Below, piece by piece: positions 1-64,000 of a stretch of 64,000 nucleotides of DNA. The translations under genes and the position numbers were made by a program. Location of the stretch: positions 683,666 through 747,665 of the forward strand of contig CP066690.1 in the NCBI GenBank assembly GCA_016432465.1. Reading direction: 5' to 3'. How positions within the stretch are numbered: position 1 is the first letter of the stretch; each line of letters starts with the position of its first letter. The DNA is from Candidatus Sungiibacteriota bacterium. GTDB taxonomy: Bacteria; Patescibacteriota; Minisyncoccia; Sungbacterales; HO2-52-23. The notes below the pieces were generated by a model. That model worked only from the letters and a program-made list of their open reading frames with translations. It had not been told where the DNA came from and ran no database searches.

Positions 1-24
1 ACAAAAAATAGCCGCAAGGGGTAG

Positions 25-53
25 TTGTCAAAATTATATTTTTTGCTTAAAAT
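25..53 (+). promoter_or_regulatory. sigma70-like promoter (TTGTCA-17-TAAAAT) upstream of the tRNA cluster
   Basis: TTGTCA at 25-30, 17-nt spacer, TAAAAT at 48-53. Read directly from sequence. Confidence 0.4.
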
Positions 54-114
54 TGTTTATACACGATCAGTCGCCTATTTAGGATTGTGTAGTTCAGCTT
101 GCCCCGCCACCTCT

Positions 115-409
115 GGGCGTATAGCTCAGTGGGCGAAAGACAATCCGTCTTTCGCGGGAAATTTAGTGAGCCTGCGAAGCAGTGCGAACGTAAAGAATTT
201 CCCGGGGTTTTGCCGAGAAGGTAAAACAGCGCGTCATCCCCCACTTATTTCGGACAGTATTTCGGGTGTGTAGCTCATTGGTAGAGCACTTCACTGATAA
301 TGAAGTGGTAGAAGGTCCGATTCCTTCCACACCCATTTTTAGTCCGCAATAAGTGGGGGACAAGCTGATAATGACGAGGTCCATGGTTCGATCCCATGTA
401 CGCCCACCA
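115..409 (+). ncRNA. split or interrupted tRNA-like gene. The 5' acceptor/D region GGGCGTATAGCTCAGTGGG is at 115-133. The 3' half is at 365-409: anticodon loop CTGATAA, T-arm CATGG-TTCGATC-CCATG, acceptor TACGCCC, discriminator A and an encoded CCA. About 230 nt of structured intervening sequence lies between, and it contains the tRNA-Ile gene
   Basis: GGGCGTA at 115-121 is complementary to TACGCCC at 399-405. The leader ccccgccacctc (102-113) is complementary to the trailer gaggtggcgggg (410-421). The intervening sequence carries group-I-like P and P7 candidates. The fold is unresolved. Confidence 0.35.
264..335 (+). tRNA. tRNA-Ile (anticodon GAT). The cloverleaf is complete, the T-loop is atypical (TCCGATT), and no CCA is encoded
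   Basis: Hand fold: acceptor GGGTGTG/CACACCC, D-arm GCTC-ATTGGTA-GAGC, anticodon arm CTTCA-CTGATAA-TGAAG, T-arm GAAGG-TCCGATT-CCTTC. Confidence 0.6.
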
Positions 410-417
410 GAGGTGGC

Positions 418-480
418 GGGGTGAAGTAGAACGCTATCCTGATAAGATAGAGGTCCCAGGTTCGATCCCTGGCACACCCA
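418..480 (+). pseudogene. degenerate tRNA-Ile(GAT) copy. The anticodon arm, T-arm and acceptor 3' strand (CACACCCA) are intact, but the D-arm is deleted and the 5' acceptor is imperfect
   Basis: CTATC-CTGATAA-GATAG, CCAGG-TTCGATC-CCTGG and CACACCCA are present. The 5' side reads GGGGTGAAG rather than GGGTGTG. Confidence 0.4.
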
Positions 481-523
481 TTAGAACCCAAGTTTTGGTA
501 CGGGGCACAGTAAGACAGAGGCC

Positions 524-548
524 GTAGGTTCGATTCCCACCACACCCA
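524..548 (+). pseudogene. tRNA 3'-end fragment consisting only of a T-arm and the acceptor CACACCCA
   Basis: GTAGG-TTCGATT-CCCAC-CACACCC-A. No anticodon arm lies upstream. Confidence 0.3.
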
Positions 549-613
549 GTTTTAGAAAAAGGCAAAGAATTTTAGGCGAAAAAAGGTCGATAAACGGATT
601 AAAACAAAAAATT

Positions 614-1174
614 ATGAACGAAGTACCACCAGAACAAACTCTTGAACAAGAGCAAATAAGCTCCGAATACGGTATAGAATTATCGCCAGGTTTTTACCTA
701 AAGGAGGAAGATGCCGATAATATAGAGGGCGGCGTATCTGTGCATATACATAGAAAAATTTTTACTTTATTTACAGCAGACAGTGCCCCTAAAGATTACC
801 ACGAAGAAGCACCGAGATATACAATAGGATACTATACAGCAAGCTATAAAAATGCCACGCCGGAATTCATTACTAATAAAATATTCAAAGACTCTTCACC
901 AATCAGGGTGGAATCGAATCCACCGTTTAGTCGCGCTTATTATCCGAGAAAAGGAGAATATAAATTTGTTACTGTTGGTATATTTAAAGGCACGTTCGGT
1001 ACCGGAGAGCAGTACTTAACCGGAGAGCGTGCCATAAGCGTAGGCAAATTCAAAGACACAATCGAGAAGGGAGAGAGAAAAGAGAAACTTATTGATTATA
1101 TTGAGGCAATGAGAAGAATTGAAATACAAGAACGTAAAATGTATGTGGAAGCGGCTGAAACTTTTAATGGATAG
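614..1174 (+). CDS. hypothetical protein (186 aa) in an AT-rich stretch
   Basis: Long ORF with no recognisable motif. Local GC is about 38%, below the surrounding sequence. Confidence 0.45.
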   Translation: MNEVPPEQTLEQEQISSEYGIELSPGFYLKEEDADNIEGGVSVHIHRKIFTLFTADSAPKDYHEEAPRYTIGYYTASYKNATPEFITNKIFKDSSPIRVESNPPFSRAYYPRKGEYKFVTVGIFKGTFGTGEQYLTGERAISVGKFKDTIEKGERKEKLIDYIEAMRRIEIQERKMYVEAAETFNG

Positions 1175-1399
1175 ATCTACCAAATACAAAGAAAGGTTAA
1201 TAATTAACCACACCACTAAGTGCCGCGTTTTCCGCCGCGCCCGAGCGTTCAGTTTCGGTTCTGTCGTCCCGCAAACGGCAAGAGCAATCAGTTAGTTTCG
1301 TTCAAAACCAGAGGCCATTTTATGGGCGGTTTGTCCTCCTTCGCTCAAGCTACGGAAGGCAAGCAGTGCCACCCATGAAATTCAAGCCCAATTCATCGT

Positions 1400-1675
1400 A
1401 TGACCTTGTTAGGGTTTCTAGGGTTTATCGGCATCATTTTGGTTACCAGTGCCTATATTCCCCAGATTGTTAAGATCTGGAAAACCAAAAATGCCGAAGG
1501 AATAAGCATTACAGCGTGGCTTACATGGCTTGTGGGTACTGTTTTCATACTTATTCACGCCTTTTCAACCAAAGACGGGGTTTTTATCGTATTTCAAACA
1601 CTTAGCTTTATTTTCGTGGCAACGATTACGCTGCTTGCGATAGTTTACAGAAAACGTCCAAGCCAATCACTGTGA
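1400..1675 (+). CDS. semiSWEET-type sugar transporter (PQ-loop/MtN3 family, 3 TM segments, 91 aa)
   Basis: Three hydrophobic helices with the PQ motif (YIPQIVKIW). The size is typical of bacterial semiSWEETs. Confidence 0.65.
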   Translation: MTLLGFLGFIGIILVTSAYIPQIVKIWKTKNAEGISITAWLTWLVGTVFILIHAFSTKDGVFIVFQTLSFIFVATITLLAIVYRKRPSQSL

Positions 1676-1679
1676 ATAA

Positions 1680-1779
1680 CCCCGTTAGAGATAAGGTTTC
1701 TACCCTGATAACAAAGATCACCAAAATTACAGGTGAGTATTATTCAAAGGCGCTGTGGATAACTAAATCTCTAACGGGG
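1680..1779 (+). repeat. MITE-like palindromic element with 13-bp terminal inverted repeats CCCCGTTAGAGAT / ATCTCTAACGGGG
   Basis: Arms at 1680-1692 and 1767-1779. The same ACCCCGTTAGA core recurs at 38357-38427 and 41398-41526. Confidence 0.55.
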
Positions 1780-1957
1780 CTTGCCTTTTCTCGTAAATTA
1801 AGCTAAAATAAGCTAAATCTAATGTAATGCCTTGTCCCAAGCTAAACTTCTTCGTGTTGAAGGCTTGGCTTGGGACAAGAGCAAAAGCAGGGCGCCAACT
1901 ATTTTATTGGTCGAGGCGGCTTGCAATATTGGCTTAGATATCAAAATTTATACAAAA

Positions 1958-2116
1958 ATGGCAACTGAAGCTTATTGTGTAAAGTGTCGCTCCAAGCGCA
2001 TGATGAAGGACGAGAAAGAGGTTTCTATGCCCGGAAAAGGGGGTCAGCGTCGGGCAATGACTGGATTTTGTACTGTCTGCGGCACAAAAATGTTCAGGAT
2101 ACTGGGGAAGAAATAG
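1958..2116 (+). CDS. small zinc-ribbon protein (about 52 aa, CxxC..CxxC). The ORF track's upstream extension from 1832 is unlikely
   Basis: The reading MATEAYCVKC...CTVCGTK has two CxxC pairs. Confidence 0.5.
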   Translation: MATEAYCVKCRSKRMMKDEKEVSMPGKGGQRRAMTGFCTVCGTKMFRILGKK

Positions 2117-2349
2117 AACTGCTTCTATTTCTTCGGGCATTTTAGGCCGAGCCTGTCCCGACCAGTCGGGACGTGTCGAGGCCGTAAAAATGCCCAGGGC
2201 CGCGCCGAGGAGGCGCGGGAAATAACTATTTCCCGGAGTATTTTGACTTAAAACGGTAAGAACCTCTCGTTGAGAGACGGGTTTTGTTTTAATAAGTTAG
2301 ACGTGTGCTAGACTAAGTCTGGTACAGCTGCAAAAAGGTAAAGCCCGCC

Positions 2350-3039
2350 TTACGAAGCGGGCTGGAATGGGTACGGCTGATCAAAGTCGCACTTCCTGTT
2401 TTTGCACTGGAAGCGTTTGGTTTTAGCAAAACACCGCTTTTCAGTCTGACATTTAGGACAGGCCACCATCCATGAATCAGTACCCTTGTGATCGGTCTTA
2501 CGATATGGACTGGTTACCACTGGCCCAACAGCAGCATCCATCACCTCTTGTAACCACTGCTTGTGTGTTTCGTTTGTTGGTACGGGGTTGCGACCATTTG
2601 TTTTGTCTTCCTCAATCCTCCTTAGCTCATGAGTAAAAAGTCGTTTGGCGAACTCTTTGGGGAAAATATCCAAAAGCTGCATAAGGAAAAGATCCTGCCA
2701 GTCCATACCTTTTAGGGGACCCTCGCGCACCGCCGTGTCCAGAATACTTTCGGTCGTAGCCAAACGAAGAGCAAACTCAAAGTGCGGGTCAGAAAACAGG
2801 GTGTCTTTATTCACACGGGATTGTAGCTCTGTAGTAAACAGGTCAGCCATCTCTGCGGATAAACCGTCTTTCTTCAGCGAGACTATTAACGATTTCTTTC
2901 CATGGGCTACGATTAGACTTAAACAGGCTAGAGCCTGCTCCGGGGTCATGTTGTGGATTTCTCTTTGTATCTGCATTGTGGCTCTACCTATTGTTAGGAT
3001 ACGAGCCATACCCCGATCAAACACATCTAGTTTCAGCAT
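2350..3039 (-). CDS. hypothetical protein with a C-terminal zinc-ribbon (CPKC...CKNRKC)
   Basis: 229-aa ORF. The opposite-strand ORF 2645-3064 is antisense noise. Confidence 0.5.
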   Translation of the reverse strand: MLKLDVFDRGMARILTIGRATMQIQREIHNMTPEQALACLSLIVAHGKKSLIVSLKKDGLSAEMADLFTTELQSRVNKDTLFSDPHFEFALRLATTESILDTAVREGPLKGMDWQDLFLMQLLDIFPKEFAKRLFTHELRRIEEDKTNGRNPVPTNETHKQWLQEVMDAAVGPVVTSPYRKTDHKGTDSWMVACPKCQTEKRCFAKTKRFQCKNRKCDFDQPYPFQPAS

Positions 3040-3164
3040 ATTATCCTCCCCCAGTTTAAATTAAGTATATCAAGTTTAATGTAAAAAGTCAATAACAGCC
3101 GTAAAAATTTGTAATTTCTATAAAAATGTCGTATAATTTAGATACAAACAGAAAGGATATAATT

Positions 3165-4253
3165 ATGCCCAAGAGTGGTTCTTCAAGAGTCATTCTAGGT
3201 CTTTCCGGCGGGGTTGATTCGGCGGTGGCCGCAGCCCTTTTAAAAGACGCCGGTTTTGAAGTGATTGCACGCTACATAAAGGGGTATGCTCTTCCCGGTA
3301 TAGAGTGTCCGGAGGAGCAGGATATGCGGGATGCGCGCCTGATTGCTTTGAAGCTCGGCATTGATTTTTCGGTCGTTAGCGAGGGATCGGAACTTTATCG
3401 GCGCAGTGTTTATGAGCCGTTTCTCGCCTCTTACTTTTCCGGCAAAACACCCAATCCTGATATTTGGTGCAACCAGTTTGTAAAGTTTCCTCTGCTTGGG
3501 CAGCTTAAAGAAGAATACGGCGCTGATTTTATTGCAACCGGACACTACATCCGGAGGATAGGAGATCGGTTTTACGCGGCATCGGACACAAACAAAGATC
3601 AGTCCTATTTTCTTTATGCAGTTCCCCGAGATATTCTTAAGACCTGCCTTTTCCCCATTGGTGAACTTGCAAAGAACCGCGTTAGAGAGATGGCCAGAAG
3701 TCTTGCTCTGCCTATTGCTGATAAGCGTGGAACACGGGGCGTTTGCATGGTAGGCCAGCTTCCTATTGACGAGGCGTTGGAGTGGGCAGCCGAGGAACGG
3801 AATGAGAAGTTTGGTCCCGCGCGAGCGATATTGATTGACAAGGGCCAGGAAGTTGAGCTTGGAACACTGCCCGCGTCTAAATTCTTTTCTGCGACCATTG
3901 GGCAGAGAAGTGGTTTGGGGATCAGTCATAGGTTCCCCATTTATGTAGTAGCCAAAGACCCTAAAGTCATGAATCTTTATTTCAAGATTTTGCCGGAGGG
4001 AGAGCGTAAGTTTTCTGTATCGGATGTCAATTGGGTTGTTCCCGAAGTTCCCAAACTTCCGCAGCGCGCGCTGGTTAAAATTCGCACTCCCGGTAAAATG
4101 CTGTCCTGTAAAGTTACAGAATCAGATAACCAGATGCTTGAAGTTATTCTTGATGACCCCGATACCGGTATTGCACCCGGACAGTCAGCAGTTTTTTATC
4201 AGCTTGCCAAGGGAGGTCTTATCGAACTATGGGGAGGAGGTGTAATACAGTAG
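3165..4253 (+). CDS. mnmA: tRNA-specific 2-thiouridylase MnmA
   Basis: PP-loop SGGVDS, conserved MnmA blocks (DQSYFL, catalytic Cys region) and a C-terminal beta-barrel. An RBS precedes the ATG at 3165. Confidence 0.9.
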   Translation: MPKSGSSRVILGLSGGVDSAVAAALLKDAGFEVIARYIKGYALPGIECPEEQDMRDARLIALKLGIDFSVVSEGSELYRRSVYEPFLASYFSGKTPNPDIWCNQFVKFPLLGQLKEEYGADFIATGHYIRRIGDRFYAASDTNKDQSYFLYAVPRDILKTCLFPIGELAKNRVREMARSLALPIADKRGTRGVCMVGQLPIDEALEWAAEERNEKFGPARAILIDKGQEVELGTLPASKFFSATIGQRSGLGISHRFPIYVVAKDPKVMNLYFKILPEGERKFSVSDVNWVVPEVPKLPQRALVKIRTPGKMLSCKVTESDNQMLEVILDDPDTGIAPGQSAVFYQLAKGGLIELWGGGVIQ

Positions 4254-4290
4254 CCCTGCGTAAACACGTGGGGCTACTTATTTCTGCTTG
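4252..4290 (+). terminator. rho-independent terminator after mnmA
   Basis: AGCCC...GGGCT hairpin followed by a T-rich tract. Confidence 0.45.
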
Positions 4291-4344
4291 AGTATCCCTA
4301 GTCGGTTGCGGCAAGCTTTAATAATTTTTTGAAGCGACCCCTTG

Positions 4345-4373
4345 AACTTTTTGCTGTTTTAGTTTAAAATGTT
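4345..4373 (+). promoter_or_regulatory. sigma70-like promoter (TTGAAC-17-TAAAAT) for rpoD
   Basis: Read directly. It is followed by two GGGAAGTCTGAC direct repeats at 4384-4414. Confidence 0.45.
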
Positions 4374-4435
4374 CTCAAAGTCCACGGGAAGTCTGACTTC
4401 TCAAGGGAAGTCTGACGTCCCAAGGAGGATAGACC

Positions 4436-5689
4436 GTGAACCTTGATAGCTATAATCAGGAAGAAACACGCAAAGAGTACTCTGACCCCAGAGATGATGT
4501 CGGCCGCTACCTAGATGAAATCGGACTAATACCGATGCTCAAGGGTCGGGAAGCAGAAAAGGAGTTGAGTGAGGAGATCGAAAAAGCCAGGCGCAGTATT
4601 TGGCGGCTGATTCGGCATATTCCCCTTATTACCGAAACAAAAAATAACGTAGGGGTTTCAACGGGTGACCTGCCGCGTCTTGTAAAGAAGTTACATCGGC
4701 GTCTCCAAAAGATGGAACGGCTGGTAGAAGAAAGCGCCTCTTTGTCTCCGGGCCAAAAACGCAGCGCTTTAAGGCGCGAGAAACAACGTCTCGAAAAAGA
4801 AGTCGGCATCTCTCATCGGAAGTTAAGAAGTATCTTTAAAAAAATTAATGCCTTTGAAGCTCAAGCCCTTTCGGCGAGGAACAGGTTGGTAGAGGCCAAC
4901 TTGCGGTTGGTGGTTTCTATTGCGCGTGGGTATAGGTCTCCCGGGCTTACTTTGGGTGACTTGATTCAAGAAGGCAACACCGGTCTTATGAGGGCTGCAG
5001 CCAAATTTGATGCCTCTATGGGGTTTAAATTTTCAACCTATGCCACGCCTTGGATAGAACAAGGCATCAGAAGGGGCATTGAAAATCAGGGACGGTTAAT
5101 CCGTCTTCCGGCTTACGTACAGAGCAACTTTACGCATTTACGGAAGCTTCAGCGTTCTTTGCTGGGTAAGTACGGACGCCTACCAGATGAAGAAAAGCTT
5201 CGTGCTTTTGTCCGGGCCTCCGATCGTGGGGTTAAAGACCGAAGTTTATCCGGTCTTATTCCTTCCTTCTTTATACACGAAAACAGTCTCTTATCGCTTG
5301 ATCGTGAGTTGGGGAAAGAGGGAGAAGAAAGAGTCACTAAGTTGTCTGATTTGTTTGAGGACGAATCGATCGCCTCTCCCGAAGATCAGGTTGCAGCCAA
5401 AGAATTTACGGCGAAAATGTTAACGCGGCTTGAAGGACGCGATGGTTTTTATGAACGTATGGCCGAAGTCATACGTTTGCGTTTTGGGGTTGATGGTGTG
5501 GAGCGTCCTCACACTCTTGATGAAGTTGGCAAGATTTTGGGTGTTTCCCGGGAGCGGGTAAGACAGATCGAGGAGAGGACGCTTCGTAAACTTAGCATAT
5601 ATGCCAAACAGCTTATGAGGATAAATCTTAGGCCGGCACAAAGTGGTGTAAACGGAAAAGTCTTTGGGTCCACAGCCCATAGAAATTAA
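4436..5689 (+). CDS. rpoD: RNA polymerase sigma factor, sigma-70 family (primary sigma, RpoD-like), GTG start
   Basis: Regions 1.2, 2.1-2.4 (DLIQEGNTGLMRAAAKFD, FSTYATPWI), 3 and 4.2 (TLDEVGKILGVSRERVRQIE). RBS AAGGAGGA at 4420-4427. Confidence 0.9.
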   Translation: MNLDSYNQEETRKEYSDPRDDVGRYLDEIGLIPMLKGREAEKELSEEIEKARRSIWRLIRHIPLITETKNNVGVSTGDLPRLVKKLHRRLQKMERLVEESASLSPGQKRSALRREKQRLEKEVGISHRKLRSIFKKINAFEAQALSARNRLVEANLRLVVSIARGYRSPGLTLGDLIQEGNTGLMRAAAKFDASMGFKFSTYATPWIEQGIRRGIENQGRLIRLPAYVQSNFTHLRKLQRSLLGKYGRLPDEEKLRAFVRASDRGVKDRSLSGLIPSFFIHENSLLSLDRELGKEGEERVTKLSDLFEDESIASPEDQVAAKEFTAKMLTRLEGRDGFYERMAEVIRLRFGVDGVERPHTLDEVGKILGVSRERVRQIEERTLRKLSIYAKQLMRINLRPAQSGVNGKVFGSTAHRN

Positions 5690-5712
5690 GACCGAGCAAT
5701 CGGTCTTTTTCC
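5690..5712 (+). terminator. rho-independent terminator after rpoD
   Basis: GACCGA-gcaa-TCGGTC followed by TTTTT. Confidence 0.6.
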
Positions 5713-5955
5713 ATTTTTGTCCAAATTTTCAAACCGAGGCGTAGAAAATTTGGAAACAAAAATGAGAACCCCGCACTAATTTTGATAATAGGTTTATGCT
5801 GGCAGGGACGGAGCCGTAGGCGACACCGCGAGATATACACCGCGAAAGAAGTAGTTTGAAGCGGATTTTAGTGCGGGTTAATTGACGAATAAATCATTTT
5901 ATGGTATCCTTACAGGGGTTAGTTGAAATTTTTCGTATAGAAAAAGGAGAAGAAA

Positions 5956-6333
5956 ATGCGTTTTACTCATGGGACACTACTTACTCTAGTAGTTTTGGCT
6001 TTGGGGGTTGTTGGATCTCTTCACGCTTTTAAATATTTCTATCCTCCAAAAACTATCTTGACTGTTGAGGTGGTTGGTTTTAGCAATATGATTGTTACTT
6101 TAGAGCGCGTCGGCGAGAACGGAAAAATGGCGCCGCCGATTTTTGCAACTACCGATGAGGGTGGCAAAACATATTTTATTGATTTACCAGTTCCTAGCAA
6201 ATGGCGGGTATCTCTGGTAAGTAGTCGCAGAAAAGTAATAAATGAAATGATATTTTCAATTCCGGAGGGGACGGTAAATTCCAAAATTACATTTTCCGGT
6301 TCTTCCTCCAGTTTTGAAGTTACAAAACCGTAA
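5956..6333 (+). CDS. hypothetical secreted or membrane-anchored protein (N-terminal signal/TM)
   Basis: Hydrophobic N-terminus. RBS AAAGGAGAAG. No recognisable motif. Confidence 0.5.
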   Translation: MRFTHGTLLTLVVLALGVVGSLHAFKYFYPPKTILTVEVVGFSNMIVTLERVGENGKMAPPIFATTDEGGKTYFIDLPVPSKWRVSLVSSRRKVINEMIFSIPEGTVNSKITFSGSSSSFEVTKP

Positions 6334-6492
6334 GGTATTTAAGCCTCGTTTTGCGGGGCTTTTGATTTTTAGGAAAATTTGCTTTAATAGCTTTATGGAG
6401 TCGCAGGAAATCAGGAGAAAGTTTTTAATATTTTTTTCCGCCTCCACCAAGGGCGGATCCGCCTCTGGCGGAGAAGACAACAAAGATAACCC

Positions 6493-8217
6493 ATGATCAC
6501 ATCAAAAGAAATAAGAGATAAATTTCTCAACTTCTTTAAACAAAGAGGACACGCCGTAGTACCTTCATCTTCGCTTATTCCCGGTGACCCGTCGGTTTTG
6601 CTTACCACCGCCGGCATGCAGCAGTTCAAGCCCTATTTTTTAGGTAAAGCAGACCCAGTGCATGATTTTGGTACAAGACGCACCGCCTCTATTCAAAAGT
6701 CATTCCGCACCTCCGACATAGACGAAGTGGGGGATGAGTCGCATCTTACTTTTTTTGAAATGCTGGGGCATTTCTCTTTCGGCGACTATTTTAAAAAAGA
6801 AACCATTGAGTGGACCTACGAGTTTCTCACGACGGTTTTAAAAATTTCTCCGGAACGTATTTGGGCATCAGTTTTTGAGGGTGATGATGCCATTCCTTTT
6901 GACCAAGAGTCTTATGATGCTTGGTTACGGTTTATCCCCGAGAAGCGCATTAAAAAAGGCGGGCGCGAAGGAAACGTGTGGGGTCCGCCCGGACCAGAAG
7001 GGCCTTGTGGGGCCGCCAACGAAGTTTATGTTGACGACTTGGAAGTCGCAACCCTTGTTTTTATGGAATACTACTGCGCCCAAGACGGCAGTTTGAGTCC
7101 GCTCGCAGATAAGGGGGTTGATGTTGGTTGGGGGTTGGAACGCGCGGCGAAGGTTATACAAAACGCGTCCACTGTTTTTGACACCGACCTTTTTCTGCCG
7201 TTTATGGAACTACTTCCGGCCGATCTAGAAATACGCATAAAACGTATCGTGACGGATCATCTGCGCGCCGTTGCTTTTTTACTTGCTGATGGTTTGCGTC
7301 CTTCCAACAAAGAAGCCGGATATATTTTGCGGCGTCTTCTGCGCAGAGCCCTTGTCTATGAACATATTTATAAAGTTCCACAGCACGTTTTTGACGCGGT
7401 TATTCACGACATAGTACATGAGTATGGGGAATTTTATCCGGAGCTTTTGCGGGAAAATGAGAATATACGGCAGGAATTTAACGCAGAGCGTCAGAAATTT
7501 GGGAGTACACTACAGCGCGGCCTAAAAGAATTAGAGAGAGTAAACACCATAGACGGCACGATTGCTTTTAATTTATATGAGACCTTCGGGCTGCCCTATG
7601 AAATTATCAAAGAGCTTGGCGGGGCGAGGGCCCAAACACTTTCGCATGAATCTTTTGACGGAGAATTTAGAAAACATCAGGAAATTTCCCGCGCCGGACA
7701 GGAAAAAAAATTCGGCGGGCATGGGTTACTGTTGGATACCGGAGAATTAAAAGCAGGCAACGAGGAGGAACTGAAAACCGTTACTCGTCTTCATACGGCC
7801 ACTCATCTCTTAAACGCCGCGCTCCATAAGGTGCTGGGAAATACGGTTGAGCAGCGCGGTTCGGATATTACTCCCGAGCGCACGCGTTTTGATTTTCTTT
7901 TTCCAAGAAAACTTACAGGCGAAGAGCTCAAAAAAATTGAAGAGCTGGTGAATTACGCTATTGCCAAAGATTTTCCGGTGAGCGCAAAAGAAATGTCTCT
8001 GGAAGAGGCTAAAAAATCCGGCGCGCTTTTTTTCTACGAAGGGCATTATCCGGAAAGGGTGAAAGTTTACACTATTGGGGACGATAAGGAAATTTTTTCG
8101 CAAGAACTTTGCGGCGGGCCGCATGTGACGCACACCGGAGAAATTGGTCATTTTAAAATAGTCAAAGAGGAATCCTCCAGTTTCGGCGTAAGACGCATCC
8201 GCGGCGTCATTGACTGA
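6493..8217 (+). CDS. alaS: alanine--tRNA ligase, short form (574 aa). It has the catalytic and editing domains but no C-Ala domain
   Basis: FEMLGHFSFGDYFK hallmark. Editing-domain motifs HTATHLL and CGGPHV. The length is about 300 aa short of canonical AlaRS. Confidence 0.85.
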   Translation: MITSKEIRDKFLNFFKQRGHAVVPSSSLIPGDPSVLLTTAGMQQFKPYFLGKADPVHDFGTRRTASIQKSFRTSDIDEVGDESHLTFFEMLGHFSFGDYFKKETIEWTYEFLTTVLKISPERIWASVFEGDDAIPFDQESYDAWLRFIPEKRIKKGGREGNVWGPPGPEGPCGAANEVYVDDLEVATLVFMEYYCAQDGSLSPLADKGVDVGWGLERAAKVIQNASTVFDTDLFLPFMELLPADLEIRIKRIVTDHLRAVAFLLADGLRPSNKEAGYILRRLLRRALVYEHIYKVPQHVFDAVIHDIVHEYGEFYPELLRENENIRQEFNAERQKFGSTLQRGLKELERVNTIDGTIAFNLYETFGLPYEIIKELGGARAQTLSHESFDGEFRKHQEISRAGQEKKFGGHGLLLDTGELKAGNEEELKTVTRLHTATHLLNAALHKVLGNTVEQRGSDITPERTRFDFLFPRKLTGEELKKIEELVNYAIAKDFPVSAKEMSLEEAKKSGALFFYEGHYPERVKVYTIGDDKEIFSQELCGGPHVTHTGEIGHFKIVKEESSSFGVRRIRGVID

Positions 8218-8261
8218 AACAACACTAAGTGTTATAATGGTTTTACGGGTTAAGAAGTCCC

Positions 8262-8921
8262 ATGTATCTAAATAGGAGGCCGCGGATAGTGGGTAGACCC
8301 GGACGAATCAAGCGTGAAGCGTGTAAGGAACGGGACGAGTTGATTGCCCGTCTTAAAGAGCAAGGTTTTGACAGGGTGATAATGATTAAGGGTCTAGCCA
8401 AGTGTAAAGAGTTTCGTGATGTTTCGAGTGATGCTATCAAGGGTTATGTAAAGCGGTATGAGGCAAGGGGCGGCAAGCTTCCGGAACTAAAAACACCTGC
8501 CCCCCCAAAAAAATTGTTTTCGGGCGTTATGGTGGCGGCGACGAACTTTCAACTTTCGATGCCCGCCAAATCATTTTTGGACGCTATATTGAATGAGATG
8601 CAACTTCGTCTTACGATTCCTGCCATGCGCGAGATAGATAGATTTCTGCGTCGTATCAGGCCGGAAGTGCGCCGGCTAGAAGCAGAGGCTTTAAGGGTTC
8701 AGGCTCTTTTAAGGGAAATAGAGGGTTTAAAAGAAAAATTAGCGGAATGGTCCAATCATTCTTGTCCAGAGGTTGACCTTGATATTCGTGATGCCAACGC
8801 GAAACTTCAGGAAAGAGTTAGTTATCTTGAAAAACGGGTTCAAGCCCTTTCCGAACTAGCGGGCCGTCACCGCCCCCTTGACGATCAACATCTGGCGGTC
8901 TCTTCAAGAGCAGGAGATTGA
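8262..8921 (+). CDS. hypothetical coiled-coil protein
   Basis: ORF with heptad-rich, Arg/Glu-rich C-terminal half. The start is uncertain. Confidence 0.4.
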   Translation: MYLNRRPRIVGRPGRIKREACKERDELIARLKEQGFDRVIMIKGLAKCKEFRDVSSDAIKGYVKRYEARGGKLPELKTPAPPKKLFSGVMVAATNFQLSMPAKSFLDAILNEMQLRLTIPAMREIDRFLRRIRPEVRRLEAEALRVQALLREIEGLKEKLAEWSNHSCPEVDLDIRDANAKLQERVSYLEKRVQALSELAGRHRPLDDQHLAVSSRAGD

Positions 8922-9070
8922 ATATAGTCCCGGGATGCAGCGATGCATCCTTTTATGTTAGGAAGCTCTAAGCAGTAGAGTCGTGCAAGAGTTATTGCGC
9001 GTCGCTCTTGGCCTCGGATGGAATTGCGCAATTTCGCGACGAAAAGTATTTTGAGACGGGCTCTAGAGTT

Positions 9071-9099
9071 TTGAACGCTTATAGGTAAACAGGTATAAT
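9071..9099 (+). promoter_or_regulatory. sigma70-like promoter (TTGAAC-17-TATAAT). The -10 element ends 6 nt before the ATG, so the mRNA is probably leaderless
   Basis: TTGAAC at 9071-9076, TATAAT at 9094-9099, ATG at 9106. Confidence 0.5.
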
Positions 9100-9105
9100 G
9101 AAGTC

Positions 9106-10248
9106 ATGGCTTTCTTAGGGCTGTCCCATACAACAAAAACACCCGCAAGGGCAGTTATTGATGTTGGTTCGGACAGCATAAAAGCGGTTATTTTTGCGGC
9201 TGGCAGTGGGGAAAAACCACCCCAGATTTTTAAAAAGATGGTTGCTAAGCTTCCGGTTGCGGTCAGTCAGGAAAGGACTATTACCAAATTGCGGGAGTTT
9301 TTGTTTGTAATGGTAAAGGAGCTTGGCAGGGTTCCTCAAAAGATTACAGTGGCCCTTGGGCCGCAGATAGCAGAACACAGGCTTCTTACTTGGAGCGTTC
9401 GCCCTGCAGAAAAAGGCCCGCTCTCACGCGAAATGCTTCGTCGTTATTTCCAAAATCTTATAGAGCAAAATCGTGAGGGCACGCGTCATTTCACAGCGCA
9501 CCCGGTAGCGCTTTTTGACAATGGTTATAAGGTGGACCCTTCGGATTTAGAATCAGCTAGTATCTACGATTTATGGTTTCGCACGCTTCTTCTTTATTTT
9601 CCCGGCGAGGTAGGTAGGGTGCTTGCTGATGCAAAAAAAATTCTGGGCGGCATGCCGATTGAGTTTATTCCCGCAGTTTTGGCCTACGAATATGCTATCG
9701 TACGGTCTTTAAATGTTGCCGAGGCCTTAACAGTGGTTGTGGATGGCGAGGAAACAACAATTCTGTACATTCAAGACGGTACAATCGTTGGTGTAGCAGT
9801 ATTCCCCATGGGCGCACGACACTTTTTGCGAAAAATATCCCAAGTGACCAACAGTTCTTTTTTGGAGGCAGAAGATGTTAAAAGACAGTATGCCAGCAGG
9901 ATGCTGGATGCGGGACGAAGTCAAAAACTTCAGGAACATCTGGGCGAGGAAGTTTCCCTGTGGAGGAAAATGTTTCTGGACGAGCTGGATGGTTTTTACC
10001 ACTTAGGTCCTATACCCGAACAGATTTTTCTGACGGGCAAGGGCGCATTGCTTCCGGAACTTCAGGCGGTTTTGAGAGATGCGGAGTGGATAAAGCAGTT
10101 TTCGTACAGCGTCTCACCCCGTGTTAAAATTTTTGAGGCGCAAGGTCTTTTTCAGGGAAACACCATGAATGGACTCTTACGGGGTGTTGAGGAATCGGGT
10201 TTGGCTTCACTTATTATATACTCTCTACACCATGAACCAATTTTTTAA
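9106..10248 (+). CDS. actin-like ATPase of the PilM/FtsA family
   Basis: N-terminal VIDVGSDSIKAV phosphate-1 motif. The size and second nucleotide-binding region fit PilM/FtsA. Confidence 0.55.
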   Translation: MAFLGLSHTTKTPARAVIDVGSDSIKAVIFAAGSGEKPPQIFKKMVAKLPVAVSQERTITKLREFLFVMVKELGRVPQKITVALGPQIAEHRLLTWSVRPAEKGPLSREMLRRYFQNLIEQNREGTRHFTAHPVALFDNGYKVDPSDLESASIYDLWFRTLLLYFPGEVGRVLADAKKILGGMPIEFIPAVLAYEYAIVRSLNVAEALTVVVDGEETTILYIQDGTIVGVAVFPMGARHFLRKISQVTNSSFLEAEDVKRQYASRMLDAGRSQKLQEHLGEEVSLWRKMFLDELDGFYHLGPIPEQIFLTGKGALLPELQAVLRDAEWIKQFSYSVSPRVKIFEAQGLFQGNTMNGLLRGVEESGLASLIIYSLHHEPIF

Positions 10249-11644
10249 CAAAGACCGGAAAATTACGGACGGCATAAGAAGGCGGATGGTGCATTCAGCC
10301 GGGTATCCCAAAAAAGAAATTTCGGTTTCGGCCGCACCAAAACCCCAAGCCGAAGAAATAAAGGTAAAAAGTAAAGAAGCTTTTGCAGGGACGGCCGAAG
10401 AGAACGGCATCGTTATTACAGAGCCGGCCGGAGGAGAGGAGGTAATCAGCGGCGACTACGATTATACGCCGGTTGCTGGTCGCAGGGCCGTTTCTTCGCG
10501 TTTACTTTGGCTGGGGCTTGGCGCCGGATTTTTAGCAGTTTTGGCAGGAGTTATTCTTCTCACAACCGTTTTTGCGCGCCTGACAGTTACGATAAACCCC
10601 CGTTTGGACCAGATCACTGTTGCGGATACAGTAATGGCTTTAGATACTTCTCTTTCTCGTCCCCTTATGCAGCAAAGGGTTGTGCCGGCGCAGTTTCTTG
10701 AGTTTTCCAGAAAAGAAACAGAAGAGTTTGAGGCAACAGGGAAAGAGTTTATAGAAGAACGGGCGCGGGGCAAGGTAAAAATTTATAATCGTTTCAGCTC
10801 TTCCCCGCAGACACTGGTAGCCTCAACCCGGTTTATGACCGACTCCGGTATTTTATTTCGTCTCGCTCGGAACATTGTGATTCCGGGTGCAAAAATAGAA
10901 GAAGGTAAAATAATACCAGAATCAATTGAGGCTGAGTTGATTGCGGATAAAGCCGGCGATGACTCCAATACCCCCTCCGAAGTCGTACTCAAAATTCCCG
11001 GCTTTAAGGGTACGGCCAAATACGACGGTTTTTACGCGTCAGCCCCTTCCGGATTTTCGGGAGGTTTTCGCGGAGAAGCGCGGGTGGTTTCGCAGGACGA
11101 TTTAAGGCTTGCCCAAGAAGCGGTTACCAAAAATCTGCATGAAGGATTACGCCAAGAAATAGCCCGCAAAATCCCGCCGGATTTTAAACTGATTGAAGGA
11201 CTTCGTGAAATCCAGATTACCAATTTAGATTCTCCGCGTCCCAAAACCCGGCGTGACCGTTTCTCCATAGAAGCAGAAGCAAGGGGGAGGGTTTTGGTGT
11301 TTCGTGAAAAAGACGTTGCCGCCGTTATTAAAGAACGATTTAAGCAGGAAGACGCGGGCCGTCTACCAATAGAAGAATCTGAAGAGTTGAACTATCAAGT
11401 TAGGGTAACCGACTTTGTTAAAAAAAGAGGTGAACTTATAGTGCGCGGAAGTTTTAAGGCAGTACCGATTATCCAACAGCAGGAACTGGCCGCTCTGATT
11501 AAAAGTAAAAAAGAGGGGTCCATCTTGGAAATCCTGAAAGGTAGAAAAGAGGTTGCGGATTTTGCAGTATCCTTCTTTCCACCGTGGCTTTTTAAGGCCC
11601 CGGGCGATACTGATAAAATTAAAGTGATTATAAAAGAACCATAA
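10232..11644 (+). CDS. bitopic membrane protein with a large extracytoplasmic domain. It may be the partner of the upstream PilM/FtsA-like ATPase
   Basis: Single TM segment (LLWLGLGAGFLAVLAGVILLTTVF). Its start overlaps the stop of the preceding gene. Confidence 0.45.
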   Translation: MNQFFNKDRKITDGIRRRMVHSAGYPKKEISVSAAPKPQAEEIKVKSKEAFAGTAEENGIVITEPAGGEEVISGDYDYTPVAGRRAVSSRLLWLGLGAGFLAVLAGVILLTTVFARLTVTINPRLDQITVADTVMALDTSLSRPLMQQRVVPAQFLEFSRKETEEFEATGKEFIEERARGKVKIYNRFSSSPQTLVASTRFMTDSGILFRLARNIVIPGAKIEEGKIIPESIEAELIADKAGDDSNTPSEVVLKIPGFKGTAKYDGFYASAPSGFSGGFRGEARVVSQDDLRLAQEAVTKNLHEGLRQEIARKIPPDFKLIEGLREIQITNLDSPRPKTRRDRFSIEAEARGRVLVFREKDVAAVIKERFKQEDAGRLPIEESEELNYQVRVTDFVKKRGELIVRGSFKAVPIIQQQELAALIKSKKEGSILEILKGRKEVADFAVSFFPPWLFKAPGDTDKIKVIIKEP

Positions 11645-11763
11645 GTTGTTCTATTGACTTTTAAAATAAATTATGCTATGATTAGAATAATTAGTCCCTA
11701 ACCCGGTCGATTTTTGGTGGGGGGGCTAAAGCTAACTATTAAGTAAAAATAAATAAAAACAAA

Positions 11764-12900
11764 ATGGACAAAAAAGTAATAATTGGAATTATTGTTTTAG
11801 TGATTTTGGTGGCCGGCTACTTTATATTAAAAAGTCCGGGCGAAGTCACCACCGGACCCGTTAAAATCGGGTTTATCGGACCCCTTACCGGGGATGCAGC
11901 TACTTATGGGGAGCCATTGAAAAATATGATTGGGTTGGCAGTTGGAGAGATTAATGATCAAGGCGGGATAAACGGCCGCAAACTAGAAGTAGTTTACGAA
12001 GACGGTAAATGCAGCGGTCCTTCTGCTGCATCGGCCATGCAAAAGTTGGTCAATGTAGACAAGGTGAAAATAGTTATTGGAGGTTTTTGCTCAAGTGAGT
12101 CGCTAGCCGCCCAACCCATTGCCGCACAAAATAAGGTTTTTCTGTTTTCTGCAGGATCAAGTAGCCCGGATCTAACCAACATTAGTAAGTTTTTTGTAAG
12201 AAACTATCCGAGCGACGCTACACAAGGAACCGTTCTTGCCGATGTTGCCTACAACCAAGAAGGATGGAGGAAAACCGCCTTTATACAAGAACAGCTTGAT
12301 TACCCCTTGGGTATTTATAAGACCTTTGCGGCTCAGTTTACAAAGCTGGGCGGAACTGTTGTTAAAGAAGAGTTTCCAACAGCTACAACTGATTTCCGTT
12401 CACACCTGACTAAACTGCGCGGTCAAAATCCAGATGCTTTGTTTATTGATACGCAAACTGCCGCTGCCGCTGATAGAATTATGAAGCAGGTACAGGAGTT
12501 GAAGTGGAAACCCCGTATACTTCTGTCGGATGCTGTAAGCGGTGACCCTTCAACTATAAGTAAATATGCTCAACTGTTGGAAGGAGCTCTGGCTGCAGAA
12601 TTTGGTGTTGATTCCTCAAATCCGAAGTTTAAAAGCATGATAGCATCGTATAGACAAGTTTATGGGGCAGAACCTCCTTATCAAAGCTATGCGCAAACAG
12701 AGTATGATGCTGTCTATATGATACGTGACGCTATTGCTGCGGTTGGCTATGACGGAAAAAAGGTTGCAGAGTGGACGCGCAGAGTTAAGAACTGGCCCGG
12801 TGCTTCTGGAATGGTTACTATTGGAGATAATGGTGATAGGGTTGGCGGACACGTGCCTAAAATTATTAGAAACGGAAAAGTGGAGATACGTACTAAGTAG
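11764..12900 (+). CDS. livK: branched-chain amino acid ABC transporter substrate-binding protein (LivK/LivJ family)
   Basis: Type 1 periplasmic binding fold with an N-terminal anchor. Promoter TTGACT-17-TATGAT at 11655-11683. Confidence 0.8.
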   Translation: MDKKVIIGIIVLVILVAGYFILKSPGEVTTGPVKIGFIGPLTGDAATYGEPLKNMIGLAVGEINDQGGINGRKLEVVYEDGKCSGPSAASAMQKLVNVDKVKIVIGGFCSSESLAAQPIAAQNKVFLFSAGSSSPDLTNISKFFVRNYPSDATQGTVLADVAYNQEGWRKTAFIQEQLDYPLGIYKTFAAQFTKLGGTVVKEEFPTATTDFRSHLTKLRGQNPDALFIDTQTAAAADRIMKQVQELKWKPRILLSDAVSGDPSTISKYAQLLEGALAAEFGVDSSNPKFKSMIASYRQVYGAEPPYQSYAQTEYDAVYMIRDAIAAVGYDGKKVAEWTRRVKNWPGASGMVTIGDNGDRVGGHVPKIIRNGKVEIRTK

Positions 12901-12923
12901 GCGAACACTAAATTTCAAAAACA

Positions 12924-12960
12924 AAAGAGCCCCGCTTGAAGCAGGGCTCTTTTGTTTTCT
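12924..12960 (+). terminator. rho-independent terminator or attenuator after livK
   Basis: AGAGCCCcGCTT..AGCaGGGCTCT hairpin followed by TTTTGTTTT. Confidence 0.55.
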
Positions 12961-12990
12961 TGGGAAAGAAATTACGCTATAATTCATTTT

Positions 12991-13857
12991 ATGAATATCC
13001 TTCCGCAACTCATCCTCAATAGTGTTATTGCCGGAGCAATTTATACCTTAGTTGCCTTAGGATTTAATTTAAGTTTTGGCGCCGCCAGATTTTTTAACCT
13101 TGCCCACGGTACGGTAGCTGTGGCCGGAGGATATGTGGTTCTTTTTTTAATGAAGTGGCTTCAGGTGGACCCTGTGCTAAGCGTTATTTCCGGCGTAGTC
13201 TCTGCCGGGTTTATTGGATACGGTCTTTTTCAGTTGGTTTATGCGCCGCTTCGCGAACACAAGGCCTCTAATCTCGTTTTGCTCGTTGCTTCTTTGGGCG
13301 CTTTTATTGCGCTTCAAGCGATACTGGCCATGCTTTTTTCCTCACAGTTTCAGACACTCTATCAGGGTTCTCTTGTCCCCACAACCTATGCAATTTTGGG
13401 AGGCGTTATCACTCAAGTTCAGCTTCTTACTTTGGGCTCGGCCTTTTTGATTACCTTGGGTCTGGCTCTTGTTTTAAACATGACGGTTTTTGGAAAAGCG
13501 GTCAGGGCAGTGAGCGACGATGAGGAGGTGGCCAAGATTGTTGGTATTAACACCCGTAAAATAATCGGCCGCGTATTTTTTATGGCTTCGGCCATCGCGG
13601 GGCTCGGCGGAATTTTAATTGGTTTTGATACGGGCCTTGAGCCCACCACCGGTCTTCCCCTGCTTCTTAAGGGGGTGATTGCATCCATTATTGGGGGTAT
13701 TGGCAACGTTTACGGCGGTGTGCTTGGCGCTTTTCTTTTGGGTTTTGTGGAAAATTTTGGCATCTGGAAAATTTCCGGAGAATGGAAAGACGCTATCGCT
13801 TTTACCCTTCTGATTATTTTTCTCATATTTAGGCCGAATGGAATAATCAGAAGGTGA
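12991..13857 (+). CDS. livH: branched-chain amino acid ABC transporter permease LivH
   Basis: Polytopic permease with the conserved LivH family signature region. Confidence 0.8.
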   Translation: MNILPQLILNSVIAGAIYTLVALGFNLSFGAARFFNLAHGTVAVAGGYVVLFLMKWLQVDPVLSVISGVVSAGFIGYGLFQLVYAPLREHKASNLVLLVASLGAFIALQAILAMLFSSQFQTLYQGSLVPTTYAILGGVITQVQLLTLGSAFLITLGLALVLNMTVFGKAVRAVSDDEEVAKIVGINTRKIIGRVFFMASAIAGLGGILIGFDTGLEPTTGLPLLLKGVIASIIGGIGNVYGGVLGAFLLGFVENFGIWKISGEWKDAIAFTLLIIFLIFRPNGIIRR

Positions 13858-13881
13858 ATTAGGATTTAAGAATTATGATTT

Positions 13882-14265
13882 ATGAATGAGAAAATCAGGG
13901 ATTTTAAGGATCTATACGCTTGGCAAGAGGCGCATAAACTTGTTGTCATGGTTTACAAAATAACGGAAAAGTTCCCGAAATCCGAGGTGTTTGGTTTGAC
14001 AAATCAAATGCGGAGGTCGGCTATTTCAGTAACTTCTAATATCGCCGAGGGGTTTGGAAGGCAAGGTTACAAAGAAAAAGTTCAGTTTTATTATCTTGCG
14101 CAGGGATCTCTTATTGAACTGAAAAACCAGCTTATCGCTGCGAAGGATGTAGGTTATTTGACTGACAAAGATTTTGCAGGACTGGTAGAACAGGCAAACC
14201 TTGCTCATAAAATACTACAGGGATTGATTACTAAATCTAAACACCTCTTAAACCATGATTCCTGA
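13882..14265 (+). CDS. four-helix-bundle protein of the 23S rRNA intervening-sequence protein family (TIGR02436-like)
   Basis: Conserved blocks YAWQEAHKL, RRSAISVTSNIAEGFGR and LAQGSLIEL. It is flanked by roughly 23-bp imperfect inverted repeats. Confidence 0.8.
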   Translation: MNEKIRDFKDLYAWQEAHKLVVMVYKITEKFPKSEVFGLTNQMRRSAISVTSNIAEGFGRQGYKEKVQFYYLAQGSLIELKNQLIAAKDVGYLTDKDFAGLVEQANLAHKILQGLITKSKHLLNHDS

Positions 14266-14323
14266 ATCATTCTTAATTCCTAAATCTTAAATCATAAATC
14301 TTAAGTCATAGATCATCTCTGTT

Positions 14324-15190
14324 ATGGAATATTTAATTCATCTGGCAATTTTATTCAGCATCTACGCGATGCTTGGTATCTCCTTGAACCTTGTGGTTGG
14401 ATTCACCGGCCTTTTATCGGTGGCCCAAGCCGCGTTTTTTGGCATTGGCGCCTATACCACCGCGATTTTGATGACCAGTTTGGGTGTTAATTTTTTTGTA
14501 TCGGTAGCGGCAGCAGTGTTTTTGACCGCGCTTATTAGTTTTCTTATAGGGTTTGTTTTGAGTAAATTTTCCGGAGATTATTATGCCTTGGCTTCTTTGG
14601 GTTTTAACGTTATTGCAGTGAGCGTGTTTCTTAACTGGCAAAGTCTAACTCGGGGTCCCTTGGGAATTCCCGGAATTTCACGGCCTGAATTTTTGGGCTT
14701 TCCTTTTTTTTCTAATACTGCCTTTTTGGTCTTGGCGCTGGCGGGTTTATTGATTGTTTATCTTGCCTCGCGTCTTATTGTGAACTCCTCTTTTGGCCGC
14801 GTGCTAAAAGCCATACGCGAGGATGAATCAGCCATCCAAATTTTTGGATACAAGACTCTTTATTATAAACTAACGATATTTGTTATCGGCGCAATTTTTG
14901 CGGCTCTGGGCGGTTCGCTTTTTGCTTCCTACATTACTTTTATTGACCCCTCCAGCTTTGTTCTATTTGAGTCCATATTTATAATGGCGATTATAATTTT
15001 GGGAGGACTTGCCAATTTGGAAGGTTCGGTACTAGGCGCTCTTTTTTTGATTTTGCTTCCAGAAATTTTACGCTTTGTAGGGTTCCCTATTGATATCGCA
15101 GCCCAGATGCGTCAACTCGTCTATGGATTGTTGTTAATTCTTTTGATGCTTTATCGGCCGCAGGGCTTACGCGGCGAATTTAAATTATGA
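14324..15190 (+). CDS. livM: branched-chain amino acid ABC transporter permease LivM
   Basis: Polytopic permease downstream of livH. Confidence 0.8.
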   Translation: MEYLIHLAILFSIYAMLGISLNLVVGFTGLLSVAQAAFFGIGAYTTAILMTSLGVNFFVSVAAAVFLTALISFLIGFVLSKFSGDYYALASLGFNVIAVSVFLNWQSLTRGPLGIPGISRPEFLGFPFFSNTAFLVLALAGLLIVYLASRLIVNSSFGRVLKAIREDESAIQIFGYKTLYYKLTIFVIGAIFAALGGSLFASYITFIDPSSFVLFESIFIMAIIILGGLANLEGSVLGALFLILLPEILRFVGFPIDIAAQMRQLVYGLLLILLMLYRPQGLRGEFKL

Positions 15191-15918
15191 TTCTTGAAAC
15201 TAAAAACTTAACCAAAAATTTTGGAGGCGTGCGGGCGGTTGCCGGTCTCTATCTTGGTTTTGAGCGTGGTAAAATAACAGGTCTTATTGGTCCCAACGGA
15301 TCAGGCAAAACAACTTTAGTTAATCTTCTTAGCGGTATGATACCGGCTGATAGGGGTCTGGTGGTTATCAGCGAAAAAGTAAAACTTAGCACCGTAAAGC
15401 CGTACGAGGTTCTGACCTATGGCCTTACCCGCACTTTTCAGGATGTGCGGCTGTTCAATCAAATGCCGGTTTTGGATAATATCCTTGTGGTGCTCACCGA
15501 GAGAAATGTTTTTGGTGCTCTTTTTGAAAAACACAGCGCATATCATTTTAAAAAAGCCGAAGAGGTTTTAAGGATGGTGGGACTTTGGGAGAAGCGGCAG
15601 GAGCTTGCGGCCAACCTATCGTATGGACAGAGAAAACTTCTTGAAATTGCGCGGGCTCTGGCTACAGATGCCGATATTCTTCTTTTAGATGAGCCATTTG
15701 CCGGTCTTTTCCCGGAAATGGTGAAGGTGGTGGTCTCGGTGGTCAAAGACCTAAGGGCTAAAGGAAAGACCGTTATCCTTATAGAGCATAATATGGAATT
15801 AATTAGGGAACTTTCCGATTTTATTGTAGTTTTGGATAGCGGTGAGTTGCTGGCCAAGGGGAAACCGGAGGACGTTTTATCACAGAAAAAAGTTATTGAG
15901 GCTTATTTGGGAGAATAA
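15187..15918 (+). CDS. livG: branched-chain amino acid ABC transporter ATP-binding protein LivG
   Basis: Walker A GPNGSGKTT, ABC signature LSYGQRK, Walker B LLLDEP. Confidence 0.85.
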   Translation: MILETKNLTKNFGGVRAVAGLYLGFERGKITGLIGPNGSGKTTLVNLLSGMIPADRGLVVISEKVKLSTVKPYEVLTYGLTRTFQDVRLFNQMPVLDNILVVLTERNVFGALFEKHSAYHFKKAEEVLRMVGLWEKRQELAANLSYGQRKLLEIARALATDADILLLDEPFAGLFPEMVKVVVSVVKDLRAKGKTVILIEHNMELIRELSDFIVVLDSGELLAKGKPEDVLSQKKVIEAYLGE

Positions 15919-15987
15919 AGTTTTAGTTATAATTGACAAGTAAACATTTTTAAATTATAATATATATTATTCTGCAAATATTTTATC

Positions 15988-17058
15988 ATGAAAAACCTAT
16001 ACAAACCAAATTTAAGAAAAATTATCCTAGGGTTAGTCATTCTTATAATCTTAGTTGGGGCTGCTTACCTAACTTTCATCGATAAACAATCATCGAACGC
16101 AATAACCGTCGGAGTGATCACAGATCTGACTGGACCAGCAGCTTATTGGGGTGAGTCAACACGCGAAGGTGCTCAGTTAGCGGTCAACCAACTTCAAGAG
16201 AGCGGCATTGGTGTTCAGGTCGTATTTGAAGACTATCAATTGGAGGCAGCAAGGGCGGTTGGTGCCGCCCAAAAGCTCGTTGCCGTTGACAAGGTTGATG
16301 CGGTTTATGCCGAATTTAATCCAGCGGCGATTTCAGTCGGGTCCTTTCTGAAGGACAAGAATATTTTATATGTTTACGACGCTGCAGTCGTATCACCACT
16401 TAGGGGTTTGCCCTATGCGTATAAGACTTATTTGGATTACAAGGGTGGGTGTAAGGCAATTGCCAAGAAGTTTAAGGAAACGGGAGTAAATAAAATAGGA
16501 GTCTTAAAAGTCAACCTTGAATTCGGTGAGCTTTGTCTAGAGGGAGTTAAAGAAATTTATGGGAACCCTGTAATTTCTGAGGGGTATAACTTAGGTGACA
16601 CTGATTTTCGAACCCAACTTCTTAAAATAAAAGGTAATGGTGCTAATGCAGTTATAAATGTTGGGTTTGAGGGGGATACTTACAATACTCTTAAGACTAT
16701 TCGGGATTTTCAATATAAAATGTTATATGGGACTGTTGATGATACCATCACCGATAAGGTTAAAAAGGATTTTACGTCTGAATTAAAAGGCGGGTTTACT
16801 TTCGGGTTTAGAGACGTTGATCCGGTCTTCAGGGCCAAGCTAAAAGCAAAACTCCAAGATAAAACGTTGGCAACCGAGTATGCGGCCGCCCTTGCTTATA
16901 CCCACATTAGGCAGATAACTGAAGCACTGCATCAATGCAACAAAGACCTTTCTTGCGTAATAAAGAAACTTGATGCGGCCAGGCCGGACCCAACTATTGG
17001 TTTTGAGAGATTTGATAAACACATCGGAGTTCTTGATATGTCCATCAGGAGTTATTGA
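15988..17058 (+). CDS. second Liv-type substrate-binding protein (type 1 periplasmic binding fold, N-terminal anchor)
   Basis: Own promoter TTGACA-17-TATAAT at 15935-15963. Confidence 0.7.
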   Translation: MKNLYKPNLRKIILGLVILIILVGAAYLTFIDKQSSNAITVGVITDLTGPAAYWGESTREGAQLAVNQLQESGIGVQVVFEDYQLEAARAVGAAQKLVAVDKVDAVYAEFNPAAISVGSFLKDKNILYVYDAAVVSPLRGLPYAYKTYLDYKGGCKAIAKKFKETGVNKIGVLKVNLEFGELCLEGVKEIYGNPVISEGYNLGDTDFRTQLLKIKGNGANAVINVGFEGDTYNTLKTIRDFQYKMLYGTVDDTITDKVKKDFTSELKGGFTFGFRDVDPVFRAKLKAKLQDKTLATEYAAALAYTHIRQITEALHQCNKDLSCVIKKLDAARPDPTIGFERFDKHIGVLDMSIRSY

Positions 17059-17789
17059 CAACAATGAAAAGAGAACTACTTTTGCAGTTAGTGGGCACAT
17101 CGGTTCATTACGGCGGCGTAAGGGCCCTGGATAGTGTGGATATTTTTATTGACGAAGGGGAGATTGTGGCTCTTATGGGGCCCAATGGCGCCGGCAAATC
17201 AACGGTGCTCAAAGCGATTTTTGGATTGGCCCCGATTCATTCCGGAAAAATCCTCTGGCACGAAAAAGAGTTGGCCCCGCGCTCGCACGAGGTTGTTAAA
17301 TTAGGTATCGCTTTTGTACCGCAGGGAAGAAGGGTTTTTAGTCATCTGACTGTGGAGGAAAATCTTGAAATGGGCGGATTTTTGATTAGAGAAAAAGAAA
17401 GATTAAGGGCCCGTATGCAAGAGGTCATGGAAACTTTTCCGGTGTTGGCTCAAAAATGGAGTATCAAATCAGGCGCTCTCTCCGGCGGCCAGCAACAGAT
17501 GCTGGCTCTAGGTCGGGGATTGATGACTGATCCCAAAGTCTTGCTTCTGGACGAGCCCTCTTTGGGCCTTGCGCCCAAAATTGTCAAAGAAGTTTTTGCT
17601 AAAATCAAAGAAATCAACGAAAAACACAAAACCGCCATTATGGTGGTGGAGCACAATATAAAATCGCTTCTTGAGATTGCAGACCGCGCTTATGTATTGG
17701 ATAAAGGGAAAATTGTAGCCAAAGACACATCGCAAAAACTTTTGGAAAGTGATGTTTTGGAGAAGGTATTTATGGGGGAAACAGCTTGA
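17055..17789 (+). CDS. livF: branched-chain amino acid ABC transporter ATP-binding protein LivF
   Basis: Walker A GPNGAGKST, signature LSGGQQQ, Walker B LLLDEP. Confidence 0.85.
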   Translation: MTTMKRELLLQLVGTSVHYGGVRALDSVDIFIDEGEIVALMGPNGAGKSTVLKAIFGLAPIHSGKILWHEKELAPRSHEVVKLGIAFVPQGRRVFSHLTVEENLEMGGFLIREKERLRARMQEVMETFPVLAQKWSIKSGALSGGQQQMLALGRGLMTDPKVLLLDEPSLGLAPKIVKEVFAKIKEINEKHKTAIMVVEHNIKSLLEIADRAYVLDKGKIVAKDTSQKLLESDVLEKVFMGETA

Positions 17790-17946
17790 TGCTGTTTTCA
17801 AAAACTGCCCACCTGGGCGTTTTTGATTATTGTTTCCTGGGGGTTTCTTACTTAATCTGCCTCTTCTGAACCAACCTTATTTGGAGATTAGCTCGGAAGA
17901 GGTGGGAGGGCGCATCCCGAAGGACGTACCCTCCTCCTTTTTTGGG

Positions 17947-18372
17947 TCAGCCGATGACCCCCTTCGTGTCAACCTTGCCGGCCTTGACCAGTATGGCAAG
18001 GATCTTCTTGGCGGTGAGCGGACGGTCCCCGCGCAGGTGAGCCAGCCGGAGTGCTCGGCCACCCGGCAAGATGATCGGATTTCCTTGGTTCTCGTACGGG
18101 TCATACCCGTCCGTAACCAAAGTATCGCGGTAGCCGCGAAGGCCATGCGCGGCAGCGGCCTTCCGGAACTTCTGCTCCTCTCTCACTGCCTCCGCGACGG
18201 AGAGCGGCTTTGAGAAGACTTTCTCGTAGCCGCAGAAGTGCAAGCGTCGGGTCCCGTAATCCCGGCCCGACCAACCGAGCGCGTTCACGCCTTCCTCCTT
18301 ACGATACCAGTCGGAAGGAGAGGAAGTTGGACGCGCGTGCTGGATAAAAAGTCCTTTCACCTTCACTTTCAT
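17947..18372 (-). CDS. hypothetical protein (141 aa) in a GC-rich (~60%) island. Resemblance to Arr-type ADP-ribosyltransferases is weak
   Basis: Strong RBS (AAGGAG 8 nt upstream of the ATG on the minus strand). The composition departs sharply from the flanks. Confidence 0.55.
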   Translation of the reverse strand: MKVKVKGLFIQHARPTSSPSDWYRKEEGVNALGWSGRDYGTRRLHFCGYEKVFSKPLSVAEAVREEQKFRKAAAAHGLRGYRDTLVTDGYDPYENQGNPIILPGGRALRLAHLRGDRPLTAKKILAILVKAGKVDTKGVIG

Positions 18373-18471
18373 CTTCCCGCTCCTTTCTCTCGGGCTTTCC
18401 CCGAGAATATAGTGATCTTCCCTATATCTACATTATACCACTATTTTGTTAAAAAGTCAATAATATTGAGT

Positions 18472-18500
18472 CATTGACCCGCACTGTCCTATTTGCTATG
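18472..18500 (+). promoter_or_regulatory. sigma70-like promoter (TTGACC-17-TATGAT) for infA. The inverted repeat GTCAAT..ATTGAC overlaps the -35 element
   Basis: Read directly from sequence. Confidence 0.45.
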
Positions 18501-18518
18501 ATTAAGAAGTAATTCTTT

Positions 18519-18734
18519 ATGAAGCAGGATAAGATATATATGGAAGGGATAGTGCTGGAAAATCTTCCGAGCACTCTTTTTAAGGTCAAAATGGACGACG
18601 GGCGGGAGATTTTGGCTCATCTATCGGGAAAAATGAGGCTTCATTTTATTAAGGTTCTGCCCGGAGATAGGGTGAGAGTGGAAATGACTCCGTACGATGA
18701 GACCAAGGGGAGAATTGTGCATAGATTAAAATAA
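18519..18734 (+). CDS. infA: translation initiation factor IF-1
   Basis: S1-like OB fold. Near-identical in length and conserved residues to IF-1. Confidence 0.95.
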
Positions 18735-18824
18735 TAGAAGCAAAATTAAACGCCACGCTCACGCAAAAGTAAACGCAATAGCGTATAGAGTTGCGTGATA
18801 GTTTGCGTTTAGACCTTGCTTCTA
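18735..18824 (+). repeat. palindromic intergenic repeat, copy 1. Ends TAGAAGCAAAATTAAACGC ... TTGCGTTTA..TGCTTCTA
   Basis: A second copy at 21467-21568 shares both ends. Nested inverted repeats. Confidence 0.6.
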
Positions 18825-18828
18825 CGGC

Positions 18829-18942
18829 ATGAAGGTTCGCGCTTCTGTTAAAAAAATTTGTGCAAGGTGCAAGCTCGTCCGGCGCAAAAGACGGCTTTTT
18901 GTTATTTGTACGAGCCCAAAGCATAAACAAAGACAAGGATGA
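18829..18942 (+). CDS. rpmJ: 50S ribosomal protein L36
   Basis: Hand translation [37 protein letters not shown]. Below the ORF-track length cutoff. Confidence 0.9.
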
Positions 18943-19325
18943 GAATCGTAGGAGTAAACATTCCTGATAATAAAAAAATAGAATACTCACTTCCATATAT
19001 ATATGGAATCGGTTTGCCGTCCGCAAGAAAGATAGTTCGTCAAGCCCAGGTAGATCCAAATAAATTGGCCAAAGATCTTACGCAGCAGGAGTCGGGCCGT
19101 ATCCGGGAGATAATAGAAAAAAGTTACAAAACAGAAGGAGACCTGCGAAGAGAGATCATGCTTAATGTTAAAAGATTAAAGGAGGTGCAAAGTTATCGCG
19201 GTATAAGGCATAGTCGTAGTCTTCCGGTTCGTGGACAGCGCACTAAAACCAACTCACGGACCAGACGCGGTAACGTACGAAGGACTATGGGCTCGGGTAG
19301 AAAACCAGCCGCAAGTCCGACTTAA
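18939..19325 (+). CDS. rpsM: 30S ribosomal protein S13
   Basis: Conserved S13 blocks (YIYGIG, EGDLRR, YRGIRH, PVRGQRT). Confidence 0.95.
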
Positions 19326-19349
19326 AATTAATTTGAGCGTAAGCGAAAG

Positions 19350-19787
19350 ATGGGCAAGAAACGTATAATTAAAAAAGGGGAGGAATCGGTAGAGAAAGAG
19401 ACTGCGGTTTCCAAACCGCAGTCAGTTAAGTCCCCCCAAAAGCTTACCAAGGGTATTGTGCACATTCAGGCAACTTATAACAATACCTTGATTTCTATAA
19501 CAGACGAGAAGGGTAACATGATTGCTTGGTCTTCGGCTGGCTCTTTGGGTTTTTCCGGAGCAAAAAAAGCGACTCCATTTGCGGCAGCGCGGGTTGCGGA
19601 AACCGTGGTGGAAAAAGTTAGAAAGACGGGACTGCAGGAAGTTGCGGTCAGGGTAAGCGGTGTAGGTTCCGGCAGGGATTCGGCCATCAGGGCCTTAGCC
19701 AACCAGGGTCTTAGCATTGCATATATAAAGGACGTAACCCCCCTTCCGCATAATGGTCCAAGGCCGCCCAAGTTAAGGAGGGTTTAA
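19350..19787 (+). CDS. rpsK: 30S ribosomal protein S11
   Basis: Conserved S11 core ([21 protein letters not shown]). Confidence 0.95.
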
Positions 19788-19824
19788 ATAACATGGTTAA
19801 CATTCATTCGTAATTATCATAATA

Positions 19825-20451
19825 ATGGTACACGTGCTTGAAAAAAAAGAACGCCGTCTTGGAGAAAAACTTCTGCTTAAAGGAGATCGTTGTTCCGGTC
19901 CCAAATGCGCCCTGATTAGGCGCGGATACCCACCCGGTATTCACGGCAAGAAAAAAGGAAGAAGGAGAGGATCTTCCGAGTACAAACAACTTCTTAATGA
20001 AAAACAAAAGATCCGATTCCTTTACGGCCTTGACGATAGGGATATGGAGCAGTATAGTAAGAAGGCTGCCTCGCGTTCCGGCATTTTTAGTTCCAATCTT
20101 ACCCGTCTGCTAGAGCGCAGGCTTGATAACACCGTGTTTAGGTTGGGTTTGGCGGTATCCAGACATAACGCACGGCAGTTAGTTGGCCACGGTCATGTGT
20201 TAGTAAATAGCAAGACAGTTAACATACCCTCATTTCAGGTAAAAAAAGATGACCTTATAAGTTTAAAGGAGTCTTCTTTGAAGTCCGATCTTTTTAGGGA
20301 TCTTGAGATGCGATTGAAAAAGTATGAGGCGCCGGCTTGGTTGAGTCTGGATAAAAATAAAAAGGTAGGGAAGGTCGTGGGTCTGCCGGAGAACGAAAAC
20401 GTGGGGGCAGTTGCCGATATTACAAAAATTAAAGAGTTCTATTCGCGTTAA
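19825..20451 (+). CDS. rpsD: 30S ribosomal protein S4
   Basis: S4 N-terminal Zn-ribbon-like region and S4 RNA-binding domain (RLDN.VFR.G...R..ARQLV.HG). Confidence 0.9.
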   Translation: MVHVLEKKERRLGEKLLLKGDRCSGPKCALIRRGYPPGIHGKKKGRRRGSSEYKQLLNEKQKIRFLYGLDDRDMEQYSKKAASRSGIFSSNLTRLLERRLDNTVFRLGLAVSRHNARQLVGHGHVLVNSKTVNIPSFQVKKDDLISLKESSLKSDLFRDLEMRLKKYEAPAWLSLDKNKKVGKVVGLPENENVGAVADITKIKEFYSR

Positions 20452-20497
20452 ACCTAGCGGTCAACAGAGATTATAATTATAATATCTATTACCAGTT

Positions 20498-21469
20498 ATG
20501 AACATTCCTTTACCAGCAGCCCCAAAAATCGTATTGGAGGAAGGCAAGCGCGCTGTTTTTGAAATTGAGGGGTTATATCCCGGTTATGGCCAAACCGTAG
20601 GAAACAGTCTACGCCGCATTCTCTTATCTTCTTTAGATGGGTCTGTTATTACTTCGGTAAAAATAGAAGGTGTAGGACACGAGTTTTCAACCATAGAGGG
20701 CGTTGCGGAGGACGTGGTGGATATAATTTTAAACCTAAAACAGTTAAGGTTTCGTCTACATACTGAAGAGCCGGCAGTGATTAATCTCTCGGTAAAAGGT
20801 GAGAAAGAAGTAGTAGGCAAGGATTTTAAAACTCCTTCCCAAGTAGAGCTAGTGACACCAGATGTTCATGTAGCTACCATCACCTCCAAAAAGACAAGTC
20901 TTAACATTGAAGCGGTGGTGGAGTCGGGGCGTGGTTATGTACCCGTAGAGGCGCGTACTAAAGAAAAAGTAGAGGTGGGCACTATTGCGCTTGATGCCTC
21001 TTTTTCGCCGGTGCGGCATGTTAACTATGAAGTGGAAAATATGCGGGTTGGAGATCGCACCGATTTTAATCGTGTACGATTTCATATAGAAACCGACGGT
21101 TCCATAACGCCGCAGGAAGCTTTTAAAAGCGCAGCCCGAATTTTGGTTGAACAGTTTAGCGCTTTAGCGGAAGGTTTTACAGAACAGGTAACCAAAAATA
21201 AGTACGACGAAGAAACAGAGGAAGAAAAAGTTAGGAAAGAAGAGGTTGAGGAAAAAACAGAAGACGAGCCTATTCTTAAAACAAAACTGGACGAGTTAAA
21301 ATTTTCTAACCGTACTCTCAATGCGTTACGTGAGGCGGGTATTAAAACCGTAGGGGGGCTGGCACGTAAAAAAGAAGAAACGTTGAGAGAGATTGAGGGT
21401 TTGGGAGATAAAGGAATACAGGAGATAAAAAAAGCCTTGGGAAATTTTGGGATTACTTTGAAACAATAG
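20498..21469 (+). CDS. rpoA: DNA-directed RNA polymerase subunit alpha
   Basis: N-terminal dimerisation domain, an acidic linker and the C-terminal domain. Confidence 0.9.
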   Translation: MNIPLPAAPKIVLEEGKRAVFEIEGLYPGYGQTVGNSLRRILLSSLDGSVITSVKIEGVGHEFSTIEGVAEDVVDIILNLKQLRFRLHTEEPAVINLSVKGEKEVVGKDFKTPSQVELVTPDVHVATITSKKTSLNIEAVVESGRGYVPVEARTKEKVEVGTIALDASFSPVRHVNYEVENMRVGDRTDFNRVRFHIETDGSITPQEAFKSAARILVEQFSALAEGFTEQVTKNKYDEETEEEKVRKEEVEEKTEDEPILKTKLDELKFSNRTLNALREAGIKTVGGLARKKEETLREIEGLGDKGIQEIKKALGNFGITLKQ

Positions 21470-21568
21470 AAGCAAAATTAAACGCTACGAAATACGCAAA
21501 ACTAGACGCAAGCTTTTGAAATAATAGCGTTTAGGTTGCGTAATAACTTGCGTTTATCACTGCTTCTA
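21467..21568 (+). repeat. palindromic intergenic repeat, copy 2
   Basis: Same terminal sequences as copy 1. It lies between the rpoA stop and the rplQ start. Confidence 0.6.
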
Positions 21569-21573
21569 CGGAT

Positions 21574-21921
21574 ATGAGACATTTAAAAAAAGGCAGAAAA
21601 TTTGGTCGTGAACGAAATCAACGGCGTGCTTTATTGAAGAGTCTAGCCTCTTCATTTTTTATGTTGGGGAGAATAAAAACCACCGAAGCTAAAGCTAAAG
21701 AGCTAAGGTCACACGCCGAACCCTTTATTACGCGTGCCAAAAATCCGACTTTGGTTAATCGGCGTTATCTTGCACGTTTTTTTGACGAACGCACCGCAAA
21801 GAAAGTTTTTGAACGGGCGAACGAGTTTAAGAATCGTCAAGGCGGCTATACCCGGATTATAAAATCTGGTCGGCGTACAAGTGATGGCGCGAGGATGGCT
21901 ATAATTGAGTTTGTTAAATAA
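21574..21921 (+). CDS. rplQ: 50S ribosomal protein L17
   Basis: MRHLKKGRK..GR start and the conserved L17 core. Confidence 0.95.
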   Translation: MRHLKKGRKFGRERNQRRALLKSLASSFFMLGRIKTTEAKAKELRSHAEPFITRAKNPTLVNRRYLARFFDERTAKKVFERANEFKNRQGGYTRIIKSGRRTSDGARMAIIEFVK

Positions 21922-22273
21922 TGAATCCCGATAGTGTTCCTAAATTTTACTATGTCTATGTATTACGCAGCCAAAGAAATAGCAGATGGTATGTCGGTTT
22001 TACGATGGATTTACGGAAGCGCTTTAAAGAACACAATGAGGGTAAATATAATTCTTGGACACTACGGCGTCCATTCATCCCCGCAGCAAGCTACGGGGTA
22101 CTCTGGGAAGGTGGGGGGATAAAGCCGATGCTCAGTCAAGAGAAAAACAGCTTAAATCAGGTCAAGGAAGGGCTTATCTTAAACAAAGAGTAAAGCGCTT
22201 CCTAACACTATCGGGATGGAGTACAAAATTGACGCAGCCAATAAAATATTGGGACGGCTCGCTACTGAAGTAG
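21921..22273 (+). pseudogene. small GIY-YIG nuclease-domain gene interrupted by a frameshift at the G6 run (22113-22118)
   Basis: The N-terminal part (YYVYVLRS..WYVGFT.DL.KRF.EHN) is in frame 1. The C-terminal REKQLKSGQGRAYLK continues in another frame after the poly-G run. Confidence 0.55.
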
Positions 22274-22569
22274 TGGTTCTTTTGCGCGGCAAAAATAGTC
22301 CGAGTTTTGATCCCGCGCGTATGAGCGGGAACAAAGTTATTGTTTTTAACACCGACAAGATACGCGTAAGCGGTAAGAAACTTGGCCAGAAACTATATCG
22401 TCGCCACTCCGGTTACCATGGGGGTTTAAAGGAAGAAAAATTGCGCGAGGTTCTCGCCCGAGATTCACGTCTTGTATTGCGGCGCGCGGTAATGGGTATG
22501 TTGCCCAAAAACAGACTTAGAAAAAAAATGATAAAAGATCTTATTTTGGTTAAAGAAGAAACTTCTTAA
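22216..22569 (+). CDS. rplM: 50S ribosomal protein L13
   Basis: GRLAT.V...LRGK, HSGY.GG blocks. Confidence 0.85.
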   Translation: MEYKIDAANKILGRLATEVVVLLRGKNSPSFDPARMSGNKVIVFNTDKIRVSGKKLGQKLYRRHSGYHGGLKEEKLREVLARDSRLVLRRAVMGMLPKNRLRKKMIKDLILVKEETS

Positions 22570-22571
22570 AA

Positions 22572-23126
22572 ATGCCTGCCAAAAAGAAAACAGTTAAAAA
22601 AAAGATAAGTCTTAAGCCCCAAAAGATTAAAGAAGAGAAAAAGGCAGCGCTTAAAGCGCCGACCCCGGAGATTATAGCAGAAGTAAAACCAGATTTGACC
22701 GGGCAGGAGGAATTTTTAAAAGAAACCGCCAAAAAACCCGAACGGTATTTTGAGGCTGTGGGACGGCGTAAAACCGCTGTGGCGCGGGTACGCCTTTTTA
22801 CGCGCGCCGGAGACTTTTCAGTAAATGGCAAAATTTATAGTGAGTATTTCCCCACTTTTGATTTGCAAAAAATTGCGGAAGAGGCGCTTCAAAAAATGAA
22901 GCTTTTGGGGCGATTCAGGGTTTCCGTAAAAATTTATGGAGGTGGAATCCATGCCCAAGCCGAAGCAATACGTCACGGCTTGGCGCGTTGTCTTGAAAAG
23001 TTCAACCCCGATTTTAGAAAACGTCTCAAACGCGCCGGATTTCTGCGTCGTGATCCCCGCATGAAAGAGCGTAAAAAATTCGGACTCAAGAAGGCAAGAA
23101 GGGCCCCGCAATGGGCGAAGAGATAG
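22572..23126 (+). CDS. rpsI: 30S ribosomal protein S9 with a roughly 50-aa Lys-rich N-terminal extension
   Basis: GRRKTAVARV core and C-terminal ...KKARRAPQWAKR. Confidence 0.9.
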   Translation: MPAKKKTVKKKISLKPQKIKEEKKAALKAPTPEIIAEVKPDLTGQEEFLKETAKKPERYFEAVGRRKTAVARVRLFTRAGDFSVNGKIYSEYFPTFDLQKIAEEALQKMKLLGRFRVSVKIYGGGIHAQAEAIRHGLARCLEKFNPDFRKRLKRAGFLRRDPRMKERKKFGLKKARRAPQWAKR

Positions 23127-23261
23127 GCCTTGGCAAGAAGTCGGGAATCTCTTCTGAGACTGTCATGCGTCAGCCCGACGCAGTCCCGAACTCAATGCGA
23201 AGCATTGTAGTGTCGGGACAAGGAGGGCACCACAGTGGGCGAAGAGATAACTTAATTTTCA

Positions 23262-23300
23262 AATCAAAATCCCGGCAGTTACCGGGATTTTGATTGATTT
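23262..23300. terminator. bidirectional rho-independent terminator between converging rpsI and the PEGA gene
   Basis: AAAATCCCGG-cagtta-CCGGGATTTT. Confidence 0.6.
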
Positions 23301-24385
23301 TATATTTCAATCTTGTACCAAGTTTTGCCGCGTTTGAAAAAAATGGCGTTGGGAAGTTCATATGCGGTTAAAACCTCGTCAGTTCTTCCGGAAAGGATTT
23401 TTAGTGTATTTTTTCCTCCCCGGCCGTCAACCTCGGTAAAAAAAATTCCTTCACCTGTTTTAAACGCCACATGCGCACCGTCTTCGTAAAACCAGGCAGC
23501 GTTTTGTACCTCGTCTGTATTCTCAAGTATTATTTCCACTGTTCCTTTTTTTTGGAAAGGTTGATAAGTATTGTCAGCAAGCCATAAAATTTCAAGACCC
23601 CGTTCTTTTATAAGAAGTAACTTCTCCCCCTTTTGGTCAAAGACGACTTTTTTAAGACCACCTTTTATGGGCGTTATTTTATTATTTGAGGCGTCAAGTA
23701 TAAATAATCCGCCTGAAGGGTCCAGAATTGCTACATCTCCTTTTACCGACTCAACAAAGATAAGCGGTCGTTCGTCAAGGAAAAACCCCGGACGCTCAAT
23801 AGTTTCAGTGATTTTTGTGCCGGGATCAAAACGCGCCAAAAATCCGTTTTTGTCCACAAAAAGCACTCCTGATCCGACTAGGGCAAAAGAGTTCACATTT
23901 TTGGCGAGAACAGCCTTAGTTTTAGTTTCCACCAAAGACCCCTTTTTGTTTTTTTGTAGAGAAAGCGTTGGTTTGGGGGCGGGCAAAAACAATTTTTGTT
24001 CCGCCGCAGTTGAGGTTGCCGCTATAATATTCAGCGGGACTAAATAAATATTTCGCAGCTCCGTCACGATTTCCGGTTTAACCTCCACTTTTTTGGACCA
24101 GGGGTGGAATCCTGTTTTTTCAAGACGCACAAAATGGTTTGCGGGTTTAAGGTCAATCAACAGAGCCCCCCCAGAAATAAGGGAGTTTTCTTTAGCAAAA
24201 TTTCCGTCAAGAAAAAGGGCAAGCCCCCTTGTTTTTGATTTAATAAAAATGCCGCCGGTCTTTTGGACGGCGCCCTTAATTAAGTCAAACTTGTAGCCCA
24301 GAGAGTATACAATCAGGACCGGAGAGGCTGCGAGAAAAATAGACACCAAGAAGTAAAATAAAAAGCGCCTCGTTCTTTTTTGCAT
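23300..24385 (-). CDS. membrane-anchored PEGA-domain protein
   Basis: N-terminal TM segment and a PEGA-like beta-sandwich region. Confidence 0.55.
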   Translation of the reverse strand: MQKRTRRFLFYFLVSIFLAASPVLIVYSLGYKFDLIKGAVQKTGGIFIKSKTRGLALFLDGNFAKENSLISGGALLIDLKPANHFVRLEKTGFHPWSKKVEVKPEIVTELRNIYLVPLNIIAATSTAAEQKLFLPAPKPTLSLQKNKKGSLVETKTKAVLAKNVNSFALVGSGVLFVDKNGFLARFDPGTKITETIERPGFFLDERPLIFVESVKGDVAILDPSGGLFILDASNNKITPIKGGLKKVVFDQKGEKLLLIKERGLEILWLADNTYQPFQKKGTVEIILENTDEVQNAAWFYEDGAHVAFKTGEGIFFTEVDGRGGKNTLKILSGRTDEVLTAYELPNAIFFKRGKTWYKIEI

Positions 24386-24441
24386 GCGTTTAATTTAGCA
24401 CTCTTTTTACATCTTGTAAATTTGTTCGGGGCGGGCATAAG

Positions 24442-25746
24442 ATGGAAACAATGGAAAGGTTAGTTATAAAGGGCGGACGCCCCTTGGTGGGCGAAGTTGA
24501 AGTACGGGGCTCAAAGAATGCCGCGTCAAAGTTGATAGTGGCCTCGCTTCTTACTAAGGAGCCGTGCGTTATAGAAAACGTCCCTCTCTCTGCCGAGATT
24601 GATATCACGCGGGAACTTTGCGAGTACGTAGGAAGTGACATACACGTTGAGGGCCGTAAGATGACAATTCAGACGAGGGCGATTAAAAATTTTTCCGTAT
24701 CAGAACTTTCCCGCAAAAATCGTATTCCAATTTTGGCTATAGGCCCGCTGTTGCATCGCAGTGGCAGGGCCGAAGTTCCTGTTTTGGGTGGGTGTCCTAT
24801 AGGCCACCGCCCGGTTAATTTTCACATTGAGGCCTTAAATAAATTGGGGGCAAGAATTGAACGAAGGGAGCGTTCTTACTTTGCTCAAGCTTCAGAACTT
24901 CAGGGAGCAGAAATTTATTTTCCTTACCCATCGGTGGGAGCCACGGAAAATGTTTTATTAAGTGCCGTTCTCGCCCAAGGTAAAACGATTGTTGTCAATG
25001 CTGCGATAGAGCCGGAAATTATGAATTTGGTGGACATGCTTGTTAAGATGGGTGCGCGGATAAGTGTTGATGAAATGTCTCGTCGGGTGGAAATTGAGGG
25101 TGTGAGTAGGCTCGGCGGTGTTGCCATAAGCGTAATGCCTGACCGCAATGAGGCTGTTTCTTTTGTTACGGCCGCGCTAGCCACCGACGGCGACATTTTT
25201 ATAAAAAATATAGAAACCCGGTACCTGCATTCTTTTATGGAAAAGGTAGCGGCCTTGGGCGCCTATTATGAAGTTCAGGAAGGGGGCATAAGATTTTTTG
25301 GAGAAAAACCATATCGTGCGGTTTCCTTGGATACAGCACCTCACCCCGCATTTATGACCGATTGGCAGCAGCCCTTTTTGGTGCTATTGACGCAGGCGCG
25401 CGGTAAGTCAATAATACACGAGACAGTATATGAGGATCGGTTCGGGTATACGAAAGATTTACAGAGGATGGGTGCAGATATTATGGTTTCTGACGAGTGT
25501 CCGGAGGGGAGCAAATGCAGATTTTATGGCCAGACATTTAACCACGTCGCTCATGTCTTTGGACCTACAAAGTTGCGCGGCGGAGAAATTACCATGACAG
25601 ATATACGCGCAGGAATGGCGCATATTGTAGCGGCGCTGGCGGCCGAAGGGGAATCTGTTATCTCCGGCGTAGAACATGTGGATAGGGGATACGAGAGGAT
25701 TGATGAGAGGTTGAGGGAATTGGGAGCGGACATAAAAAGAGTTTAG
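24442..25746 (+). CDS. murA: UDP-N-acetylglucosamine 1-carboxyvinyltransferase
   Basis: EPSP-synthase-fold signature: N-terminal GG.PL.GEV...GSKNA and the active-site Cys region. Confidence 0.9.
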   Translation: METMERLVIKGGRPLVGEVEVRGSKNAASKLIVASLLTKEPCVIENVPLSAEIDITRELCEYVGSDIHVEGRKMTIQTRAIKNFSVSELSRKNRIPILAIGPLLHRSGRAEVPVLGGCPIGHRPVNFHIEALNKLGARIERRERSYFAQASELQGAEIYFPYPSVGATENVLLSAVLAQGKTIVVNAAIEPEIMNLVDMLVKMGARISVDEMSRRVEIEGVSRLGGVAISVMPDRNEAVSFVTAALATDGDIFIKNIETRYLHSFMEKVAALGAYYEVQEGGIRFFGEKPYRAVSLDTAPHPAFMTDWQQPFLVLLTQARGKSIIHETVYEDRFGYTKDLQRMGADIMVSDECPEGSKCRFYGQTFNHVAHVFGPTKLRGGEITMTDIRAGMAHIVAALAAEGESVISGVEHVDRGYERIDERLRELGADIKRV

Positions 25747-25894
25747 GCGGTTCCCTCGGCAATATGTTTTCTCGACACGACTCGCTCGTTCCAGCGACTC
25801 GCTCGCTAATGGTCGTCGCGATTTGTCCGACCTCGGTCGAACACCAAGCAAATCGCTCCTCCCATTGTCTCAAAAACATATTGCCTCGACCGCC
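25747..25894. repeat. roughly 150-bp element with imperfect terminal inverted repeats (GGCGGT..GGCAATATGTTTT) and an internal direct repeat CGACTCGCTCG x2. MITE-like
   Basis: Left arm 25747-25777. Right arm 25867-25894, reverse-complement match with a 13-nt exact core. Confidence 0.45.
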
Positions 25895-25930
25895 CATCCC
25901 TCAACCACTAAAGGGAGGTTGGTGAGGGGA

Positions 25931-26950
25931 ATGTATACTATGTTCATAAGAAAAATAGGAATTGATCTCGGTACCGCCAACACCCTTGTTTTTGTTCCCA
26001 AAAAAGGGGTGGTGGTAAATGAGCCTTCGGTGGTTGCGGTCTCGCGTGACGAGAACCGGGTTTTAGCTGTGGGAAATGAAGCTCGGAACATGATCGGGCG
26101 CACGCCCGAAACTATTGTTGCTTATCGTCCGCTTCGGGATGGAGTTATTGCCGACTATCGGGTCACGGAGGCTATGCTGCGTTATTTTATAAATAAAGCC
26201 GGCGGCCGCGTACGCCTCTTTCGTCCCGAAGTTATGGTTTCAGTTCCGGCTGGCGTAACTTCTACAGAACGAAGAGCGGTGATTGAAGCCACCGTAAATG
26301 CTGGGGCAAAAGCTGCTTATGTGGTAAAAGAGCCGGTGCTCGCCGCCATCGGCGCTGGTATTCCTATAAATGAGCCGGCAGGACACATGGTGGTTGATAT
26401 TGGCGGCGGGACTACGGATATTGCCGTAATTTCTCTGGGCGGAATTGTGGCTTCAACCTCGGTAAAAGTTGCCGGCAACAAACTGGATCAGGCAATTTCG
26501 GACTATATAAAAAAACATTACAATCTCGCGATTGGGGATCGTACTGCCGAAGATATAAAAATCAAAATTGGTTCGGCGGTCCCGGTTGATGACGAAAAGT
26601 TAAAAATGGAAATTAAGGGACGCGATTTAATGTCAGGACTCCCGAAAACTATTGAAATTCATTCTCCGGAAGTTACGGATGCTATTTCGGATGAGCTGGA
26701 CGAAATTATCCGTGCCGTAAAAGCAGTAATGCATGATACGCCGCCGGAGCTTGCGGCGGATATCATGGATAAAGGGATTGTGATGACCGGCGGAGGAGCG
26801 TTACTGCGGAATATTGATGAACTTGTGTTTCAGGAGACCGGCGTTCCTGCGCATATTGCCGAGGACGCGCTTTTGTGTGTAGCGAAAGGCACGGGGATTG
26901 CGCTGGAACATTTGGATGTATATAAACGCTCAATTATGAGTAAGCGATAG
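25931..26950 (+). CDS. mreB: rod shape-determining protein MreB, paralog 1, stand-alone
   Basis: IGIDLGTANT and actin-fold motifs. RBS AGGGAGG upstream of the ATG at 25931. Confidence 0.9.
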   Translation: MYTMFIRKIGIDLGTANTLVFVPKKGVVVNEPSVVAVSRDENRVLAVGNEARNMIGRTPETIVAYRPLRDGVIADYRVTEAMLRYFINKAGGRVRLFRPEVMVSVPAGVTSTERRAVIEATVNAGAKAAYVVKEPVLAAIGAGIPINEPAGHMVVDIGGGTTDIAVISLGGIVASTSVKVAGNKLDQAISDYIKKHYNLAIGDRTAEDIKIKIGSAVPVDDEKLKMEIKGRDLMSGLPKTIEIHSPEVTDAISDELDEIIRAVKAVMHDTPPELAADIMDKGIVMTGGGALLRNIDELVFQETGVPAHIAEDALLCVAKGTGIALEHLDVYKRSIMSKR

Positions 26951-26957
26951 TTTATTT

Positions 26958-27662
26958 ATGCCGCGATACGAATACCAACCGTATATAGGTAAACCCAAAG
27001 AGGAGAGGCGCGAGATGGCTAGCGCCAGCGGCTGGGTTGAGCGTAAACGATTCCTTTTCTCTTCTCATCCGGAACTTAAAGAACGCCTGGCCGGCCTTCA
27101 GGAGATCGTACGCGACTTTCAGAAACAATATCCGGAGCTTATTTCACTATCCATCTACGGATCACTTATCAAAGGATACGCTACGCCGGAATCAGACATA
27201 GACGGAGTTATTATCTTGGACGAGGAGGTTCAAAGAGAGCTGCAAAAGAAAAATCCACAATACAGTCCTTTTTCAATGAGCAATTTCTATAAAGCGCTTA
27301 AAGAAAAGTTATCGCTCACCTACGCACAAATGAGCATTCAATTGTCACTAATAGACAAAAAGGATCTTTTATTATTTGTACAGCGTGGTGACATTCCTCG
27401 CGAACTTTTTTTCTTATCTATAGGAGGACGGAAAATAAGTCAATACCGTAAAGTTATTCTTGACCAACTGGAAGCTATGGGTGAACAAGGGGAGGAAACA
27501 TGGAGGAACTTTGGTCTTAGTCTTTTAAAGTGGGAATGGGGATCATATAACTGGGGGTCGGGTGGAAATCGGGAAATGGGTGAAAAACGAAAGAAACTTT
27601 ATCCTTGGACAATTGCCGAAGCCAAGAAGTATTTTTTACATGGAGGCGATGATCTCCATTAA
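26958..27662 (+). CDS. nucleotidyltransferase-domain protein (Pol beta superfamily GS..DxD motif; two-domain, KNTase/LinB-like size)
   Basis: The motif reads IYGSLIKGYATPESDIDGVII. Confidence 0.55.
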   Translation: MPRYEYQPYIGKPKEERREMASASGWVERKRFLFSSHPELKERLAGLQEIVRDFQKQYPELISLSIYGSLIKGYATPESDIDGVIILDEEVQRELQKKNPQYSPFSMSNFYKALKEKLSLTYAQMSIQLSLIDKKDLLLFVQRGDIPRELFFLSIGGRKISQYRKVILDQLEAMGEQGEETWRNFGLSLLKWEWGSYNWGSGGNREMGEKRKKLYPWTIAEAKKYFLHGGDDLH

Positions 27663-27689
27663 GGTTTGGTTTGATAAATTTCTTGAGAT

Positions 27690-28589
27690 ATGGTTCTCGG
27701 ACATGAGCGACAAATTGATTATTTAAATAAAGTATTAAAACGTGGGCGTATGGCGCACGCCTATTTATTTTCCGGGCCGGAGGGTATAGGGAAATTTGAA
27801 GTGGCCAAGGCGATCGCTAAATCTTTTTATTGCGAAGGAGCAAAAAAGTCGCTCCACGATGTTTGCGGCGAATGTGTCCAATGCCGGCTTATTGACTCCG
27901 CTGCCCATCCGCACGTCGTAATACTGGATCCGAAACACACGTTAGTTTCTAAAAAAGTTCCTAGATCCGACCACGGTCGGACCGGGATGGCGGTCTCTAG
28001 GCCAGAAGGCCGTGATGGCCTAGCCACTGAAAGCCTAGCCAAAAAACGAAAAGAAATTCCTATACAAGACGTCCGCGAGCTAAAACGGGTTTTTTCTTTA
28101 GCCCCACAGGGTAACAACTGGAGGATTGCAATTATTAATAATGCTGATAAAATGAGTCAAGAAGCGGCTAACTCTTTCTTGAAGCTTTTGGAAGAGCCTG
28201 GTCAGCAAACCTTGATTATACTCCTTAGTGCCTATCCGGAGATGTTGCCTCAAACCGTTGTCTCACGCACCCAAGTGATTAAATTTTTTGGAGGGCGTGC
28301 GGGTTTCTCCCAAGAGGATAAAGAACTTAGACAGGAATTGGCTTTACTGGTTAGACAGCGGGATTTACCCCGTGCCTTTAAATTTTTTGAGAAAGCAGTC
28401 GACAATGACGAGCTTCGCAAAAAAACTATTTTTTTACTTTTGGCCACGGCGCGTAATAAGTTGCTCGCCACGCCCCAAAGAGAAAGCGTGATGACTATCA
28501 AGGAGATGCTGCGTATCGCCGAAATTATGGAAACCACAAATGTTAATTCACGCCTAGCGTTGGACGTTTTATTTTTAAAACTGGTTTGA
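27690..28589 (+). CDS. holB: DNA polymerase III subunit delta'
   Basis: AAA+ clamp-loader fold, degenerate P-loop (GPEGIGK), Zn module CGECVQC. Confidence 0.8.
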   Translation: MVLGHERQIDYLNKVLKRGRMAHAYLFSGPEGIGKFEVAKAIAKSFYCEGAKKSLHDVCGECVQCRLIDSAAHPHVVILDPKHTLVSKKVPRSDHGRTGMAVSRPEGRDGLATESLAKKRKEIPIQDVRELKRVFSLAPQGNNWRIAIINNADKMSQEAANSFLKLLEEPGQQTLIILLSAYPEMLPQTVVSRTQVIKFFGGRAGFSQEDKELRQELALLVRQRDLPRAFKFFEKAVDNDELRKKTIFLLLATARNKLLATPQRESVMTIKEMLRIAEIMETTNVNSRLALDVLFLKLV

Positions 28590-28590
28590 G

Positions 28591-29739
28591 ATGGTCTCCC
28601 GACTGCTTATTTTAATTCTTGTTCTGTTTCTGGGGGCCGTAGTGATTATCCCCTTTGTTTTGAATATCGCCGGTGTTACCAGTTTTCAGTTTGGTTCCCT
28701 AAGCGGCGGTCCGCAAGCCGGCAGTGGTATACTTCTGCGTTCTGGTGACGGAGGAATGGGCTGGGAAAATACGGTATTTTCCGGTGCAAGACGTATCCGT
28801 GCTCCTGATAAAATTTTGGATATCGCATTCCATCCGCAAAATGCTGATATTGTTTTTGCAGGAACCAAGTCATCAGGACTCTGGAAGAGCGATGATGGTG
28901 GAAAATCATGGGGGAAAATTACTGATCAGTCACGAGCCCTTGAATCTAATGCCGACGTATACAGGATTGAAGTGAGCAGGAGCAATCCCCAAATAATTTA
29001 TCTTGCAGTTTTTCAAAACAGTCGCGGTCGGGTATTTAAAAGCGAAAACAGTGGTCTGTCTTTCCGCGAAATATATTTTGTGACCGCCAATCGTTTTGGC
29101 GTTTTTGACTTATACGTCAATCCCCAAGATTCCAACCACGTCATTGTTGTTACGGGTCAGGGCGGGATCCTTGAATCCAGAAATGGCGGCAAAACCTGGC
29201 ACGTTATTAAATGGTTCAGCGAGGCCCTGACAAGAATTTTAGTAAACCCGGCTTTTTACGGAGAGATTTTTGTAGTTATTTCATCGGGCAAACTTTTTAA
29301 AACATTTGATGGCGGAGAAAATTGGGCCGATTTGCAGGAACCCGGCATTAAGACGGGGACCTTTCCTCCACCCAACGCAACCCTAAACCCTTTTGTCGGT
29401 CTTACATCAAAACGTTCTATTGAAGCGCTGGTGGCCGATCCCAATAATTTTACAACCCTTTTCATCGGCTCCAAAGAGGGCCTTGTACGCTCTACCGATG
29501 GCGGTTTTTCGTGGGATCGGGTGAACTTGTTGATCCCGCCGGAAGATTTACCGGTAAGCGCTGTTGCCGTTTCTTACTCCGATTCCAATAAAATTTTTGC
29601 AACAGCATCAACCCAGTTTCATAAGACGACGGATGGGGGAGAAAATTGGACGGTAAGTGCGCTTCCGACTAGATTTAGAACTAATAAGATTTTGGTTCAT
29701 CCCCTGCGTTCAGATACAATGTTTGCGGTGCTTAAATAG
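28591..29739 (+). CDS. membrane-anchored BNR/Asp-box repeat beta-propeller protein (Ycf48-like)
   Basis: Five SxDGGxxW-type repeats (SDDGGKSW, SRNGGKTW, TFDGGENW, STDGGFSW, TTDGGENW). Confidence 0.7.
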   Translation: MVSRLLILILVLFLGAVVIIPFVLNIAGVTSFQFGSLSGGPQAGSGILLRSGDGGMGWENTVFSGARRIRAPDKILDIAFHPQNADIVFAGTKSSGLWKSDDGGKSWGKITDQSRALESNADVYRIEVSRSNPQIIYLAVFQNSRGRVFKSENSGLSFREIYFVTANRFGVFDLYVNPQDSNHVIVVTGQGGILESRNGGKTWHVIKWFSEALTRILVNPAFYGEIFVVISSGKLFKTFDGGENWADLQEPGIKTGTFPPPNATLNPFVGLTSKRSIEALVADPNNFTTLFIGSKEGLVRSTDGGFSWDRVNLLIPPEDLPVSAVAVSYSDSNKIFATASTQFHKTTDGGENWTVSALPTRFRTNKILVHPLRSDTMFAVLK

Positions 29740-29745
29740 ATTTTT

Positions 29746-30288
29746 ATGGAGGAATTTAAGCAAAAACTGGAGAAGATTTTAAAGAGATTTAAAAACGAAC
29801 TCTTATCTCTTCGTACCGGTCGTGCCACGCCGGCCCTGGTTGAAGATTTAGAAGTTGATTATTACGGTTCTAAAACTCCGCTTAAAGCCGTTGCTTCTAT
29901 CTCCAGTCCCGGGCCGCGTGAGCTTCTTATTCAGCCTTGGGATAAAAATGTGATTCCGGCAGTTGAAAAGGCCCTACAGGGTTCTTCTCTGGGATTAAAT
30001 CCGATTACGGATCGTGATGCTATACGTCTTACTATCCCCGCGCTTACGGAGGAACGAAGAAAGGAGTTGGTAAAAATGCTGGGGCGCTACAGTGAAGATG
30101 CGCGGATTCAGGTGCGTAGAGAACGCGAAGAGGTGTTGAAAGAGGTGGAGAGGAAAGAAAAAAACGGGGAGGTATCTGAAGACGAAAAATTCCGGCAGAA
30201 AAACGAAGTACAAAAAATTATTGACGAGACTAATAAAAAAATTGAAGAGACAGGTCTGACAAAAGAAAAAGAAATTATGACTATATGA
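29746..30288 (+). CDS. frr: ribosome recycling factor
   Basis: Conserved RRF blocks across the full length. Confidence 0.9.
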   Translation: MEEFKQKLEKILKRFKNELLSLRTGRATPALVEDLEVDYYGSKTPLKAVASISSPGPRELLIQPWDKNVIPAVEKALQGSSLGLNPITDRDAIRLTIPALTEERRKELVKMLGRYSEDARIQVRREREEVLKEVERKEKNGEVSEDEKFRQKNEVQKIIDETNKKIEETGLTKEKEIMTI

Positions 30289-31010
30289 GCAAGCGGCGGC
30301 TGGATGAAGCAATTATTCGGTTGGGTTTATCTAAAGATAAACAGGAAGCTTTTATCACAGTCACAGAAGGACGAGTATTGGTTGACGGTCAAAAAGCAGT
30401 CTCACCGGCGCAGCTTGTAAGCCCGCAAGCAAAGATAGAGATTCGCGAAGAGCCGCTTTACGTAGGCAGGGGGGCGTATAAACTTGAAGCCGCTCTTAAA
30501 AAATTTGGAATAAACGTAAAAGATAAAATTTGTGCAGATATCGGCGCGGCTACGGGCGGATTTACACAGGTTCTGCTTTTGTACGGCGCCAAAAGAGTTT
30601 ATGCGATTGATACTGCCCGTGGAAAAATCGCCTTGAAAATTCGTAGGGAGCCCCACGTGGTAGTTATGGAAAGCGTTGATGCGCGGGACATTAAAAAATT
30701 ACCGGAGAGCGTGGATATTGTTACTATGGACGTCTCACTTATACCGCTTCGTGAGTTATTGCCCCATACGAGGCGTTTTTTAAAACCCAAAGGCGAAGTT
30801 ATCGCGCTTTTCAAACCCCAGTACGAAACGCGGGACCCAAAAATTTTGAGACATGGTGTAGTGCAAGACGACGTAGCGCGCGGAAAATTGCTCCAAGATT
30901 TTATTGACTGGACTGAAAAGAGCGGATGGCGGATAATGGACCAGATGGAGTCACCAATTAAAGGAGATAAGGGAAACATAGAGTATATGCTATGGTTACA
31001 CTTGTCTTAG
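30285..31010 (+). CDS. tlyA: TlyA-family rRNA 2'-O-methyltransferase (S4 domain plus FtsJ-like MTase)
   Basis: S4 RNA-binding N-terminus and SAM motif DIGAATGGFT. Confidence 0.8.
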   Translation: MSKRRLDEAIIRLGLSKDKQEAFITVTEGRVLVDGQKAVSPAQLVSPQAKIEIREEPLYVGRGAYKLEAALKKFGINVKDKICADIGAATGGFTQVLLLYGAKRVYAIDTARGKIALKIRREPHVVVMESVDARDIKKLPESVDIVTMDVSLIPLRELLPHTRRFLKPKGEVIALFKPQYETRDPKILRHGVVQDDVARGKLLQDFIDWTEKSGWRIMDQMESPIKGDKGNIEYMLWLHLS

Positions 31011-32059
31011 TTTTAGTTGTTATTAGTCTTTTGATCCTCGTTCACGAATGGGGACATTTTTATTCGGCAAGAAAACTGGGTGTAAAGGTTGAAGAATTTG
31101 GGTTTGGTTTTCCGCCCAAAGTTTATTCGCGCATCAAAAACGGAGTGAGGTATTCTTTTAACTTGCTGCCTTTTGGGGGGTTTGTAAAAATTTTTGGGGA
31201 ACACGGAGAAGGCGAAGGAGATAAACAAAGTTTTATTTCGCGTCCCCCGTGGCAGCGATTTACCATACTGGTTGCCGGAGTTGCTATGAATTTTATCCTT
31301 GCTTGGGTTTTTTTCAGCGTTGGCTCCGCAATTGGCGTACCGCAGATGCTGGATGAAAAACGGGATGGAATTCCTGTCTCAATAATTTCCGTGCTTCCCG
31401 GATCTCCGGCGGAACAGGCCGGTCTTAAATTTGGCGATCAGATCTTGGAAATGCGTTCTCCCGATGTTTCTTTGAGAATTGAAACGGAAAAAGATGTACG
31501 CGACTTTGTGGATGCTTATCGCGGGGAAGAAATAACATTAGTTGTTAAACGCAGCAAAGATGTTATTGAAGTTAAAGCAACGCCACGCGCTCATATAGCC
31601 GAGGGTGAGGGACCTTTGGGTATCGGTCTTGCGCGAATTATAGTTAAACGCGCCCCTTGGTATCTTGCTCCGTTGGAGGGAGCAAAGACGCTTGTAAGAA
31701 GCGTATCTGCGATTATTTTGGGCCTTTACACAGTTGTGAGGGAACTCTTGGTTAGGGGTGGGGCCCCGATTGCAGTTTCTGGTCCAGTGGGAATATTCTT
31801 TTTTGCACAAGATACTCGTGCGTTGGGCATCTCATATTTCTTGCAGTTTGTGGGTCTCCTGTCCGTAAATCTGGCTATACTTAATTTTCTGCCCATTCCT
31901 GCGTTAGACGGCGGACGCGCCCTTTTTCTTATCATTGAAAAAATTAGGGGACGACGCATTAACGTAAATATTGAAAATTTTATTCATACCCTTGGTTTTG
32001 CTTTTCTTATTTTAATTATGGTGCTCGTGACCTATCGGGATATTGTGAGGATTTTGTAG
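30992..32059 (+). CDS. rseP: RIP site-2 metalloprotease RseP family
   Basis: HEWGHF zinc motif, a PDZ domain and the LDG motif. Confidence 0.85.
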   Translation: MVTLVLVLVVISLLILVHEWGHFYSARKLGVKVEEFGFGFPPKVYSRIKNGVRYSFNLLPFGGFVKIFGEHGEGEGDKQSFISRPPWQRFTILVAGVAMNFILAWVFFSVGSAIGVPQMLDEKRDGIPVSIISVLPGSPAEQAGLKFGDQILEMRSPDVSLRIETEKDVRDFVDAYRGEEITLVVKRSKDVIEVKATPRAHIAEGEGPLGIGLARIIVKRAPWYLAPLEGAKTLVRSVSAIILGLYTVVRELLVRGGAPIAVSGPVGIFFFAQDTRALGISYFLQFVGLLSVNLAILNFLPIPALDGGRALFLIIEKIRGRRINVNIENFIHTLGFAFLILIMVLVTYRDIVRIL

Positions 32060-32121
32060 CTGTTGATAACTATGTTTGACTCTTAAGATTTGTTTGGTTA
32101 GAATCTTAACGGCACACTTTT

Positions 32122-32553
32122 TTGAGGCGGATCATGAAGCATCCCCTTCAAGCGTTACTCATCGCACCTATTCGTAAAATGCGAGAAGATGTTCTTGCCG
32201 GAAGCAAACAAATTACGATTCGGGATGGACACAGAGATTATAGACTCGGGGGAGTTATGCTTTGCTGTCCTGATAAGCCATGGTGTGTTGCCGCTGACAT
32301 TACGGTCGTACGTCACACCACCTACGGTGAGATTGTTGAGGAAGAATACAAAGCTGATGGATTTTTGAGTCCTCAGGAGATGATTGAGGGGATGCGGAGG
32401 TTCTATCCCTATGCCGATTTTGACAAGCCGGCAACAGTGATTAGGTGGAATAACGTTCACGGCAAACTCGTGGATCAATATCATAAGAGGCAGGCTAAGA
32501 AATTAAGTAAGCATCAAAAAGCCTGCTGTGGTAAAGGTCCTTATAAAGGTTGA
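32122..32553 (+). CDS. hypothetical protein, possibly ASCH-domain
   Basis: Weak beta-barrel ASCH-like pattern (GSKQITIRDG). Confidence 0.4.
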   Translation: MRRIMKHPLQALLIAPIRKMREDVLAGSKQITIRDGHRDYRLGGVMLCCPDKPWCVAADITVVRHTTYGEIVEEEYKADGFLSPQEMIEGMRRFYPYADFDKPATVIRWNNVHGKLVDQYHKRQAKKLSKHQKACCGKGPYKG

Positions 32554-32686
32554 TGTAGTCCGTCAACCTTTTAAGTTGTTGTTTGCATTATTTTCTCCGG
32601 CATGCTATACTGTATATATAGCTTAGTATTAAAACATATTTAGGTCTTAGATATCTACTTTTCGTTGATGTTGAAAGGCCATTCAT

Positions 32687-32743
32687 CCCACACATAACTT
32701 GCACAGGGCATTTGTGCAAAGCACGGTGCAAGTTATGTGTGGG
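32687..32743. repeat. perfect 18-bp inverted repeat (CCCACACATAACTTGCAC ... GTGCAAGTTATGTGTGGG) with a 21-nt centre, flanked by ATTCAT direct repeats. MITE-like palindromic element or hairpin
   Basis: Read directly from sequence. It sits in a 490-nt intergenic region. Confidence 0.55.
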
Positions 32744-33046
32744 ATTCATCCTCCCAACTTTTTGCATCGATAGTTTCGGCTTATTTGCAAGCGGGCGAGT
32801 GAAAAGCAAACTTGTTTGCTTTTCCGAGCGAGTGCTGCAAATATAGGAGAAATTACCCTATATTTTTAAGATAAGACGCCAGAGGTATACGAAATCCTAC
32901 GGCACGTAGATACTTCGCTGCAAAAAGTTGGGAGGACAAGGTTTTAAGAAGAGCAAGGTCGTTACATAATTAGCTTTTAGCTTACAGCTTATAGCTTTCA
33001 GGATAATCCTAGAAGCTAATTCCTAAAAGCTAGAAGCTCGTCGAAA

Positions 33047-33244
33047 GTGGCTTTTCAAGATCAAAGAGGTGGATTTCAGGATGATCGTCCTAAGTACGAC
33101 ATCACCTGTTCCAAGTGCGGAGCAGCCTCTACAGTACCCTTCCCGCCAACTGCGGGACGCGATGTCTACTGTAAGGACTGTTTCCGTGAGATGAGACCGC
33201 CCCGTCGTGACTTTCACGGCGGTGGAGGATTCCGACCTCGATAA
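33047..33244 (+). CDS. small zinc-ribbon protein (CxxC-x17-CxxC)
   Basis: CSKC...CKDC. Confidence 0.5.
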   Translation: MAFQDQRGGFQDDRPKYDITCSKCGAASTVPFPPTAGRDVYCKDCFREMRPPRRDFHGGGGFRPR

Positions 33245-33247
33245 ATT

Positions 33248-33289
33248 AAACCAAAATCCCCTGAACAATGTTCAGGGGATTTTGGTTTA
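33248..33289. terminator. rho-independent terminator (perfect 17-bp stem)
   Basis: AAACCAAAATCCCCTGAACA-atg-TTCAGGGGATTTTGGTTT. Confidence 0.7.
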
Positions 33290-33315
33290 ATATACGGACG
33301 TAGTATAATTTCCGC

Positions 33316-33585
33316 ATGGTAAATTCACTTGTAAGCTGCAAAAAATGCGGCCATACTCTCTATACAAATCGGGAAAAAGAGCAAGGCCTTTGTGAAAACT
33401 GTTCACGTCAGACTGCGGGAAAATGTGTGAGGTGCGGCGTACCGTTAGTAACAACCGGCAGGTCTGGAGGAGAATTTTGTAGTCGTTGTCGGACTCTAGA
33501 AGCAAACTGTATGAAATGCGGTTTAAGGTTATATACTCCGCAGGAGCGAAAAAGCGGAGTATGTGTACGTTGCAGCAGAAAATAA
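33316..33585 (+). CDS. double zinc-ribbon protein (four CxxC pairs)
   Basis: CKKC, CENC, CVRC, CSRC, CMKC, CVRC. Confidence 0.5.
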   Translation: MVNSLVSCKKCGHTLYTNREKEQGLCENCSRQTAGKCVRCGVPLVTTGRSGGEFCSRCRTLEANCMKCGLRLYTPQERKSGVCVRCSRK

Positions 33586-33587
33586 AT

Positions 33588-34811
33588 ATGCAAAAATATG
33601 ACTATTTAATTATTGGTGGCGGGATTGCGGGTGTGACTGCTGCAGAGACTATCCGGGAACGCGCGCCTGATTCTTCCATCGGACTGATTTGCGATGAGTC
33701 GTATCCTTTGTATTCACGAGTAATGCTCCCGGGGTATCTCAAAAAAAAGATCTCGCGCGAGCAGCTTTTTTTGCGGCAGGTGGACGATTTTACTTCCAAG
33801 CGCATTGACCTTCGTCTTAAAGAAGAAGCAGCCTATGTTGATGTAAAAAGAAAGGAGGTGGGTCTGGCTAATCGTATAGTTCTTAGCTACGAGAAACTGC
33901 TTATTGCGAGCGGCGGCAATACACTGGACTGGGGAAGGCCGGAAGAACAAGGGTTTATTTATCGTCTGCAGACCCTGGATGATGCGGATAAACTATTTCA
34001 AAAACTTGAGACTATCCGTCAGCCAATAGTGATAGGAGCCTCGTTTATCAGTTTGGAATTTCTTGAAATTTTTGTAACCAACAGTATCCAGCCCCTGCTT
34101 CTTGTACGTACCCCACACTTTTTTTCGCGTATTTTTGATTATACCGGAGGAGAAATACTGCATGACAATTTTGAACGCCACGGCATAAAAATACAATTTA
34201 ATGACGAGATTGCGGAAATAACAAAACACAACACCGCGTTTTCGGTTCAAACCAAGGGTCTACGCATATTGGAGAGCGACGCCCTAGCGCTTGGATTAGG
34301 AATTAAACGCAATATGGAGTTTATCCGTGGCTCCGGAGTGGAGCTAGGAGAGCAGGGGGTACGCACCAATGAGTATTTGGAGACAAGTATAACTGATGTT
34401 TGGGCAGCAGGAGATGTAGCCGAATTTTACGATGTTATTTTAGGGGAGCACCACGCTATGGGTAATTGGACTAACGCTTTTTTGCAGGGGCAAAGAGTGG
34501 GACTCAATATGACTGGAGAGCGTGAGCCTTTTAAAAAAGTTTCCAGTTATTCCATAACCAATTTGGGATTTCAGATAACGGCATTAGGCAATTGCAACGA
34601 TGGCCGCGATACTATTGTGCGTGTGGATAAAATTAAAAATCAATATGAAAGGTTTTTCCTGCGTGACGGCATTTTGGTTGGGGCGGCGCTTATTAATCGT
34701 TTTCAGGACAAATCTCACCTGGCTAAATTCATTGAGGCCAAAGTATCTATGGAGTCGTATCGCGATAAGCTGACCGATTTTGGATTTGACATAACGGCAA
34801 TACCAGCCTAA
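33588..34811 (+). CDS. FAD/NAD(P)-dependent pyridine nucleotide-disulfide-family oxidoreductase
   Basis: GxGxxG (IIGGGIAG), a second Rossmann motif and GD motif (AAGDVAE). The start is taken at the internal Met (MQKYDYLIIGGG). Confidence 0.7.
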   Translation: MQKYDYLIIGGGIAGVTAAETIRERAPDSSIGLICDESYPLYSRVMLPGYLKKKISREQLFLRQVDDFTSKRIDLRLKEEAAYVDVKRKEVGLANRIVLSYEKLLIASGGNTLDWGRPEEQGFIYRLQTLDDADKLFQKLETIRQPIVIGASFISLEFLEIFVTNSIQPLLLVRTPHFFSRIFDYTGGEILHDNFERHGIKIQFNDEIAEITKHNTAFSVQTKGLRILESDALALGLGIKRNMEFIRGSGVELGEQGVRTNEYLETSITDVWAAGDVAEFYDVILGEHHAMGNWTNAFLQGQRVGLNMTGEREPFKKVSSYSITNLGFQITALGNCNDGRDTIVRVDKIKNQYERFFLRDGILVGAALINRFQDKSHLAKFIEAKVSMESYRDKLTDFGFDITAIPA

Positions 34812-34821
34812 TATAGTCTTT

Positions 34822-35574
34822 ATGGAGGAAGATACTAAAATAGAAACCGAGGATATCAAAAACGCCGGAGCGCATTCGGCACCAAATCCATATCTAGTTC
34901 CTGCCGCGATCGTCATTGCCGGACTTTTAATAGCCGGAGCAGTATTTTACACCAACTCTCCAAAAACTCCGGCAGCCAATCGTCAAACAGCAGCAGCGGG
35001 GGAGCCGGCCATATCAGCGACCGGAGATCTAGCGGATGACGATCCGGTATTAGGCAACCCGGAAGCTTTGGTTACCGTGATAGAATTTAGTGACTTTCAA
35101 TGCCCTTTTTGTCGGCGTTTTTTCCGCGATACTTTATCCCAGCTTAAGGACAAATACATAAAAACCGGCAAAGTGCGTTTTGTTTATAGGGACTTTCCTC
35201 TTACGGGGATTCACGACATGGCCCAAAAATACGCGGAAGCGGCAGAGTGCGCGGATGAACAGGGGAAATTCTGGCAGATGCATGACAAAATTTTTGAGGA
35301 GCAGGATAAACGCGGGGTGGCAACGGTGTTTGATATTACCGTGGCTGACATTAAGCAGTGGGCTCGTGGGGTCGGTCTTAACGGCGCGGCGTTTGATGGT
35401 TGTCTTGACTCGGATAAATATTTTGAAGAAGTGCAAAAAGATTTTCGCGATGGTCAGGCGAATGGCGTAAACGGCACTCCGGGCACATTTGTCAACGGCC
35501 GCCTGATTCAGGGCGCAGTGCCTTTTGAGCAGTTTGCATCCGTGATTGAACAGGAACTTGGGCGGGCAAAATAG
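34822..35574 (+). CDS. DsbA-like thiol:disulfide oxidoreductase, membrane-anchored
   Basis: N-terminal TM segment. CPFC active site within a thioredoxin fold. Confidence 0.7.
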   Translation: MEEDTKIETEDIKNAGAHSAPNPYLVPAAIVIAGLLIAGAVFYTNSPKTPAANRQTAAAGEPAISATGDLADDDPVLGNPEALVTVIEFSDFQCPFCRRFFRDTLSQLKDKYIKTGKVRFVYRDFPLTGIHDMAQKYAEAAECADEQGKFWQMHDKIFEEQDKRGVATVFDITVADIKQWARGVGLNGAAFDGCLDSDKYFEEVQKDFRDGQANGVNGTPGTFVNGRLIQGAVPFEQFASVIEQELGRAK

Positions 35575-35645
35575 TATTTAGCTGTGGAAAAGCGGCTCTT
35601 GACAAGCCGTTTTCTCGGGAGTATACTTATTATTATTGAACAACT

Positions 35646-35951
35646 ATGACAACAAAAGAAGTTAAAGTAACCGATTTGTCAAGAAGACTGGCTCTTTTTA
35701 GCGATCCGGTCAGGTTACGGCTTTTCTTGTTCTTGTTTTCCTCTGGCGAGAAGGATCTTTGCGTCTCGGATATTGCGGCCTACCTTAAGAGTTCGCTTTC
35801 CAATACCTCGCACCAGCTAAGAAAACTGGAACTGGCCGGTTTTGCAAGACCAGTGCGCCATGGCCGTATGATATGCTATCAGTCCATCAAGACGGATACC
35901 AATAAATTATTATATACTTATCTTACACGTTTAATGAGGCGCGGATTGTAG
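35646..35951 (+). CDS. ArsR/SmtB-family metalloregulatory transcriptional repressor
   Basis: Winged HTH with the LCVSDIAAYL metal-site region. Confidence 0.7.
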   Translation: MTTKEVKVTDLSRRLALFSDPVRLRLFLFLFSSGEKDLCVSDIAAYLKSSLSNTSHQLRKLELAGFARPVRHGRMICYQSIKTDTNKLLYTYLTRLMRRGL

Positions 35952-35989
35952 CGGATAGAGGAACAACCCTGTTAGTCTATTCGTTTACT

Positions 35990-36238
35990 ATGCGTGCGTT
36001 ATCTATGGCCCAAGTAAAAATATACACAACTCCCACTTGCGTTTATTGCAAGATGACCAAGGAGTTTTTTAAGCAAAACAATATACAGTATGAGGAGAAA
36101 AACGTAGCTACTGACGCTGTGGCTCGCGATGAGATGATTCAAAAATCCGGCCAGATGGGAGTGCCGGTGGTTGAAATTGATGGAAAAATTATCATTGGTT
36201 TTGACCAGCCGCATCTTAAAGAGGCCCTTGGTATTTAA
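35990..36238 (+). CDS. glutaredoxin/NrdH-like redoxin
   Basis: CVYC active site and Grx fold (GVPVVEIDGK). Confidence 0.7.
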   Translation: MRALSMAQVKIYTTPTCVYCKMTKEFFKQNNIQYEEKNVATDAVARDEMIQKSGQMGVPVVEIDGKIIIGFDQPHLKEALGI

Positions 36239-37257
36239 TGAACAAGGTCACGTTTATTGCTATATTTTTGGCCGCATTGTTGGTGGGATTTTTAGGATAT
36301 CAATTATTTTTTAGACCACAGGTTAAATTACCCAAAGGGGAGCCGCGTGAAGAAAAAATTATGATCGAAGAAGGCAAGGAACAAAACATTTTAGTTACCG
36401 ACGGAGTTAAGCATTCTATTCCGCTAAACGAAATTATTTCTGGCGGCCCGCCCAAAGACGGCATCCCTTCCGTTGATAACCCCAAGTTTATGGCCGTTTC
36501 AGAAGCCAATGGCTGGCTTAAAGATGCAGAACCCGGTCTTGCTTTTTCGCGCGGTAACACGCACCGGTTCTATCCGTATCAAATTTTGGTGTGGCATGAG
36601 ATTGTTAACGATTCAATCGAAGGTGAACGTATTTTGGTGACATACTGCCCCCTTTGTCTAAGCGGATTTGTCTTTGACCCGGTAGTGAAGGGCGAGCGGG
36701 TTGAGTTTGGAACTTCGGGCAAACTCTGGAAATCTAACCTCGTTATGTACGACAGGAAAACCGATTCGCTTTGGTCGCAAATTTTGGGCGAAGCAATTGT
36801 GGGCGAGATGACCGGCATCAAGCTAAAACTGCTTGAGTCCGATTTACTGCGCTATGGGGATTGGAAAAAGAAATTTCCCCAAGGACAGGTGATGTCGCGC
36901 GATACCGGCGCCACAAGATTTTACGGGTCCAGTCCTTATGGCGACTATTTTTCCCCGGTTGATTTTGCTATCGGCCTTACCGGTTCCCGCGATGCCCGTC
37001 TCTCACCCGAAGCATTTATCTTTGGGATTGTGATAAATGAAAAAGCAAAGGCCTATCTGGTTGATGCCGTTAAAAGTAAAGGCGAGGTTGAGGACGATTT
37101 TCAGGGGGTAAAAATTATTTTACGCCACGATAAAGAGTTAGACGTGGTACGAATGTTTAAAAAAACACCAGACGGCCGGGAAGAGCGTATAAATCCTTTC
37201 AGCGCTTTCTGGTTTTCCTGGTCAGCCGTCCACCCGGCGACTGACTTATATAAATAA
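36238..37257 (+). CDS. DUF3179-family protein, membrane-anchored
   Basis: YCPLC and YDRKTDSLWSQ..GEA..G blocks. Confidence 0.6.
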   Translation: MNKVTFIAIFLAALLVGFLGYQLFFRPQVKLPKGEPREEKIMIEEGKEQNILVTDGVKHSIPLNEIISGGPPKDGIPSVDNPKFMAVSEANGWLKDAEPGLAFSRGNTHRFYPYQILVWHEIVNDSIEGERILVTYCPLCLSGFVFDPVVKGERVEFGTSGKLWKSNLVMYDRKTDSLWSQILGEAIVGEMTGIKLKLLESDLLRYGDWKKKFPQGQVMSRDTGATRFYGSSPYGDYFSPVDFAIGLTGSRDARLSPEAFIFGIVINEKAKAYLVDAVKSKGEVEDDFQGVKIILRHDKELDVVRMFKKTPDGREERINPFSAFWFSWSAVHPATDLYK

Positions 37258-37297
37258 GGGTTGGTCGTTATTATTAAAATAAATTTATATTACAATT

Positions 37298-37474
37298 ATG
37301 GATGATCACCATCAAAATAAATGTATGGCTTGTTCTTGTCCTTGCGACATGCATAAAGAGCATACCCACCACGAAGAGGATCACAATATGGACCACGAAG
37401 AAGGCCACGAGAAAGGAGGGTGTATGGCTTGTTCTTGTCCTTGCGACGAGCACAAAGAGCATAACCACGAATAG
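37298..37474 (+). CDS. Cys/His-rich metal-binding peptide (58 aa) with a duplicated CMACSCPCD motif. Metallothionein-like
   Basis: Hand translation MDDHHQNKCMACSCPCDMHKEHTHHEEDHNMDHEEGHEKGGCMACSCPCDEHKEHNHE. Below the ORF-track cutoff. Confidence 0.55.
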   Translation: MDDHHQNKCMACSCPCDMHKEHTHHEEDHNMDHEEGHEKGGCMACSCPCDEHKEHNHE

Positions 37475-37497
37475 TTCGTGGTTATGCTTGCCCGAAC

Positions 37498-38025
37498 ATG
37501 AGCACTAAAAACATTATTTTTCTGGTAGTTGTTATTTTGGCGGCTGCGGGACTCGCGGGTTTATTTCTGGTACAGCGGGGCGTAATCAATCCGCCCTCTC
37601 CGCAAACCAATAAGGCCGCCCCTGAATTTAGTTTTAACGATTACAACGGAAAGGAAGTAAAGCTTTCCGATTTTCGCGGAAAGCCGATATTGGTAAATGC
37701 TTGGGCCGCTTGGTGCCCGTTTTGTCGCGAGGAGCTGTCTGATTTTGCCAAAGTTAAAGAAGAGTTTGGCGGTAAATTTGAAGTTATTGCTATTGACCGC
37801 GCCGAACCGCTTGAGGTTGCCAAACGCTACTCGGACCAGCTCGGAGTTACGGAAAAGTTCGTTTTTCTTCTTGATCCGGCGGACTCCTTTTATCAGTCCA
37901 TAGGCGGTTTTTCTATGCCCGAGACGATTTTTGTGGATAAAGACGGCAAAACTGTTTTTCACAAGCGGGGTCCTATGAAGCAAGAAGAAATACGACGCAG
38001 AATACAGGAAAATTTTAATTTATAG
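37498..38025 (+). CDS. TlpA/ResA-like thioredoxin-fold thiol:disulfide oxidoreductase, membrane-anchored
   Basis: WCPFC active site. Confidence 0.7.
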   Translation: MSTKNIIFLVVVILAAAGLAGLFLVQRGVINPPSPQTNKAAPEFSFNDYNGKEVKLSDFRGKPILVNAWAAWCPFCREELSDFAKVKEEFGGKFEVIAIDRAEPLEVAKRYSDQLGVTEKFVFLLDPADSFYQSIGGFSMPETIFVDKDGKTVFHKRGPMKQEEIRRRIQENFNL

Positions 38026-38033
38026 TTATATTT

Positions 38034-38867
38034 ATGGATTTATCTCTCGTTATTCCGGCATTTATTGCTGGTATCCTGACATTTTTAGCTCCCTGCACCT
38101 TGCCTTTGGTGCCGGGTTATTTGGGCTTTATCAGCGGGGCCTCGCTGGAGGACTTAAAAGACCCGATGAAGGCGTCCACGGCCCGTCGTAAAATTTTTCG
38201 GAACGGTTTATTTTTTATTCTTGGATTTAGCGCCGTCTTTATTATTATGGGTACGTTAGTTGGATTTGTCGGAGCCTCTCTGCTTGCCCCTTACAGATTT
38301 TGGTTATCAAGAATTGGCGGCGTATTTGTTATTCTTTTCGGTCTTTTTATGCTTCACCCCGTTAGAAATCCGCCCCGCTTCTTAAGCGCGGCGGCAGCCG
38401 TCTTGGGGCGGCTTATTTCTAACGGGGTGAATGTTTTAAAAATTTCGTTTCTTGTTCGGGAAAAACAACTTAAGGCGCCGGGCGCATTGGAAAGAGGAAA
38501 GTCGCTAACTTCTTTTATATTAGGTTCGGCTTTTGCTTTTGGTTGGACTCCTTGCGTGGGGCCCATTCTTGGGTCCATTCTTCTTCTTGCTTCAACTTCA
38601 ACCACTGCGTTTCAGGGGTCTTTGCTTTTGGCTGTTTTTTCCGCAGGTCTTGCGGTTCCGTTTCTTCTGGTGGCACTGGGTATTGGTTCGGCCGCGAAAT
38701 TCATTTCCAAAATTTCTAAGTTTTTGAGCGTGGTATCTGTTATCGGCGGCCTTCTGCTTATTTTCTTGGGTATATTATTGCTTACGGGCAATATGGCCCT
38801 TCTGATTTCTTGGGGCTACCGTCTATTTCAATTCATCAACTATGAAAGGTTATTGGATTACTTATGA
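38034..38867 (+). CDS. ccdA: cytochrome c-type biogenesis/disulfide transporter CcdA (DsbD family)
   Basis: TM Cys pair (LAPCTLPLVP..., WTPCVGPILGSIL). A 71-nt palindromic insertion lies at 38357-38427. Confidence 0.75.
   Translation: MDLSLVIPAFIAGILTFLAPCTLPLVPGYLGFISGASLEDLKDPMKASTARRKIFRNGLFFILGFSAVFIIMGTLVGFVGASLLAPYRFWLSRIGGVFVILFGLFMLHPVRNPPRFLSAAAAVLGRLISNGVNVLKISFLVREKQLKAPGALERGKSLTSFILGSAFAFGWTPCVGPILGSILLLASTSTTAFQGSLLLAVFSAGLAVPFLLVALGIGSAAKFISKISKFLSVVSVIGGLLLIFLGILLLTGNMALLISWGYRLFQFINYERLLDYL
38357..38427 (+). repeat. CCCCGTTAGAAAT / ATTTCTAACGGGG palindromic element inserted within the ccdA coding sequence
   Basis: Arms at 38357-38369 and 38415-38427, with a nested CCGCCCC/GGGGCGG pair inside. 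Confidence 0.5.
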
Positions 38868-38927
38868 TAAAACCTTAGCCGTATAATCTTACGAGGCGAC
38901 GCCTCATAAGATCTCCGGATAAATTTT

Positions 38928-39518
38928 ATGGCAAAAAGATACGGACAATCGGTGAGCAATAAGACCTTGATTATAGGAGCGGTGATCATTTTCGCCGGAC
39001 TTATGATTTTTGTTGGTTTTTATAACAGGAATTCCCCTGCGGCTTCCGGAGGAGGCGTTCGTGGCAGTCAAAGTTCGCCCGGAAGTTATCAGGCGGCCGC
39101 GAGCGGCGGTGTTACATCAAAAAATCTTGCCCCCGATTTCACTTTATCAAAACTTGACGGGGGAACGATAAGTCTTGCCGAATTTCGCGGGAAAAAGCCG
39201 GTAGTTGTTGATTTTTGGGCTTCGTGGTGCCCCAATTGCCGCCGCGATATGTCAAATCTCAACCGCTTTTATGAAAACTATAAAGACCGGCTGGAGGTTA
39301 TCGCCGTAAATTTGCAGGAGTCTGAAGGAACGGTAAGGAATTTTATTGAGTCGCGCGGGTTTTCCTTTCCCGTAGCGCTTGACCCCTACGGCGGAGCTGG
39401 TCAGGCCTTTGGCATCCGCTACACCAATACCCACTTTCTTATTGATAAAAACGGGAAAATAGTTCGCGAAATACCGGGCGACATACGCGAAGCGGACTTT
39501 TTGTCGCTCCTGCAGTAA
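38928..39518 (+). CDS. TlpA-like thioredoxin-fold oxidoreductase 2, membrane-anchored
   Basis: WCPNC active site. Confidence 0.7.
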   Translation: MAKRYGQSVSNKTLIIGAVIIFAGLMIFVGFYNRNSPAASGGGVRGSQSSPGSYQAAASGGVTSKNLAPDFTLSKLDGGTISLAEFRGKKPVVVDFWASWCPNCRRDMSNLNRFYENYKDRLEVIAVNLQESEGTVRNFIESRGFSFPVALDPYGGAGQAFGIRYTNTHFLIDKNGKIVREIPGDIREADFLSLLQ

Positions 39519-39534
39519 CTTTTTAAATTCTTAT

Positions 39535-39924
39535 ATGAATCAAGTCGCCAAAAATATACTGACAAGATTAACCCCGGTCTTGGGGGCTGGTGCGGTCGGT
39601 GCGTGCCCGCTCTGTTGGATTGGTTCCGCGTCCCTCCTTACCTATCTTGGACTGGGCGCGCTAATTTCGGTGTGGCGATTGATGGCTTTTGTTTTACTTG
39701 GTATGAGCCTCATTGGTTTTATGTTTGATTATCGCTCCCATAAAAATCTGTCTCCCCTGCTATTTCTTGTGGTAGGCGGCATATTACTTTATCTCGGTCG
39801 GTACGTTTTTGGCGGAGCAGGCTTTGGCGGCTGGCAGATTTGGGGTCCGGGAGCAGTCCTTGTGCTTGCCGCGGTTATTTATAACAGACAACAATTTTAT
39901 AAAAAAAGGACACGAATATTATGA
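39535..39924 (+). CDS. small 4-TM membrane protein with an intramembrane CPLC motif (MerT/MerF-like thiol transporter?)
   Basis: GACPLCW in TM1. It lies immediately upstream of the MerA-like gene. Confidence 0.35.
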   Translation: MNQVAKNILTRLTPVLGAGAVGACPLCWIGSASLLTYLGLGALISVWRLMAFVLLGMSLIGFMFDYRSHKNLSPLLFLVVGGILLYLGRYVFGGAGFGGWQIWGPGAVLVLAAVIYNRQQFYKKRTRIL

Positions 39925-41390
39925 ACAAGTTTGATTACCAATTCATTATCATCGGAGGCGGCGCGGCTGGTTTTGCGGCAGCCATTAAGGCAGATTCTCT
40001 GAAGATTAAAACTTTAATGATATCGGGCGGCAAAGTGCCCTTGGGCGGCACCTGTATTAATGTCGGCTGTATGCCGTCAAAACGATTGCTTACCGCCGCA
40101 GAAGCCTATTGGAATGCCAAAAACAGCAAATTTGATGGAGTAAAAAGCGCCGCGCCGGAATTAAGTTTTGAAGAAGTCATAAAGTCAAAAGACGCTCTTA
40201 TCAACAAACTTCAGAGCAAGGCATATGCCGGCACTCTCAAATTTTTGGTTTATGTCACTCTCAAAGAGGGAGACCCCGAAGGAGTCGCTCCGCGACCCTA
40301 CGGGGCAGGCGCGAAATTTATTGATGAACACACAATCGAAGTAAATGGCGAGAAAATAACCGGAGAAAAGTTCCTTATCTCAACTGGTTCTTCCACATTC
40401 ATCCCGCCGATTTCTGGATTAATTAATGTAGATTATTTAACCAACATAGAAGCCTTGAGCTTAAAAGAATTGCCTAAATCAATGGTTATTTTAGGCGGCG
40501 GTCCTTTGGGGCTTGAATTCTCCCAGATTTACAATCGTTTCGGCACAAAAGTGACCGTTTTGCAGTCAGCGGACAGAATCGCTGATCGCGAAGAGCCGGA
40601 GTTATCAAACTTTCTGCAAAAGAAATTAGAAGAGGAGGGAATTACAATTCACACTTCCGCCCAAACAAAAAGCGTTAGTCGGCATGACGGTCTTATCGAG
40701 GTTCAAGCAGATGTGCGCGGTAAAGAAGTAATAATCAAGGCGGAAAAAATATTGGTAGCAACCGGAGTAAGAGCTAATACCCAACCTTTGAACCTCGAAA
40801 GCATCGGCGTCGGCATCGGTAAAAAAGGAGGAGTAGTAACCAACGAATTTTTGCAGACAGACCTTCCCCACGTATTCGCGGCCGGTGATGTTGTAGATCA
40901 GTATGGGGACGAAATTAATCCCAAATTAGAGACAACTGCCGGAAGAGAGGGTTTTGTTGCCGCGTCCAACCTTCTTGAAAATAAGGGTCTCAAAATGGAT
41001 TTTCGCTCAACTCCGCATGCTATTTTCACTGACCCGCCGCTCGTCAGCGTCGGCCTTACCGATGCCCAAGTCGTCAAGCAAAGCGGGCTTACCTGCAGCT
41101 GCCGCACCCTGAGCCTGGAGCTTGTTCCAAAAGCGCACATTTTGGAAGCGGCAGACGGCTTAATTAAAATGGCAATAGACGCCAAAACAGAGGAAGTTGT
41201 CGGTATTCACATGGCGGGAGCAAGAGCGGAAGAAGTTATTTCAATGGCAAGTTTTATCATCAAAAACAGAATGAAGCTGGACGATATTATTGAGAATACT
41301 TTTATTTTCCCGACTATGGCCGAATCAATTAAATGGGTCGCCCAATCCTTCAGGAAAGATGTCAGCAAGCTTTCCTGCTGTACGGAATAA
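39921..41390 (+). CDS. merA: mercuric reductase-like pyridine nucleotide-disulfide oxidoreductase (MerA core without the NmerA domain)
   Basis: GGTCINVGCMPSK redox-active disulfide and the C-terminal Cys pair (..KLSCCTE) typical of MerA. Confidence 0.6.
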   Translation: MNKFDYQFIIIGGGAAGFAAAIKADSLKIKTLMISGGKVPLGGTCINVGCMPSKRLLTAAEAYWNAKNSKFDGVKSAAPELSFEEVIKSKDALINKLQSKAYAGTLKFLVYVTLKEGDPEGVAPRPYGAGAKFIDEHTIEVNGEKITGEKFLISTGSSTFIPPISGLINVDYLTNIEALSLKELPKSMVILGGGPLGLEFSQIYNRFGTKVTVLQSADRIADREEPELSNFLQKKLEEEGITIHTSAQTKSVSRHDGLIEVQADVRGKEVIIKAEKILVATGVRANTQPLNLESIGVGIGKKGGVVTNEFLQTDLPHVFAAGDVVDQYGDEINPKLETTAGREGFVAASNLLENKGLKMDFRSTPHAIFTDPPLVSVGLTDAQVVKQSGLTCSCRTLSLELVPKAHILEAADGLIKMAIDAKTEEVVGIHMAGARAEEVISMASFIIKNRMKLDDIIENTFIFPTMAESIKWVAQSFRKDVSKLSCCTE

Positions 41391-41397
41391 ATATGAA

Positions 41398-41526
41398 CCC
41401 CGTTAGAAGTCTTGGGCAGAAAAATTTTATGAAAATTTTTCTGCGTGTATATCGCGGGAATTATCAAAATAACCATGAAAAACAACAACATAACACAAAG
41501 TGAGGACGCTCCGACTTCTAACGGGG
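41398..41526 (+). repeat. CCCCGTTAGAAGTC / GACTTCTAACGGGG palindromic element spanning the 5' end of the downstream redoxin gene
   Basis: Arms at 41398-41411 and 41513-41526. Confidence 0.5.
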
Positions 41527-41954
41527 TGAAAGCCCCGGAATTTATAACCGAAAATGAACAATGGCTCAATTCAGAGCCGCCGAAGATCGCTGATTTAAAA
41601 GGCAAGGTGGTTTTAATTAAATTTTGGACTTTTATGTGCTCTTGGTGCCAGCAGGATTTGCCGGGCATTATGGAGATTGAAAAGAAATACAAAGACAAGG
41701 GGTTGGTGGTAATCGGCATCCATTCCCCGGAAACAACTTTTGAGCGCGACGTAGAAGCATTAAAGAAACAAATGAAAGTTTTGAAAGTGGACTTTCCGGT
41801 TCTTACCGATAACGCAAGACAAAATTGGAAAGCATACAAAGTAGAAAACTGGCCGGCGTATTATTTAATTGACCGTGAAGGAAACATTGCTTTTAGCATT
41901 CTTGGTCCGGGAGTCGAGGACCAATTAGAAAATAAAATTAAAAATTTAATATAA
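41475..41954 (+). CDS. thioredoxin-fold redoxin (AhpC/TSA/TlpA-like)
   Basis: CSWC active site. The start is uncertain (41445 or 41475). Confidence 0.6.
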   Translation: MKNNNITQSEDAPTSNGVKAPEFITENEQWLNSEPPKIADLKGKVVLIKFWTFMCSWCQQDLPGIMEIEKKYKDKGLVVIGIHSPETTFERDVEALKKQMKVLKVDFPVLTDNARQNWKAYKVENWPAYYLIDREGNIAFSILGPGVEDQLENKIKNLI

Positions 41955-41958
41955 ATTT

Positions 41959-42207
41959 ATGGAACAAACGAATCACAAAATAACAATTTACGGTACATCC
42001 ACTTGTCAGTCATGCGCTCTCGCGAAAGAATATCTTCATTCTAAGAATTTTGAGTATGAATTTAAAAATGTCGGCGAGGACGCCGTGGCGCGGGAGGAGA
42101 TGATCGCCAAAAACGGCGGCATGCTTAGCACGCCAACAATTGAAATAGACGACAAAATTATTGTTGGTTTTGACAAGGGAAAAATAGACGCTCTTTTGGG
42201 AAATTAA
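41959..42207 (+). CDS. glutaredoxin/NrdH-like redoxin 2
   Basis: CQSC active site. Paralog of the protein at 35990-36238. Confidence 0.7.
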   Translation: MEQTNHKITIYGTSTCQSCALAKEYLHSKNFEYEFKNVGEDAVAREEMIAKNGGMLSTPTIEIDDKIIVGFDKGKIDALLGN

Positions 42208-42253
42208 TTCTCCAAAGTCGAACTATAGAGTAAAAAGCTGCTGTTAATTTACA

Positions 42254-42868
42254 ATGCCCAAAATCAATATTTTACAAATTGGAAAAGAGGTTCTAAAAAA
42301 CGAAGCAGACGCAATCCAAACCGTTGGAAAAAATCTTGACTCGTCTTTTATTAAAACAATTGAATTGTTGTACCACGCGAAAGGAAAAATCGTTCTTGCG
42401 GGAATCGGTAAATCCGGAATAGTGGCGCGGAAAATTGCCGCGACGCTTTCCAGCACCGGCACTTTCAGTCTATTTGTCCATCCGGTGGAAGCACTGCATG
42501 GAGATTTTGGTATGGTCCAGAAGGATGACGTCATTATAGTTATCTCTCACAGCGGGGAGACGCCGGAGGTAGTAAATTTTATAAATATTCTAAAGAGTCA
42601 CGGAAATAAAATTATCGCTATTACCGCGAATAAAACATCAACCATAGCTAAGCTCTCCGATATAATTCTTTTAACCCATGTAAAAGAAGAGGCTTGTAAA
42701 ATTTGTACCACTTTTAACTTAGCCCCAACGACAAGCGCGTTGGCGGAGTTGGCCTTGGGTGATGCAATGTCAAGCGCGCTTCAGGAGATGAAAGGGTTTA
42801 AACGAGAACATTTTATGAAATTTCACCCCGGAGGTACGCTTGGAAAATCAAAGATATTTAAAAAATAG
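42254..42868 (+). CDS. SIS-domain sugar-phosphate isomerase (KpsF/GutQ-like, no CBS domains)
   Basis: GIGKSG and SHSGET blocks. Confidence 0.7.
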   Translation: MPKINILQIGKEVLKNEADAIQTVGKNLDSSFIKTIELLYHAKGKIVLAGIGKSGIVARKIAATLSSTGTFSLFVHPVEALHGDFGMVQKDDVIIVISHSGETPEVVNFINILKSHGNKIIAITANKTSTIAKLSDIILLTHVKEEACKICTTFNLAPTTSALAELALGDAMSSALQEMKGFKREHFMKFHPGGTLGKSKIFKK

Positions 42869-42949
42869 ATTAAAATCCTTTTTCGTATTATGATTTCTAA
42901 CGGGTCAAGTTGTTGCGAAACACCACAATTTAATAAAGGGGGTGAGGAT

Positions 42950-44431
42950 ATGGAAGAGAATAAAACTGAAACACATGAAAAATCCGTGATCGCGCGGGAG
43001 CTTTGGTTTCAAGAAAACGAAAAAGAATTTATCGCAGAACACAGTATTGGCGCAACCATAAGAGCCGGCGACCGAACAGCGGAAACGACCGACCCCAAGG
43101 GCGGATATCGAGAAGGAGGATTTGTTACCTTGAAAATTCAAAAAGCTGACGGTAGCTTTGATCCCTTGGAGACAACGGTAGTGGTATACTCAGCTAAAAA
43201 AAAGGTGTTGGGAGAAATTAAGCCGGAAGATTTAGAAGGAACGCCATTGTCCCAGAAAACCAAAACAGCGCTCATTGAAAAATTAACGCGTCTTTACGGG
43301 AGAGATTTTACCGACAACGACACTGTTACGATTGTGCGGTTTGAATACGCAGATGATCTAAAGGAAGCTGGTAAGAAGATACTTGCATCTCTTCAGACCT
43401 TTGCTCAAAATGATTTACTCGAATTAAAAAACGGGCCTTTTCGTTTGGCCCCTGAATACAAGCCATCTGGTCTTACCCCTGAAAATATCAAAGGCCGGCC
43501 ACTTTCATTTATTATCGGTGAACAGCCCTCCGAGTATGCCGTCAGCCCCCTGATGTGGAATGCAGAATTCAAAATGAGGGGTTCAAATGGACTTTTTTTG
43601 CCCGTTGATATCGCCCCGGATAAAAAGGGTAATCTGAAAGAGTTTATTGATAAAATCGTTGAGATCGGAAATTTGGTTTTTCGTGTTTTGACTATTACCA
43701 ACCCCTACAAAATCGATGCCTTGCAGTACTTCAAAAATCTGCAAGAGAGATATCCTGATCGAGTGGATTTGAGCGAGGATGCTTTGCGTATTGGCGCTAC
43801 CAATCAAATACTAATCGGGCCTGATAACAAGTTTTACGTTATTAACTCCGATGGTCGCGGCATGGCAAATAGTATTGAGGAATTTCTTAGTGGTAAAAAC
43901 CGGGGAAATTTGGAGGCAAAACACGTTGGTCTGGTCGGCGCCGGCGGCGCTGCTCGGGGTATCGCTTATGAGGTTGCCAAGCGAATGGGTCCTCATGGTT
44001 TGCTGACAATATTTAACCGAACGCAGGAAAAGGCCGTAGCTCTGAAAGCGGAACTATCTAGCTATTTACCACAAACACCGATAGAAGCCCGGGGCCTCAA
44101 TGAACTGCCCGGTCAGGCGAAAGAACAGGAAATAATTATTTCGTCCATTACTGAGGGTGACCCTCTTTCCGATTCTGGTGTATATAAAACCCTTCCCCGG
44201 GGAATTTTGATTGTCGATGCTAATTATGGTCCTAAATCTATTATTGAACAAAAGGCGCATGAGGCAGGACGTGACGATCTTGACATTCATGATGGTGCCG
44301 GTATGGTCGTTGAGGGCTATATTATTGCATCACAAGAACTTTCGCGATTGTGGAAATATGAAGTTTCCAGGGAAGTGTATCGGGAGATCGGATTTGTGTT
44401 TGGTTATAGGAAGCGGGCTGCGAGTTCGTAA
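42950..44431 (+). CDS. shikimate dehydrogenase-like (AroE-family) domain fused to a roughly 195-aa N-terminal domain of unknown function
   Basis: SPLMWNA, TNPYK, NSDGRG and VGAGGAARGIAYEV Rossmann motif. Strong RBS GGGGGTGAGG before the ATG at 42950. Confidence 0.55.
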   Translation: MEENKTETHEKSVIARELWFQENEKEFIAEHSIGATIRAGDRTAETTDPKGGYREGGFVTLKIQKADGSFDPLETTVVVYSAKKKVLGEIKPEDLEGTPLSQKTKTALIEKLTRLYGRDFTDNDTVTIVRFEYADDLKEAGKKILASLQTFAQNDLLELKNGPFRLAPEYKPSGLTPENIKGRPLSFIIGEQPSEYAVSPLMWNAEFKMRGSNGLFLPVDIAPDKKGNLKEFIDKIVEIGNLVFRVLTITNPYKIDALQYFKNLQERYPDRVDLSEDALRIGATNQILIGPDNKFYVINSDGRGMANSIEEFLSGKNRGNLEAKHVGLVGAGGAARGIAYEVAKRMGPHGLLTIFNRTQEKAVALKAELSSYLPQTPIEARGLNELPGQAKEQEIIISSITEGDPLSDSGVYKTLPRGILIVDANYGPKSIIEQKAHEAGRDDLDIHDGAGMVVEGYIIASQELSRLWKYEVSREVYREIGFVFGYRKRAASS

Positions 44432-44531
44432 GTTTAAGAGCACTCTTTTTCAGTGCTCTTTTTAACTTGCTAATTCCGCAGCAGCTCTGCTGCGCGGTTA
44501 TTATGTAGGTATGGTATGATTAAGCAAACAT

Positions 44532-45503
44532 ATGATGTATGAGACAATAAAAAATTTATATTCCCAGTTTGAGTTTGAGCCGGTGGTTGAAAACCAAGAC
44601 CGGTTGAAGAAGTTTGATAAATTTATTGTAGTTGGTATGGGCGGCTCGCACTTGGCGGCGGATTTGATTAAAACTTGGAGGCCGTCTACGGCAATGATAA
44701 CCCATGAAGATTACGGCTTGCCGGGTATGGCAGAAAACGTTTTTCAAAACGCTTTGGTTATTCTTAGTTCTTATTCCGGCAATACGGAAGAGGTGCTGGC
44801 GTCTTACGAGATGGCTGGTGAAAGAGGATTTGCGCGCGCCGCGATTTCCATAGGCGGCAAGCTGCTTAAGCGAGCAAAAGAAGACGGAGTGCCGTATGTG
44901 CAGATTCCCGATACCGGGATTCAGCCGCGTTCTGCTCTCGGCTTTATGTTTAAGGGTCTGCTGAAGTTAATGGGTGAAGAAGAAGCGGTGCGGGAAGTAG
45001 GGGAACTTCATAAATCGTTTCATCCCGAAGAGTACGAGGAAAAAGGGAAGAAACTGGCTGAGAAAATTAAAGGGTATGTTCCTTTGATTTACGCATCTAC
45101 TAAAAATGAAGGTATTGCCAAAAATTGGCGAGTACGATTTCATGAGACCGCAAAAATACCTTCCTACTATGATGTGTTCCCGGAACTTAACCATAACGAG
45201 ATGACCAGTTTTGATGTGGTTGATTCAACGCGCCTCTTGGCTGAAAAATTTCATTTTATATTTCTCAAGGATTTAGAGGATCAGCCGCAGACTTTAAAAC
45301 GTATGGAAATTACGGAAAAATTGTACCGCGAGCGCGGTTTGCCGGTAGAAATTGTTGAGCTTGGCGGTCAAAGCGAGCTTCACAAAATTTTCGGGGCGAT
45401 TTCGCTGGCCGACTGGACTGCATATTATCTTGCCAAACATTACGGCACTGACCCCGAAGAGGTTCCGATGGTGGAGGAATTCAAGGGCTTGGTCCAAAAA
45501 TGA
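44532..45503 (+). CDS. SIS-domain phosphoglucose/phosphomannose isomerase-like protein
   Basis: FIVVGMGGSHLAADL and a second SIS half. Confidence 0.6.
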   Translation: MMYETIKNLYSQFEFEPVVENQDRLKKFDKFIVVGMGGSHLAADLIKTWRPSTAMITHEDYGLPGMAENVFQNALVILSSYSGNTEEVLASYEMAGERGFARAAISIGGKLLKRAKEDGVPYVQIPDTGIQPRSALGFMFKGLLKLMGEEEAVREVGELHKSFHPEEYEEKGKKLAEKIKGYVPLIYASTKNEGIAKNWRVRFHETAKIPSYYDVFPELNHNEMTSFDVVDSTRLLAEKFHFIFLKDLEDQPQTLKRMEITEKLYRERGLPVEIVELGGQSELHKIFGAISLADWTAYYLAKHYGTDPEEVPMVEEFKGLVQK

Positions 45504-45820
45504 AAATACAAATCCTACATAATAAATCATGTAATTTTTGGTTGATTGCCAAAAAAGAACTCGAAGAAATCCTCAAAGAAAAAGGAATTAGCGTTCCGAT
45601 TGAAGAGGTTTTAATATCTAATGATGAAGAAGCGGTCCAGTATCACTTTGCCGGCTCGCCGCAGATTATGATTAACGGAAAAGATATTGATCCTATGGCC
45701 GAGAAAATTACCAATTTTCACGAATCCGGCTGTCGTTTTTATCTTTGGAAAGATAAAGCGTACGAATATCCTCCGCGGGAGATGGTGGAGGAAGCAATAA
45801 AAACATCCCAACATACTTGA
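45500..45820 (+). CDS. hypothetical small protein, possibly thioredoxin-like fold
   Basis: ORF only, with weak resemblance. Confidence 0.3.
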   Translation: MKIQILHNKSCNFWLIAKKELEEILKEKGISVPIEEVLISNDEEAVQYHFAGSPQIMINGKDIDPMAEKITNFHESGCRFYLWKDKAYEYPPREMVEEAIKTSQHT

Positions 45821-46367
45821 GAATGTCAGGGTGTTGTGTGGAAGAAATATAAGAGATGTCACGGGAAGTGATATCTCGCAATCCCGTACCGTGTCGCCGA
45901 AGGCGACTCTGGTACCGGGATAAAAGGTGTCATGGGGGGTGGTTGCAAAGAAAAAGGCCCGTGTGACAGGCCTTGCGCGTTAGGAGGATTTAGGTTTCCA
46001 GAGAGGACAGCGAGTTACGGCGAGAGCCACGTTGTCTTCAACACAGACTTGGTAGAGCGCTTGAGCGATGCGACAGTTGTCTGGTTGGCCAGGCTTCAAA
46101 TTACCGCAGTTTAAGCAGAGACATTCGGATCGACGCAGTGATTCAGTGGTCGGGTTTATCCAAACATCATGACCATAGTGCGTTTCCTGCCTCGGCTGTT
46201 CTTTCATTGGAAACCTCCCTGTAGATCGGTTTTGGTTTAAAGATAACAGAGGGGGTATTGAATTGCAAGGCCCGCATGACATTTTCTATAATCCGACTAG
46301 CTTGAAAGGCTTATAACTGAAAATGTGGCTTAAAATATAGAAAATCCGTGCGTGACAGTATTTAAAA

Positions 46368-46431
46368 AGTAAAGGTGTCACATGACGCAGACCAGATACT
46401 CTTCTCTAATTCGCGCGAATAAGCGAATAGT
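46368..46431 (+). repeat. exact 64-bp direct repeat, copy 1 (agtaaaggtgtcacatgacgcagaccagatactcttctctaattcgcgcgaataagcgaatag)
   Basis: Identical to 46970-47033. Confidence 0.8.
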
Positions 46432-46456
46432 GTAAAAGAAATATAAAAGAGATGTC

Positions 46457-46960
46457 ATGGGGCATGAGGATATGAAATACTTAACTGGACAACAAGAAAA
46501 AGAAGCGATTCGATGGATGAATAAAGCGGCAGAAGTTGCCAAAAAGGCTTTATGCCTGAAGGCAAAATGTGGAAGCGTAATTGTAAATGACGGAGAAATT
46601 ATCGGAGAAGGTTATAACGCACCGCCATTAGATAGGGAAGAAAATCGGATGTGCGATAAAGAAGTTGGTGTGGGTAAGGATAAATATGATCGAACATGCT
46701 GTATGCATGCTGAATGGCGAGCGATAATGGATGCGTTGAAAAGAAGCCCAGAAAAGTTGGAAAGATCAAAGTTGTATTTCACGAGAGTAGATGAAAACGG
46801 TCAGATTAAGAAATCAGGGAAGCCATATTGTACGACATGTAGTCGAATGGCGCTTGATTCAGAAATAGAGAAATTTGTTTTATGGCACGAAGATGGCATC
46901 TGCGAATATCCGACTGACGAATACGATAGATTATCTTATCAATATAATCCCGTGGGTTAG
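46457..46960 (+). CDS. cytidine/deoxycytidylate deaminase-family protein (dCMP deaminase/ComEB-like)
   Basis: CMHAE zinc motif, PYCTTC (PCxxC) and GYNAPP. AT-richer than the flanks. Confidence 0.7.
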   Translation: MGHEDMKYLTGQQEKEAIRWMNKAAEVAKKALCLKAKCGSVIVNDGEIIGEGYNAPPLDREENRMCDKEVGVGKDKYDRTCCMHAEWRAIMDALKRSPEKLERSKLYFTRVDENGQIKKSGKPYCTTCSRMALDSEIEKFVLWHEDGICEYPTDEYDRLSYQYNPVG

Positions 46961-46969
46961 GTAATAAGC

Positions 46970-47033
46970 AGTAAAGGTGTCACATGACGCAGACCAGATA
47001 CTCTTCTCTAATTCGCGCGAATAAGCGAATAGG
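46970..47033 (+). repeat. exact 64-bp direct repeat, copy 2
   Basis: Identical to 46368-46431. Confidence 0.8.
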
Positions 47034-47072
47034 GAATAGGCGAATAGTGGGAAAAATGTATAAAAAGAGGGT

Positions 47073-47552
47073 ATGTCCAATAAAAATCAGATCTCCAAAG
47101 AAAAACTTCGTTATTCCAAAATTACGCCCTATATTTATATTGGGACGAATATGCTGCAGTATTCCCATTTTGAGCGTCTGAAAAAACTTGGTATTTCGGT
47201 GGATATTGACTTGGAGGCGGGACATATAGAAAAAATCCCCATGCGGGGTTTGGATACATTTTTATGGCTTCCCACCAAAGACGGTCATGCGCCAACGCAT
47301 AATCAAATGGCCGCAGGTGTTGCCTTTTTAGACCAGATGGTAAAACACAAGAAAAAGGTATATGTTCACTGCAAAAACGGCCATGGACGCGCGCCAACAT
47401 TGGTGATTGCTTATCTTGCGGCACGGGGTATGATGTCAAAGGCCGCGTACGAATTTGTCAAAAAAAGACGGCCCGTGGTACATTTGAATAAAGAACAAAT
47501 GTCTGCAGTTGAGAAATTTGCGCGTTTATACAAAAATCACGATTCAAAATGA
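47073..47552 (+). CDS. dual-specificity protein phosphatase (CX5R family)
   Basis: VHCKNGHGRAP catalytic loop. Confidence 0.7.
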   Translation: MSNKNQISKEKLRYSKITPYIYIGTNMLQYSHFERLKKLGISVDIDLEAGHIEKIPMRGLDTFLWLPTKDGHAPTHNQMAAGVAFLDQMVKHKKKVYVHCKNGHGRAPTLVIAYLAARGMMSKAAYEFVKKRRPVVHLNKEQMSAVEKFARLYKNHDSK

Positions 47553-48133
47553 ACGGTTCAAGTCAAGAACAATTTTCCAGGGCCGACTTAAAAAGAGTGA
47601 GAGTGGACGAGGCATTAAAACGAAAAAATAAAAGGCGTCTCTTGTGGACGATTTTGGTTTTGGCCGTACTTATTGTTTTGGTGGGTGGCGGAATACTATT
47701 AAGCAGGTCTCGTTCTAAAAATCTTCCCGGTGTTTTTGTTTCCGATGAGGGACGCGAGCATGTTTCGCCCGGACACCCGCATACCTATAATTCCAACCCG
47801 CCAACTTCCGGGCCGCATTTTGCCCAGCCGGCTGAATGGGGCATTTATAAGGAAGAGCTTCCGGACGAGAACCTGATTCATAACCTGGAACACGGCGGAG
47901 TCTGGATTTCTTATAAACCCGGAATCTCTGAAGAAATTCGCAAAAAACTTGAGGGGTTTTTTGAGAAATACGGACGCAAAATAATTGTAGAGCCGCGTTC
48001 TAAAAATGATTTGGATATCGCGCTTGTTGCTTGGAACCGTCTGGACAAATTTAACGCCAGTGATTTTTCTGAAGAACGGGTGGATAGATTTATAAAGGCG
48101 TTTAGAAATAAGGGACCGGAATTTGTGCCTTGA
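47549..48133 (+). CDS. DUF3105-family membrane-anchored protein
   Basis: N-terminal TM segment. PPTSGPH..HNLEHG conserved blocks. Confidence 0.55.
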   Translation: MNGSSQEQFSRADLKRVRVDEALKRKNKRRLLWTILVLAVLIVLVGGGILLSRSRSKNLPGVFVSDEGREHVSPGHPHTYNSNPPTSGPHFAQPAEWGIYKEELPDENLIHNLEHGGVWISYKPGISEEIRKKLEGFFEKYGRKIIVEPRSKNDLDIALVAWNRLDKFNASDFSEERVDRFIKAFRNKGPEFVP

Positions 48134-48165
48134 TTGTCCAAATTTAGGAGCCTTTTTTTATTCTT

Positions 48166-49140
48166 ATGCTCTACGACATTGTTGTTATAGGCGGTGGACC
48201 GGCTGGTACGGCTGCTGCGGTCTATGCCGCCCGCAAAAAATTAAAAACCCTTCTTATTACCGAGTCTTTTGGAGGGCAGTCTATAGTTTCGGACGACATT
48301 CAAAACTGGATCGGAGAAAAACATATCTCCGGTTTTGATTTGGCTAAAAAACTTGAAGAACATGTACGCGCTTATCCCGACATGGTGGACGTAAAAGTGC
48401 CGGAGAAAGTGCTGGAGGTTAAAACTTCCCGGTGTATAAACGGAACTAGGGTTTGTGATTTTTCAATAAAAACGGAACAAGGAAACGTGTACGAGGGAAA
48501 GACTGTAATTCTTGCGGCAGGCGCGCGTAGAAGGAAATTGGGTGTTCCGGGGGAGGAGAAATTAAACGGCAAAGGCGTGGCCTATTGCAGCACCTGCGAT
48601 GCGCCATTATTCAGCGGCAAAAAAGTCGCAGTTATTGGCGGAGGTAACGCGGGGCTTGAAGCCGCGCAGGACCTTTTCTCTTACGCGAGTGAGGTTTATT
48701 TGTTCCACCGGGGCGAGGCCCTGAAGGGTGACCCCGTGGAACAGGAGGAAATAAAAAAGAACCCGAAACTTAGGGAGATTATTTTAAATGCTGAAACTCT
48801 TGAGATTTTAGGAGATAAATTTGTGACCGGACTTAAATATAAAAATCTTAAGACCGGCGAGGAGAAAACGCTTGAAGTGGACGGTGTGTTTGTAGAAATA
48901 GGTTCGGTGCCTAACTCCGAAATAGTAAAAGATTTGGTGGAACTTGACCAGTGGGGGCAGGTGAAAATTGATGCCAAACACGCTTCCACATCACAGCCCG
49001 GAATTTTTGCTGCCGGAGACATTACGGACGATCCTTATAAACAAAATAATATCTCGGCCGGGGACGCAGTAAAAGCGGCTTTGGCGGCGTATGCGTATTT
49101 GCAGAAAAGAGAAAAGCAATCACCGGCTGCAGAGAATTAA
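48166..49140 (+). CDS. trxB: thioredoxin-disulfide reductase
   Basis: GGGPAG FAD motif, CSTCD redox centre and GGGNAG NADPH motif. Confidence 0.85.
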   Translation: MLYDIVVIGGGPAGTAAAVYAARKKLKTLLITESFGGQSIVSDDIQNWIGEKHISGFDLAKKLEEHVRAYPDMVDVKVPEKVLEVKTSRCINGTRVCDFSIKTEQGNVYEGKTVILAAGARRRKLGVPGEEKLNGKGVAYCSTCDAPLFSGKKVAVIGGGNAGLEAAQDLFSYASEVYLFHRGEALKGDPVEQEEIKKNPKLREIILNAETLEILGDKFVTGLKYKNLKTGEEKTLEVDGVFVEIGSVPNSEIVKDLVELDQWGQVKIDAKHASTSQPGIFAAGDITDDPYKQNNISAGDAVKAALAAYAYLQKREKQSPAAEN

Positions 49141-49177
49141 AATTGCCGTGGGTGGAAACCACACGGCTGCTAAAAGT

Positions 49178-49384
49178 TTATCTAGACTCGGGTTTCTGTT
49201 TAGCCATGTTTTGCGTAATACGGAATTTGGCCGTCTCAAGGATGACGGGTGTTACAATATCCTCAATATGCTCTTCTTCCATAGGGTTGAGCTCGCCTTT
49301 TAAAAAAGCTTCTGCGACTTTTAGTGGGGTCCCGTATTTAGTCAATAGTCCCCACGCACCGATACTCATTCTCGTCTTTCTCAT
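49178..49384 (-). CDS. small hypothetical protein (68 aa)
   Basis: Strong RBS (GGAGG 7 nt upstream of the ATG on the minus strand). Confidence 0.45.
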   Translation of the reverse strand: MRKTRMSIGAWGLLTKYGTPLKVAEAFLKGELNPMEEEHIEDIVTPVILETAKFRITQNMAKQKPESR

Positions 49385-49559
49385 CTGATGCCTCCTGCAC
49401 TCGGATTCCCGAAGTGCAAATAGTATAATAACAAACTACTAAAAAAGTGTCAACCTTCTTCGAAAACACTCAAAAACTTGTTGAAGAAGTCTCTAGGCTT
49501 TTAGCCGGGATCCCGGCCCCGACGTTATGTCAGGGCTTAGGGGCCCCAAAATTATTCAT

Positions 49560-50807
49560 ATGTCAACTTTTTTTGAGAATACTTCTAAGATAGTCAACAA
49601 GGCAGCTGGTGTCGCCCATATTTCGGACGATATTTTGGCGCGTCTGCAAAAACCGGACAAGATTTTAGAATTTGAAATTCCGGTAAAGATGGATGACGGT
49701 TCCGAGAAAAAATTTCAAGCTTGGCGCGTACAGCATAATAACGCCCTTGGCCCGTACAAAGGCGGTATTCGCTATCATCCCGAGTCAAACCTTGATGAGG
49801 TGAGGGCTCTGGCTTCTTTAATGACTTGGAAAACCTCACTTATGGGTTTGCCTTATGGCGGAGCAAAGGGCGTGGTAAAAGTAGATTCACGAGCATTAAG
49901 TTTGAGGGAGCTTGAGGAGCTTTCCCGAGGATATGTCCGCGCTATTTGGAAAGAAATTGGTCCGCAAAAAGATGTTCCTGCGCCGGACGTAGGCACCAAC
50001 CCGCAAATAATGGATTGGATGACTGATGAGTATTCAAAACTTGTTGGCCAGTGGAGCCCAGCCGCTTTCACTGGAAAGTCGGTTGAAAAAGGTGGCTCGT
50101 ATGGACGAGAAATTGCGACAGGATTTGGGGGATATGTGGTCTTGCGTGAATTTTTAAATCTTTCAGGCCCCAAAATCGGAACAAGCGTGGCCATTCAGGG
50201 GTTTGGTAACGTCGGCTCCAATATCGCCAAACTTCTTGCGCAAAACAATTTTAAAATTATTGCCATTTCCGATTCTAAGGGTGGGCTTTATGAGGAAGCA
50301 GGCATTGATATTAAAAAAGTTGCTGATACTAAAGAACGAACCGGCACTATTGATAGAAAAACCTGCTATGCTCTGGAGCCGCATGGAGAGGCGTGTCGGG
50401 AATTAACCAATGAAGAGCTGCTTACTTTGCCTGTTGATATTTTGATTCCCGCTGCTTTGGAAAATCAAATCACGGCCGACAACGCAGCACATATAAAAGC
50501 CCACGCTATTTTAGAAATGGCCAACGGGCCAACAACTCCGGAAGCGGAGGCAATCATGACAGAACGCGGGATTGAAATTATACCCGATATTTTAGCTAAC
50601 GGAGGAGGGGTTGTCGGCTCATATTTTGAATGGGTGCAGTCACTTGATAAAAAATATTGGACCGAAAAGGAGGTTTTGGATAAAATTGACGAGAAGATGA
50701 AAGAGGCGTTCGGTGCAGTTGTAGAAATGAAAAATAAATATAACACCACATGGCGTCTGGCCTCATATTTGCGAGCCATTACGCGAGTTGCGGAAGCTTT
50801 AAAATAA
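49560..50807 (+). CDS. gdhA: NAD(P)-specific glutamate dehydrogenase
   Basis: GGIRYHP, GGAKGV and Rossmann GFGNVG motifs. Confidence 0.9.
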   Translation: MSTFFENTSKIVNKAAGVAHISDDILARLQKPDKILEFEIPVKMDDGSEKKFQAWRVQHNNALGPYKGGIRYHPESNLDEVRALASLMTWKTSLMGLPYGGAKGVVKVDSRALSLRELEELSRGYVRAIWKEIGPQKDVPAPDVGTNPQIMDWMTDEYSKLVGQWSPAAFTGKSVEKGGSYGREIATGFGGYVVLREFLNLSGPKIGTSVAIQGFGNVGSNIAKLLAQNNFKIIAISDSKGGLYEEAGIDIKKVADTKERTGTIDRKTCYALEPHGEACRELTNEELLTLPVDILIPAALENQITADNAAHIKAHAILEMANGPTTPEAEAIMTERGIEIIPDILANGGGVVGSYFEWVQSLDKKYWTEKEVLDKIDEKMKEAFGAVVEMKNKYNTTWRLASYLRAITRVAEALK

Positions 50808-50822
50808 ACTTATTATTAAACT

Positions 50823-51833
50823 ATGGCATTGGCTAAAATAGCTATAAATGGTTTTGGCAGGATAGGCCGCTCCTTTTTCCGGGGAGCTTTTGGCTTGCCT
50901 GAATTTGATATCGTTGCGGTTAACGATCTGACCGATGCTAAAACCCTTGCCTATCTTCTTAAATACGATTCGGTTTATGGCCGTTACCCCAAGATCGTGG
51001 AGGGGGCGGATAGTTATTTAAAAGTGGACGGCGAAAAAATACAGGTATTGGCAGAAAAAGACCCCGCTCAACTTCCCTGGAAGGATTTAAAAATAGATAT
51101 TGTTATTGAGTCAACCGGCTTTTTTGCCTCTGGGGAAAAAGCTAAACCGCATATTGATGCCGGAGCCAAGCGTGTGGTAATCACTGCTCCCGCTTCCGAC
51201 GGCGTAACAACAGCGCTGATTGGCGTAAATGATGATCGGTTTGCAAAAGCAGGGCCTATTACCTGCAATGCTTCCTGCACTACCAATTCGGTTGCGCCGA
51301 TTATGGCCATAATGCTTGAGAATTTCGGCATACAAAAAGCCGTGATGGTTACTGTGCACGGCTACACCGCCACCCAGAAACTTGTTGACGGGCCGGACGC
51401 AAAAGATCCTCGCAGGGGTAGGGCAGCGGCAGTAAATATTGTGCCTTCCACCACCGGCGCGGCAGGGGCAGTGATTCAAGCCATACCAGAACTGCAGGGC
51501 AAGTTTGACGCCGTATCAATGCGAGTCCCCACCATTAGCGGATCGTTGAGCGCAAACACCGTGCTCACCGCTAAACCTGTTACGCGTGAAAGTATAAATG
51601 ATATTTTCAAAAAAGCTGCCGCAGAAACCCGCTGGTCAAAAATTTTAAAAGTAACCGAGGATCCGATTGTATCAAGCGACATTCTGGGCGAGCCATACGG
51701 CGCTATTGTTGATTTATCCCTCACCAAAGTAATTGACGGTAATCTTGCTACTGTATATTCGTGGTATGACAACGAGGCGGGGTATACGGCGACACTCATA
51801 GAACACGTCCGCAGAATTACTGAGAATCTTTAG
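50823..51833 (+). CDS. gap: glyceraldehyde-3-phosphate dehydrogenase
   Basis: INGFGRIGR, ASCTTN (catalytic Cys) and WYDNE. Confidence 0.95.
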   Translation: MALAKIAINGFGRIGRSFFRGAFGLPEFDIVAVNDLTDAKTLAYLLKYDSVYGRYPKIVEGADSYLKVDGEKIQVLAEKDPAQLPWKDLKIDIVIESTGFFASGEKAKPHIDAGAKRVVITAPASDGVTTALIGVNDDRFAKAGPITCNASCTTNSVAPIMAIMLENFGIQKAVMVTVHGYTATQKLVDGPDAKDPRRGRAAAVNIVPSTTGAAGAVIQAIPELQGKFDAVSMRVPTISGSLSANTVLTAKPVTRESINDIFKKAAAETRWSKILKVTEDPIVSSDILGEPYGAIVDLSLTKVIDGNLATVYSWYDNEAGYTATLIEHVRRITENL

Positions 51834-51910
51834 TTGTAAAAACACTTAATATCAAAACGGCCTTAGGCCGTTTTGACTTTTAAGGGGACTCAGCTACAAT
51901 CTAAAGTATT

Positions 51911-53167
51911 ATGCGTCAATCACAACTTTTCGGGAAAACCCTGCGTGAGGCGCCCAAAGATGAAGTATCGGCCAATGCAAAGCTTCTGGAACGGGGCGGT
52001 TTTATTTATAAAACCATGGCCGGAGTTTATGACTACTTGCCTCTTGGGTATAGGGTACTGGGGAAAATAAATCAGGTGGTAAGAGAAGAAATGGATACTA
52101 TTGGCGGGCAGGAGATTTTGCTGTCGGCCCTGCAGCCCAAGGAGCGTTGGCAAAAAACCGGACGCTGGGAGGGCATGAAAGATATAATGTATCAATTTAA
52201 AGATCACTCCGGGCGCGAGATGGGGTTGGCAACAACCCACGAGGAGGCGTTGGCCGAAATTGCGCTCCGAACCGTTCACTCCTATAAAGACCTTCCGCTT
52301 TTTGTTTATCAAATTCAGACTAAATTCCGCGATGAGCCGCGCGCAAAATCGGGCCTTATCCGCGGCCGTGAATTTTTAATGAAAGATTTCTATAGTTTCC
52401 ACCGCGATTATGACGACCTTGGGAGATTTTATGAAATTGCCGATACTGCATACCGCAAACTTTTTAAAAGACTTAATCTTGATTTTTATGTGACCGAGGC
52501 ATCGGGCGGAACTTTTACTAAAGAATTTACACACGAATATCAGGTGCTGTCGGAGGCGGGCGAGGACTGGATTTTGTACTGCAGCAGATGTCGTTTTGCG
52601 CAAAATAAAGAAGTTAGTCAGATGAGAGACGGCGGGAAGTGTATTAAATGCAACGGAGCGGTAAAACTTGGCAGAAGTATAGAGGTAGGCAACATATTTA
52701 AGTTAGGCACTAAGTTCTCTGAAGCCTTTGGGCTCTATTATTCGGACGAGAAAGGCGCTAAAAAGCCCGTGGTAATGGGAAGTTACGGCATTGGGCCGGG
52801 GCGTTTGCTTGCGACCATCGTTGAGGTGCACCACGATGAGCAGGGAATTATCTGGCCGGATACAGTAGCGCCCTTTCGCGTGCATCTTATTGAAATAATT
52901 CCAAAATCTAAGAATTTAAAAGTTAAAAAAGCCGCAGGACGGTTTTATAAAGACCTCCTTGCCAAAGGGATAGAAGTCTTGTACGATGATCGCGATGATA
53001 AAACCGCAGGAGAGAAATTTGCAGATGCGGATTTGATTGGGATACCGTGGAGAGTGGTGGTGAGCGAGAAAACGCTCCAAAAGAAGGGAGCGATAGAAAT
53101 AAAAAGAAGGTCAGAAAAAAAAGAAATGGTCGTAGACAAAAAAGAACTTTTCAAGAGATTAAAATAA
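51911..53167 (+). CDS. proS: proline--tRNA ligase (short form lacking the insertion editing domain)
   Basis: Class II motifs and ProRS-specific blocks (QPKERW, FRDE.R...GL.R.REF.MKD.YSFH). Confidence 0.85.
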   Translation: MRQSQLFGKTLREAPKDEVSANAKLLERGGFIYKTMAGVYDYLPLGYRVLGKINQVVREEMDTIGGQEILLSALQPKERWQKTGRWEGMKDIMYQFKDHSGREMGLATTHEEALAEIALRTVHSYKDLPLFVYQIQTKFRDEPRAKSGLIRGREFLMKDFYSFHRDYDDLGRFYEIADTAYRKLFKRLNLDFYVTEASGGTFTKEFTHEYQVLSEAGEDWILYCSRCRFAQNKEVSQMRDGGKCIKCNGAVKLGRSIEVGNIFKLGTKFSEAFGLYYSDEKGAKKPVVMGSYGIGPGRLLATIVEVHHDEQGIIWPDTVAPFRVHLIEIIPKSKNLKVKKAAGRFYKDLLAKGIEVLYDDRDDKTAGEKFADADLIGIPWRVVVSEKTLQKKGAIEIKRRSEKKEMVVDKKELFKRLK

Positions 53168-53178
53168 GCCTACTCGCT

Positions 53179-53511
53179 TTAAGCTTTCGGCTCGTACTCT
53201 ACGCGTCTTGTGAAGACACCGTGTTTTTCCCTAAATGTTGCAGGTGATCCATAACCACGGTTCTCTTGCCATTCCTTTGTATTGGTAACAAAGAACTGGT
53301 CTGTAATCGACAAAATCCTCGCGCCTCCTTTTATAGAACCGATAAAATCGTTGATTTTTTCATCCAATCTATGAAACGCATCATGGATACCACCACTAGC
53401 AACAAAGGTTTTTACCATCTCTTCCTCCAAAGAACCGATCCAGTTTAGTCTATAATAATTCAATATTTTTGTCAATACATGCTCAACAAACTCTTCGGAC
53501 ACTTTTCGCAT
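53179..53511 (-). CDS. hypothetical protein (about 110 aa). The longer ORF-track version overlaps mreB
   Basis: It fills the 310-nt gap between proS and mreB. No clear RBS. Confidence 0.3.
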   Translation of the reverse strand: MRKVSEEFVEHVLTKILNYYRLNWIGSLEEEMVKTFVASGGIHDAFHRLDEKINDFIGSIKGGARILSITDQFFVTNTKEWQENRGYGSPATFREKHGVFTRRVEYEPKA

Positions 53512-54531
53512 GATATAGGAATTGATTTGGGTACGGCCAATACCCTTGTTTATGTTCGGGGGCGGGGAATTGTGATAAATGAGCCGTCGGTGGTGGCGGT
53601 AAATCAAAAAACCGGACAGATTGTGGCGATTGGCTCCGAAGCCAAACGAATGGTCGGGCGGACACCGGCCTATATTACTGCTTCGCGTCCGCTGGTTGCG
53701 GGCGTGGTTTCTGATTTTGAAGTTACTGAGGAGATGCTTAAGTTTTTTATCCGCAAGGTTCACGAAGAGGCTTTTTCTTTTTTTGCGCGGCCGCGAGTTG
53801 TCATCGGAATTCCCTCCGGCGTAACAGAGGTTGAAAAACGCGCCGTGGAGGATGCGGCCAAAAATGCCGGAGCACGCGAGGTTTATCTGGTGGAAGAACC
53901 AATGGCGGCAGCCATAGGAGTGCGGATGCCGGTGCAGGAGGCAGTTGGTTCCATGGTAGTAGACATTGGCGGCGGCACTGCAGATATTGCCATGATTTCT
54001 TTGGGCGGCATTGTGGTTTCTAAGGCCCTGCGCATTGCCGGAGACAAATTAAATGAAGATATTATACGTTTTGCCCGGGACGAGTTTAAACTTCTGCTGG
54101 GTGAGCGTACAGCAGAAGATATTAAGATCGCGATTGGTTCGGCTTACGAACTATCAGAGCCGCTTGAGGCCACCATGCGAGGACGCGATTTGGTGACCGG
54201 GCTGCCCAAGGAACTCGTAGTGGACGATGCTGATATTCGCCGCGCCATGCGACATTCCATAAATACTTTAGTAAACGCCATTAAAGCTACGGTGGAGGCA
54301 ACCCCGCCGGAATTAGTGGCAGACATTATGCACCGCGGAATTGTAATGGTTGGTGGAGGATCGCTCCTGCGGGGACTGGACCGTTTAATTCAAGAGGAGA
54401 CAAAAATTCCGGTAAAAGTGGCCGAAGATCCTCTGACTGCCGTGGTGCGGGGCACAGGAATTATTTTGGAAGACATTGACTCTTTACGGGATGTTCTGGT
54501 GAGCACGGGTTATGAGAAAGTCCCAACCTAA
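53479..54531 (+). CDS. mreB: rod shape-determining protein MreB, paralog 2, in an mreBCD-mrdA operon
   Basis: IGIDLGTANT and actin-fold motifs. Confidence 0.9.
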   Translation: MLNKLFGHFSHDIGIDLGTANTLVYVRGRGIVINEPSVVAVNQKTGQIVAIGSEAKRMVGRTPAYITASRPLVAGVVSDFEVTEEMLKFFIRKVHEEAFSFFARPRVVIGIPSGVTEVEKRAVEDAAKNAGAREVYLVEEPMAAAIGVRMPVQEAVGSMVVDIGGGTADIAMISLGGIVVSKALRIAGDKLNEDIIRFARDEFKLLLGERTAEDIKIAIGSAYELSEPLEATMRGRDLVTGLPKELVVDDADIRRAMRHSINTLVNAIKATVEATPPELVADIMHRGIVMVGGGSLLRGLDRLIQEETKIPVKVAEDPLTAVVRGTGIILEDIDSLRDVLVSTGYEKVPT

Positions 54532-55291
54532 CATGATGCGACGTGGTCAAATAATTAAGGTGGTAGCGGCAGTGATTCTTCTCGGGCTGCTTATTTTTTT
54601 TAGTAACGCCGGTTTTGCCAAAAGTATACGCATGGGAATAGTTTTGATTTTCCGGCCCCTGATGAAGATTTCACAAGCTGTCCGAGGAACCTCACTAAAA
54701 TTGTCAGATAAAGAGGTTTTGGATCTTGTCAAAGAAAACCAGCGCCTTAAAGCGTCTCTTTTTGATGCGGAAAAATTAAAACTTGAAAATGAATCCCTGA
54801 AAAAAGCCCTCGGGTTTAAAGAAACTGTCGCGCCGCGCCTTCGGGGTGCAAGAGTTTTGCTTCATGCCCGGGAACTCGGCAAAGAACTTTTAGTGGTTGA
54901 TCATGGTGAAAACTCCGGAATCAAAAAGGGCATGTTGGTTACAGATTCTAACCGGATGTTGGTTGGAAGGGTGTTTGAAGCAGGACCGAACATCGCCAAG
55001 ATTTCTGTTGCCTCCAATCCGGAGGAGGCTTTTGAAGCAGATATCATACCGCTACGCGTCAGAACTTTAATCAAAGGTATCGGCGGCAAGACCTTTTCGC
55101 TGGAGTTAATTTCAGCCGATGCCGCACTGCGTCAGGGGGATTTTGTTATGCTTTCCGGTAAAATGCCCCTTTTGGCGGGCGAGATAACATCCATCGGGCA
55201 AACTTCCGGCAGCGCTTTTAAAGAAGTGCGGGCCTCATTGCTTTCTCGTCCGGAAACGCTTCAGGAGGTATTTATTATTTCTTCGCCTTAG
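54512..55291 (+). CDS. mreC: rod shape-determining protein MreC
   Basis: N-terminal TM segment, a coiled coil (LKLENESLKKAL) and the C-terminal beta domain. Confidence 0.75.
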   Translation: MRKSQPNMMRRGQIIKVVAAVILLGLLIFFSNAGFAKSIRMGIVLIFRPLMKISQAVRGTSLKLSDKEVLDLVKENQRLKASLFDAEKLKLENESLKKALGFKETVAPRLRGARVLLHARELGKELLVVDHGENSGIKKGMLVTDSNRMLVGRVFEAGPNIAKISVASNPEEAFEADIIPLRVRTLIKGIGGKTFSLELISADAALRQGDFVMLSGKMPLLAGEITSIGQTSGSAFKEVRASLLSRPETLQEVFIISSP

Positions 55292-55504
55292 GACCTCTTA
55301 CACAATAACAATTCTACTGCAACTCCAGAATTTTGGCTGCAAATCGTTCAGGCTTCGTCGTCTTATATGCACCATATAGGCCTCCTCATCCTTCACGATT
55401 TTCGCTCAAAATTCTGGAATTTCGGAGACGGGGCGATTTCGCTGCTGTGAAATGCGCCTCGCGTCTTGACACGAATGCTTATTGTGTAAAAGGTCTTTAG
55501 AATT

Positions 55505-55795
55505 ATGCGCAATCTTGTTGTCGTGGTAACATTGCTATTTGTGTTTTTTTTGGAGTTGACGTGGGGATCGCGTATTAGCTTTTTTGGTATTCAGTTGCCG
55601 CTGACACTGCTAACTATATTTTTTTGGTTCTGGACCACGCATTTATATTCTCGTCTTTGGATGGCGGCGTTCGGCGGACTTATTTTGGGCAGTTTTTCGC
55701 TCTACCCCCCTGCTCTTTACGTTGGTATTTTAGCATTTGCCTCTTTTTTAGTTGAGTTTTTGCGCGAGTTCTTCCTCCTTAAACTAAAGGCCTAA
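55505..55795 (+). CDS. mreD: small polytopic membrane protein, MreD candidate by position
   Basis: Three hydrophobic segments. It lies between mreC and mrdA. Confidence 0.45.
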   Translation: MRNLVVVVTLLFVFFLELTWGSRISFFGIQLPLTLLTIFFWFWTTHLYSRLWMAAFGGLILGSFSLYPPALYVGILAFASFLVEFLREFFLLKLKA

Positions 55796-57742
55796 ATGTC
55801 CACTTTCCGCTTTTTTAAAAAAAATAGTCATGGAATACAACTTGATCCGGATGAGGTGCTGGCGGATTCGGCCAGCGCCTTACGGCCCTTTACCGTAACT
55901 GAAGGTAAAATGGAGCGTCCTATTGGCCGGGTTGCGGCTGTCTTTTTTTTACTGGTAGCTGTTGGCGGCATGCTTTATCTTTCCGGCCGCGCGTTGTCGC
56001 TCCAGATAAAATCAGGGTCATCTTTTTTCGCAAAATCCCAGGAAAACAGGTTTTTGGAGAGACCCATTTTACCGCCGCGCGGCGTACTTTATGATCGTTT
56101 CAAAGAGCCTCTGGTTGAAAATGTGCCCTTACTCGGACTTTTATTTGACCGAAGAATGTTTTTTAAGGAGAAAGGCGCGCTTTCGCTCTTGAGAGAACGT
56201 CTGCAGGAACGGTTGGGGTTTTCAAACGAGTTTTTGTTGTCTTTTGGATTTCCAGAGGAAGACGATCCGTCAAAACTACCGCCCAAAATAATTCTTTCGG
56301 ATGAGTTATCGCTTGAGAGATTGGTAAAGATCGCGCCCCATCTTGATGAATTGCCCGGAGTCCAGATCTTTGAGAGTTACCGTCGTGTCTACCAAGACCC
56401 CATGGCCAATGCTCATCTTTTGGGATTTGTCGGCAAGGTGTCGGAAGAAGACTTGGCGCGCGAGCCGCAGCTTGAACTGGAAGCAGTGGTTGGAAAAAGT
56501 GGCTTGGAGGCATTTTACGATTCAGAAGTTCGCGGCAGGAGCGGCAGGAAAATCGTGGAAGTTGACTCAAGCGGACGCGAAACCAGATTTCGTATGACGC
56601 AGGAGTCGGCTCCGGGATCAGGACTTATTCTTACGGTTGAAGGGGGCCTGCAAAAAATCGCCTATGAGGTATTAACGCGTTATATCGGAGGAAAGAAGGG
56701 GGCAAGCGTTATAGCGGTTGATCCCAGGGACGGTGCTGTGCGTGCGCTGCTAAGTTCCCCCTCTTTTAATATCACTAATTTTGGGCAAGCTCTTTCTCCA
56801 AAAGAATTTGAGGCGCGGCTGAAAGATCCGCTCAAGCCCTTTTTTAATCGTGCGATTTCGGGAGAGTTTCCTTCGGGATCAACCATAAAGCCGATTTTAG
56901 CCGCCGCTATACTTGAGGAGAGTTTGATTGATCCGGACAAAAAAATTTATACCGAGGGGTTTATTGAAATCCCTAATCCGTACAAACCGGGTGAAAAATC
57001 AGTTTTTTTGGACTGGAAGAATCATGGTTGGGTAAATTTTTATGATGCGATTGCCCAGTCAGTAAACGTTTATTTCTATACTTTGGGCGGCGGATACAAA
57101 GGGCAAAAGGGTCTCGGAATTGAAAAAATTAAAAAATATGCCCTTGCTTTTGGTTTTGGTTCAAAACTTGGTATTGATCTTCCGGGAGAAAGGACCGGTT
57201 TTTTACCTGACCCGGAAACTAAAAAAATCACCGAGCCCGATAACCCTGTCTGGCGGGTCGGCGATACTTACAATGTTTCCATTGGTCAGGGCGGGGTAAA
57301 AGTAACGCCGCTTCAGATGACTATGGCCACAGCCGCAATTGCCAACGGCGGCAAAATTTGGCAGCCGCATATTATGGACGCGGTGCTGGATGAGGGCGGC
57401 AACATTAAGGAGCGTTACCAGCCGCGTCTTATCCGGGAAAATTTTGTAAGCAAAGAAAATTTATCACGTGTTGTTCGGGGAATGCGTCAGACTGTGACTT
57501 CAGGCACGGCGCGTCTATTGGCTGGTCTTCCCGTGTCTGCGGCCGCCAAGACCGGTACGGCGCAGGCGGGGTCCGGCCTGCCCCACGCTTGGGTAACTGT
57601 GTTTGCGCCGGTGGAAAAGCCGGAGATTGCCATAACCGTGATGGTGGAGCACGCCGGAGAGGGAGCCACAGTGGCTGTGCCCATAACCCGCGATATTCTT
57701 CAGTGGTATTTCCAGAGCCGTAAGTTATCAACAGTTGACTAA
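55796..57742 (+). CDS. mrdA: penicillin-binding protein 2 (peptidoglycan D,D-transpeptidase)
   Basis: SxxK (STIKP), SxN and KTGTA motifs. N-terminal anchor. Confidence 0.85.
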   Translation: MSTFRFFKKNSHGIQLDPDEVLADSASALRPFTVTEGKMERPIGRVAAVFFLLVAVGGMLYLSGRALSLQIKSGSSFFAKSQENRFLERPILPPRGVLYDRFKEPLVENVPLLGLLFDRRMFFKEKGALSLLRERLQERLGFSNEFLLSFGFPEEDDPSKLPPKIILSDELSLERLVKIAPHLDELPGVQIFESYRRVYQDPMANAHLLGFVGKVSEEDLAREPQLELEAVVGKSGLEAFYDSEVRGRSGRKIVEVDSSGRETRFRMTQESAPGSGLILTVEGGLQKIAYEVLTRYIGGKKGASVIAVDPRDGAVRALLSSPSFNITNFGQALSPKEFEARLKDPLKPFFNRAISGEFPSGSTIKPILAAAILEESLIDPDKKIYTEGFIEIPNPYKPGEKSVFLDWKNHGWVNFYDAIAQSVNVYFYTLGGGYKGQKGLGIEKIKKYALAFGFGSKLGIDLPGERTGFLPDPETKKITEPDNPVWRVGDTYNVSIGQGGVKVTPLQMTMATAAIANGGKIWQPHIMDAVLDEGGNIKERYQPRLIRENFVSKENLSRVVRGMRQTVTSGTARLLAGLPVSAAAKTGTAQAGSGLPHAWVTVFAPVEKPEIAITVMVEHAGEGATVAVPITRDILQWYFQSRKLSTVD

Positions 57743-57776
57743 TTTTATTAATTTTAATAAAGTAGGTATCACTTTT

Positions 57777-58229
57777 ATGGAATATGTATCTCAAGAAGGT
57801 TTAGAAAAACTCAAGCAGGAACTTGAGCATTTAAAGACTACCAGACGAAAAGAAATTGCAGCTCGCCTGGAACACGCCAAAACCTTAGGCGATCTTTCCG
57901 AAAACGCCGAATATCAGGAGGCCAAGGAGGAACAATCGTTGATAGAGTCGCAGATTACCGAGCTTGAGGAGACAATCCGTAATGCCGTTCTGATAAAAAA
58001 GGATCGTATCAGCGATACGGTTGACGTTGGTTCAACCATTCGTGTTCGGTCAGGGGAAGGCGAAGAAACATATACTATTGTGGGTTCGGAGGAAGCCAGT
58101 CCCGCACAGGGCAAGATTTCCAACGAGTCTCCCTTGGGAAAGGCGTTTTTAGGCCATCGTGCGGGGGATACGGTTGAGGTAAAAACTCCCGGAGGCATGA
58201 CGACTTACGAAATTCTTGGAATACAATAG
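57777..58229 (+). CDS. greA: transcription elongation factor GreA
   Basis: N-terminal coiled-coil with acidic tip (DLSENAEY) and an FKBP-like C-terminal domain. Confidence 0.9.
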   Translation: MEYVSQEGLEKLKQELEHLKTTRRKEIAARLEHAKTLGDLSENAEYQEAKEEQSLIESQITELEETIRNAVLIKKDRISDTVDVGSTIRVRSGEGEETYTIVGSEEASPAQGKISNESPLGKAFLGHRAGDTVEVKTPGGMTTYEILGIQ

Positions 58230-58298
58230 GGTTCTGTTGATGATGTAGATGTTAAAGCAGGGGTTGATGTCCCTGTTTTTTCTTTTTATACTGGGCTT

Positions 58299-59822
58299 AT
58301 GGCTTTAGAAGATATTCGTAAGGAACGGCTCAAAAAATTAGAAAAGCTGCAAAGTACTGGTAGTGACCCCTATCCGGCCGAGTCGGGCCGGACGCATTTG
58401 ATTGGGGAAGTTTTAAAGAAATTCTCGGCATTGGCTAAGTCCAAAAAAGCGGTGGCCGTGGCGGGGCGCATAATGGCTAAGCGCGAGCATGGGGGATCAA
58501 CATTTATTGATATTCAAGACGCAGGCGGTCCGCCCCTTCGGGGTGAGGCTCGCCCAGCTTCGCTGGGCGGCAAAATTCAAGCCTATTTCAAGAATAACGT
58601 GTTGGGGGAGAAGTACGGGATGTTTATGGAGACCGTTGATATTGGCGATTTTCTCGGTATAGAGGGGAAGCTTTTTAAAACCAAAAAAGGCGAGGAGACG
58701 ATTGAGGTTTCTGGCTGGCAGATGCTGGCAAAATCGCTCCGGCCCCTGCCCGAGAAATGGCATGGTTTGCAGGATGTGGAGGAGCGTTTCCGAAAACGAT
58801 ACTTGGATATTTTGATGAACCCGGAAGTTCGCGAGCGATTTGAGACGCGCTCCAAAATCATCAGGGTCCTGCGCGATTTTTTTGAGAAAAACGGCTTTTT
58901 AGAAGTAGAAACACCCATGCTTCATCCAATTCCCGGAGGGGCGCTCGCCAAGCCCTTTGTAACGCATCATAATGCTTTGGATATTGATTTATATTTGCGG
59001 ATTGCGCCCGAACTTTATTTGAAGCGTTTACTCATAGCCGGCTGGGAGAAGATATTTGAAATTGGCAAAAGTTTCCGTAACGAGGGAATTGACGCATCGC
59101 ATAATCCTGAATTCACAGAACCCGAATGCTACGCTGCTTACTGGGATGAAGAAGATATGATGAAGTTTGTTGAAGATTTATTTTTATCGCTATTGAGGTC
59201 GGACCTCGATAGAAGCTATCGAGGTCCGACCTCCAGACATCAAGTTGAATTTGAAGGTAAAAAAATTATTTTCAAAAAACCATTTCCGCGGATCGCTTTT
59301 AAAGAGCTTCTCAAGCGCTACGCCTTAGTTATTGACTACGACAGTGAGTCGCGGGATTCTTTGGCTACCCGTGCGCGGCAATTTGGAATTGAAGTAGGTC
59401 GGCATGAAACAAAAGGGAAAATTGCGGATGAGATTTATAAAAAAATCTGCCGGCCGCACTTGGTACAGCCGACGTTTGTGGTAAATCACCCGTTGGATAT
59501 ATCGCCTTTGGCCAAAAGGGCAAAGCATGCAGGAGAAGTTAGGCGTTTCCAGCTTGTCGCAGGCGGTATGGAGCTCACCAACGGTTTTGCGGAACTAAAT
59601 GACCCCTTGGATCAGCGAAAACGATTTGAAGAACAAGAAAATCTTCGCGGCGGAGGTGAAGAAGAGGCGCATCGGATTGACGAAGATTATATGGAAGCCA
59701 TGGAATACGGAATGCCCCCTGCTGCCGGTCTTGGAATCGGTCTTGATAGAGTGGTGATGCTATTTACCAATACCAAAAACATTCGTGAGGTAGTATTGTT
59801 CCCCACAATGAGGCAGAAATAA
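58299..59822 (+). CDS. lysS: lysine--tRNA ligase (class II)
   Basis: OB anticodon-binding N-terminus and class II motifs 1-3 (FRNEG, GGAG.GIDR). Confidence 0.9.
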   Translation: MALEDIRKERLKKLEKLQSTGSDPYPAESGRTHLIGEVLKKFSALAKSKKAVAVAGRIMAKREHGGSTFIDIQDAGGPPLRGEARPASLGGKIQAYFKNNVLGEKYGMFMETVDIGDFLGIEGKLFKTKKGEETIEVSGWQMLAKSLRPLPEKWHGLQDVEERFRKRYLDILMNPEVRERFETRSKIIRVLRDFFEKNGFLEVETPMLHPIPGGALAKPFVTHHNALDIDLYLRIAPELYLKRLLIAGWEKIFEIGKSFRNEGIDASHNPEFTEPECYAAYWDEEDMMKFVEDLFLSLLRSDLDRSYRGPTSRHQVEFEGKKIIFKKPFPRIAFKELLKRYALVIDYDSESRDSLATRARQFGIEVGRHETKGKIADEIYKKICRPHLVQPTFVVNHPLDISPLAKRAKHAGEVRRFQLVAGGMELTNGFAELNDPLDQRKRFEEQENLRGGGEEEAHRIDEDYMEAMEYGMPPAAGLGIGLDRVVMLFTNTKNIREVVLFPTMRQK

Positions 59823-59837
59823 CTAAGGTATTATTTT

Positions 59838-61154
59838 ATGCTTGATATCAAGTGGGTTCGTGAAAACTCTAAAGAGCTTAAAAAATCCCTCAAAAATAGG
59901 GGAGTGGAGTTTGGTGTGGAGCATTTACTTGAGGTGGACGAAAAACACCGGGCAAAAATTAAAGAGGTGGACGACTTGCGCGCCGAGCAGAATAAACTAT
60001 CGGAGGAAATTGCGCGTTCCAAAGACCAAGCCAAAATTGAATCGTCCAAAGAACTAAAAAGACGGCTGGGCGATATTGAGTTTGAGTTGAAGAGTTTGGA
60101 AAAAGAATTTACTGATTTAATGTATAAAATTCCCAATATACCAGACCCGGATGTGCCGGTGGGAAAAGATGAAAGCGATAATAAAGTCCTGCGAGAAGTT
60201 GGTGAGAAGCCAAAGTTTAAATTTAAGCCGCGAGATTATATTGAACTTGGCACTAAACTTGATCTTATAGATACGGAACGCGCGGCCAAAGTTTCCGGCA
60301 CGCGTTTTGGATATTTAAAACACGAGGCCCCGCTTCTTGAATTCGCGTTGATTCAGTACGTGATGGATTTTCTGCGCCAGGAAGAAAATATCGCCCAAGT
60401 TATAAAAGAAGAAAACCTTAATCTTCTCCTCAAGTCTTTTATCCCCGTTATTCCGCCTGTTTTAATAAAACCCGAAGCCATGCGGGCCATGGGTTATATG
60501 GAGCGCGGCGGAGACGAGATTTATCATCTGGAAAAAGACAACCTTTATTTGGTAGGGACAGCGGAACAATCAGTGGGCCCGATGCATACGGATGAAGTAT
60601 TTGGGGAAGAAAAACTTCCTCATCGCCACATTGCTTTCTCAACTTGTTTTCGGAGGGAAGCCGGCTCCTACGGCAAAGATACGCGAGGAATTTTGAGGGT
60701 ACATCAGTTTGATAAAACAGAGATGTTTATTTTTGCAACACCGGAAACATCACATGATGAGCATAAATTATTGCTGGCGCTTGAGGAACGTTTTTGGCGG
60801 GCGCTGAAGATTCCTTACCGTGTGGTTCAAATTTCCACAGGAGATCTGGGTGACCCAGCAGCCGCAACATACGACCTTGAGGCCTGGCTTCCCGGACAAA
60901 ATGAAGGAAGGGGTGAGTATCGTGAAGTTACTTCTGCTTCTAACACTACTGATTTTCAGGCGCGGCGCCTTAATATTAAAGTCCGCCGCAAAGACGGTTC
61001 GCTTGAATTTGTCCATATGTTAAATGGTACGGCGTTTGTCATCGGCCGCACCTTGATTGCGATTTTAGAAAATTATCAGCAGGAGGATGGGTCGGTTTTG
61101 ATCCCAGAAGTTTTGCGTCAGTACATGGGCGGAATTGGTGTGATTAAACGCTAA
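59838..61154 (+). CDS. serS: serine--tRNA ligase
   Basis: N-terminal coiled-coil arm and class II core (FRRE, GLDR-like). Confidence 0.9.
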   Translation: MLDIKWVRENSKELKKSLKNRGVEFGVEHLLEVDEKHRAKIKEVDDLRAEQNKLSEEIARSKDQAKIESSKELKRRLGDIEFELKSLEKEFTDLMYKIPNIPDPDVPVGKDESDNKVLREVGEKPKFKFKPRDYIELGTKLDLIDTERAAKVSGTRFGYLKHEAPLLEFALIQYVMDFLRQEENIAQVIKEENLNLLLKSFIPVIPPVLIKPEAMRAMGYMERGGDEIYHLEKDNLYLVGTAEQSVGPMHTDEVFGEEKLPHRHIAFSTCFRREAGSYGKDTRGILRVHQFDKTEMFIFATPETSHDEHKLLLALEERFWRALKIPYRVVQISTGDLGDPAAATYDLEAWLPGQNEGRGEYREVTSASNTTDFQARRLNIKVRRKDGSLEFVHMLNGTAFVIGRTLIAILENYQQEDGSVLIPEVLRQYMGGIGVIKR

Positions 61155-61157
61155 TTT

Positions 61158-62351
61158 ATGACAAGAGATGTAAGAACATGGATTGAGATAAATCAAAGAT
61201 CGCTCCACCACAATGTGGAGCAATTTTTGAAGTTGATCCCAAAGAAGACTTGTCTTATGGCGGTAGTAAAATCTAACGCTTATGGTCACGGTCTCGTACA
61301 AGTTGCAAAATCTTTGCTTGCCCTCCGTAGCTTTAGCGAAGGAGGGTGGTTCGGAGTGGATTCCATTGTTGAGGGTCTGCGGCTTCGCAAAGAAGGCGTT
61401 AAAAATCCAATTTTTGTTCTGGGCGCCACACTTCCCTCACGCCTTGAGGAAGCAGCCAAAGAAAACATAATCATTACTGTTTCCAATTTTGAGATTCTAA
61501 AAGAGTTAAACAGAATAAAAAAACCTCCGGTCTTTCACGTAAAAATGGACACCGGCATGCATCGTCAGGGCTTTTTATCTACTGATATTCCCAAGGTTTT
61601 AAAATTATTGAAATCGTATCGTTTAAGGCCTCAAGGTATTTACACCCATTTTGCCGCAGCCAAAGATGCTGCCTATCCAACTTATACGTTGGAACAACTT
61701 AAAAAGTTTAATAGAGTGGTTTCCGATTTTAGAAAGGCCGGATTTTCCGCCAAAGGCGGATCCCCGTCTTCGCCCGGCTACGGACGGGCAGGCGCCTCGG
61801 GCGGAAAGAATTTAATACGGCATGCCGCGGCCAGCGGCGGTGCTCTTCTTTTCCCGGAGGCACATTTAGATATGGTGCGGATCGGCATGGGTTTGTACGG
61901 CTATTGGCCGTCGCCAGAAGCACAAATTGCAAAGCGCAATGCGCCGATCACCCTAAGGCCGGTATTGACGTGGAAAACAGTTGTGAGCGAGACCAAGGAG
62001 ATACCGCGGGACTCGTTTGTGGGCTATGATCTTACAGAACGAGTACCTCAAGATACAAAAATTGCCGTCCTACCGGTTGGGTATTGGCACGGTTACGATA
62101 GAGGCCTTTCGGGCCTAAGTGATGTATTGGTACGCGGCAGGAGGGTTAGGGTGCTTGGTCGTGTCAGTATGGATATGATAGTGGTTGACGTGACAAAAGT
62201 TTCTAAAGTTAAGGCGGGCGACGAGGTTACGCTTGTTGGACGAAGCGGTAAAGAGGTAATCTGGGCGGACGAACTTGCACTTAAAATCGGCACAAGTCAG
62301 TATGAATTTTTAACTCGTATTAACCCCTTGATTAAAAGATTTATAGTATGA
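61158..62351 (+). CDS. alr: alanine racemase with a low-complexity Gly/Ser/Ala insertion
   Basis: PLP-Lys motif AVVKSNAYGHG and the C-terminal beta domain. Confidence 0.85.
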   Translation: MTRDVRTWIEINQRSLHHNVEQFLKLIPKKTCLMAVVKSNAYGHGLVQVAKSLLALRSFSEGGWFGVDSIVEGLRLRKEGVKNPIFVLGATLPSRLEEAAKENIIITVSNFEILKELNRIKKPPVFHVKMDTGMHRQGFLSTDIPKVLKLLKSYRLRPQGIYTHFAAAKDAAYPTYTLEQLKKFNRVVSDFRKAGFSAKGGSPSSPGYGRAGASGGKNLIRHAAASGGALLFPEAHLDMVRIGMGLYGYWPSPEAQIAKRNAPITLRPVLTWKTVVSETKEIPRDSFVGYDLTERVPQDTKIAVLPVGYWHGYDRGLSGLSDVLVRGRRVRVLGRVSMDMIVVDVTKVSKVKAGDEVTLVGRSGKEVIWADELALKIGTSQYEFLTRINPLIKRFIV

Positions 62352-63181
62352 ACACCAGCCGTATTGTTTATACATCCAAAGAGACTAAGGGCCCGGGGAT
62401 TTTATCAAAAAAAGCGCCGAAGATAGCTGGAGTCTCTGTGCTTTTTATACTGCTGGTCAGCAGTCTTTTTTATTTAGCGCGGTTGCCCAATTGGCAGGTT
62501 GCTAACTTTAGTTTCTCCGGCCTGAAAACGCTTGATCAAAATATGCTGCAGAAAAAGGTTATGAAAATACTTGAGGGTAACTATGCGCTTATTATTCCAA
62601 AAAGATCTTTCTTTTTCGTTAATTCTGATAAATTATCTAAGGCAGTTTTAAATGATTTCCCCAACATTCAGTCCGTTTCCGTCACTAAAAAATTTCCAGA
62701 TTCCGTTAAAATTGCGGTTGAGGAACGTGAGCTTTGGGGGATTTTTTGCGCTAAAGCGGTCAAAAAAGACGTTGCGGCGCAATGCGTTTACGTTGACAAA
62801 ACCGGTTTTGCCTACGAGCAGGCGCCGGATTCTGCAGGATTTCTTATAACCAGAATAAACACTGAAGGATTTTCTCCGGAAGTGCCGTCCCAAATTCTTG
62901 AGCCGCCCCTTACAGAACGGATGCTGTTTTTAGCCGAAGAACTTAGGAAAAACTTGGGCTTGGAAGTTATAGGATATGAACTTTCTAAAAAAGTACCGCG
63001 CGAAATTTGGGTTGTGACCAGCGAAGGTTTTAAAATTTACTTTAATAAAGATGATGATTGGGTTAATGCTTTTAGGGTCTTAAAAACAGTTTTGGATGAA
63101 GAAATAAAAGATAAACGGCCGCAACTGGATTATATTGATCTTAGGTTTGGAAATAAAGTGTTTTACAAGCTACTGCCATAA
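62348..63181 (+). CDS. ftsQ: cell division protein FtsQ/DivIB (POTRA domain)
   Basis: N-terminal TM segment. POTRA and FtsQ beta-domain pattern. Confidence 0.6.
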   Translation: MNTSRIVYTSKETKGPGILSKKAPKIAGVSVLFILLVSSLFYLARLPNWQVANFSFSGLKTLDQNMLQKKVMKILEGNYALIIPKRSFFFVNSDKLSKAVLNDFPNIQSVSVTKKFPDSVKIAVEERELWGIFCAKAVKKDVAAQCVYVDKTGFAYEQAPDSAGFLITRINTEGFSPEVPSQILEPPLTERMLFLAEELRKNLGLEVIGYELSKKVPREIWVVTSEGFKIYFNKDDDWVNAFRVLKTVLDEEIKDKRPQLDYIDLRFGNKVFYKLLP

Positions 63182-63227
63182 AACTTAACTCTTGGTGGAA
63201 GATAAACATGGTGTATAAAAATGTTTA

Positions 63228-63254
63228 GGGTTCCCATTGCTGGGAACCCTTTGG
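63228..63254 (+). terminator. rho-independent terminator after ftsQ
   Basis: GGGTTCCCA-ttgc-TGGGAACCC followed by TTTGG. Confidence 0.5.
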
Positions 63255-64000
63255 TACTGTGATGACCCATCCCTAACGGACGGGAGCTTACCTTACACGA
63301 AGCCGGACACTCCTTCTACTCCTTTCTGCCCGTTTTATGTACGGGCGGGCCGTATGGAGTGGGCGCCGTTAGACATATGGGGCGGGGAGGTGCCAGCAGT
63401 AGCCCCGGCCTGGATCACGAACAAACGTATGGCTCGAGGACTCCTTACTGGGCCTTGCCCGCCCCCCCAGGAGTGGTGTTGCCCGCCCCCAAAATAGTGT
63501 GGCAGGCCACCCTCCCCCAACGGAGCGGCGGTACGGCGGGCTCAAACTGCCATTCCCCGCCGTTATACCGCTGCCCCTCCCGCAAGGTTCCCACGCGGTC
63601 GCCAGTTAAGAGCGATTTTCAGCCTTGTGCTGGGTGGCCTCTCGTAAGGTAGGCCCACTGCCCAGCGGCCTAGCGCGGGGGAACCTTGTTAAAGGAATTA
63701 TGTTAAATGGGCTTTCCCTGACTACTACTACCCCGTCGGGCAGCAGCTCAAGGAGGACGCGCCGTCATGGCCGCTTTAGCCCCCATACCCCGAAGAGACG
63801 GTTACCTCGGCCGAGGTCCTCTCCTGCTGCCCCATAGATCGGGGGCTCGGGATACTTCGAACCCGGCCAACCACTGAACTGGCGCCAGCTCAATGGTTGG
63901 GCTTGCAAACGCCAGTTCTGGTGAAGAAAGCTGGCGTACCGAGCCTGGTTCCCGCCCTGCATGCAATCAGAGGCAGGGAAGGGACTCGGGTAGGTTGAGC
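63255..64000. ncRNA. large GC-rich (~62%) structured non-coding region of unknown class. It continues beyond the window end
   Basis: No credible ORF in six frames. Many GC-rich helices, UUCG and GNRA-type capped hairpins, long-range complementarity (CAAGGTTCCCACGCG / CGCGGGGGAACCTTG) and a 34-nt palindrome. Confidence 0.45.

Follow-up and report, generated by a model that had tools for sequence, protein, structure and literature searches.

The GC-rich island that precedes infA in the analysed window (the whole stretch of DNA under study, 64,000 nt in length) appears to be a transcription unit with a single gene, self-contained and foreign in composition, which has been fixed in one Sungiibacteriota lineage, a reading to which a probability of about 0.7 is given. 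Its single gene, referred to here as the orphan gene, is entered at NCBI as hypothetical protein HYW89_03840 of Candidatus Sungiibacteriota (MAG), and is among the very few minus-strand genes of the window, nearly all others being co-oriented. The island is best regarded as an ordinary case of a laterally acquired orphan gene (an ORFan or compositional islet), and does not represent a novel type of system. Compositionally deviant orphan genes are frequent, especially in the CPR, in which a large share of the proteins is family-less. The features of the region, in window coordinates, are as follows.

10169-11644: gene for a conserved 491-aa protein

11645-18518: lineage-specific insertion of 6.9 kb with respect to sister genomes, comprising the liv operon, a 23S_rRNA_IVP gene and the orphan gene

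Upstream of the island: genes for a liv-type ABC transporter (BPD_transp_2, ABC_tran and Peripla_BP_6 by Pfam)

17799-17825, both strands: hairpin resembling a bidirectional intrinsic terminator (TGCCCACCTGGGCG), with a terminator call at 17806-17819 on the plus strand

17860-17902, minus strand: second 3' hairpin, 43 nt with a CCTCTTC...GAAGAGG closing stem, at the low-coordinate edge of the GC-rich block

17905-17934, minus strand: 3' hairpin, GC-rich, with arms of 13 nt and, on the transcript, a UUCG tetraloop, from a repeat search and folds

17947-18372, minus strand: orphan coding sequence (CDS), 141 aa with an ATG start, from the ORF list

18380-18384, minus strand: Shine-Dalgarno sequence AGGAG, extended to GAAAGGAG, at a distance of 7 nt from the ATG

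18388-18406, minus strand: 5' UTR stem-loop, TCTCGGG / CTTTC / CCCGAGA as read on the plus strand, present in the MFE and centroid folds

18432-18460, minus strand: sigma-70-type promoter by consensus match only, TTGACT, 17-nt spacer and extended -10 TG-n-TATAAT (11/12)

18474-18502, plus strand: infA promoter, divergent from and back to back with the orphan-gene promoter

Downstream of the island: infA (eIF-1a), rpsM, rpsK, rpsD and rpoA by Pfam

The average GC content of the window is 45.2%, while that of the block at 17861-18400 is ~60%, with the profile in 60-nt steps crossing 0.5 at ~17861 and ~18400. The GC-rich island originally predicted at 17835-18410 was confirmed, its GC content being 58.3% over that interval (of which 17835-17860 is still AT-rich) and 60.3% over the ORF. 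In 400-nt windows (sd 0.040) the peak reaches 0.63 around 17891. Such a level, which if common would have spoken against the prediction, is rare within the window; comparable GC occurs at only one further place in the 64 kb, from 63225 to the window end, and this second block is non-coding. The predicted foreign composition was likewise borne out by comparison with a reference of 60 host ORFs. The GC content of the gene is 0.603 vs 0.449 +/- 0.028 in the host (z = +5.5), its GC3 is 0.725 vs 0.433 +/- 0.041 with a host maximum of 0.50 (z = +7.1), and its synonymous codon log-likelihood lies under the minimum of all 60 host ORFs (z = -3.8). The choice of codons for Lys, Glu, Val and Leu is inverted with respect to the host, AAG:AAA being 10:3 in the orphan gene vs 0.30:0.70 in the host, and GAG:GAA being 6:1. 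The orphan gene is therefore compositionally foreign.

The promoter of the orphan gene is situated in AT-rich, host-like DNA beyond the limits of the GC block. The liv promoter (~11650-11684) has the same -35 context, TATTGACTTTT, and the expression signals of the gene are therefore considered host-like. The 5' stem-loop, which probably stabilises the mRNA, ends 3 nt 5' of the GAAAGGAG stretch and leaves the Shine-Dalgarno sequence unsequestered. At the other end of the gene, the hairpin at 17905-17934 is located 12 nt past the stop codon and is the strongest of the hairpins, with no T-run after it. The TGCCCACCTGGGCG hairpin is a putative shared terminator that can end the transcripts of both livF and the orphan gene, since, as read from the sequence, a T-run on the plus strand would serve livF and a GTTTTTG on the minus strand the orphan gene. 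The flanking hairpins of the original prediction both exist, with coordinates that had been off by 2-3 nt (the actual positions are 17860-17902 for the one, and 18389-18394 and 18400-18405 for the CTCGGG/CCCGAG arms of the other). That inventory was incomplete, however, as the strongest hairpin, the promoter and the shared terminator had all been missed.

Intrinsic coding tests were used because the gene has no homologues and no polymorphism. The GC content at the three codon positions of the orphan ORF is 0.63/0.46/0.73 (GC1/2/3), with G enriched to 37% at first positions. GC periodicity in the frame of the ORF gives a chi2 of 21.7 (p = 1.9e-5), at the top of the range obtained from host genes in same-length windows (median 9.3, maximum 22.9), compared with 0.3 for the ORF-less second GC island and 2.5 for the best sub-window of the latter. 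When the island was shuffled with its dinucleotides preserved, 2.5% of the shuffles contained an ORF of at least 141 aa. Frame-specific codon bias, a ribosome-binding site and an ORF length beyond chance were thus all found, and the ORF is apparently a real monocistronic gene as predicted from these signals, in keeping with the earlier description of one minus-strand gene with a strong ribosome-binding site.

The position of the gene was compared in 80 loci from other Parcubacteria/Sungbacteria genomes, obtained with RpoA as anchor. The closest relatives available are distant (RpoA at most 71% identical), which makes any timing loose. No tblastn match to the orphan protein was found at E <= 1e-3 in these loci, and nothing better than E = 0.06 in 80 livF-anchored loci. 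The gene is not syntenic in relatives, which answers the comparison with sister genomes proposed in the original prediction. In ten sister loci (L010, L012, L013, L016-L019, L021, L022 and L024) a homologue of the 491-aa protein is directly upstream of infA, the gap between the two being within ~150 nt in nine of them and consisting of ~1.3 kb of unassigned sequence in L021. As the homologue abuts infA in the sister loci, the segment 11645-18518 is regarded as a lineage-specific insertion, in which the 23S_rRNA_IVP gene is also inserted and the orphan gene occupies the distal end. The island had been described as lying between the liv operon and infA, but these are not ancestral neighbours, since the liv operon is itself part of the insertion upstream of infA. 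The liv genes have a host-like GC content of 0.42-0.46, and the close CPR relatives of the operon are found on low-GC contigs (L087-L093, LivF 67-78% identical), none of which has the orphan gene after it; the GC peak that follows livF in L088 is a tRNA-Phe region, unrelated in sequence. The operon being host-like in GC and its CPR relatives being without the orphan gene, the history of the latter differs from that of liv. As the insertion is documented together with the corresponding empty site of the relatives, the case is well delimited, and the gene is an easy candidate for expression or phenotype tests.

Of the features that mark a classical genomic island, namely an integrase or recombinase, a tRNA or tmRNA target and flanking direct repeats, none was found here, and no ORF resembles an integrase. 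Within the window tRNAs were called at just two places, both far from the island: 264-335 (by ARAGORN and by Rfam) and 417-480 (by Rfam alone). A search for repeats or target-site duplications flanking the island and the liv-plus-island insertion returned only shared promoter-consensus 11-mers, and no inverted repeats flanking the island were detected beyond chance-level 12-mers. Neither of the attC core sites of integron cassettes, RYYYAAC and GTTRRRY, occurs in 17799-17946 on the strand of the gene, by inspection only. The insertion is therefore not explained by an integrase, a tRNA, a flanking direct repeat or a terminal inverted repeat.

The orphan protein is predicted to be 15.7 kDa with a pI of 10.0 (K+R 26 vs D+E 14), and inspection by eye revealed no hydrophobic stretch at its N-terminus. 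The original prediction had assigned it to no clear family, and this held across every collection searched. No significant match was obtained in Pfam, NCBIfam, PHROGs or PADLOC, and none among PDB sequences, phage records, plasmid records or IMG/VR. A search of 5.8 billion clusters returned only the protein itself. An exhaustive HMMER scan of 1.84 billion representatives returned the protein itself and eight tandem-repeat proteins, with E-values between 3e-8 and 6e-4. The AlphaFold2 single-sequence model of the orphan protein has a pLDDT of 38.8, too low to be informative.

The eight tandem-repeat proteins (P0002-P0009, unit ...PGTSPTSWYTTPENVQHIAYVGxD...) belong to an unnamed family with no consistent Pfam assignment, and were rejected as relatives because their E-values are inflated by the summing of 4-9 near-identical repeats. 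Residues 14-39 of the orphan protein (RPTSSPSDWYRKEEGVNALGWSGRDY) match one unit, with a score that was reached by 0/5000 shuffled queries; the best single unit gives 33 bits by BLASTP and 13.2 bits with a single-repeat HMM over these residues only, scores which are non-significant for a library of 2.4e11 residues. The match is confined to one unit of ~26 residues and the remainder of the orphan protein is unmatched. The TSPTSWYTTPENVQHIAYVG tandem-repeat proteins carry several copies of a ~52-residue repeat, whereas the orphan protein has one partial unit.

Two named families were considered for the product. The original prediction had noted a weak resemblance to Arr-type rifampin ADP-ribosyltransferases, and the orphan protein is indeed of similar size (141 vs 150 aa) and shows a loose H-x-G ... 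RGY ... DP pattern. However, a BLASTP comparison with Arr-3 (with a query sequence confirmed by its 100% identity to plasmid genes annotated as such) gave 14 bits at best, with E = 0.82 for this single comparison, an HMM built from three diverse Arr proteins scored -1.8 bits with all filters off, and no Arr model in Pfam or NCBIfam was matched at E <= 10. The conserved blocks YHGTK, VYF(S/T), GAELA, VVEPTG and DPN are absent from the 141-aa protein, so that neither a family match nor the ordered blocks with their catalytic residues were found. What is shared with Arr-2, Arr-3 and Arr-ms is size only, with no sequence similarity; the resemblance is due to chance, the identity is refuted at the sequence level, and the likelihood that the product is such an enzyme or a relative of one is negligible. 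A second candidate, also very unlikely, is an IS66-family transposase, of which the ORF would be a decayed piece left behind by an insertion sequence. IS66 is the sole sub-threshold family match in Pfam and NCBIfam (residues 70-114; 11 bits, E = 0.29 and 12 bits, E = 0.078, respectively), and LRGYRDTLVTDGYDPY resembles the IS66 motif L-x-G-F-x-G-x-L-Q-x-D-x-Y-x-x-Y, a likeness of ~20 residues around TDGYDPY to the block around the second catalytic Asp. These scores are nevertheless far under the cut-offs (11 vs 23.1 bits for Pfam PF03050 and 12 vs 180 for NCBIfam NF033517), and an HMM from seven annotated IS66 transposases gave 0.2 bits over 21 residues, with the downstream CWAH-RR motif unaligned. 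An IS66 transposase is ~510 aa in length against 141 aa here, and its other blocks do not align. Furthermore, none of the five other frames of 17791-18480 has a family match, a tblastn search of 72,556 plasmids with their thousands of IS66 copies gave nothing at E <= 1, and tnpA/tnpB and terminal inverted repeats are absent at the island. The IS66 remnant was thus rejected as more than a coincidence of motif.

Three further readings concern the island as a whole. An assembly chimera or contaminating DNA might be suspected from the abrupt shift of GC at both edges, but the orphan gene is present on seven contigs that come from separate assemblies of different runs. The six contigs for which DNA was returned are 100% identical to the window with no polymorphism, and five of them span both island junctions (the other, L005, begins at 17817, just beyond the livF stop). 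As the shared terminator and the divergent promoters also tie the island to its flanks, the probability of an artefact is close to nil. A second reading is that of a structured non-coding RNA gene, with the 141-codon ORF incidental. RNA genes are often GC-rich islands in AT-richer genomes, and the second island of this window looks like one. The segment 17860-18430 (571 nt) folds with z = -5.5 in the sense and -3.9 in the antisense orientation compared with shuffles, and the CDS alone with -3.1 (sense) and -4.7 (antisense), against a mean of -0.4 (sd 1.1, minimum -2.3) in host-gene controls; GAAAG and UUCG hairpin loops are also present. Against this, 36 GC-rich coding controls from other organisms have a mean z of -0.95 (sd 1.3, minimum -4.2), and as four of these reach -3 or below, the value of -3.1 for the CDS is unexceptional; the extra stability is mostly in the UTR hairpins. 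The three-base periodicity falls exactly in the frame of the ORF (p = 2e-5) and is accompanied by an ideally spaced Shine-Dalgarno sequence, and no match was found at the Rfam 15 gathering scores, the best hit in E-value mode (16.7 bits, E = 1.1) being at chance level. Given the control-calibrated folding, the absence of an Rfam match and the periodicity, an RNA-only gene is considered decidedly unlikely, while the excess folding leaves some room for an RNA-level role.

The gene may instead have arisen inside the lineage and not have been imported, having emerged de novo or diverged extremely from some GC-rich locus of this genome; its GC richness would then be a trace of the place where it arose, such as a former structured-RNA locus. 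The finding of zero homologues in ~15 billion proteins would be surprising had the gene come recently from an ordinary GC-rich bacterium, the promoter is of host type, folding exceeds that of shuffles, and the same genome has a second GC-rich, non-coding minus-strand island (63225 onward). This origin is nevertheless rather improbable. The codon-position values of the ORF and the G bias at first positions resemble those of a long-standing CDS of a ~60% GC genome and not those of a young ORF, the second island is without periodicity and has no sequence similarity to the orphan island, and every relative examined is without the gene.

The preferred reading remains that of a foreign, self-contained single-gene unit. 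A sigma-70 promoter at 18460-18432 (consensus match only) would start a ~625-nt minus-strand mRNA bearing the 5' stem-loop, the AGGAG ribosome-binding site and the 141-codon ORF, and this would be followed by the two GC-rich 3' hairpins and then by the terminator shared with livF. The coding block of ~60% GC would have been transferred laterally from a GC-rich donor not yet sampled (a phage or other mobile element being the most plausible), would have landed at the distal end of the lineage-specific liv operon and would now use host-like expression signals. We infer the lateral transfer solely from composition and phyletic absence. The horizontal acquisition proposed in the original prediction is thus supported on these two counts, but not by a donor homologue, as none exists among ~15 billion proteins; the lack of homologues anywhere is easier to reconcile with a pool of phage or mobile-element genes that has been poorly sampled than with an ordinary GC-rich bacterium.

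The arrangement has parallels in two known classes. ORFans or 'genomic islets' likewise consist of a single short gene of deviant composition and codon usage, with no homologues, absent in relatives and located between conserved genes. The orphan gene differs in being GC-richer than its host, a higher AT content being the more frequent condition in ORFans and newly acquired genes, and in having no mobility gene or attachment-site scar. The phage 'morons' of Hendrix and colleagues are reportedly autonomous units of promoter, gene and terminator which deviate in composition and are found inserted between two genes. The orphan unit is similar in having its own promoter, one ORF, hairpins with a terminator and a deviant GC content between two transcription units, so that, on consensus signals (promoter 11/12, hairpins, shared terminator, GC3 z of +7.1), it has the make-up of an autonomous unit of this type. 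It differs in its location, which is not a prophage; it lies amid chromosomal housekeeping genes (liv, infA and the ribosomal-protein genes rpsM, rpsK and rpsD, with rpoA) with no phage genes nearby and with no match in PHROGs, phage records or IMG/VR.

Small basic proteins without an obvious export signal in moron-like units are most often nucleic-acid-binding or conflict-related. As the orphan product is basic, small, fast-evolving and built like a moron, it might be a nucleic-acid-binding or inter-genome-conflict protein, a guess by analogy with the odds clearly against it. A broader proposal is more doubtful still. According to this, the orphan gene would found a new protein family for the episymbiotic lifestyle or for phage-host conflict (a small basic effector that binds DNA or RNA, a toxin or an anti-defence factor), within a wider and undescribed habit of CPR/Parcubacteria of capturing GC-rich family-less genes into their housekeeping regions.

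The CPR loci that had been fetched were also scanned for GC peaks, and three further GC-rich genes were found.

L076, 4948-5403: 151 aa, GC3 0.82, adjoining a putative rpsI (read from the sequence of the adjacent ORF)

L093, 1240-2679: 479 aa, within a liv operon

L055, 14591-15631: 346 aa

All three have strong coding periodicity amid low-GC housekeeping genes, are without a significant Pfam match and bear no relation to the orphan gene, from which it follows that the phenomenon recurs in CPR loci. GC-rich family-less genes beside core genes hint at a recurring source of foreign DNA, and could point to the hosts of these episymbionts or to their phages.

The second GC-rich block of the window is ~850 nt in length with ~62% GC, and is assigned to the minus strand from 63225 to ~64105, thus running past the window end; its full sequence is contained in L175. 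Inspection by eye showed a promoter-like sequence (TTGACA...TATACT) immediately past the block, and a terminator hairpin is found at 63229-63250. It has no ORF of more than 97 aa and no codon periodicity, no Pfam family was matched in any frame and no Rfam match was obtained, and its folding z is -6.3. This block is a candidate large non-coding RNA, and may deserve more attention than the orphan gene. As the orphan gene shows, GC richness does not by itself mark an island of this genome as an RNA gene, and the two islands together offer a useful contrast for annotation pipelines.

The liv-type ABC transporter operon together with the orphan gene, a 141-aa minus-strand ORF, was found to be an insertion (11645-18518) relative to ten sister genomes. 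It was counted as such because in these ten genomes infA is abutted by a homologue of the 491-aa protein encoded at window 10169-11644. The promoters of liv, the orphan gene and infA have the motifs TATTGACTTTT and TGCTATGATTA in common. Within the operon, one further gene was identified, flanked by the two liv permease genes:

13882-14265, plus strand: gene for a 127-aa 23S_rRNA_IVP / bAvd-like four-helix-bundle protein (Pfam, 125 bits)

No such gene is present at the corresponding place in the sister liv operons of loci L087 and L088, and a copy with 43% identity is located in locus L020 between rplQ and the following gene. It resembles a small mobile gene; the window ORFs that were scanned included no reverse transcriptase.

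GC-rich genes unrelated to the orphan gene were detected in three other Parcubacteria loci:

L076 4948-5403, plus strand: GC-rich gene
L093 1240-2679, plus strand: GC-rich gene with a sub-threshold TatC match in Pfam
L055 14591-15631, plus strand: GC-rich gene

These genes are surrounded by housekeeping genes and display strong coding periodicity, with GC3 values of 0.67-0.82 compared with ~44% GC for their contigs, and none was assigned to a significant family by Pfam. CPR genomes seem to acquire GC-rich insertions lacking a family repeatedly. Among the sister liv operons, the closest one (L088) has a GC peak of ~58% directly downstream of livF (4700-5200), with no sequence relation to the orphan-gene island. 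This peak contains a tRNA gene and ~300 nt of additional GC-rich, ORF-poor sequence, for which Rfam gave no match:

L088 4946-5021, minus strand: tRNA-Phe

A second GC-rich island of ~850 nt and ~62% GC is located at the end of the window, downstream of an ftsQ-like gene:

63225-64000, continuing to ~64105: second GC-rich island (full sequence at 1905-2745 of contig L175)
63229-63250: terminator hairpin of the island, as a minus-strand unit
just past the island, minus strand: putative consensus promoter TTGACA/TATACT, read by eye

All ORFs in this island are of 97 aa or fewer, codon periodicity is absent (chi2 0.3), and searches of all frames against Pfam and of the sequence against Rfam returned no match. 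The folding z-score is -6.3. In several samples, every short-read contig stops ~50-80 nt past the island. The island was classed as a candidate large ncRNA without a family assignment.

A 64-nt second tRNA was called by Rfam at 417-480 on the plus strand (36 bits, barely over the gathering score), adjoining tRNA-Ile at 264-335. ARAGORN found no tRNA at 417-480, and the call may represent a tRNA that is atypical or truncated. Two regions of ~1.2 kb each (8922-10168 and 1175-2349) are devoid of ORFs of at least 100 aa in the greedy ORF map, the genome outside them being tightly packed. Milder GC peaks, with values of 0.565 and 0.585, respectively, occur within host genes:

61705-62184: GC peak inside the alanine racemase gene (61158-62351)
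57174-57751: GC peak in the 3' portion of a PBP2-like gene

The peak in alr coincides with a low-complexity Gly/Ser/Ala-rich stretch, KGGSPSSPGYGRAGASGGK, which looks like an insertion.

Follow-up and report, generated by a model that had tools for sequence, protein, structure and literature searches.

The operon infA-rpmJ-rpsM-rpsK-rpsD-rpoA-rplQ of this Candidatus Sungiibacteriota bacterium raises the question of why copies of one palindrome should stand at two of its junctions, each between the end of a gene and the start codon that follows. We refer to the whole stretch of 64,000 nucleotides that was analysed (contig CP066690.1, positions 683,666 to 747,665 of the forward strand) as the window. 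A first reading of these letters, made without database searches (the sequence-only reading), had placed one copy between infA and rpmJ and the other between rpoA and rplQ, and had offered three ideas: that the element is mobile, that it is a shared RNase III or processing site, or that its structure takes the place of the RBS of rpmJ and rplQ. Both copies are indeed found there, at 18735-18824 and 21467-21568, and the gene order is borne out by Pfam matches to IF-1, L36, S13, S11, S4, RpoA and L17. The parts of the locus are as follows.

18474-18502, + strand: promoter-like site upstream of infA (TTGACC, 17 nt, TATGAT), from a consensus scan only
18519-18734, + strand: infA (IF-1); copy 1 begins right after its TAA stop
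18735-18824, + strand: copy 1, box-array palindrome in A orientation, 90 nt; covariance model score 87.8 bits on the + strand versus 73.4 on the - strand
18735-18742, + strand: terminal box of copy 1, TAGAAGCA, which pairs with TGCTTCTA at 18817-18824
18748-18778, + strand: left-arm boxes of copy 1, AAACGC (18748-18753), ACGCAA (18761-18766) and AAACGCAA (18771-18778), with phasing from the family consensus
18780-18810, + strand: right-arm boxes of copy 1, AGCGT (18780-18784), TTGCGT (18791-18796) and TTGCGTTT (18803-18810)
18825-18828, + strand: 4-nt spacer CGGC, from the end of copy 1 to the rpmJ ATG (18829)
18829-18942, + strand: rpmJ (L36), downstream of copy 1
20498-21469, + strand: rpoA; its stop is the TAG of copy 2, and its C-terminus ...LKQ* is the same as in the relatives L006 and L136
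21467-21568, + strand: copy 2, in the same orientation as copy 1, 102 nt; covariance model score 83.1 bits on the + strand versus 70.0 on the - strand
21480-21511, + strand: left-arm boxes of copy 2, AAACGC (21480-21485), ACGCAA (21494-21499) and AGACGCAA (21504-21511)
21526-21568, + strand: right-arm boxes of copy 2, AGCGT (21526-21530), TTGCGT (21536-21541) and TTGCGTTT (21548-21555), with the terminal TGCTTCTA (21561-21568)
21569-21573, + strand: 5-nt spacer CGGAT, from the end of copy 2 to the rplQ ATG (21574)
21574-21921, + strand: rplQ (L17), downstream of copy 2

Two copies of one palindrome in the window

The 64 kb contain the 19-mer TAGAAGCAAAATTAAACGC exactly two times, where 0.05 occurrences are expected and none of 100 shuffles gave two or more matches, and a one-arm pattern (TAGAAGCA, 4-7 nt, AAACGC, 6-10 nt, ACGCAA) hits both arms of both copies and no other site in the window. 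Run over the window with its filters off, the covariance model of the family described below likewise returns only copies 1 and 2 (E 8e-18 and 1e-16; the next best match has E ~1), and both score 83-88 bits along its full length, which makes them members of what we call the GxxExxY box-array family. Aligned to each other the two copies show 84% column identity, the main difference being a loop that is 13 nt longer in copy 2. The size of roughly 100 nt first given for the element is corrected to 90 nt for copy 1 and 102 nt for copy 2. As a side observation, the window copies share AA ahead of the TAG and CGG behind the CTA, which copies in other genomes lack.

The copies had been said both to start at the upstream stop codon, and this holds for copy 2, whose TAG is the rpoA stop, but not for copy 1, where the infA TAA (18732-18734) comes first and the TAG of the element follows. 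The gap of 4-5 nt before the next ATG is as described at both junctions (CGGC at rpmJ, CGGAT at rplQ). A Shine-Dalgarno (SD) site is indeed missing at rpmJ and rplQ, but this is not special to the two genes, as an SD-like motif precedes only 5 of the 54 long ORFs in the window.

As RNA, the copies fold into long interrupted hairpins with MFE values of -38.0 (copy 1) and -37.7 kcal/mol (copy 2) and z of -6.1 and -6.2, respectively, and not one of 200 shuffles was as stable as either. The opposite strand of both copies folds about equally strongly, and so does single-stranded DNA. Neither copy corresponds to an Rfam family, whether gathering or permissive thresholds are applied, and the related loci gave no Rfam match; tRNAs alone exceed the threshold in the window, and the only match near the copies is a sub-threshold Alpha_RBS at 18870-18968 (16 bits versus a gathering score of 38). 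In a consensus scan for promoters and terminators, neither copy contained a promoter-like site or a sense-strand terminator-like site, and the one terminator-like match, inside copy 1, is antisense and comes from that consensus scan only. Given this lack of an internal promoter or sense terminator, the copies should be transcribed within the operon mRNA.

A family of inverted box arrays

The family consensus, built from 22 full-length short copies, is 91 nt long: TAGAAGCAAAATTAAACGCAAnnnnTnACGCAAAATTAnACGCAAATTGCGTTTAnnGTTGCGTAATCGTTTGCGTTTATCATTGCTTCTA. Each arm carries four boxes, the terminal TAGAAGCA and three of the form ACGC(AA), at an exact 12-nt period, and the two arms are inverted with respect to each other; the GC cores fall at consensus positions 7, 19, 31 and 43 in the left arm and 49, 61, 73 and 85 in the right. 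The short form carries no ORF and measures 89-93 nt across genomes, with a uniform loop, while copy 2 of the window reaches 102 nt. A TAG is present at both ends (the element reads TAG...CTA) and so is available on either strand. The spacers of the two arms are not mirror images, being of the AAATT type on the left and of the ATCAT/ATCGT type on the right, and it is this that gives the element an orientation; in both window copies the AAATT arm lies 5' on the sense strand.

One strand, whether RNA or DNA, folds into four short helices of 4-9 bp with internal loops of 3x3 to 7x7 nt between them, and RNAalifold places every one of its 23 predicted pairs inside the boxes. The covariation that had been looked to as a sign of conserved structure is not there: the aligned copies (n = 22) show 0 compensatory pairs, and one-sided changes merely break the pair, in a test that has no power to tell RNA structure from inverted protein-binding sites. 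Read from the alignment, the hairpin potential stems from inverted arrays of one conserved box, and the conserved trait may be either the pairing or the box sequence. A shared RNase III or processing site is not the reading that we favour, since the helices are only 4-9 bp long, are broken by internal loops and show no compensatory change.

A scan with the arm pattern covered 185,579 species-representative genomes, the source genome evidently not being among them, and gave 47 loci, about 30 of which are real elements, in at least 9 other CPR genomes. Loci were found as follows.

Sungbacteria RIFCSPLOWO2_01_FULL_47_10 (MHQO01): 9 loci
Sungiibacteriota JACPBG01: 4 loci
Parcubacteria GW2011_GWA2_42_14 (LCCV01): 5 loci
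MAG JAUSFV01: 5 loci
MAGs labelled Saccharibacteria: 5 loci
Portnoybacteria: 1 locus
Gr01-1014_33: 1 locus

The other scan loci are single-arm matches in unrelated taxa, consistent with the ~22 chance matches that we estimate. Nothing points to carriage by phages, as a scan of viral contigs gave 2 matches, both due to chance, inside coding sequence and without a second arm.

The junctions occupied by the family border unrelated housekeeping genes, for instance those of a release factor (RF-1/PCRF domains), an ABC-transporter ATPase (FtsE-like), an HTH protein, RecA, GARS, ATP synthase A, IF3, L23 and an EPSP-synthase-family protein. Two junctions are common to two genomes, L103/L121 on the ftsE side, where L121 is a solo arm only, and L097/L119 after infC. 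Rearranged and degenerate forms also occur, among them solo arms, the composite L102, and L135, which has an insertion nested within it.

Long forms enclose a nuclease gene

In two long forms, L112 (481 nt) and L113 (496 nt), the arms enclose an ORF of 137 or 131 aa that sits exactly in the loop, starting just past the third left box and overlapping the innermost right box with its last codons. L112 has the release-factor gene (RF-1/PCRF domains) on one side and the ABC-ATPase gene, taken as ftsE, on the other. The ORF encodes a GxxExxY protein of the PD-(D/E)XK type (TIGR04256; PF13366, PDDEXK_3), a large family that has no known function and whose catalogue entry is marked "unknown" (PMC3424549). 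Beyond that entry we found almost nothing in the literature searched on GxxExxY/PF13366, and found no description of an association of the nuclease with box arrays or of such palindromic repeats in CPR genomes.

Close homologues make up 125 protein clusters, the few with source names all being from CPR bacteria. The flanks of six homologues showed clear arms of this design in five (L112, L113, L137, L138 and L140) and degenerate arms in L142, and the examined long forms encode no protein but the PD-(D/E)XK protein, of 131-141 aa. The catalytic D...ExK residues D71, E81 and K83 are invariant across 25 homologues, and an AlphaFold2 model of the GxxExxY protein (mean pLDDT 89.8) has a nuclease fold. 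A search of that fold against the PDB gave weak generic PD-(D/E)XK matches only (E >1e-3; Cas4, archaeal Hjc and splicing endonucleases), and a PDB sequence search with the nuclease found no relative. In L138 the called start codon falls within the right arm.

The two bases that follow GC differ among elements and agree within an element, both between terminal and internal boxes and between left and right arms: TAGAAGC-TG goes with ACGC-TG, TAGAAGC-CA with ACGC-CA, TAGAAGC-GG with ACGC-AG or GG, and TAGAAGC-AA with ACGC-AA. Such a co-varying suffix would fit recognition of the boxes by the nuclease; common descent would give the same. Around more distant, plasmid-borne GxxExxY genes there are direct repeats or an 11-bp inverted repeat in place of box arrays, so that the arms are shown for the CPR clade only. 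The 64-kb window contains no GxxExxY gene.

Placement between stop and start codons

Neighbouring ORFs were located for 25 family members. In about 10 of these the TAG of the element serves as the stop codon of the upstream gene, which otherwise has its stop 0-33 nt upstream, and at L095 two convergent genes both end in TAGs of the element. In 18 of the 25, a distance of 4-6 nt separates the element from the next start codon, and these include antisense copies (L133, L134) and copies without an upstream ORF reading in (L134, L127, L135). The baseline is the set of native spacers no longer than 40 nt that relatives have in this operon; 14.6% of them measure 4-6 nt, and against this the 18 of 25 have P = 1.5e-10. 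The 4-6 nt themselves show no consensus. Sense copies outnumber antisense copies 15:6, a weak preference (P = 0.08). At the flanks of the element, G occupies -1 in 14 of 25 and C occupies +1 in 13 of 25, so that the termini often read GTAG...CTAC.

In initiation complexes the usual spacing of the SD/anti-SD helix to the AUG is 4-6 nt, and termination-reinitiation needs stop and start to be close. The structure might conceivably substitute for an RBS, as the base of the hairpin is constrained with respect to the AUG (18 of 25) in a nearly SD-free setting, but a substitute is not required, since relatives manage with spacers of 2-10 nt.

The same operon in relatives

The comparison drew on 80 operon loci from metagenomes, with a few more found through exact protein lookup. 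Intercistronic spacers of the infA-rplQ operon in these relatives range from overlaps to about 250 nt, and at the infA-rpmJ or rpoA-rplQ junction they measure only 2-10 nt in L012, L020, L021 and L024; the element is thus not needed for the expression of rpmJ or rplQ. Neither is it a conserved feature of this operon, as the sequence-only reading had implied: the family model was negative in 45 related operon loci, one weak match (L039) aside. Elsewhere the family occupies other junctions of the operon, rpmJ-rpsM (L089) and rpsD-rpoA (L131). An initial assignment of L089 to the same junction as copy 1 was rejected when tblastn placed it at rpmJ-rpsM.

Most long spacers in the relatives hold other palindromes of like style, the arms of which consist of short repeated boxes and their complements. 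The box differs by palindrome family (GCAAATA, CTACAAG, GAAAAAT, CACGA, CGAATA, TGCCAAT/GCGAAT and AGGTGTA), and L028 has four near-identical copies of its palindrome at four consecutive junctions. These unrelated box-array hairpins fill nearly every junction of the operon in relatives, and they end near the start codon.

Apart from an identical protein in a Candidatus Sungiibacteriota MAG, the RpoA nearest to that of the window is 77% identical. Logan assemblies of this strain run through copy 1, yet their contigs from five samples all stop at ...AAACAATAGA, four bases into copy 2. In the window copy 2 reads ...CAATAGA and then AGCAAAATT; the relative L136 has CAATAGAC... after rpoA. A second allele diverging after TAGA is a possible cause that would explain the break of the Logan contigs at copy 2. 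A lookup of the window's L17 protein, encoded on the far side of the break, returned no record, and one of L13 returned a single contig that starts inside a GIY-YIG ORF.

Mobility and age

The suggestion that the element is mobile stands as to kind, given the non-orthologous dispersal, the solo, composite and nested copies and the nuclease in long forms, but not as to transposition itself: among the loci compared we saw no transposition event, no target-site duplication and no empty site. The flanks have no common direct repeat beyond the terminal TA, itself part of the palindrome. A TA target duplication is not supported at copy 2, where excising the element with one TA would strip rpoA of the conserved stop that follows ...LKQ.

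Mean identity is 0.77 within genomes versus 0.75 between genomes. The most similar pairs of copies reach 0.88-0.89, and the best pair within a genome 0.88. As copies are no closer within genomes than between them, there is no sign of recent bursts. Divergence sits in the spacers and the loop, and the boxes are intact, even on the arm not required by the search pattern. Judged from the aligned copies, the intact boxes would fit old, diversified master lineages that need the boxes in order to move, or equally host-level selection on the boxes; the two junctions common to genomes also fit vertical inheritance.

What the element may be

We consider it probable (about 0.6) that the short copies are MITE/REPIN-like derivatives of the nuclease-bearing element, kept only in the geometry that translation of the operon tolerates; that the nuclease mobilises the element, or that the element acts in translation at all, is an inference within this reading. 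The short copies would be non-autonomous, and either the nuclease could have mobilised them in trans through binding to the phased boxes or they could have lost the ORF where they stood. Presumably co-transcribed with the operon, they would persist only where its expression stays intact. At such a junction the TAG of the element would terminate the upstream gene, and the base of the hairpin would bring stop and start within a few nucleotides of each other in space. The AUG would stay at least 4 nt clear of the helix, and re-initiation or helix-adjacent initiation might still be possible in a nearly SD-free host; a helix that ends 4-6 nt before the AUG may be tolerated, or even useful, without SD sites. 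Compaction may then act through deletions that trim both flanks to a limit, set at one end by the TAG and at the other by ~4 nt.

More speculatively, and in our view with the odds against it, the family might represent a new class of mobile element that is driven by the nuclease and whose hairpins have been co-opted at stop-start junctions. A minimal PD-(D/E)XK (GxxExxY) nuclease would recognise the 12-nt-phased boxes and propagate both itself and the ORF-less 91-nt hairpins. The hairpins, shaped or co-opted for the purpose, would bridge stop and start, with the terminal helix replacing the SD/anti-SD helix or keeping the coupling, and the other box-array palindromes of the ribosomal-protein operon in relatives would be sister families.

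Alternatively, the palindromes might be a host-selected intercistronic RNA device in which mobility is secondary or extinct, a possibility that we rate as less likely. A terminal helix of 8-9 bp, 4-6 nt upstream of the AUG and in the place of SD/anti-SD, would here promote initiation or the coupling of termination to reinitiation. The start-codon spacing argues for such a device, being kept in 18 of 25 members in both orientations and also without an upstream ORF reading in, while the upstream stop ranges far more widely, from sharing the TAG to lying 33 nt away; so do the nearly SD-free genome, the conservation of boxes where spacers have diverged, and the unrelated box-array hairpins that fill nearly all operon junctions in relatives and end near the start. 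Against it, however, there are 0 compensatory changes in the 23 predicted pairs and broken pairs are tolerated, and the conserved arm spacers are non-complementary (AAATT versus ATCAT), which argues that sequence and not pairing is conserved. The device would moreover be antisense in about 6 of 21 copies and dispensable where spacers are 2-10 nt (L012, L020, L021 and L024), and solo arms and degenerate copies exist.

It is unlikely that the short elements are scars formed in place, that is, that every junction formerly held a GxxExxY cassette, which lost its ORF by deletion and was left with fused arms, the 91-nt form never moving alone. The ORF does fill the loop exactly, its last codons overlapping the innermost right-arm box; at the L103/L121 junction two Sungbacteria genomes differ, one having the full short element and the other a solo arm; and near-identical copies are absent within any genome. 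But independent deletions would not be expected to yield the uniform length of 89-93 nt and the uniform loop seen across genomes, and the 23 full-length short copies characterised stand against 2 long forms of the AA type.

A cis-regulatory RNA specific to this operon (ribosomal-protein autoregulation, or a dedicated RNase III signal of infA-rplQ) is highly improbable, for although both window copies lie on the sense strand of one ribosomal-protein operon, neither has an Rfam match, the family is missing from the 45 related operon loci (the weak match at L039 excepted), and it turns up at other operon junctions (L089, L131) and beside unrelated genes elsewhere. Least credible of all is a guide-RNA array of TIGR-like or CRISPR-like type, which the short conserved boxes, the variable 5-8-nt spacers and the presence of TIGR-Tas in CPR bacteria (PMC12045711) might suggest: TIGR arrays consist of 5-15 tandem units of 36 nt, in which two kinds of 8-12-nt repeat alternate and the spacers are 9 nt, and lie beside a Nop-domain tas gene (PMC12045711), and a TIGR array was rejected on anatomy, as the box arrays have a 12-nt period, partly conserved spacers and inverted halves, and occur as single dispersed copies in operons with no tas gene adjacent.

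Comparison with known systems

REPs have a conserved 5' GTAG, which the GTAG...CTAC termini of many box-array elements recall. The REPIN/REP-RAYT system is the closest concept to the present family (Bertels and Rainey 2011, PMC3116915; PMC3337134). The two have in common imperfect palindromes of ~100 nt with two inverted halves, dispersed between genes and also occurring as solo halves, and an enzyme gene that is itself flanked by the inverted repeats and outnumbered by them. They differ in the enzyme, a 130-aa PD-(D/E)XK (GxxExxY) protein as compared to the HUH/Y1 RAYT (IS200/IS605-like) of REPINs, and in the arm, which has four 12-nt-phased boxes where a REPIN half is one REP hairpin. Furthermore, no genome has many identical box-array copies (judged from the loci compared), and the box-array element has a precise place between a stop and a start codon. 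The family thus departs from REPIN-RAYT in the class of its enzyme, the architecture of its arms and the structure of its populations.

MITEs such as the Correia elements of Neisseria are short and ORF-less, have terminal inverted repeats, and are co-transcribed and form mRNA hairpins. The box-array elements resemble them in their TAGAAGCA...TGCTTCTA termini, their length of 89-102 nt, the absence of an ORF, presumed co-transcription and hairpin potential, and their TA...TA ends would fit a TA target duplication. In contrast, they have no known DDE transposase parent, the long forms encoding the PD-(D/E)XK protein only; no outward-facing promoter was detected in them, and their subterminal box arrays have no known Correia counterpart.

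Intervening sequences (IVS) of 23S rRNA (in Coxiella, PMC4990558; CPR rRNA insertions, PMC11270868) are likewise selfish stem-loops with short ORF-less and longer ORF-in-loop forms, a sporadic distribution and a frequent presence in reduced genomes. The box-array copies, however, lie between protein-coding genes and not in rRNA helices, their ORF family is PF13366 as compared to PF05635 in IVS, and their interrupted helices are probably poor RNase III substrates.

Mycobacterial interspersed repetitive units (MIRUs) are intercistronic repeats of operons whose ends lie at the flanking stop and start codons. The box-array elements share this intercistronic position and these ends, but MIRUs consist of units in direct tandem and code for short coupling ORFs; they are non-palindromic and have no known nuclease partner. 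Free-standing homing-endonuclease genes, finally, resemble the long forms as small nuclease genes between conserved housekeeping genes in distant lineages, but one box-array family occupies many sites per genome, its ORF-less forms dominate and no target sequence is apparent in its flanks.

Implications

At a practical level, the elements coincide with breaks in short-read assemblies, as at the left edge of copy 2 in the Logan contigs of five samples, and they may mislead gene callers at stop and start codons, L138 being an example. For the biology of these organisms, if our reading is true, the box arrays would give GxxExxY/PDDEXK_3 its first concrete genetic context, in which it would be the enzyme of a compact selfish element whose DNA boxes are defined. 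It would also mean that streamlined CPR genomes of ~0.9 Mb tolerate palindromes of 70-200 nt at most junctions of their most conserved operon, and the rule of 4-6 nt from helix to start codon would offer a handle on how translation is initiated, or coupled, without Shine-Dalgarno sites.

Palindromes in the operon of related genomes

In the infA-rplQ operon (alpha-operon) of related candidate phyla radiation (CPR) genomes (loci L006-L088, L089, L131 and L136), a palindrome of 60-250 nt may stand at almost any gene junction, and these palindromes are built of short phased boxes whose family varies from genome to genome (GCAAATA, CTACAAG, GAAAAAT, CACGA, CGAATA, TGCCAAT/GCGAAT and AGGTGTA). L028 holds four near-identical copies, and in L089 one family is present at four junctions. 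In several Sungbacteria a larger hairpin, 130-215 nt long, also recurs in the spacers; it has the motif CTCGAC(C/A)CG... together with an inner stem rich in GC, and stands at the following positions.

Larger hairpin element in operon spacers (locus coordinates)
L006, 444-581
L006, 3093-3174
L013, 4458-4652
L024, 479-649
L025, 1720-1892
L136, 990-1204

A separate hairpin family (AAAGGGCTTTGTCTAAAATTT...) is common to L026 and L131. Among the scanned loci, a set without L131, there was no match to an Rfam family.

Going by the record titles of metagenome-assembled genomes (MAGs), the box-array family would span CPR classes. Five MAG loci (L089, L112, L118, L119 and L129) are titled "Candidatus Saccharibacteria", and L089 is 59% identical in RpoA and 73% in S13 to the Sungbacteria window, values like those of other Parcubacteria in the set.

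Other inverted repeats in the window

Besides the box-array copies between infA and rpmJ (copy 1) and between rpoA and rplQ (copy 2), the window holds these features.

55287-55500, nested palindrome of about 215 nt, found by repeat search, beginning at the stop of an ORF that ends at 55291
237-360, 19-nt inverted repeat flanking a tRNA (264-335)
32685-33301 (32.7-33.3 kb), cluster of four inverted repeats
38353-38431 (38.4 kb), 22-nt inverted repeat
59195-59233 (59.2 kb), perfect 18-nt palindrome

By eye, the arms of the 55287-55500 palindrome reappear nearly unchanged in the second hairpin (about 1500-1665) of the infA-rpmJ spacer of L013, a Sungbacteria locus; this palindrome is a different element from copies 1 and 2 and is conserved across genomes.

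Assembly break and probable small nuclease genes

Copy 1 is read through in the Logan assemblies of the window's strain (L001-L005, from five sequencing runs), unlike copy 2, where all five contigs stop at one identical base (...AAACAATAGA), four bases into the element. These contig ends may reflect population polymorphism at copy 2. The single Logan contig obtained via rplM (SRR12113384, one of the five samples) begins within the ORF listed next.

21921-22193, GIY-YIG ORF of 90 aa (PF01541), between rplQ and rplM

This ORF shares 1 nt with the rplQ stop, and the rplQ-rplM spacer in relatives such as L006 is just 33 nt; here, then as with the long elements, a small nuclease gene appears to have been inserted between a stop and a start codon, the second of its kind. 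Distant GxxExxY genes, at 30-36% identity, lie on plasmids L150, L151 and L152 (Fusobacteria, Treponema, Prevotella). Direct repeats of roughly 20-80 nt stand on both flanks of the gene in L150 and L152, where they look like copies of the downstream gene's leader, and an 11-bp inverted repeat surrounds it in L151. GxxExxY genes may behave like inserted cassettes beyond CPR too.

Translation initiation and start-codon calling

Across the whole window, a Shine-Dalgarno-like motif precedes only 5 of the 54 ORFs of at least 150 aa, and the regions upstream of ORFs are A/T-rich; translation initiation in this organism appears to proceed largely without Shine-Dalgarno pairing. At the long element of L138, the annotated start codon of the downstream neighbour, a PHP-domain gene, falls at position 1630 within the right terminal box (ATGGCTTCTA). 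Elements of the box-array family can misdirect start-codon calling.

Follow-up and report, generated by a model that had tools for sequence, protein, structure and literature searches.

Does a gene row that combines thiol-redox and mercury-detoxification functions encode one pathway, or two that happen to be neighbours? The question is raised by a groundwater bacterium with a tiny genome, Candidatus Sungiibacteriota, in which a surface-thiol operon built around a DUF3179 protein and a pared-down module for mercury uptake and reduction share a single gene row. We examined this row within a stretch of 64,000 nucleotides (contig CP066690.1, positions 683,666 to 747,665), referred to here as the window. 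All genes listed in a preliminary description of the sequence were found, at the coordinates given there, as intact open reading frames on the plus strand (Table 1), with domain calls that match Pfam and NCBIfam. The locus joins two modules of kinds typical for Patescibacteria, and its parts are common in relatives: the DUF3179, MerC-like and MerA families are each abundant in CPR genomes (partly PMC8261052). The initial impression that a minimal genome should not be expected to hold a system of this sort is therefore mistaken.

Other general features of the row are less distinctive than they first appeared. The shared strand is unremarkable because 53 of the 64 long open reading frames in the window lie on the plus strand, and a compositional check did not set the region apart (tetranucleotide distance ranked 16 among 31 chunks of the same size; GC3 of 0.46 versus 0.43 +/- 0.04). 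The pyridine nucleotide-disulfide oxidoreductase described as preceding the other genes is present, but no relative of it was found among ~170 related loci, and this flavoprotein is probably a neighbour outside the system. The ArsR/SmtB-family regulator, whose closest solved structures are Lmo1102, SmtB, ArsR and CadC, belongs to a two-cysteine subtype, and its two cysteines are each retained in 47-48 of the 48 homologues linked to the operon. A three-cysteine ArsR subtype precedes merA or merC in all other Patescibacterial loci examined; it is absent from the window, so that mercury-responsive control of this row is doubtful.

Table 1. Features of the gene row, in window coordinates. Sigma-70-like sites are consensus matches only, and their total in the region does not exceed shuffle expectation.
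Feature	Position	Strand	Evidence or remarks
Ferredoxin/rubredoxin-reductase-like flavoprotein	33591..34811	+	Pyr_redox_2 + Rubredoxin_C (Pfam); no CxxC
Promoter-like site 5′ of DsbA-like gene	34786-34814		10/12
DsbA-like membrane-anchored thioredoxin-fold protein, CPFC	34822..35574	+	PF13462 (Thioredoxin_4) 129 bits, PF01323; N-terminal TM, residues 20-38
Sigma-70-like promoter, TTGACA-17-TATACT	35599..35627	+	Region's best match, 11/12 positions; 19 nt 5′ of arsR
Module 1: ArsR(2-Cys)-Grx-DUF3179-(Cys/His peptide)-TlpA-CcdA-TlpA	35646-39518		Plus DsbA-like gene at 34822
ArsR/SmtB-family regulator, two-cysteine subtype	35646..35951	+	PF01022 (HTH_5); C39 in DLCVSD, C77 in GRMICY
Cytoplasmic glutaredoxin-like redoxin (Grx), CVYC	35990..36238	+	PF00462, 73.5 bits
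DUF3179, membrane-anchored, extracytoplasmic, CPLC (C137/C140)	36238..37257	+	269 bits
58-aa Cys/His-rich peptide, 2x CMACSCPCD.HKEH	37298..37474	+	Internal 48-nt direct repeat, 92% identity
TlpA-like membrane-anchored redoxin 1 (TlpA1), CPFC	37498..38025	+	PF08534 + PF00578; N-terminal TM
CcdA (DsbD_TM), 6 TM helices	38034..38867	+	PF02683 55 bits; hydropathy; Cys in APCTLP + WTPCVGP
Palindromic element inside ccdA	38353..38431	.	Inverted repeat; fold -52.8 kcal/mol, z = -7.5
TlpA-like membrane-anchored redoxin 2 (TlpA2), CPNC	38928..39518	+	PF00578 96 bits; N-terminal TM
Module 2: MerC-like-MerA(core)-cytoplasmic redoxin-Grx	39535-42207		
Divergent MerC-family membrane protein, CPLC	39535..39924	+	PF03203 E = 7.7e-4, under Pfam gathering threshold
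MerA, core mercuric reductase, archaeal type, without NmerA	39921..41390	+	
12-codon semi-palindromic insertion in merA, PEGVAPRPYGAG	40275..40310	.	Alignment; fold z = -2.5
Palindromic element, merA-redoxin junction	41396..41531	.	Fold z = -7.6
Cytoplasmic DipZ/TlpA-like redoxin, CSWC	41475..41954	+	PF00578 + PF08534; no TM helix
Second glutaredoxin, CQSC	41959..42207	+	PF00462

The DUF3179 operon and its reducing relay

ArsR-Grx-DUF3179-TlpA-CcdA is a conserved Patescibacterial operon that is widespread and unstudied. We surveyed 54 metagenome DUF3179 loci with a length of 5 kb or more: ArsR has a relative in 41, the CVYC glutaredoxin has one adjoining DUF3179 in 36, TlpA1 has one in 38 (mostly immediately 5′ of CcdA) and CcdA in 36. 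TlpA2 relatives were rarer (12/54, with 56-77% identity, mostly 5′ of DUF3179), and the DsbA-like protein is a frequent accessory (21/54). A MerC-like gene was found in few of these loci and a true merA in none, and module 1 must therefore serve a role that is independent of mercury reduction.

DUF3179 itself has a conserved WHE..ND motif and conserved residues H120, C137 and C140, with one or both cysteines missing from ~15% of representatives; selenocysteine forms with UxxC exist. In a structural model (pLDDT 95) the CxxC and the conserved histidine are placed in a Rieske-like beta domain, where they probably form a metal-binding or thiol-redox site. Natural fusions join DUF3179 to Redoxin, to CcdA (DsbD_TM) and to CcdA (DsbD_TM)-Redoxin, and they make DUF3179 the likely client of the CcdA/TlpA relay, a reading that the predicted topology fits. 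The CVYC glutaredoxin would be the electron donor to CcdA.

A trans-membrane reducing relay of CcdA and TlpA proteins is encoded at the locus, as first described, and it had been suggested that CcdA with its two TlpA partners takes the place of MerP, binding Hg(II) outside the cell for a MerT/MerA-type system. The TlpA-type CxxC domains do face outward, the window encodes neither MerP nor any other HMA protein, and CcdA with a redoxin adjoins or lies near merA in several lineages. We nevertheless consider a MerP substitute very improbable: the relay is both fused to and co-conserved with DUF3179 rather than MerA, it belongs to an operon without merA in the surveyed loci, and the membrane protein that it would serve is MerC-like, not MerT. 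To our knowledge, all characterised systems use TlpA and CcdA to carry electrons.

The Cys/His-rich peptide, which matches no family in Pfam or NCBIfam, has a homologue in the Parcubacteria locus L003 (72%) and relatives in 8 of the 54 DUF3179 loci. It is homologous to the C-terminal tail of a MerC-domain protein from Uhrbacteria (P0207, E = 3e-10). We infer that it is cytoplasmic and may bind a thiophilic metal.

A MerC-like protein and a core mercuric reductase

The small CxxC membrane protein next to MerA had been taken as MerT-like. Its adjacency to the reductase is confirmed, and a 4-nt overlap of the merC-like stop with the merA start couples the two translationally, but it belongs to the MerC family and not to MerT: all 20 members of the family match PF03203 (best 1.1e-7) and none matches MerT. 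GxCPLCW in the first TM helix is invariant across the MerC-like family, and an ArsR-MerC-MerA operon occurs in Saccharibacteria (L088).

The reductase is a true core MerA by all sequence criteria. It scores 488.5 against TIGR02053 (cut-off 454.45), whereas all other families scored fell under their own cut-offs, and its top PDB matches are the MerAs 5x1y and 4ywo; an NCBI protein that is 100% identical bears the name mercury(II) reductase. Both GGTCINVGCMPSK and the C-terminal SCCTE are found, so that the active-site disulfide and the terminal cysteine pair of the preliminary description are present; the NmerA domain is absent as it had stated, and no HMA/NmerA motif was found within the window. 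In the alignment C45/C50 (the active-site pair), Y102, F463 and C486/C487 are conserved; Y102 and F463 are equivalent to the Hg-ligand positions Tyr264 and Phe605, the latter of the archaeal type, and the C-terminal tail reads KLSCC. These residues match published MerA criteria, and CPR MerAs of the same kind have already been published (PMC8261052). A neighbour-joining tree groups the protein with MerAs, apart from paralogous flavoprotein disulfide reductases. The refuting outcome named at the outset, clustering with dihydrolipoamide dehydrogenase or CoA-disulfide reductase and loss of the MerA Tyr and Cys residues, is therefore not what the protein shows. By homology, Hg(II) would be its substrate.

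Two thioredoxin-fold genes follow merA. The CSWC redoxin, which possibly starts at a GTG at 41526 to give 142 aa, like its orthologues, has DipZ, SOQ1 and ResA as its closest structures. Its orthologues (79-87% identity) lie immediately 3′ of merA in the Parcubacteria loci L001 and L003 and past one gene (FMN_red) in L087, and orthologues of the CQSC glutaredoxin (72-75% identity) occur in the same three loci, conserved 3′ of the same MerA clade. In each, MerA, redoxin and Grx stand 3′ of ArsR with one unrelated gene interposed. The MerA of the window also has an additional conserved CxC (residues 392/394), and thioredoxin-fold genes lie near merA in 12 of 32 CxC-type loci versus 2 of 38 NmerA-type loci, counts that are affected by phylogenetic non-independence and by the inclusion of hand-picked loci.

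These neighbours admit another interpretation, in which the "MerA" of the CxC/Phe605 clade is primarily a disulfide reductase that depends on NAD(P)H and has the build of a high-Mr thioredoxin reductase, C-terminal Cys-Cys shuttle included, and would reduce the adjacent redoxin and Grx and so power the CcdA-TlpA-DUF3179 relay. The conserved redoxin and Grx in the three Parcubacteria loci, the enrichment just described and the recurrence of CcdA with a redoxin near merA in four lineages (see below) are in its favour, as is a TrxB-like reductase in the equivalent post-Grx position of the Uhrbacteria MerC-DUF3179 operon. The solved M. sedula MerA (4ywo) has no CxC, and within the CxC-bearing clade we are aware of none that has been tested. 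We regard a primary disulfide reductase as improbable all the same, given the score against the MerA equivalog model, the retained Hg-ligand positions and KLSCC tail, and the translational coupling to a MerC-family gene. Moreover, the usual regulator of this clade has three conserved cysteines, like thiophilic-metal sensors, and its MerAs are often found without CcdA.

A possible joint defence against thiophilic metals

We propose, with a probability of roughly 0.55, that the DUF3179 relay and the MerC/MerA module jointly defend against thiophilic metals. Both modules would probably be transcribed from one promoter immediately 5′ of arsR. Reducing equivalents would pass from the cytoplasmic glutaredoxin-like redoxin through CcdA to the membrane-anchored TlpA-type redoxins, which would hold the CxxC of the surface-anchored DUF3179 reduced. 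The reduced thiols of DUF3179 and TlpA at the surface could then trap metal and supply the MerC-like protein, whose intramembrane CPLC pair would ferry a thiophilic metal, Hg(II) or another, through the membrane. Inside the cell, where no NmerA domain is available, its part as metal acceptor may fall to the Cys/His peptide and to the CxxC proteins of the cytoplasm, and MerA would reduce what is delivered, using NAD(P)H.

The junction of the two modules recurs. Four loci have CcdA and a redoxin next to merA or close by: the window; L027, where the order is ArsR-Grx-TlpA-DUF3179-TlpA-CcdA-MerA and the MerA is of a different clade, only 43% identical; L086, where TlpA1-CcdA is divergent from ArsR-MerA; and L172, from a DPANN archaeon, where three unannotated genes separate Redoxin-CcdA from the MerA-Trx that comes after it. 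The CcdA of the window is 59% identical to that of L086. These four loci make it plausible that the relay module and MerA are functionally linked. There are further associations: 5 of 80 loci have a MerC-like gene inside the DUF3179 operon, a MerC protein fused to the Cys/His-peptide tail adjoins DUF3179 in Uhrbacteria, and an Acidobacteriota locus reads DUF3179-MerT/HMA-MerA.

Alternatively, the modules may be independent, brought together by a common redox neighbourhood and not by a common pathway, with module 2 alone handling mercury. Module 1 would then be an operon for envelope thiol homeostasis or oxidative repair, DUF3179 an extracytoplasmic redox enzyme and the two-cysteine ArsR a redox sensor. 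BigR and SqrR are ArsR proteins that sense disulfide or persulfide through two cysteines, and the two invariant cysteines here follow that pattern. The many conserved non-cysteine residues of DUF3179 (WHE, ND, several Tyr/Trp) suggest an enzyme, and CxxC/UxxC families are typically redox-catalytic. The absence of true merA from the 54 surveyed loci points the same way, as do Niyogibacteria, in which the modules lie 7 kb apart with their own ArsR genes. Independence accounts less readily for the recurrence of CcdA and redoxin at or near merA across four lineages, in one of which the MerA is not orthologous, or for the MerC-like genes and Cys/His peptides inside merA-less DUF3179 operons, the fusion of the two next to DUF3179 and the Acidobacteriota operon. 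We therefore hold independent modules to be a serious but somewhat unlikely alternative to joint defence.

The proposed system resembles several known ones in part. The mer operon of Sulfolobus is merRHAI, in which MerH is a TRASH-type chaperone. In such archaeal-type systems, as in M. sedula 4ywo, MerA likewise has no NmerA, and Phe occupies the Tyr605 position; an ArsR-family, not MerR-family, regulator is found in related Patescibacterial loci as well, and the closest non-CPR relatives of the locus MerA are archaeal (partly PMC8261052). The locus differs in having a cytoplasmic DipZ/TlpA-like redoxin together with a Grx and a Cys/His peptide in the position of MerH, in the CxC that 4ywo does not share, and in the missing dedicated three-cysteine regulator. 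Its MerC-like protein is, like Tn21-type MerC (PF03203), a small polytopic membrane protein with a cysteine pair in the first TM helix, encoded immediately 5′ of merA; it is very divergent, however, with CPLC in place of CAAC, and proteins of its type also occur in merA-less DUF3179 operons and, in Uhrbacteria, with the Cys/His-rich tail.

The relay shares with CcdA-ResA/TlpA pathways and with DipZ of M. tuberculosis (a CcdA-TlpA fusion) the CcdA conduit, the membrane-anchored TlpA-type redoxins and natural fusions of the same domains, but its operon is headed by ArsR and a glutaredoxin, and its co-conserved, fused partner is DUF3179, not apocytochrome c or Sco/CoxB. In ScsABCD copper tolerance, the thioredoxin-fold protein ScsC binds Cu and receives its reducing power from DsbD-like ScsB. 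By analogy, a trans-membrane reductant may here hold an extracytoplasmic CxxC protein reduced against a thiophilic metal, although DUF3179 has a Rieske-like domain whereas ScsC is DsbA-like, and monoderm-type membrane anchors replace periplasmic proteins. Marteyn reportedly found in 2013 that Slr1849, a MerA-like enzyme of Synechocystis, is controlled by glutaredoxin 1. This would be a precedent for partnership of a MerA-type reductase with a glutaredoxin, but in Synechocystis the genes do not share an operon and have no MerC/CcdA/DUF3179 context. The ArsR-family repressor SmtB controls the metallothionein SmtA, and here too an ArsR-family regulator lies 5′ of a small Cys/His-rich peptide; the peptide, in contrast, is unrelated to SmtA in sequence, lies in the middle of its operon and is connected with a MerC-type membrane protein through a fusion.

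Palindromic elements in the gene row

The two palindromic repeats reported earlier are real: the motif CCCCGTTAGAA occurs as inverted pairs at 38357/38427 and 41398/41526. With at most 1 mismatch it has 7 matches versus 1.5 expected, and 7 was reached in 0 of 100 shuffles. The two elements have common termini of 11-17 nt. The junction element occupies a merA-redoxin gap that is 4 nt in orthologous loci, and the ccdA element adds 25 in-frame residues (HPVRNPP...ISNGV) to the TM3-TM4 loop, opposite a 25-residue gap in the L086 homologue; the CcdA of L027 is likewise without it. The insertion within merA is limited to some orthologues in the alignment.

A mercuric reductase, its cysteine motifs and its membrane partner

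All genes listed for the thiol-redox row in the preliminary description were found intact on the + strand, with domains borne out by Pfam and NCBIfam; their shared orientation is uninformative, since 53 of the 64 long ORFs in the window already lie on that strand. By its sequence the MerA-like protein is a MerA. It scores 488.5 bits on the mercuric reductase equivalog model TIGR02053 (cut-off 454.45), while the lipoamide dehydrogenase model gives 334.3 (cut-off 408.8) and all other scored families also fall below their cut-offs. The nearest solved structures are the MerAs 5x1y (E = 1e-91) and 4ywo (1e-86), with dihydrolipoyl dehydrogenases behind at 1e-66, and a homology search returned a 100% identical NCBI protein named mercury(II) reductase, encoded by a Parcubacteria (CPR) MAG, Candidatus Sungiibacteriota, on a contig of 923 kb. 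In published screens MerA has been recognised by the C207/C212 pair (Bacillus RC607 numbering), Y264, C628/C629, and Y or F at 605, Tyr605 being the bacterial and Phe605 the archaeal type (PMC8261052). In the window protein the redox-active pair of the FAD domain is C45/C50 in GGTCINVGCMPSK, invariant throughout the alignment, and the vicinal C-terminal pair is C486/C487 in KLSCCTE, aligned with the CC of 5x1y and 4ywo. Y102 occupies the Tyr264 position, matching the QKY Tyr of 5x1y, and F463 occupies position 605, where 5x1y has the Tyr of its APYLT and 4ywo has Phe. In a neighbor-joining tree (distance-based, without bootstrap values, paralogues of neighbouring loci serving as the outgroup) the protein lies inside the Cys-Cys-ending clade, grouped with archaeal-type MerAs, and all nine paralogues lie outside it (eight lack a C-terminal tail at the Cys-Cys columns and one has Val-Asp there). 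It keeps the signature residues and falls with MerAs, apart from the paralogues in the tree, and so does not show the refuting pattern given in the preliminary description. The enzyme was also described correctly as lacking an NmerA domain: no HMA/NmerA motif (GMxCxxC) occurs in any of the window's six reading frames. Many CPR lineages are already reported to carry MerAs, sister to those of archaea, and Phe605 variants are reported from bacteria (PMC8261052); a mercury reductase in CPR is published knowledge, and the reductase alone adds no news. The novelty resides in the DUF3179 relay operon and in the accessory set of NmerA-less MerAs.

In a sample of 115 MerAs with a C-terminal Cys pair, all those from CPR, DPANN, Asgard and haloarchaea have a CxC motif at window positions 392/394, nearly always together with Phe605 and always without NmerA. 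None of the 38 NmerA-bearing MerAs in the sample has it, nor do the solved enzymes 5x1y and 4ywo. Of the CxC-type merA loci, 12/32 have a thioredoxin-fold CxxC gene no more than 3 kb away, versus 2/38 NmerA-type loci (Fisher p 9e-4, a value inflated by relatedness and by hand-picked loci). The motif and the neighbouring redoxins are candidate stand-ins for NmerA in Hg hand-off, and the CxC itself may be a built-in hand-off site. To our knowledge no enzyme of the CxC-bearing clade has been characterised. The PMC8261052 survey of MerA makes no mention of the motif.

Close MerA relatives were taken from the contigs encoding them; an alignment-based scan of genome contigs gave at least 600 matches, those listed being at most 44% identical. 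MerA orthologues at 77-89% identity were compared in five loci, all of which have an ArsR-family gene directly upstream. Three of the five also encode, downstream, orthologues of the third redoxin (79-87%) and of the second glutaredoxin (72-75%), and in each of the three a single unrelated gene is interposed. The third redoxin is cytoplasmic, without a membrane anchor; its nearest structures are DipZ, SOQ1 and ResA. Scored with the NCBIfam ResA subfamily, it and the membrane-anchored redoxin TlpA2 gave 87 and 109, respectively, short of the 170 cut-off, so neither counts as ResA proper. The ATG of the third redoxin at 41475 sits within a palindromic element; translation probably begins at the in-frame GTG at 41526, yielding 142 aa as in the orthologues. 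The merA gene carries a short insertion (table below) common to only two of ten close orthologues; other close orthologues have different Ser/Ala/Gly/Pro-rich insertions at three other sites, indicating that this clade tolerates repeated in-frame insertions. Unassigned genes adjoining merA in four compared loci (L172, L171, L027, L001) had no significant Pfam match.

Sequence features of the window discussed in the text
Feature	Window position	Location or comparison
CxC motif, MerA residues C392-S393-C394	41094-41102	MerA alignment A1 and compared loci L006-L088
12-codon semi-palindromic insertion (CCCCGAAGGAGTCGC / GCGACCCTACGGGG), encoding PEGVAPRPYGAG	40275-40310	merA codons 119-130
Hairpin element	38353-38431	inside ccdA; exactly 25 in-frame residues in the TM3-TM4 loop versus the L086 and L027 homologues
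Hairpin element	41396-41531	merA-redoxin junction; junction only 4 nt in relatives
Hairpin element, third copy	1680-1779	
Hairpin lone half-site	42895-42905	
SIS-domain gene, then 513-aa shikimate-dehydrogenase-like gene (long N-terminal extension)	42254-44431	after the cluster

The 129-aa membrane protein encoded just ahead of MerA, previously taken for a MerT-type protein, gave no match to MerT (PF02411) at E <= 0.01, and that identity was rejected in favour of the MerC family. It has three clear hydrophobic segments and possibly a fourth by hydropathy, with the CPLC pair in the first. Its own match to MerC (PF03203) is weak (20.5 bits, gathering score 27.6), and all 20 aligned family members match PF03203 at E <= 0.01, the best at 1.1e-7. 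GxCPLCW, within the first transmembrane helix, is invariant in 20/20 sequences. The family is widespread in CPR phyla, with 57-81% identity among the 120 matches listed, and relatives are labelled 'MerC domain-containing protein' in UniRef and NCBI. On these family-level matches, the protein is best described as a predicted divergent MerC. Its stop codon and the merA start overlap by 4 nt, and a Saccharibacteria locus (L088) has the order ArsR-MerC-like-MerA with an 8-nt overlap. MerC-like genes also occur without merA in other loci. In a Doudnabacteria locus (L089 6001-8411), ArsR-MerC-like-FMN_red precedes a class I flavoprotein disulfide reductase with neither the MerA active-site motif nor the Cys pair at the C-terminus, and CsoR, P-type ATPase and DUF1573 genes come next; MerC-like proteins thus pair with non-MerA reductases too.

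The DUF3179 relay operon

The upstream half of the row was compared with 80 metagenomic loci encoding DUF3179 relatives, counts being taken over the 54 loci of at least 5 kb. Relatives of ArsR (41/54), the membrane-anchored redoxin TlpA1 (38/54), CcdA (36/54) and the first glutaredoxin, Grx1 (36/54), are the usual companions; the DsbA-like protein (21/54), TlpA2 (12/54), the Cys/His peptide (8/54) and the MerC-like protein (3/54, or 5/80 of all loci) are less frequent, and true MerA is found in 0/54. The commonest order is ArsR-Grx-(TlpA2)-DUF3179-(peptide)-(MerC)-TlpA1-CcdA. The relay module is a conserved operon independently of merA. An 85-aa gene following DUF3179 in locus L003 was considered as a Cys/His peptide and turned out to be a small thioredoxin-like protein; the true homologue there is an unannotated 53-aa ORF.

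CcdA matches PF02683 (55.2 bits, threshold 27.1) and has six TM helices with one Cys per half, in APCTLP and WTPCVGP. TlpA1 and TlpA2 combine a redoxin/AhpC-TSA fold and a CxxC with an N-terminal membrane anchor, and hydropathy places both of them, the DsbA-like protein and DUF3179 outside the cytoplasm on single N-terminal anchors. DUF3179 itself matches PF11376 (269.1 bits, threshold 27) and belongs to a family with 8,335 representatives at 50% identity, drawn from 1.84 billion cluster representatives searched. Ten long members of the family were scanned: five are Redoxin-DUF3179 fusions, one is DsbD_TM-DUF3179, one is DsbD_TM-Redoxin-DUF3179, and the remaining three have unrelated domains at the N-terminus. 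Taken with the operon statistics, the fusions argue for a single functional chain of CcdA, TlpA and DUF3179.

The CxxC of DUF3179 is kept in ~85% of family representatives and H120 in 97%, together with a WHE..ND motif and several aromatic residues; selenocysteine forms, UxxC/T, have been catalogued (PMC9312934). The AF2 model built on a 74-sequence alignment that includes the 50%-identity representatives reaches pLDDT 95 and pTM 0.91, against pLDDT 64 with 30 close homologues. The spacing H120-x16-C137-x2-C140 appears to resemble that of the Rieske CxH...CxxH ligands. As for membership of the Rieske [2Fe-2S] family, neither the CxH...CxxH ligands nor a match to the Rieske profile was found in DUF3179; a Pfam scan of 74 members at E <= 10 returned no Rieske or other secondary family, and a Foldseek search of the model against the PDB returned no match. 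In the literature searched, DUF3179 is named solely within lists. It now gains a testable role as the probable client of a dedicated Grx-CcdA-TlpA relay, with a putative Rieske-like domain and a candidate His/Cys/Cys site.

The sole regulator beside the row is of the ArsR family, with no MerR-family gene adjoining, and the best promoter-like match of the region lies 19 nt upstream of arsR. This ArsR scores 38.5 on HTH_5 (threshold 22) and 50.9 on NF033788 (cut-off 55); it keeps only one Cys of the alpha3 CVC metal-site motif (DLCVSD) and has a second invariant Cys in the wing, C39 and C77 being invariant in 47-48 of 48 homologues. The ArsR ahead of merA or merC in relatives is a separate subtype with three conserved Cys, in QCA and KICYLLC, and is absent from the window. 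Genes of the FMN_red family (ArsH-like NADPH-dependent FMN reductases) recur in Patescibacteria beside ArsR, merA or Grx (L003, L027, L005, L087 and L089), and DSPc-type phosphatase genes beside DUF3179 and CcdA in L003 and L090; neither occurs in the window.

Proposed coupling between surface relay and mercury reduction

Several loci bring elements of the two modules together. In a Patescibacterium locus (L027) the order is ArsR-FMN_red-Grx-TlpA2-(71-aa Zn-ribbon-like ORF)-DUF3179-TlpA1-CcdA-MerA, the relay proteins being 53-70% identical to those of the window and MerA, which comes from the other CPR clade, only 43%. TlpA1-CcdA is transcribed divergently from ArsR-MerA in L086, and an Aenigmarchaeota contig carries Redoxin-DsbD_TM, three unassigned genes, MerA and a small thioredoxin. 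MerC-like genes lie within DUF3179 operons. Uhrbacteria show the order Trx-CcdA-ArsR-MerC-x-DUF3179-DSPc-Grx-TrxB-like. The MerC of this locus (P0207, L090 6001-6576) is a natural fusion of a MerC-family membrane protein to a C-terminal Cys/His-rich tail homologous to the 58-aa Cys/His peptide of the window (E = 3e-10), the DSPc neighbour being dual-specificity-phosphatase-like. In an Acidobacteriota contig a MerT-like/HMA fusion and an NmerA-bearing MerA come after DUF3179. We propose, with a probability of about 0.55, that the DUF3179 relay and the MerC/MerA module jointly handle captured thiophilic metal. That the row instead holds two independent systems is a possibility we consider rather unlikely in view of these joint loci; the modules lie 7 kb apart in Niyogibacteria, each with its own ArsR, and this arrangement, like the merA-free metagenomic DUF3179 loci, speaks against strict dependence of one module on the other.

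The architecture of the relay can be read from the gene row, and we infer the direction of electron flow. Electrons would pass from a cytoplasmic Grx-like redoxin through CcdA to TlpA1/TlpA2 and on to the CxxC of DUF3179, which in its reduced state may bind or process thiophilic species at the cell surface. To this relay the Sungiibacteriota genome appears to have appended the MerC-like importer, the Cys/His peptide, the cytoplasmic redoxin/Grx pair and a core MerA. Judging from homology and context, metal captured outside would then be imported, buffered and reduced to Hg(0), and the MerC-like importer, Cys/His peptide, cytoplasmic redoxin, Grx and MerA CxC are candidates for the missing Hg hand-off steps. 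The preliminary description had the relay replace MerP; set beside a relay operon conserved independently of merA, this seems to us the least probable of the readings. More broadly, the gene row it described was confirmed and its interpretation holds in part: MerA stands and MerT does not.

The electron source might also be sought in MerA. The MerA-like enzyme could be the reductase that powers the relay, passing electrons from its C-terminal Cys-Cys to the cytoplasmic redoxin/Grx, then to CcdA/TlpA and to surface DUF3179. We regard this route as improbable. TrxA/TrxB motifs are absent from the window, a result that does not extend to the rest of the genome. It is a comparably long shot that the whole NmerA-less CxC/Phe605 'MerA' clade of CPR, DPANN, Asgard and haloarchaea is thioredoxin-reductase-like and not composed of dedicated mercury reductases, the redoxin neighbours of CxC-type loci standing on one side and the TIGR02053 score on the other. 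If it were so, the entire 13-gene row would be one electron relay running from NAD(P)H to the cell surface, and the label 'mercury reductase' on many archaeal and CPR proteins would mislead on function. Should the proposed coupling of relay and MerC/MerA module be real, it would offer very small genomes without an outer membrane a way to guard surface thiols and dispose of thiophilic metals, and would allow a sharper reading of 'merA' counts in groundwater metagenomes.

Hairpin elements and the surrounding sequence

The designation of the row as an island, in the sense of a recent horizontal acquisition, is unsupported because its composition is ordinary: by tetranucleotide distance from the window it takes rank 16 among 31 chunks of equal size, and its GC3 is 0.46 against 0.43 +/- 0.04. 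On composition and on the conserved flanking synteny in relatives, such an acquisition was rejected. A relative of the SIS gene lies near merA in L003, which also has a Pfam-annotated Shikimate_DH gene downstream of merA, and shikimate-dehydrogenase-like relatives lie downstream of merA in L001 and L005; the neighbourhood is thus old and not recently assembled. The upstream flavoprotein (33591-34811), without any conserved association in related loci, was dropped as a member of the system.

Both palindromes in the row had been located exactly, each carrying the 11-mer CCCCGTTAGAA as an inverted pair. With one mismatch allowed the 11-mer has 7 matches, against 1.5 expected, and the elements fold far better than shuffled sequences (z ~ -7.5). 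Members of this hairpin family share conserved termini, (A)CCCCGTTAGAR...YTCTAACGGGG(T), around variable interiors of 35-110 nt, and further Parcubacteria loci carry hairpins with these termini (L001 9966-10031, L126-L128 and L131). In L001 the hairpin is the 5' end of merA, and its translation adds an N-terminal 'SNGV' extension that the compared protein P0018 also has.

Other repeats lie elsewhere in the window. A 31-nt sequence, CCTCCTTCGCTCAAGCTACGGAAGGCAAGCA, at 1335-1365 recurs inverted at 61315-61345, 60 kb away, with 94% complementarity, and may represent a second dispersed repeat family. A 68-nt direct repeat of 97% identity, with an internal palindrome (I4), occupies 46363-46430 and 46965-47032, 602 nt apart. 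At 264-485 there are three tandem tRNA-like units at 71-74 nt spacing: ARAGORN recognises a single one, tRNA-Ile(GAT) at 264-335, Rfam gives one more weak match at 417-480 (tRNA, 36 bits), and neither calls the middle unit. Finally, the segments 25955-26577 and 53515-54143, separated by 27.6 kb, are 80-88% identical in nucleotide sequence over short stretches, which suggests a paralogous gene pair.
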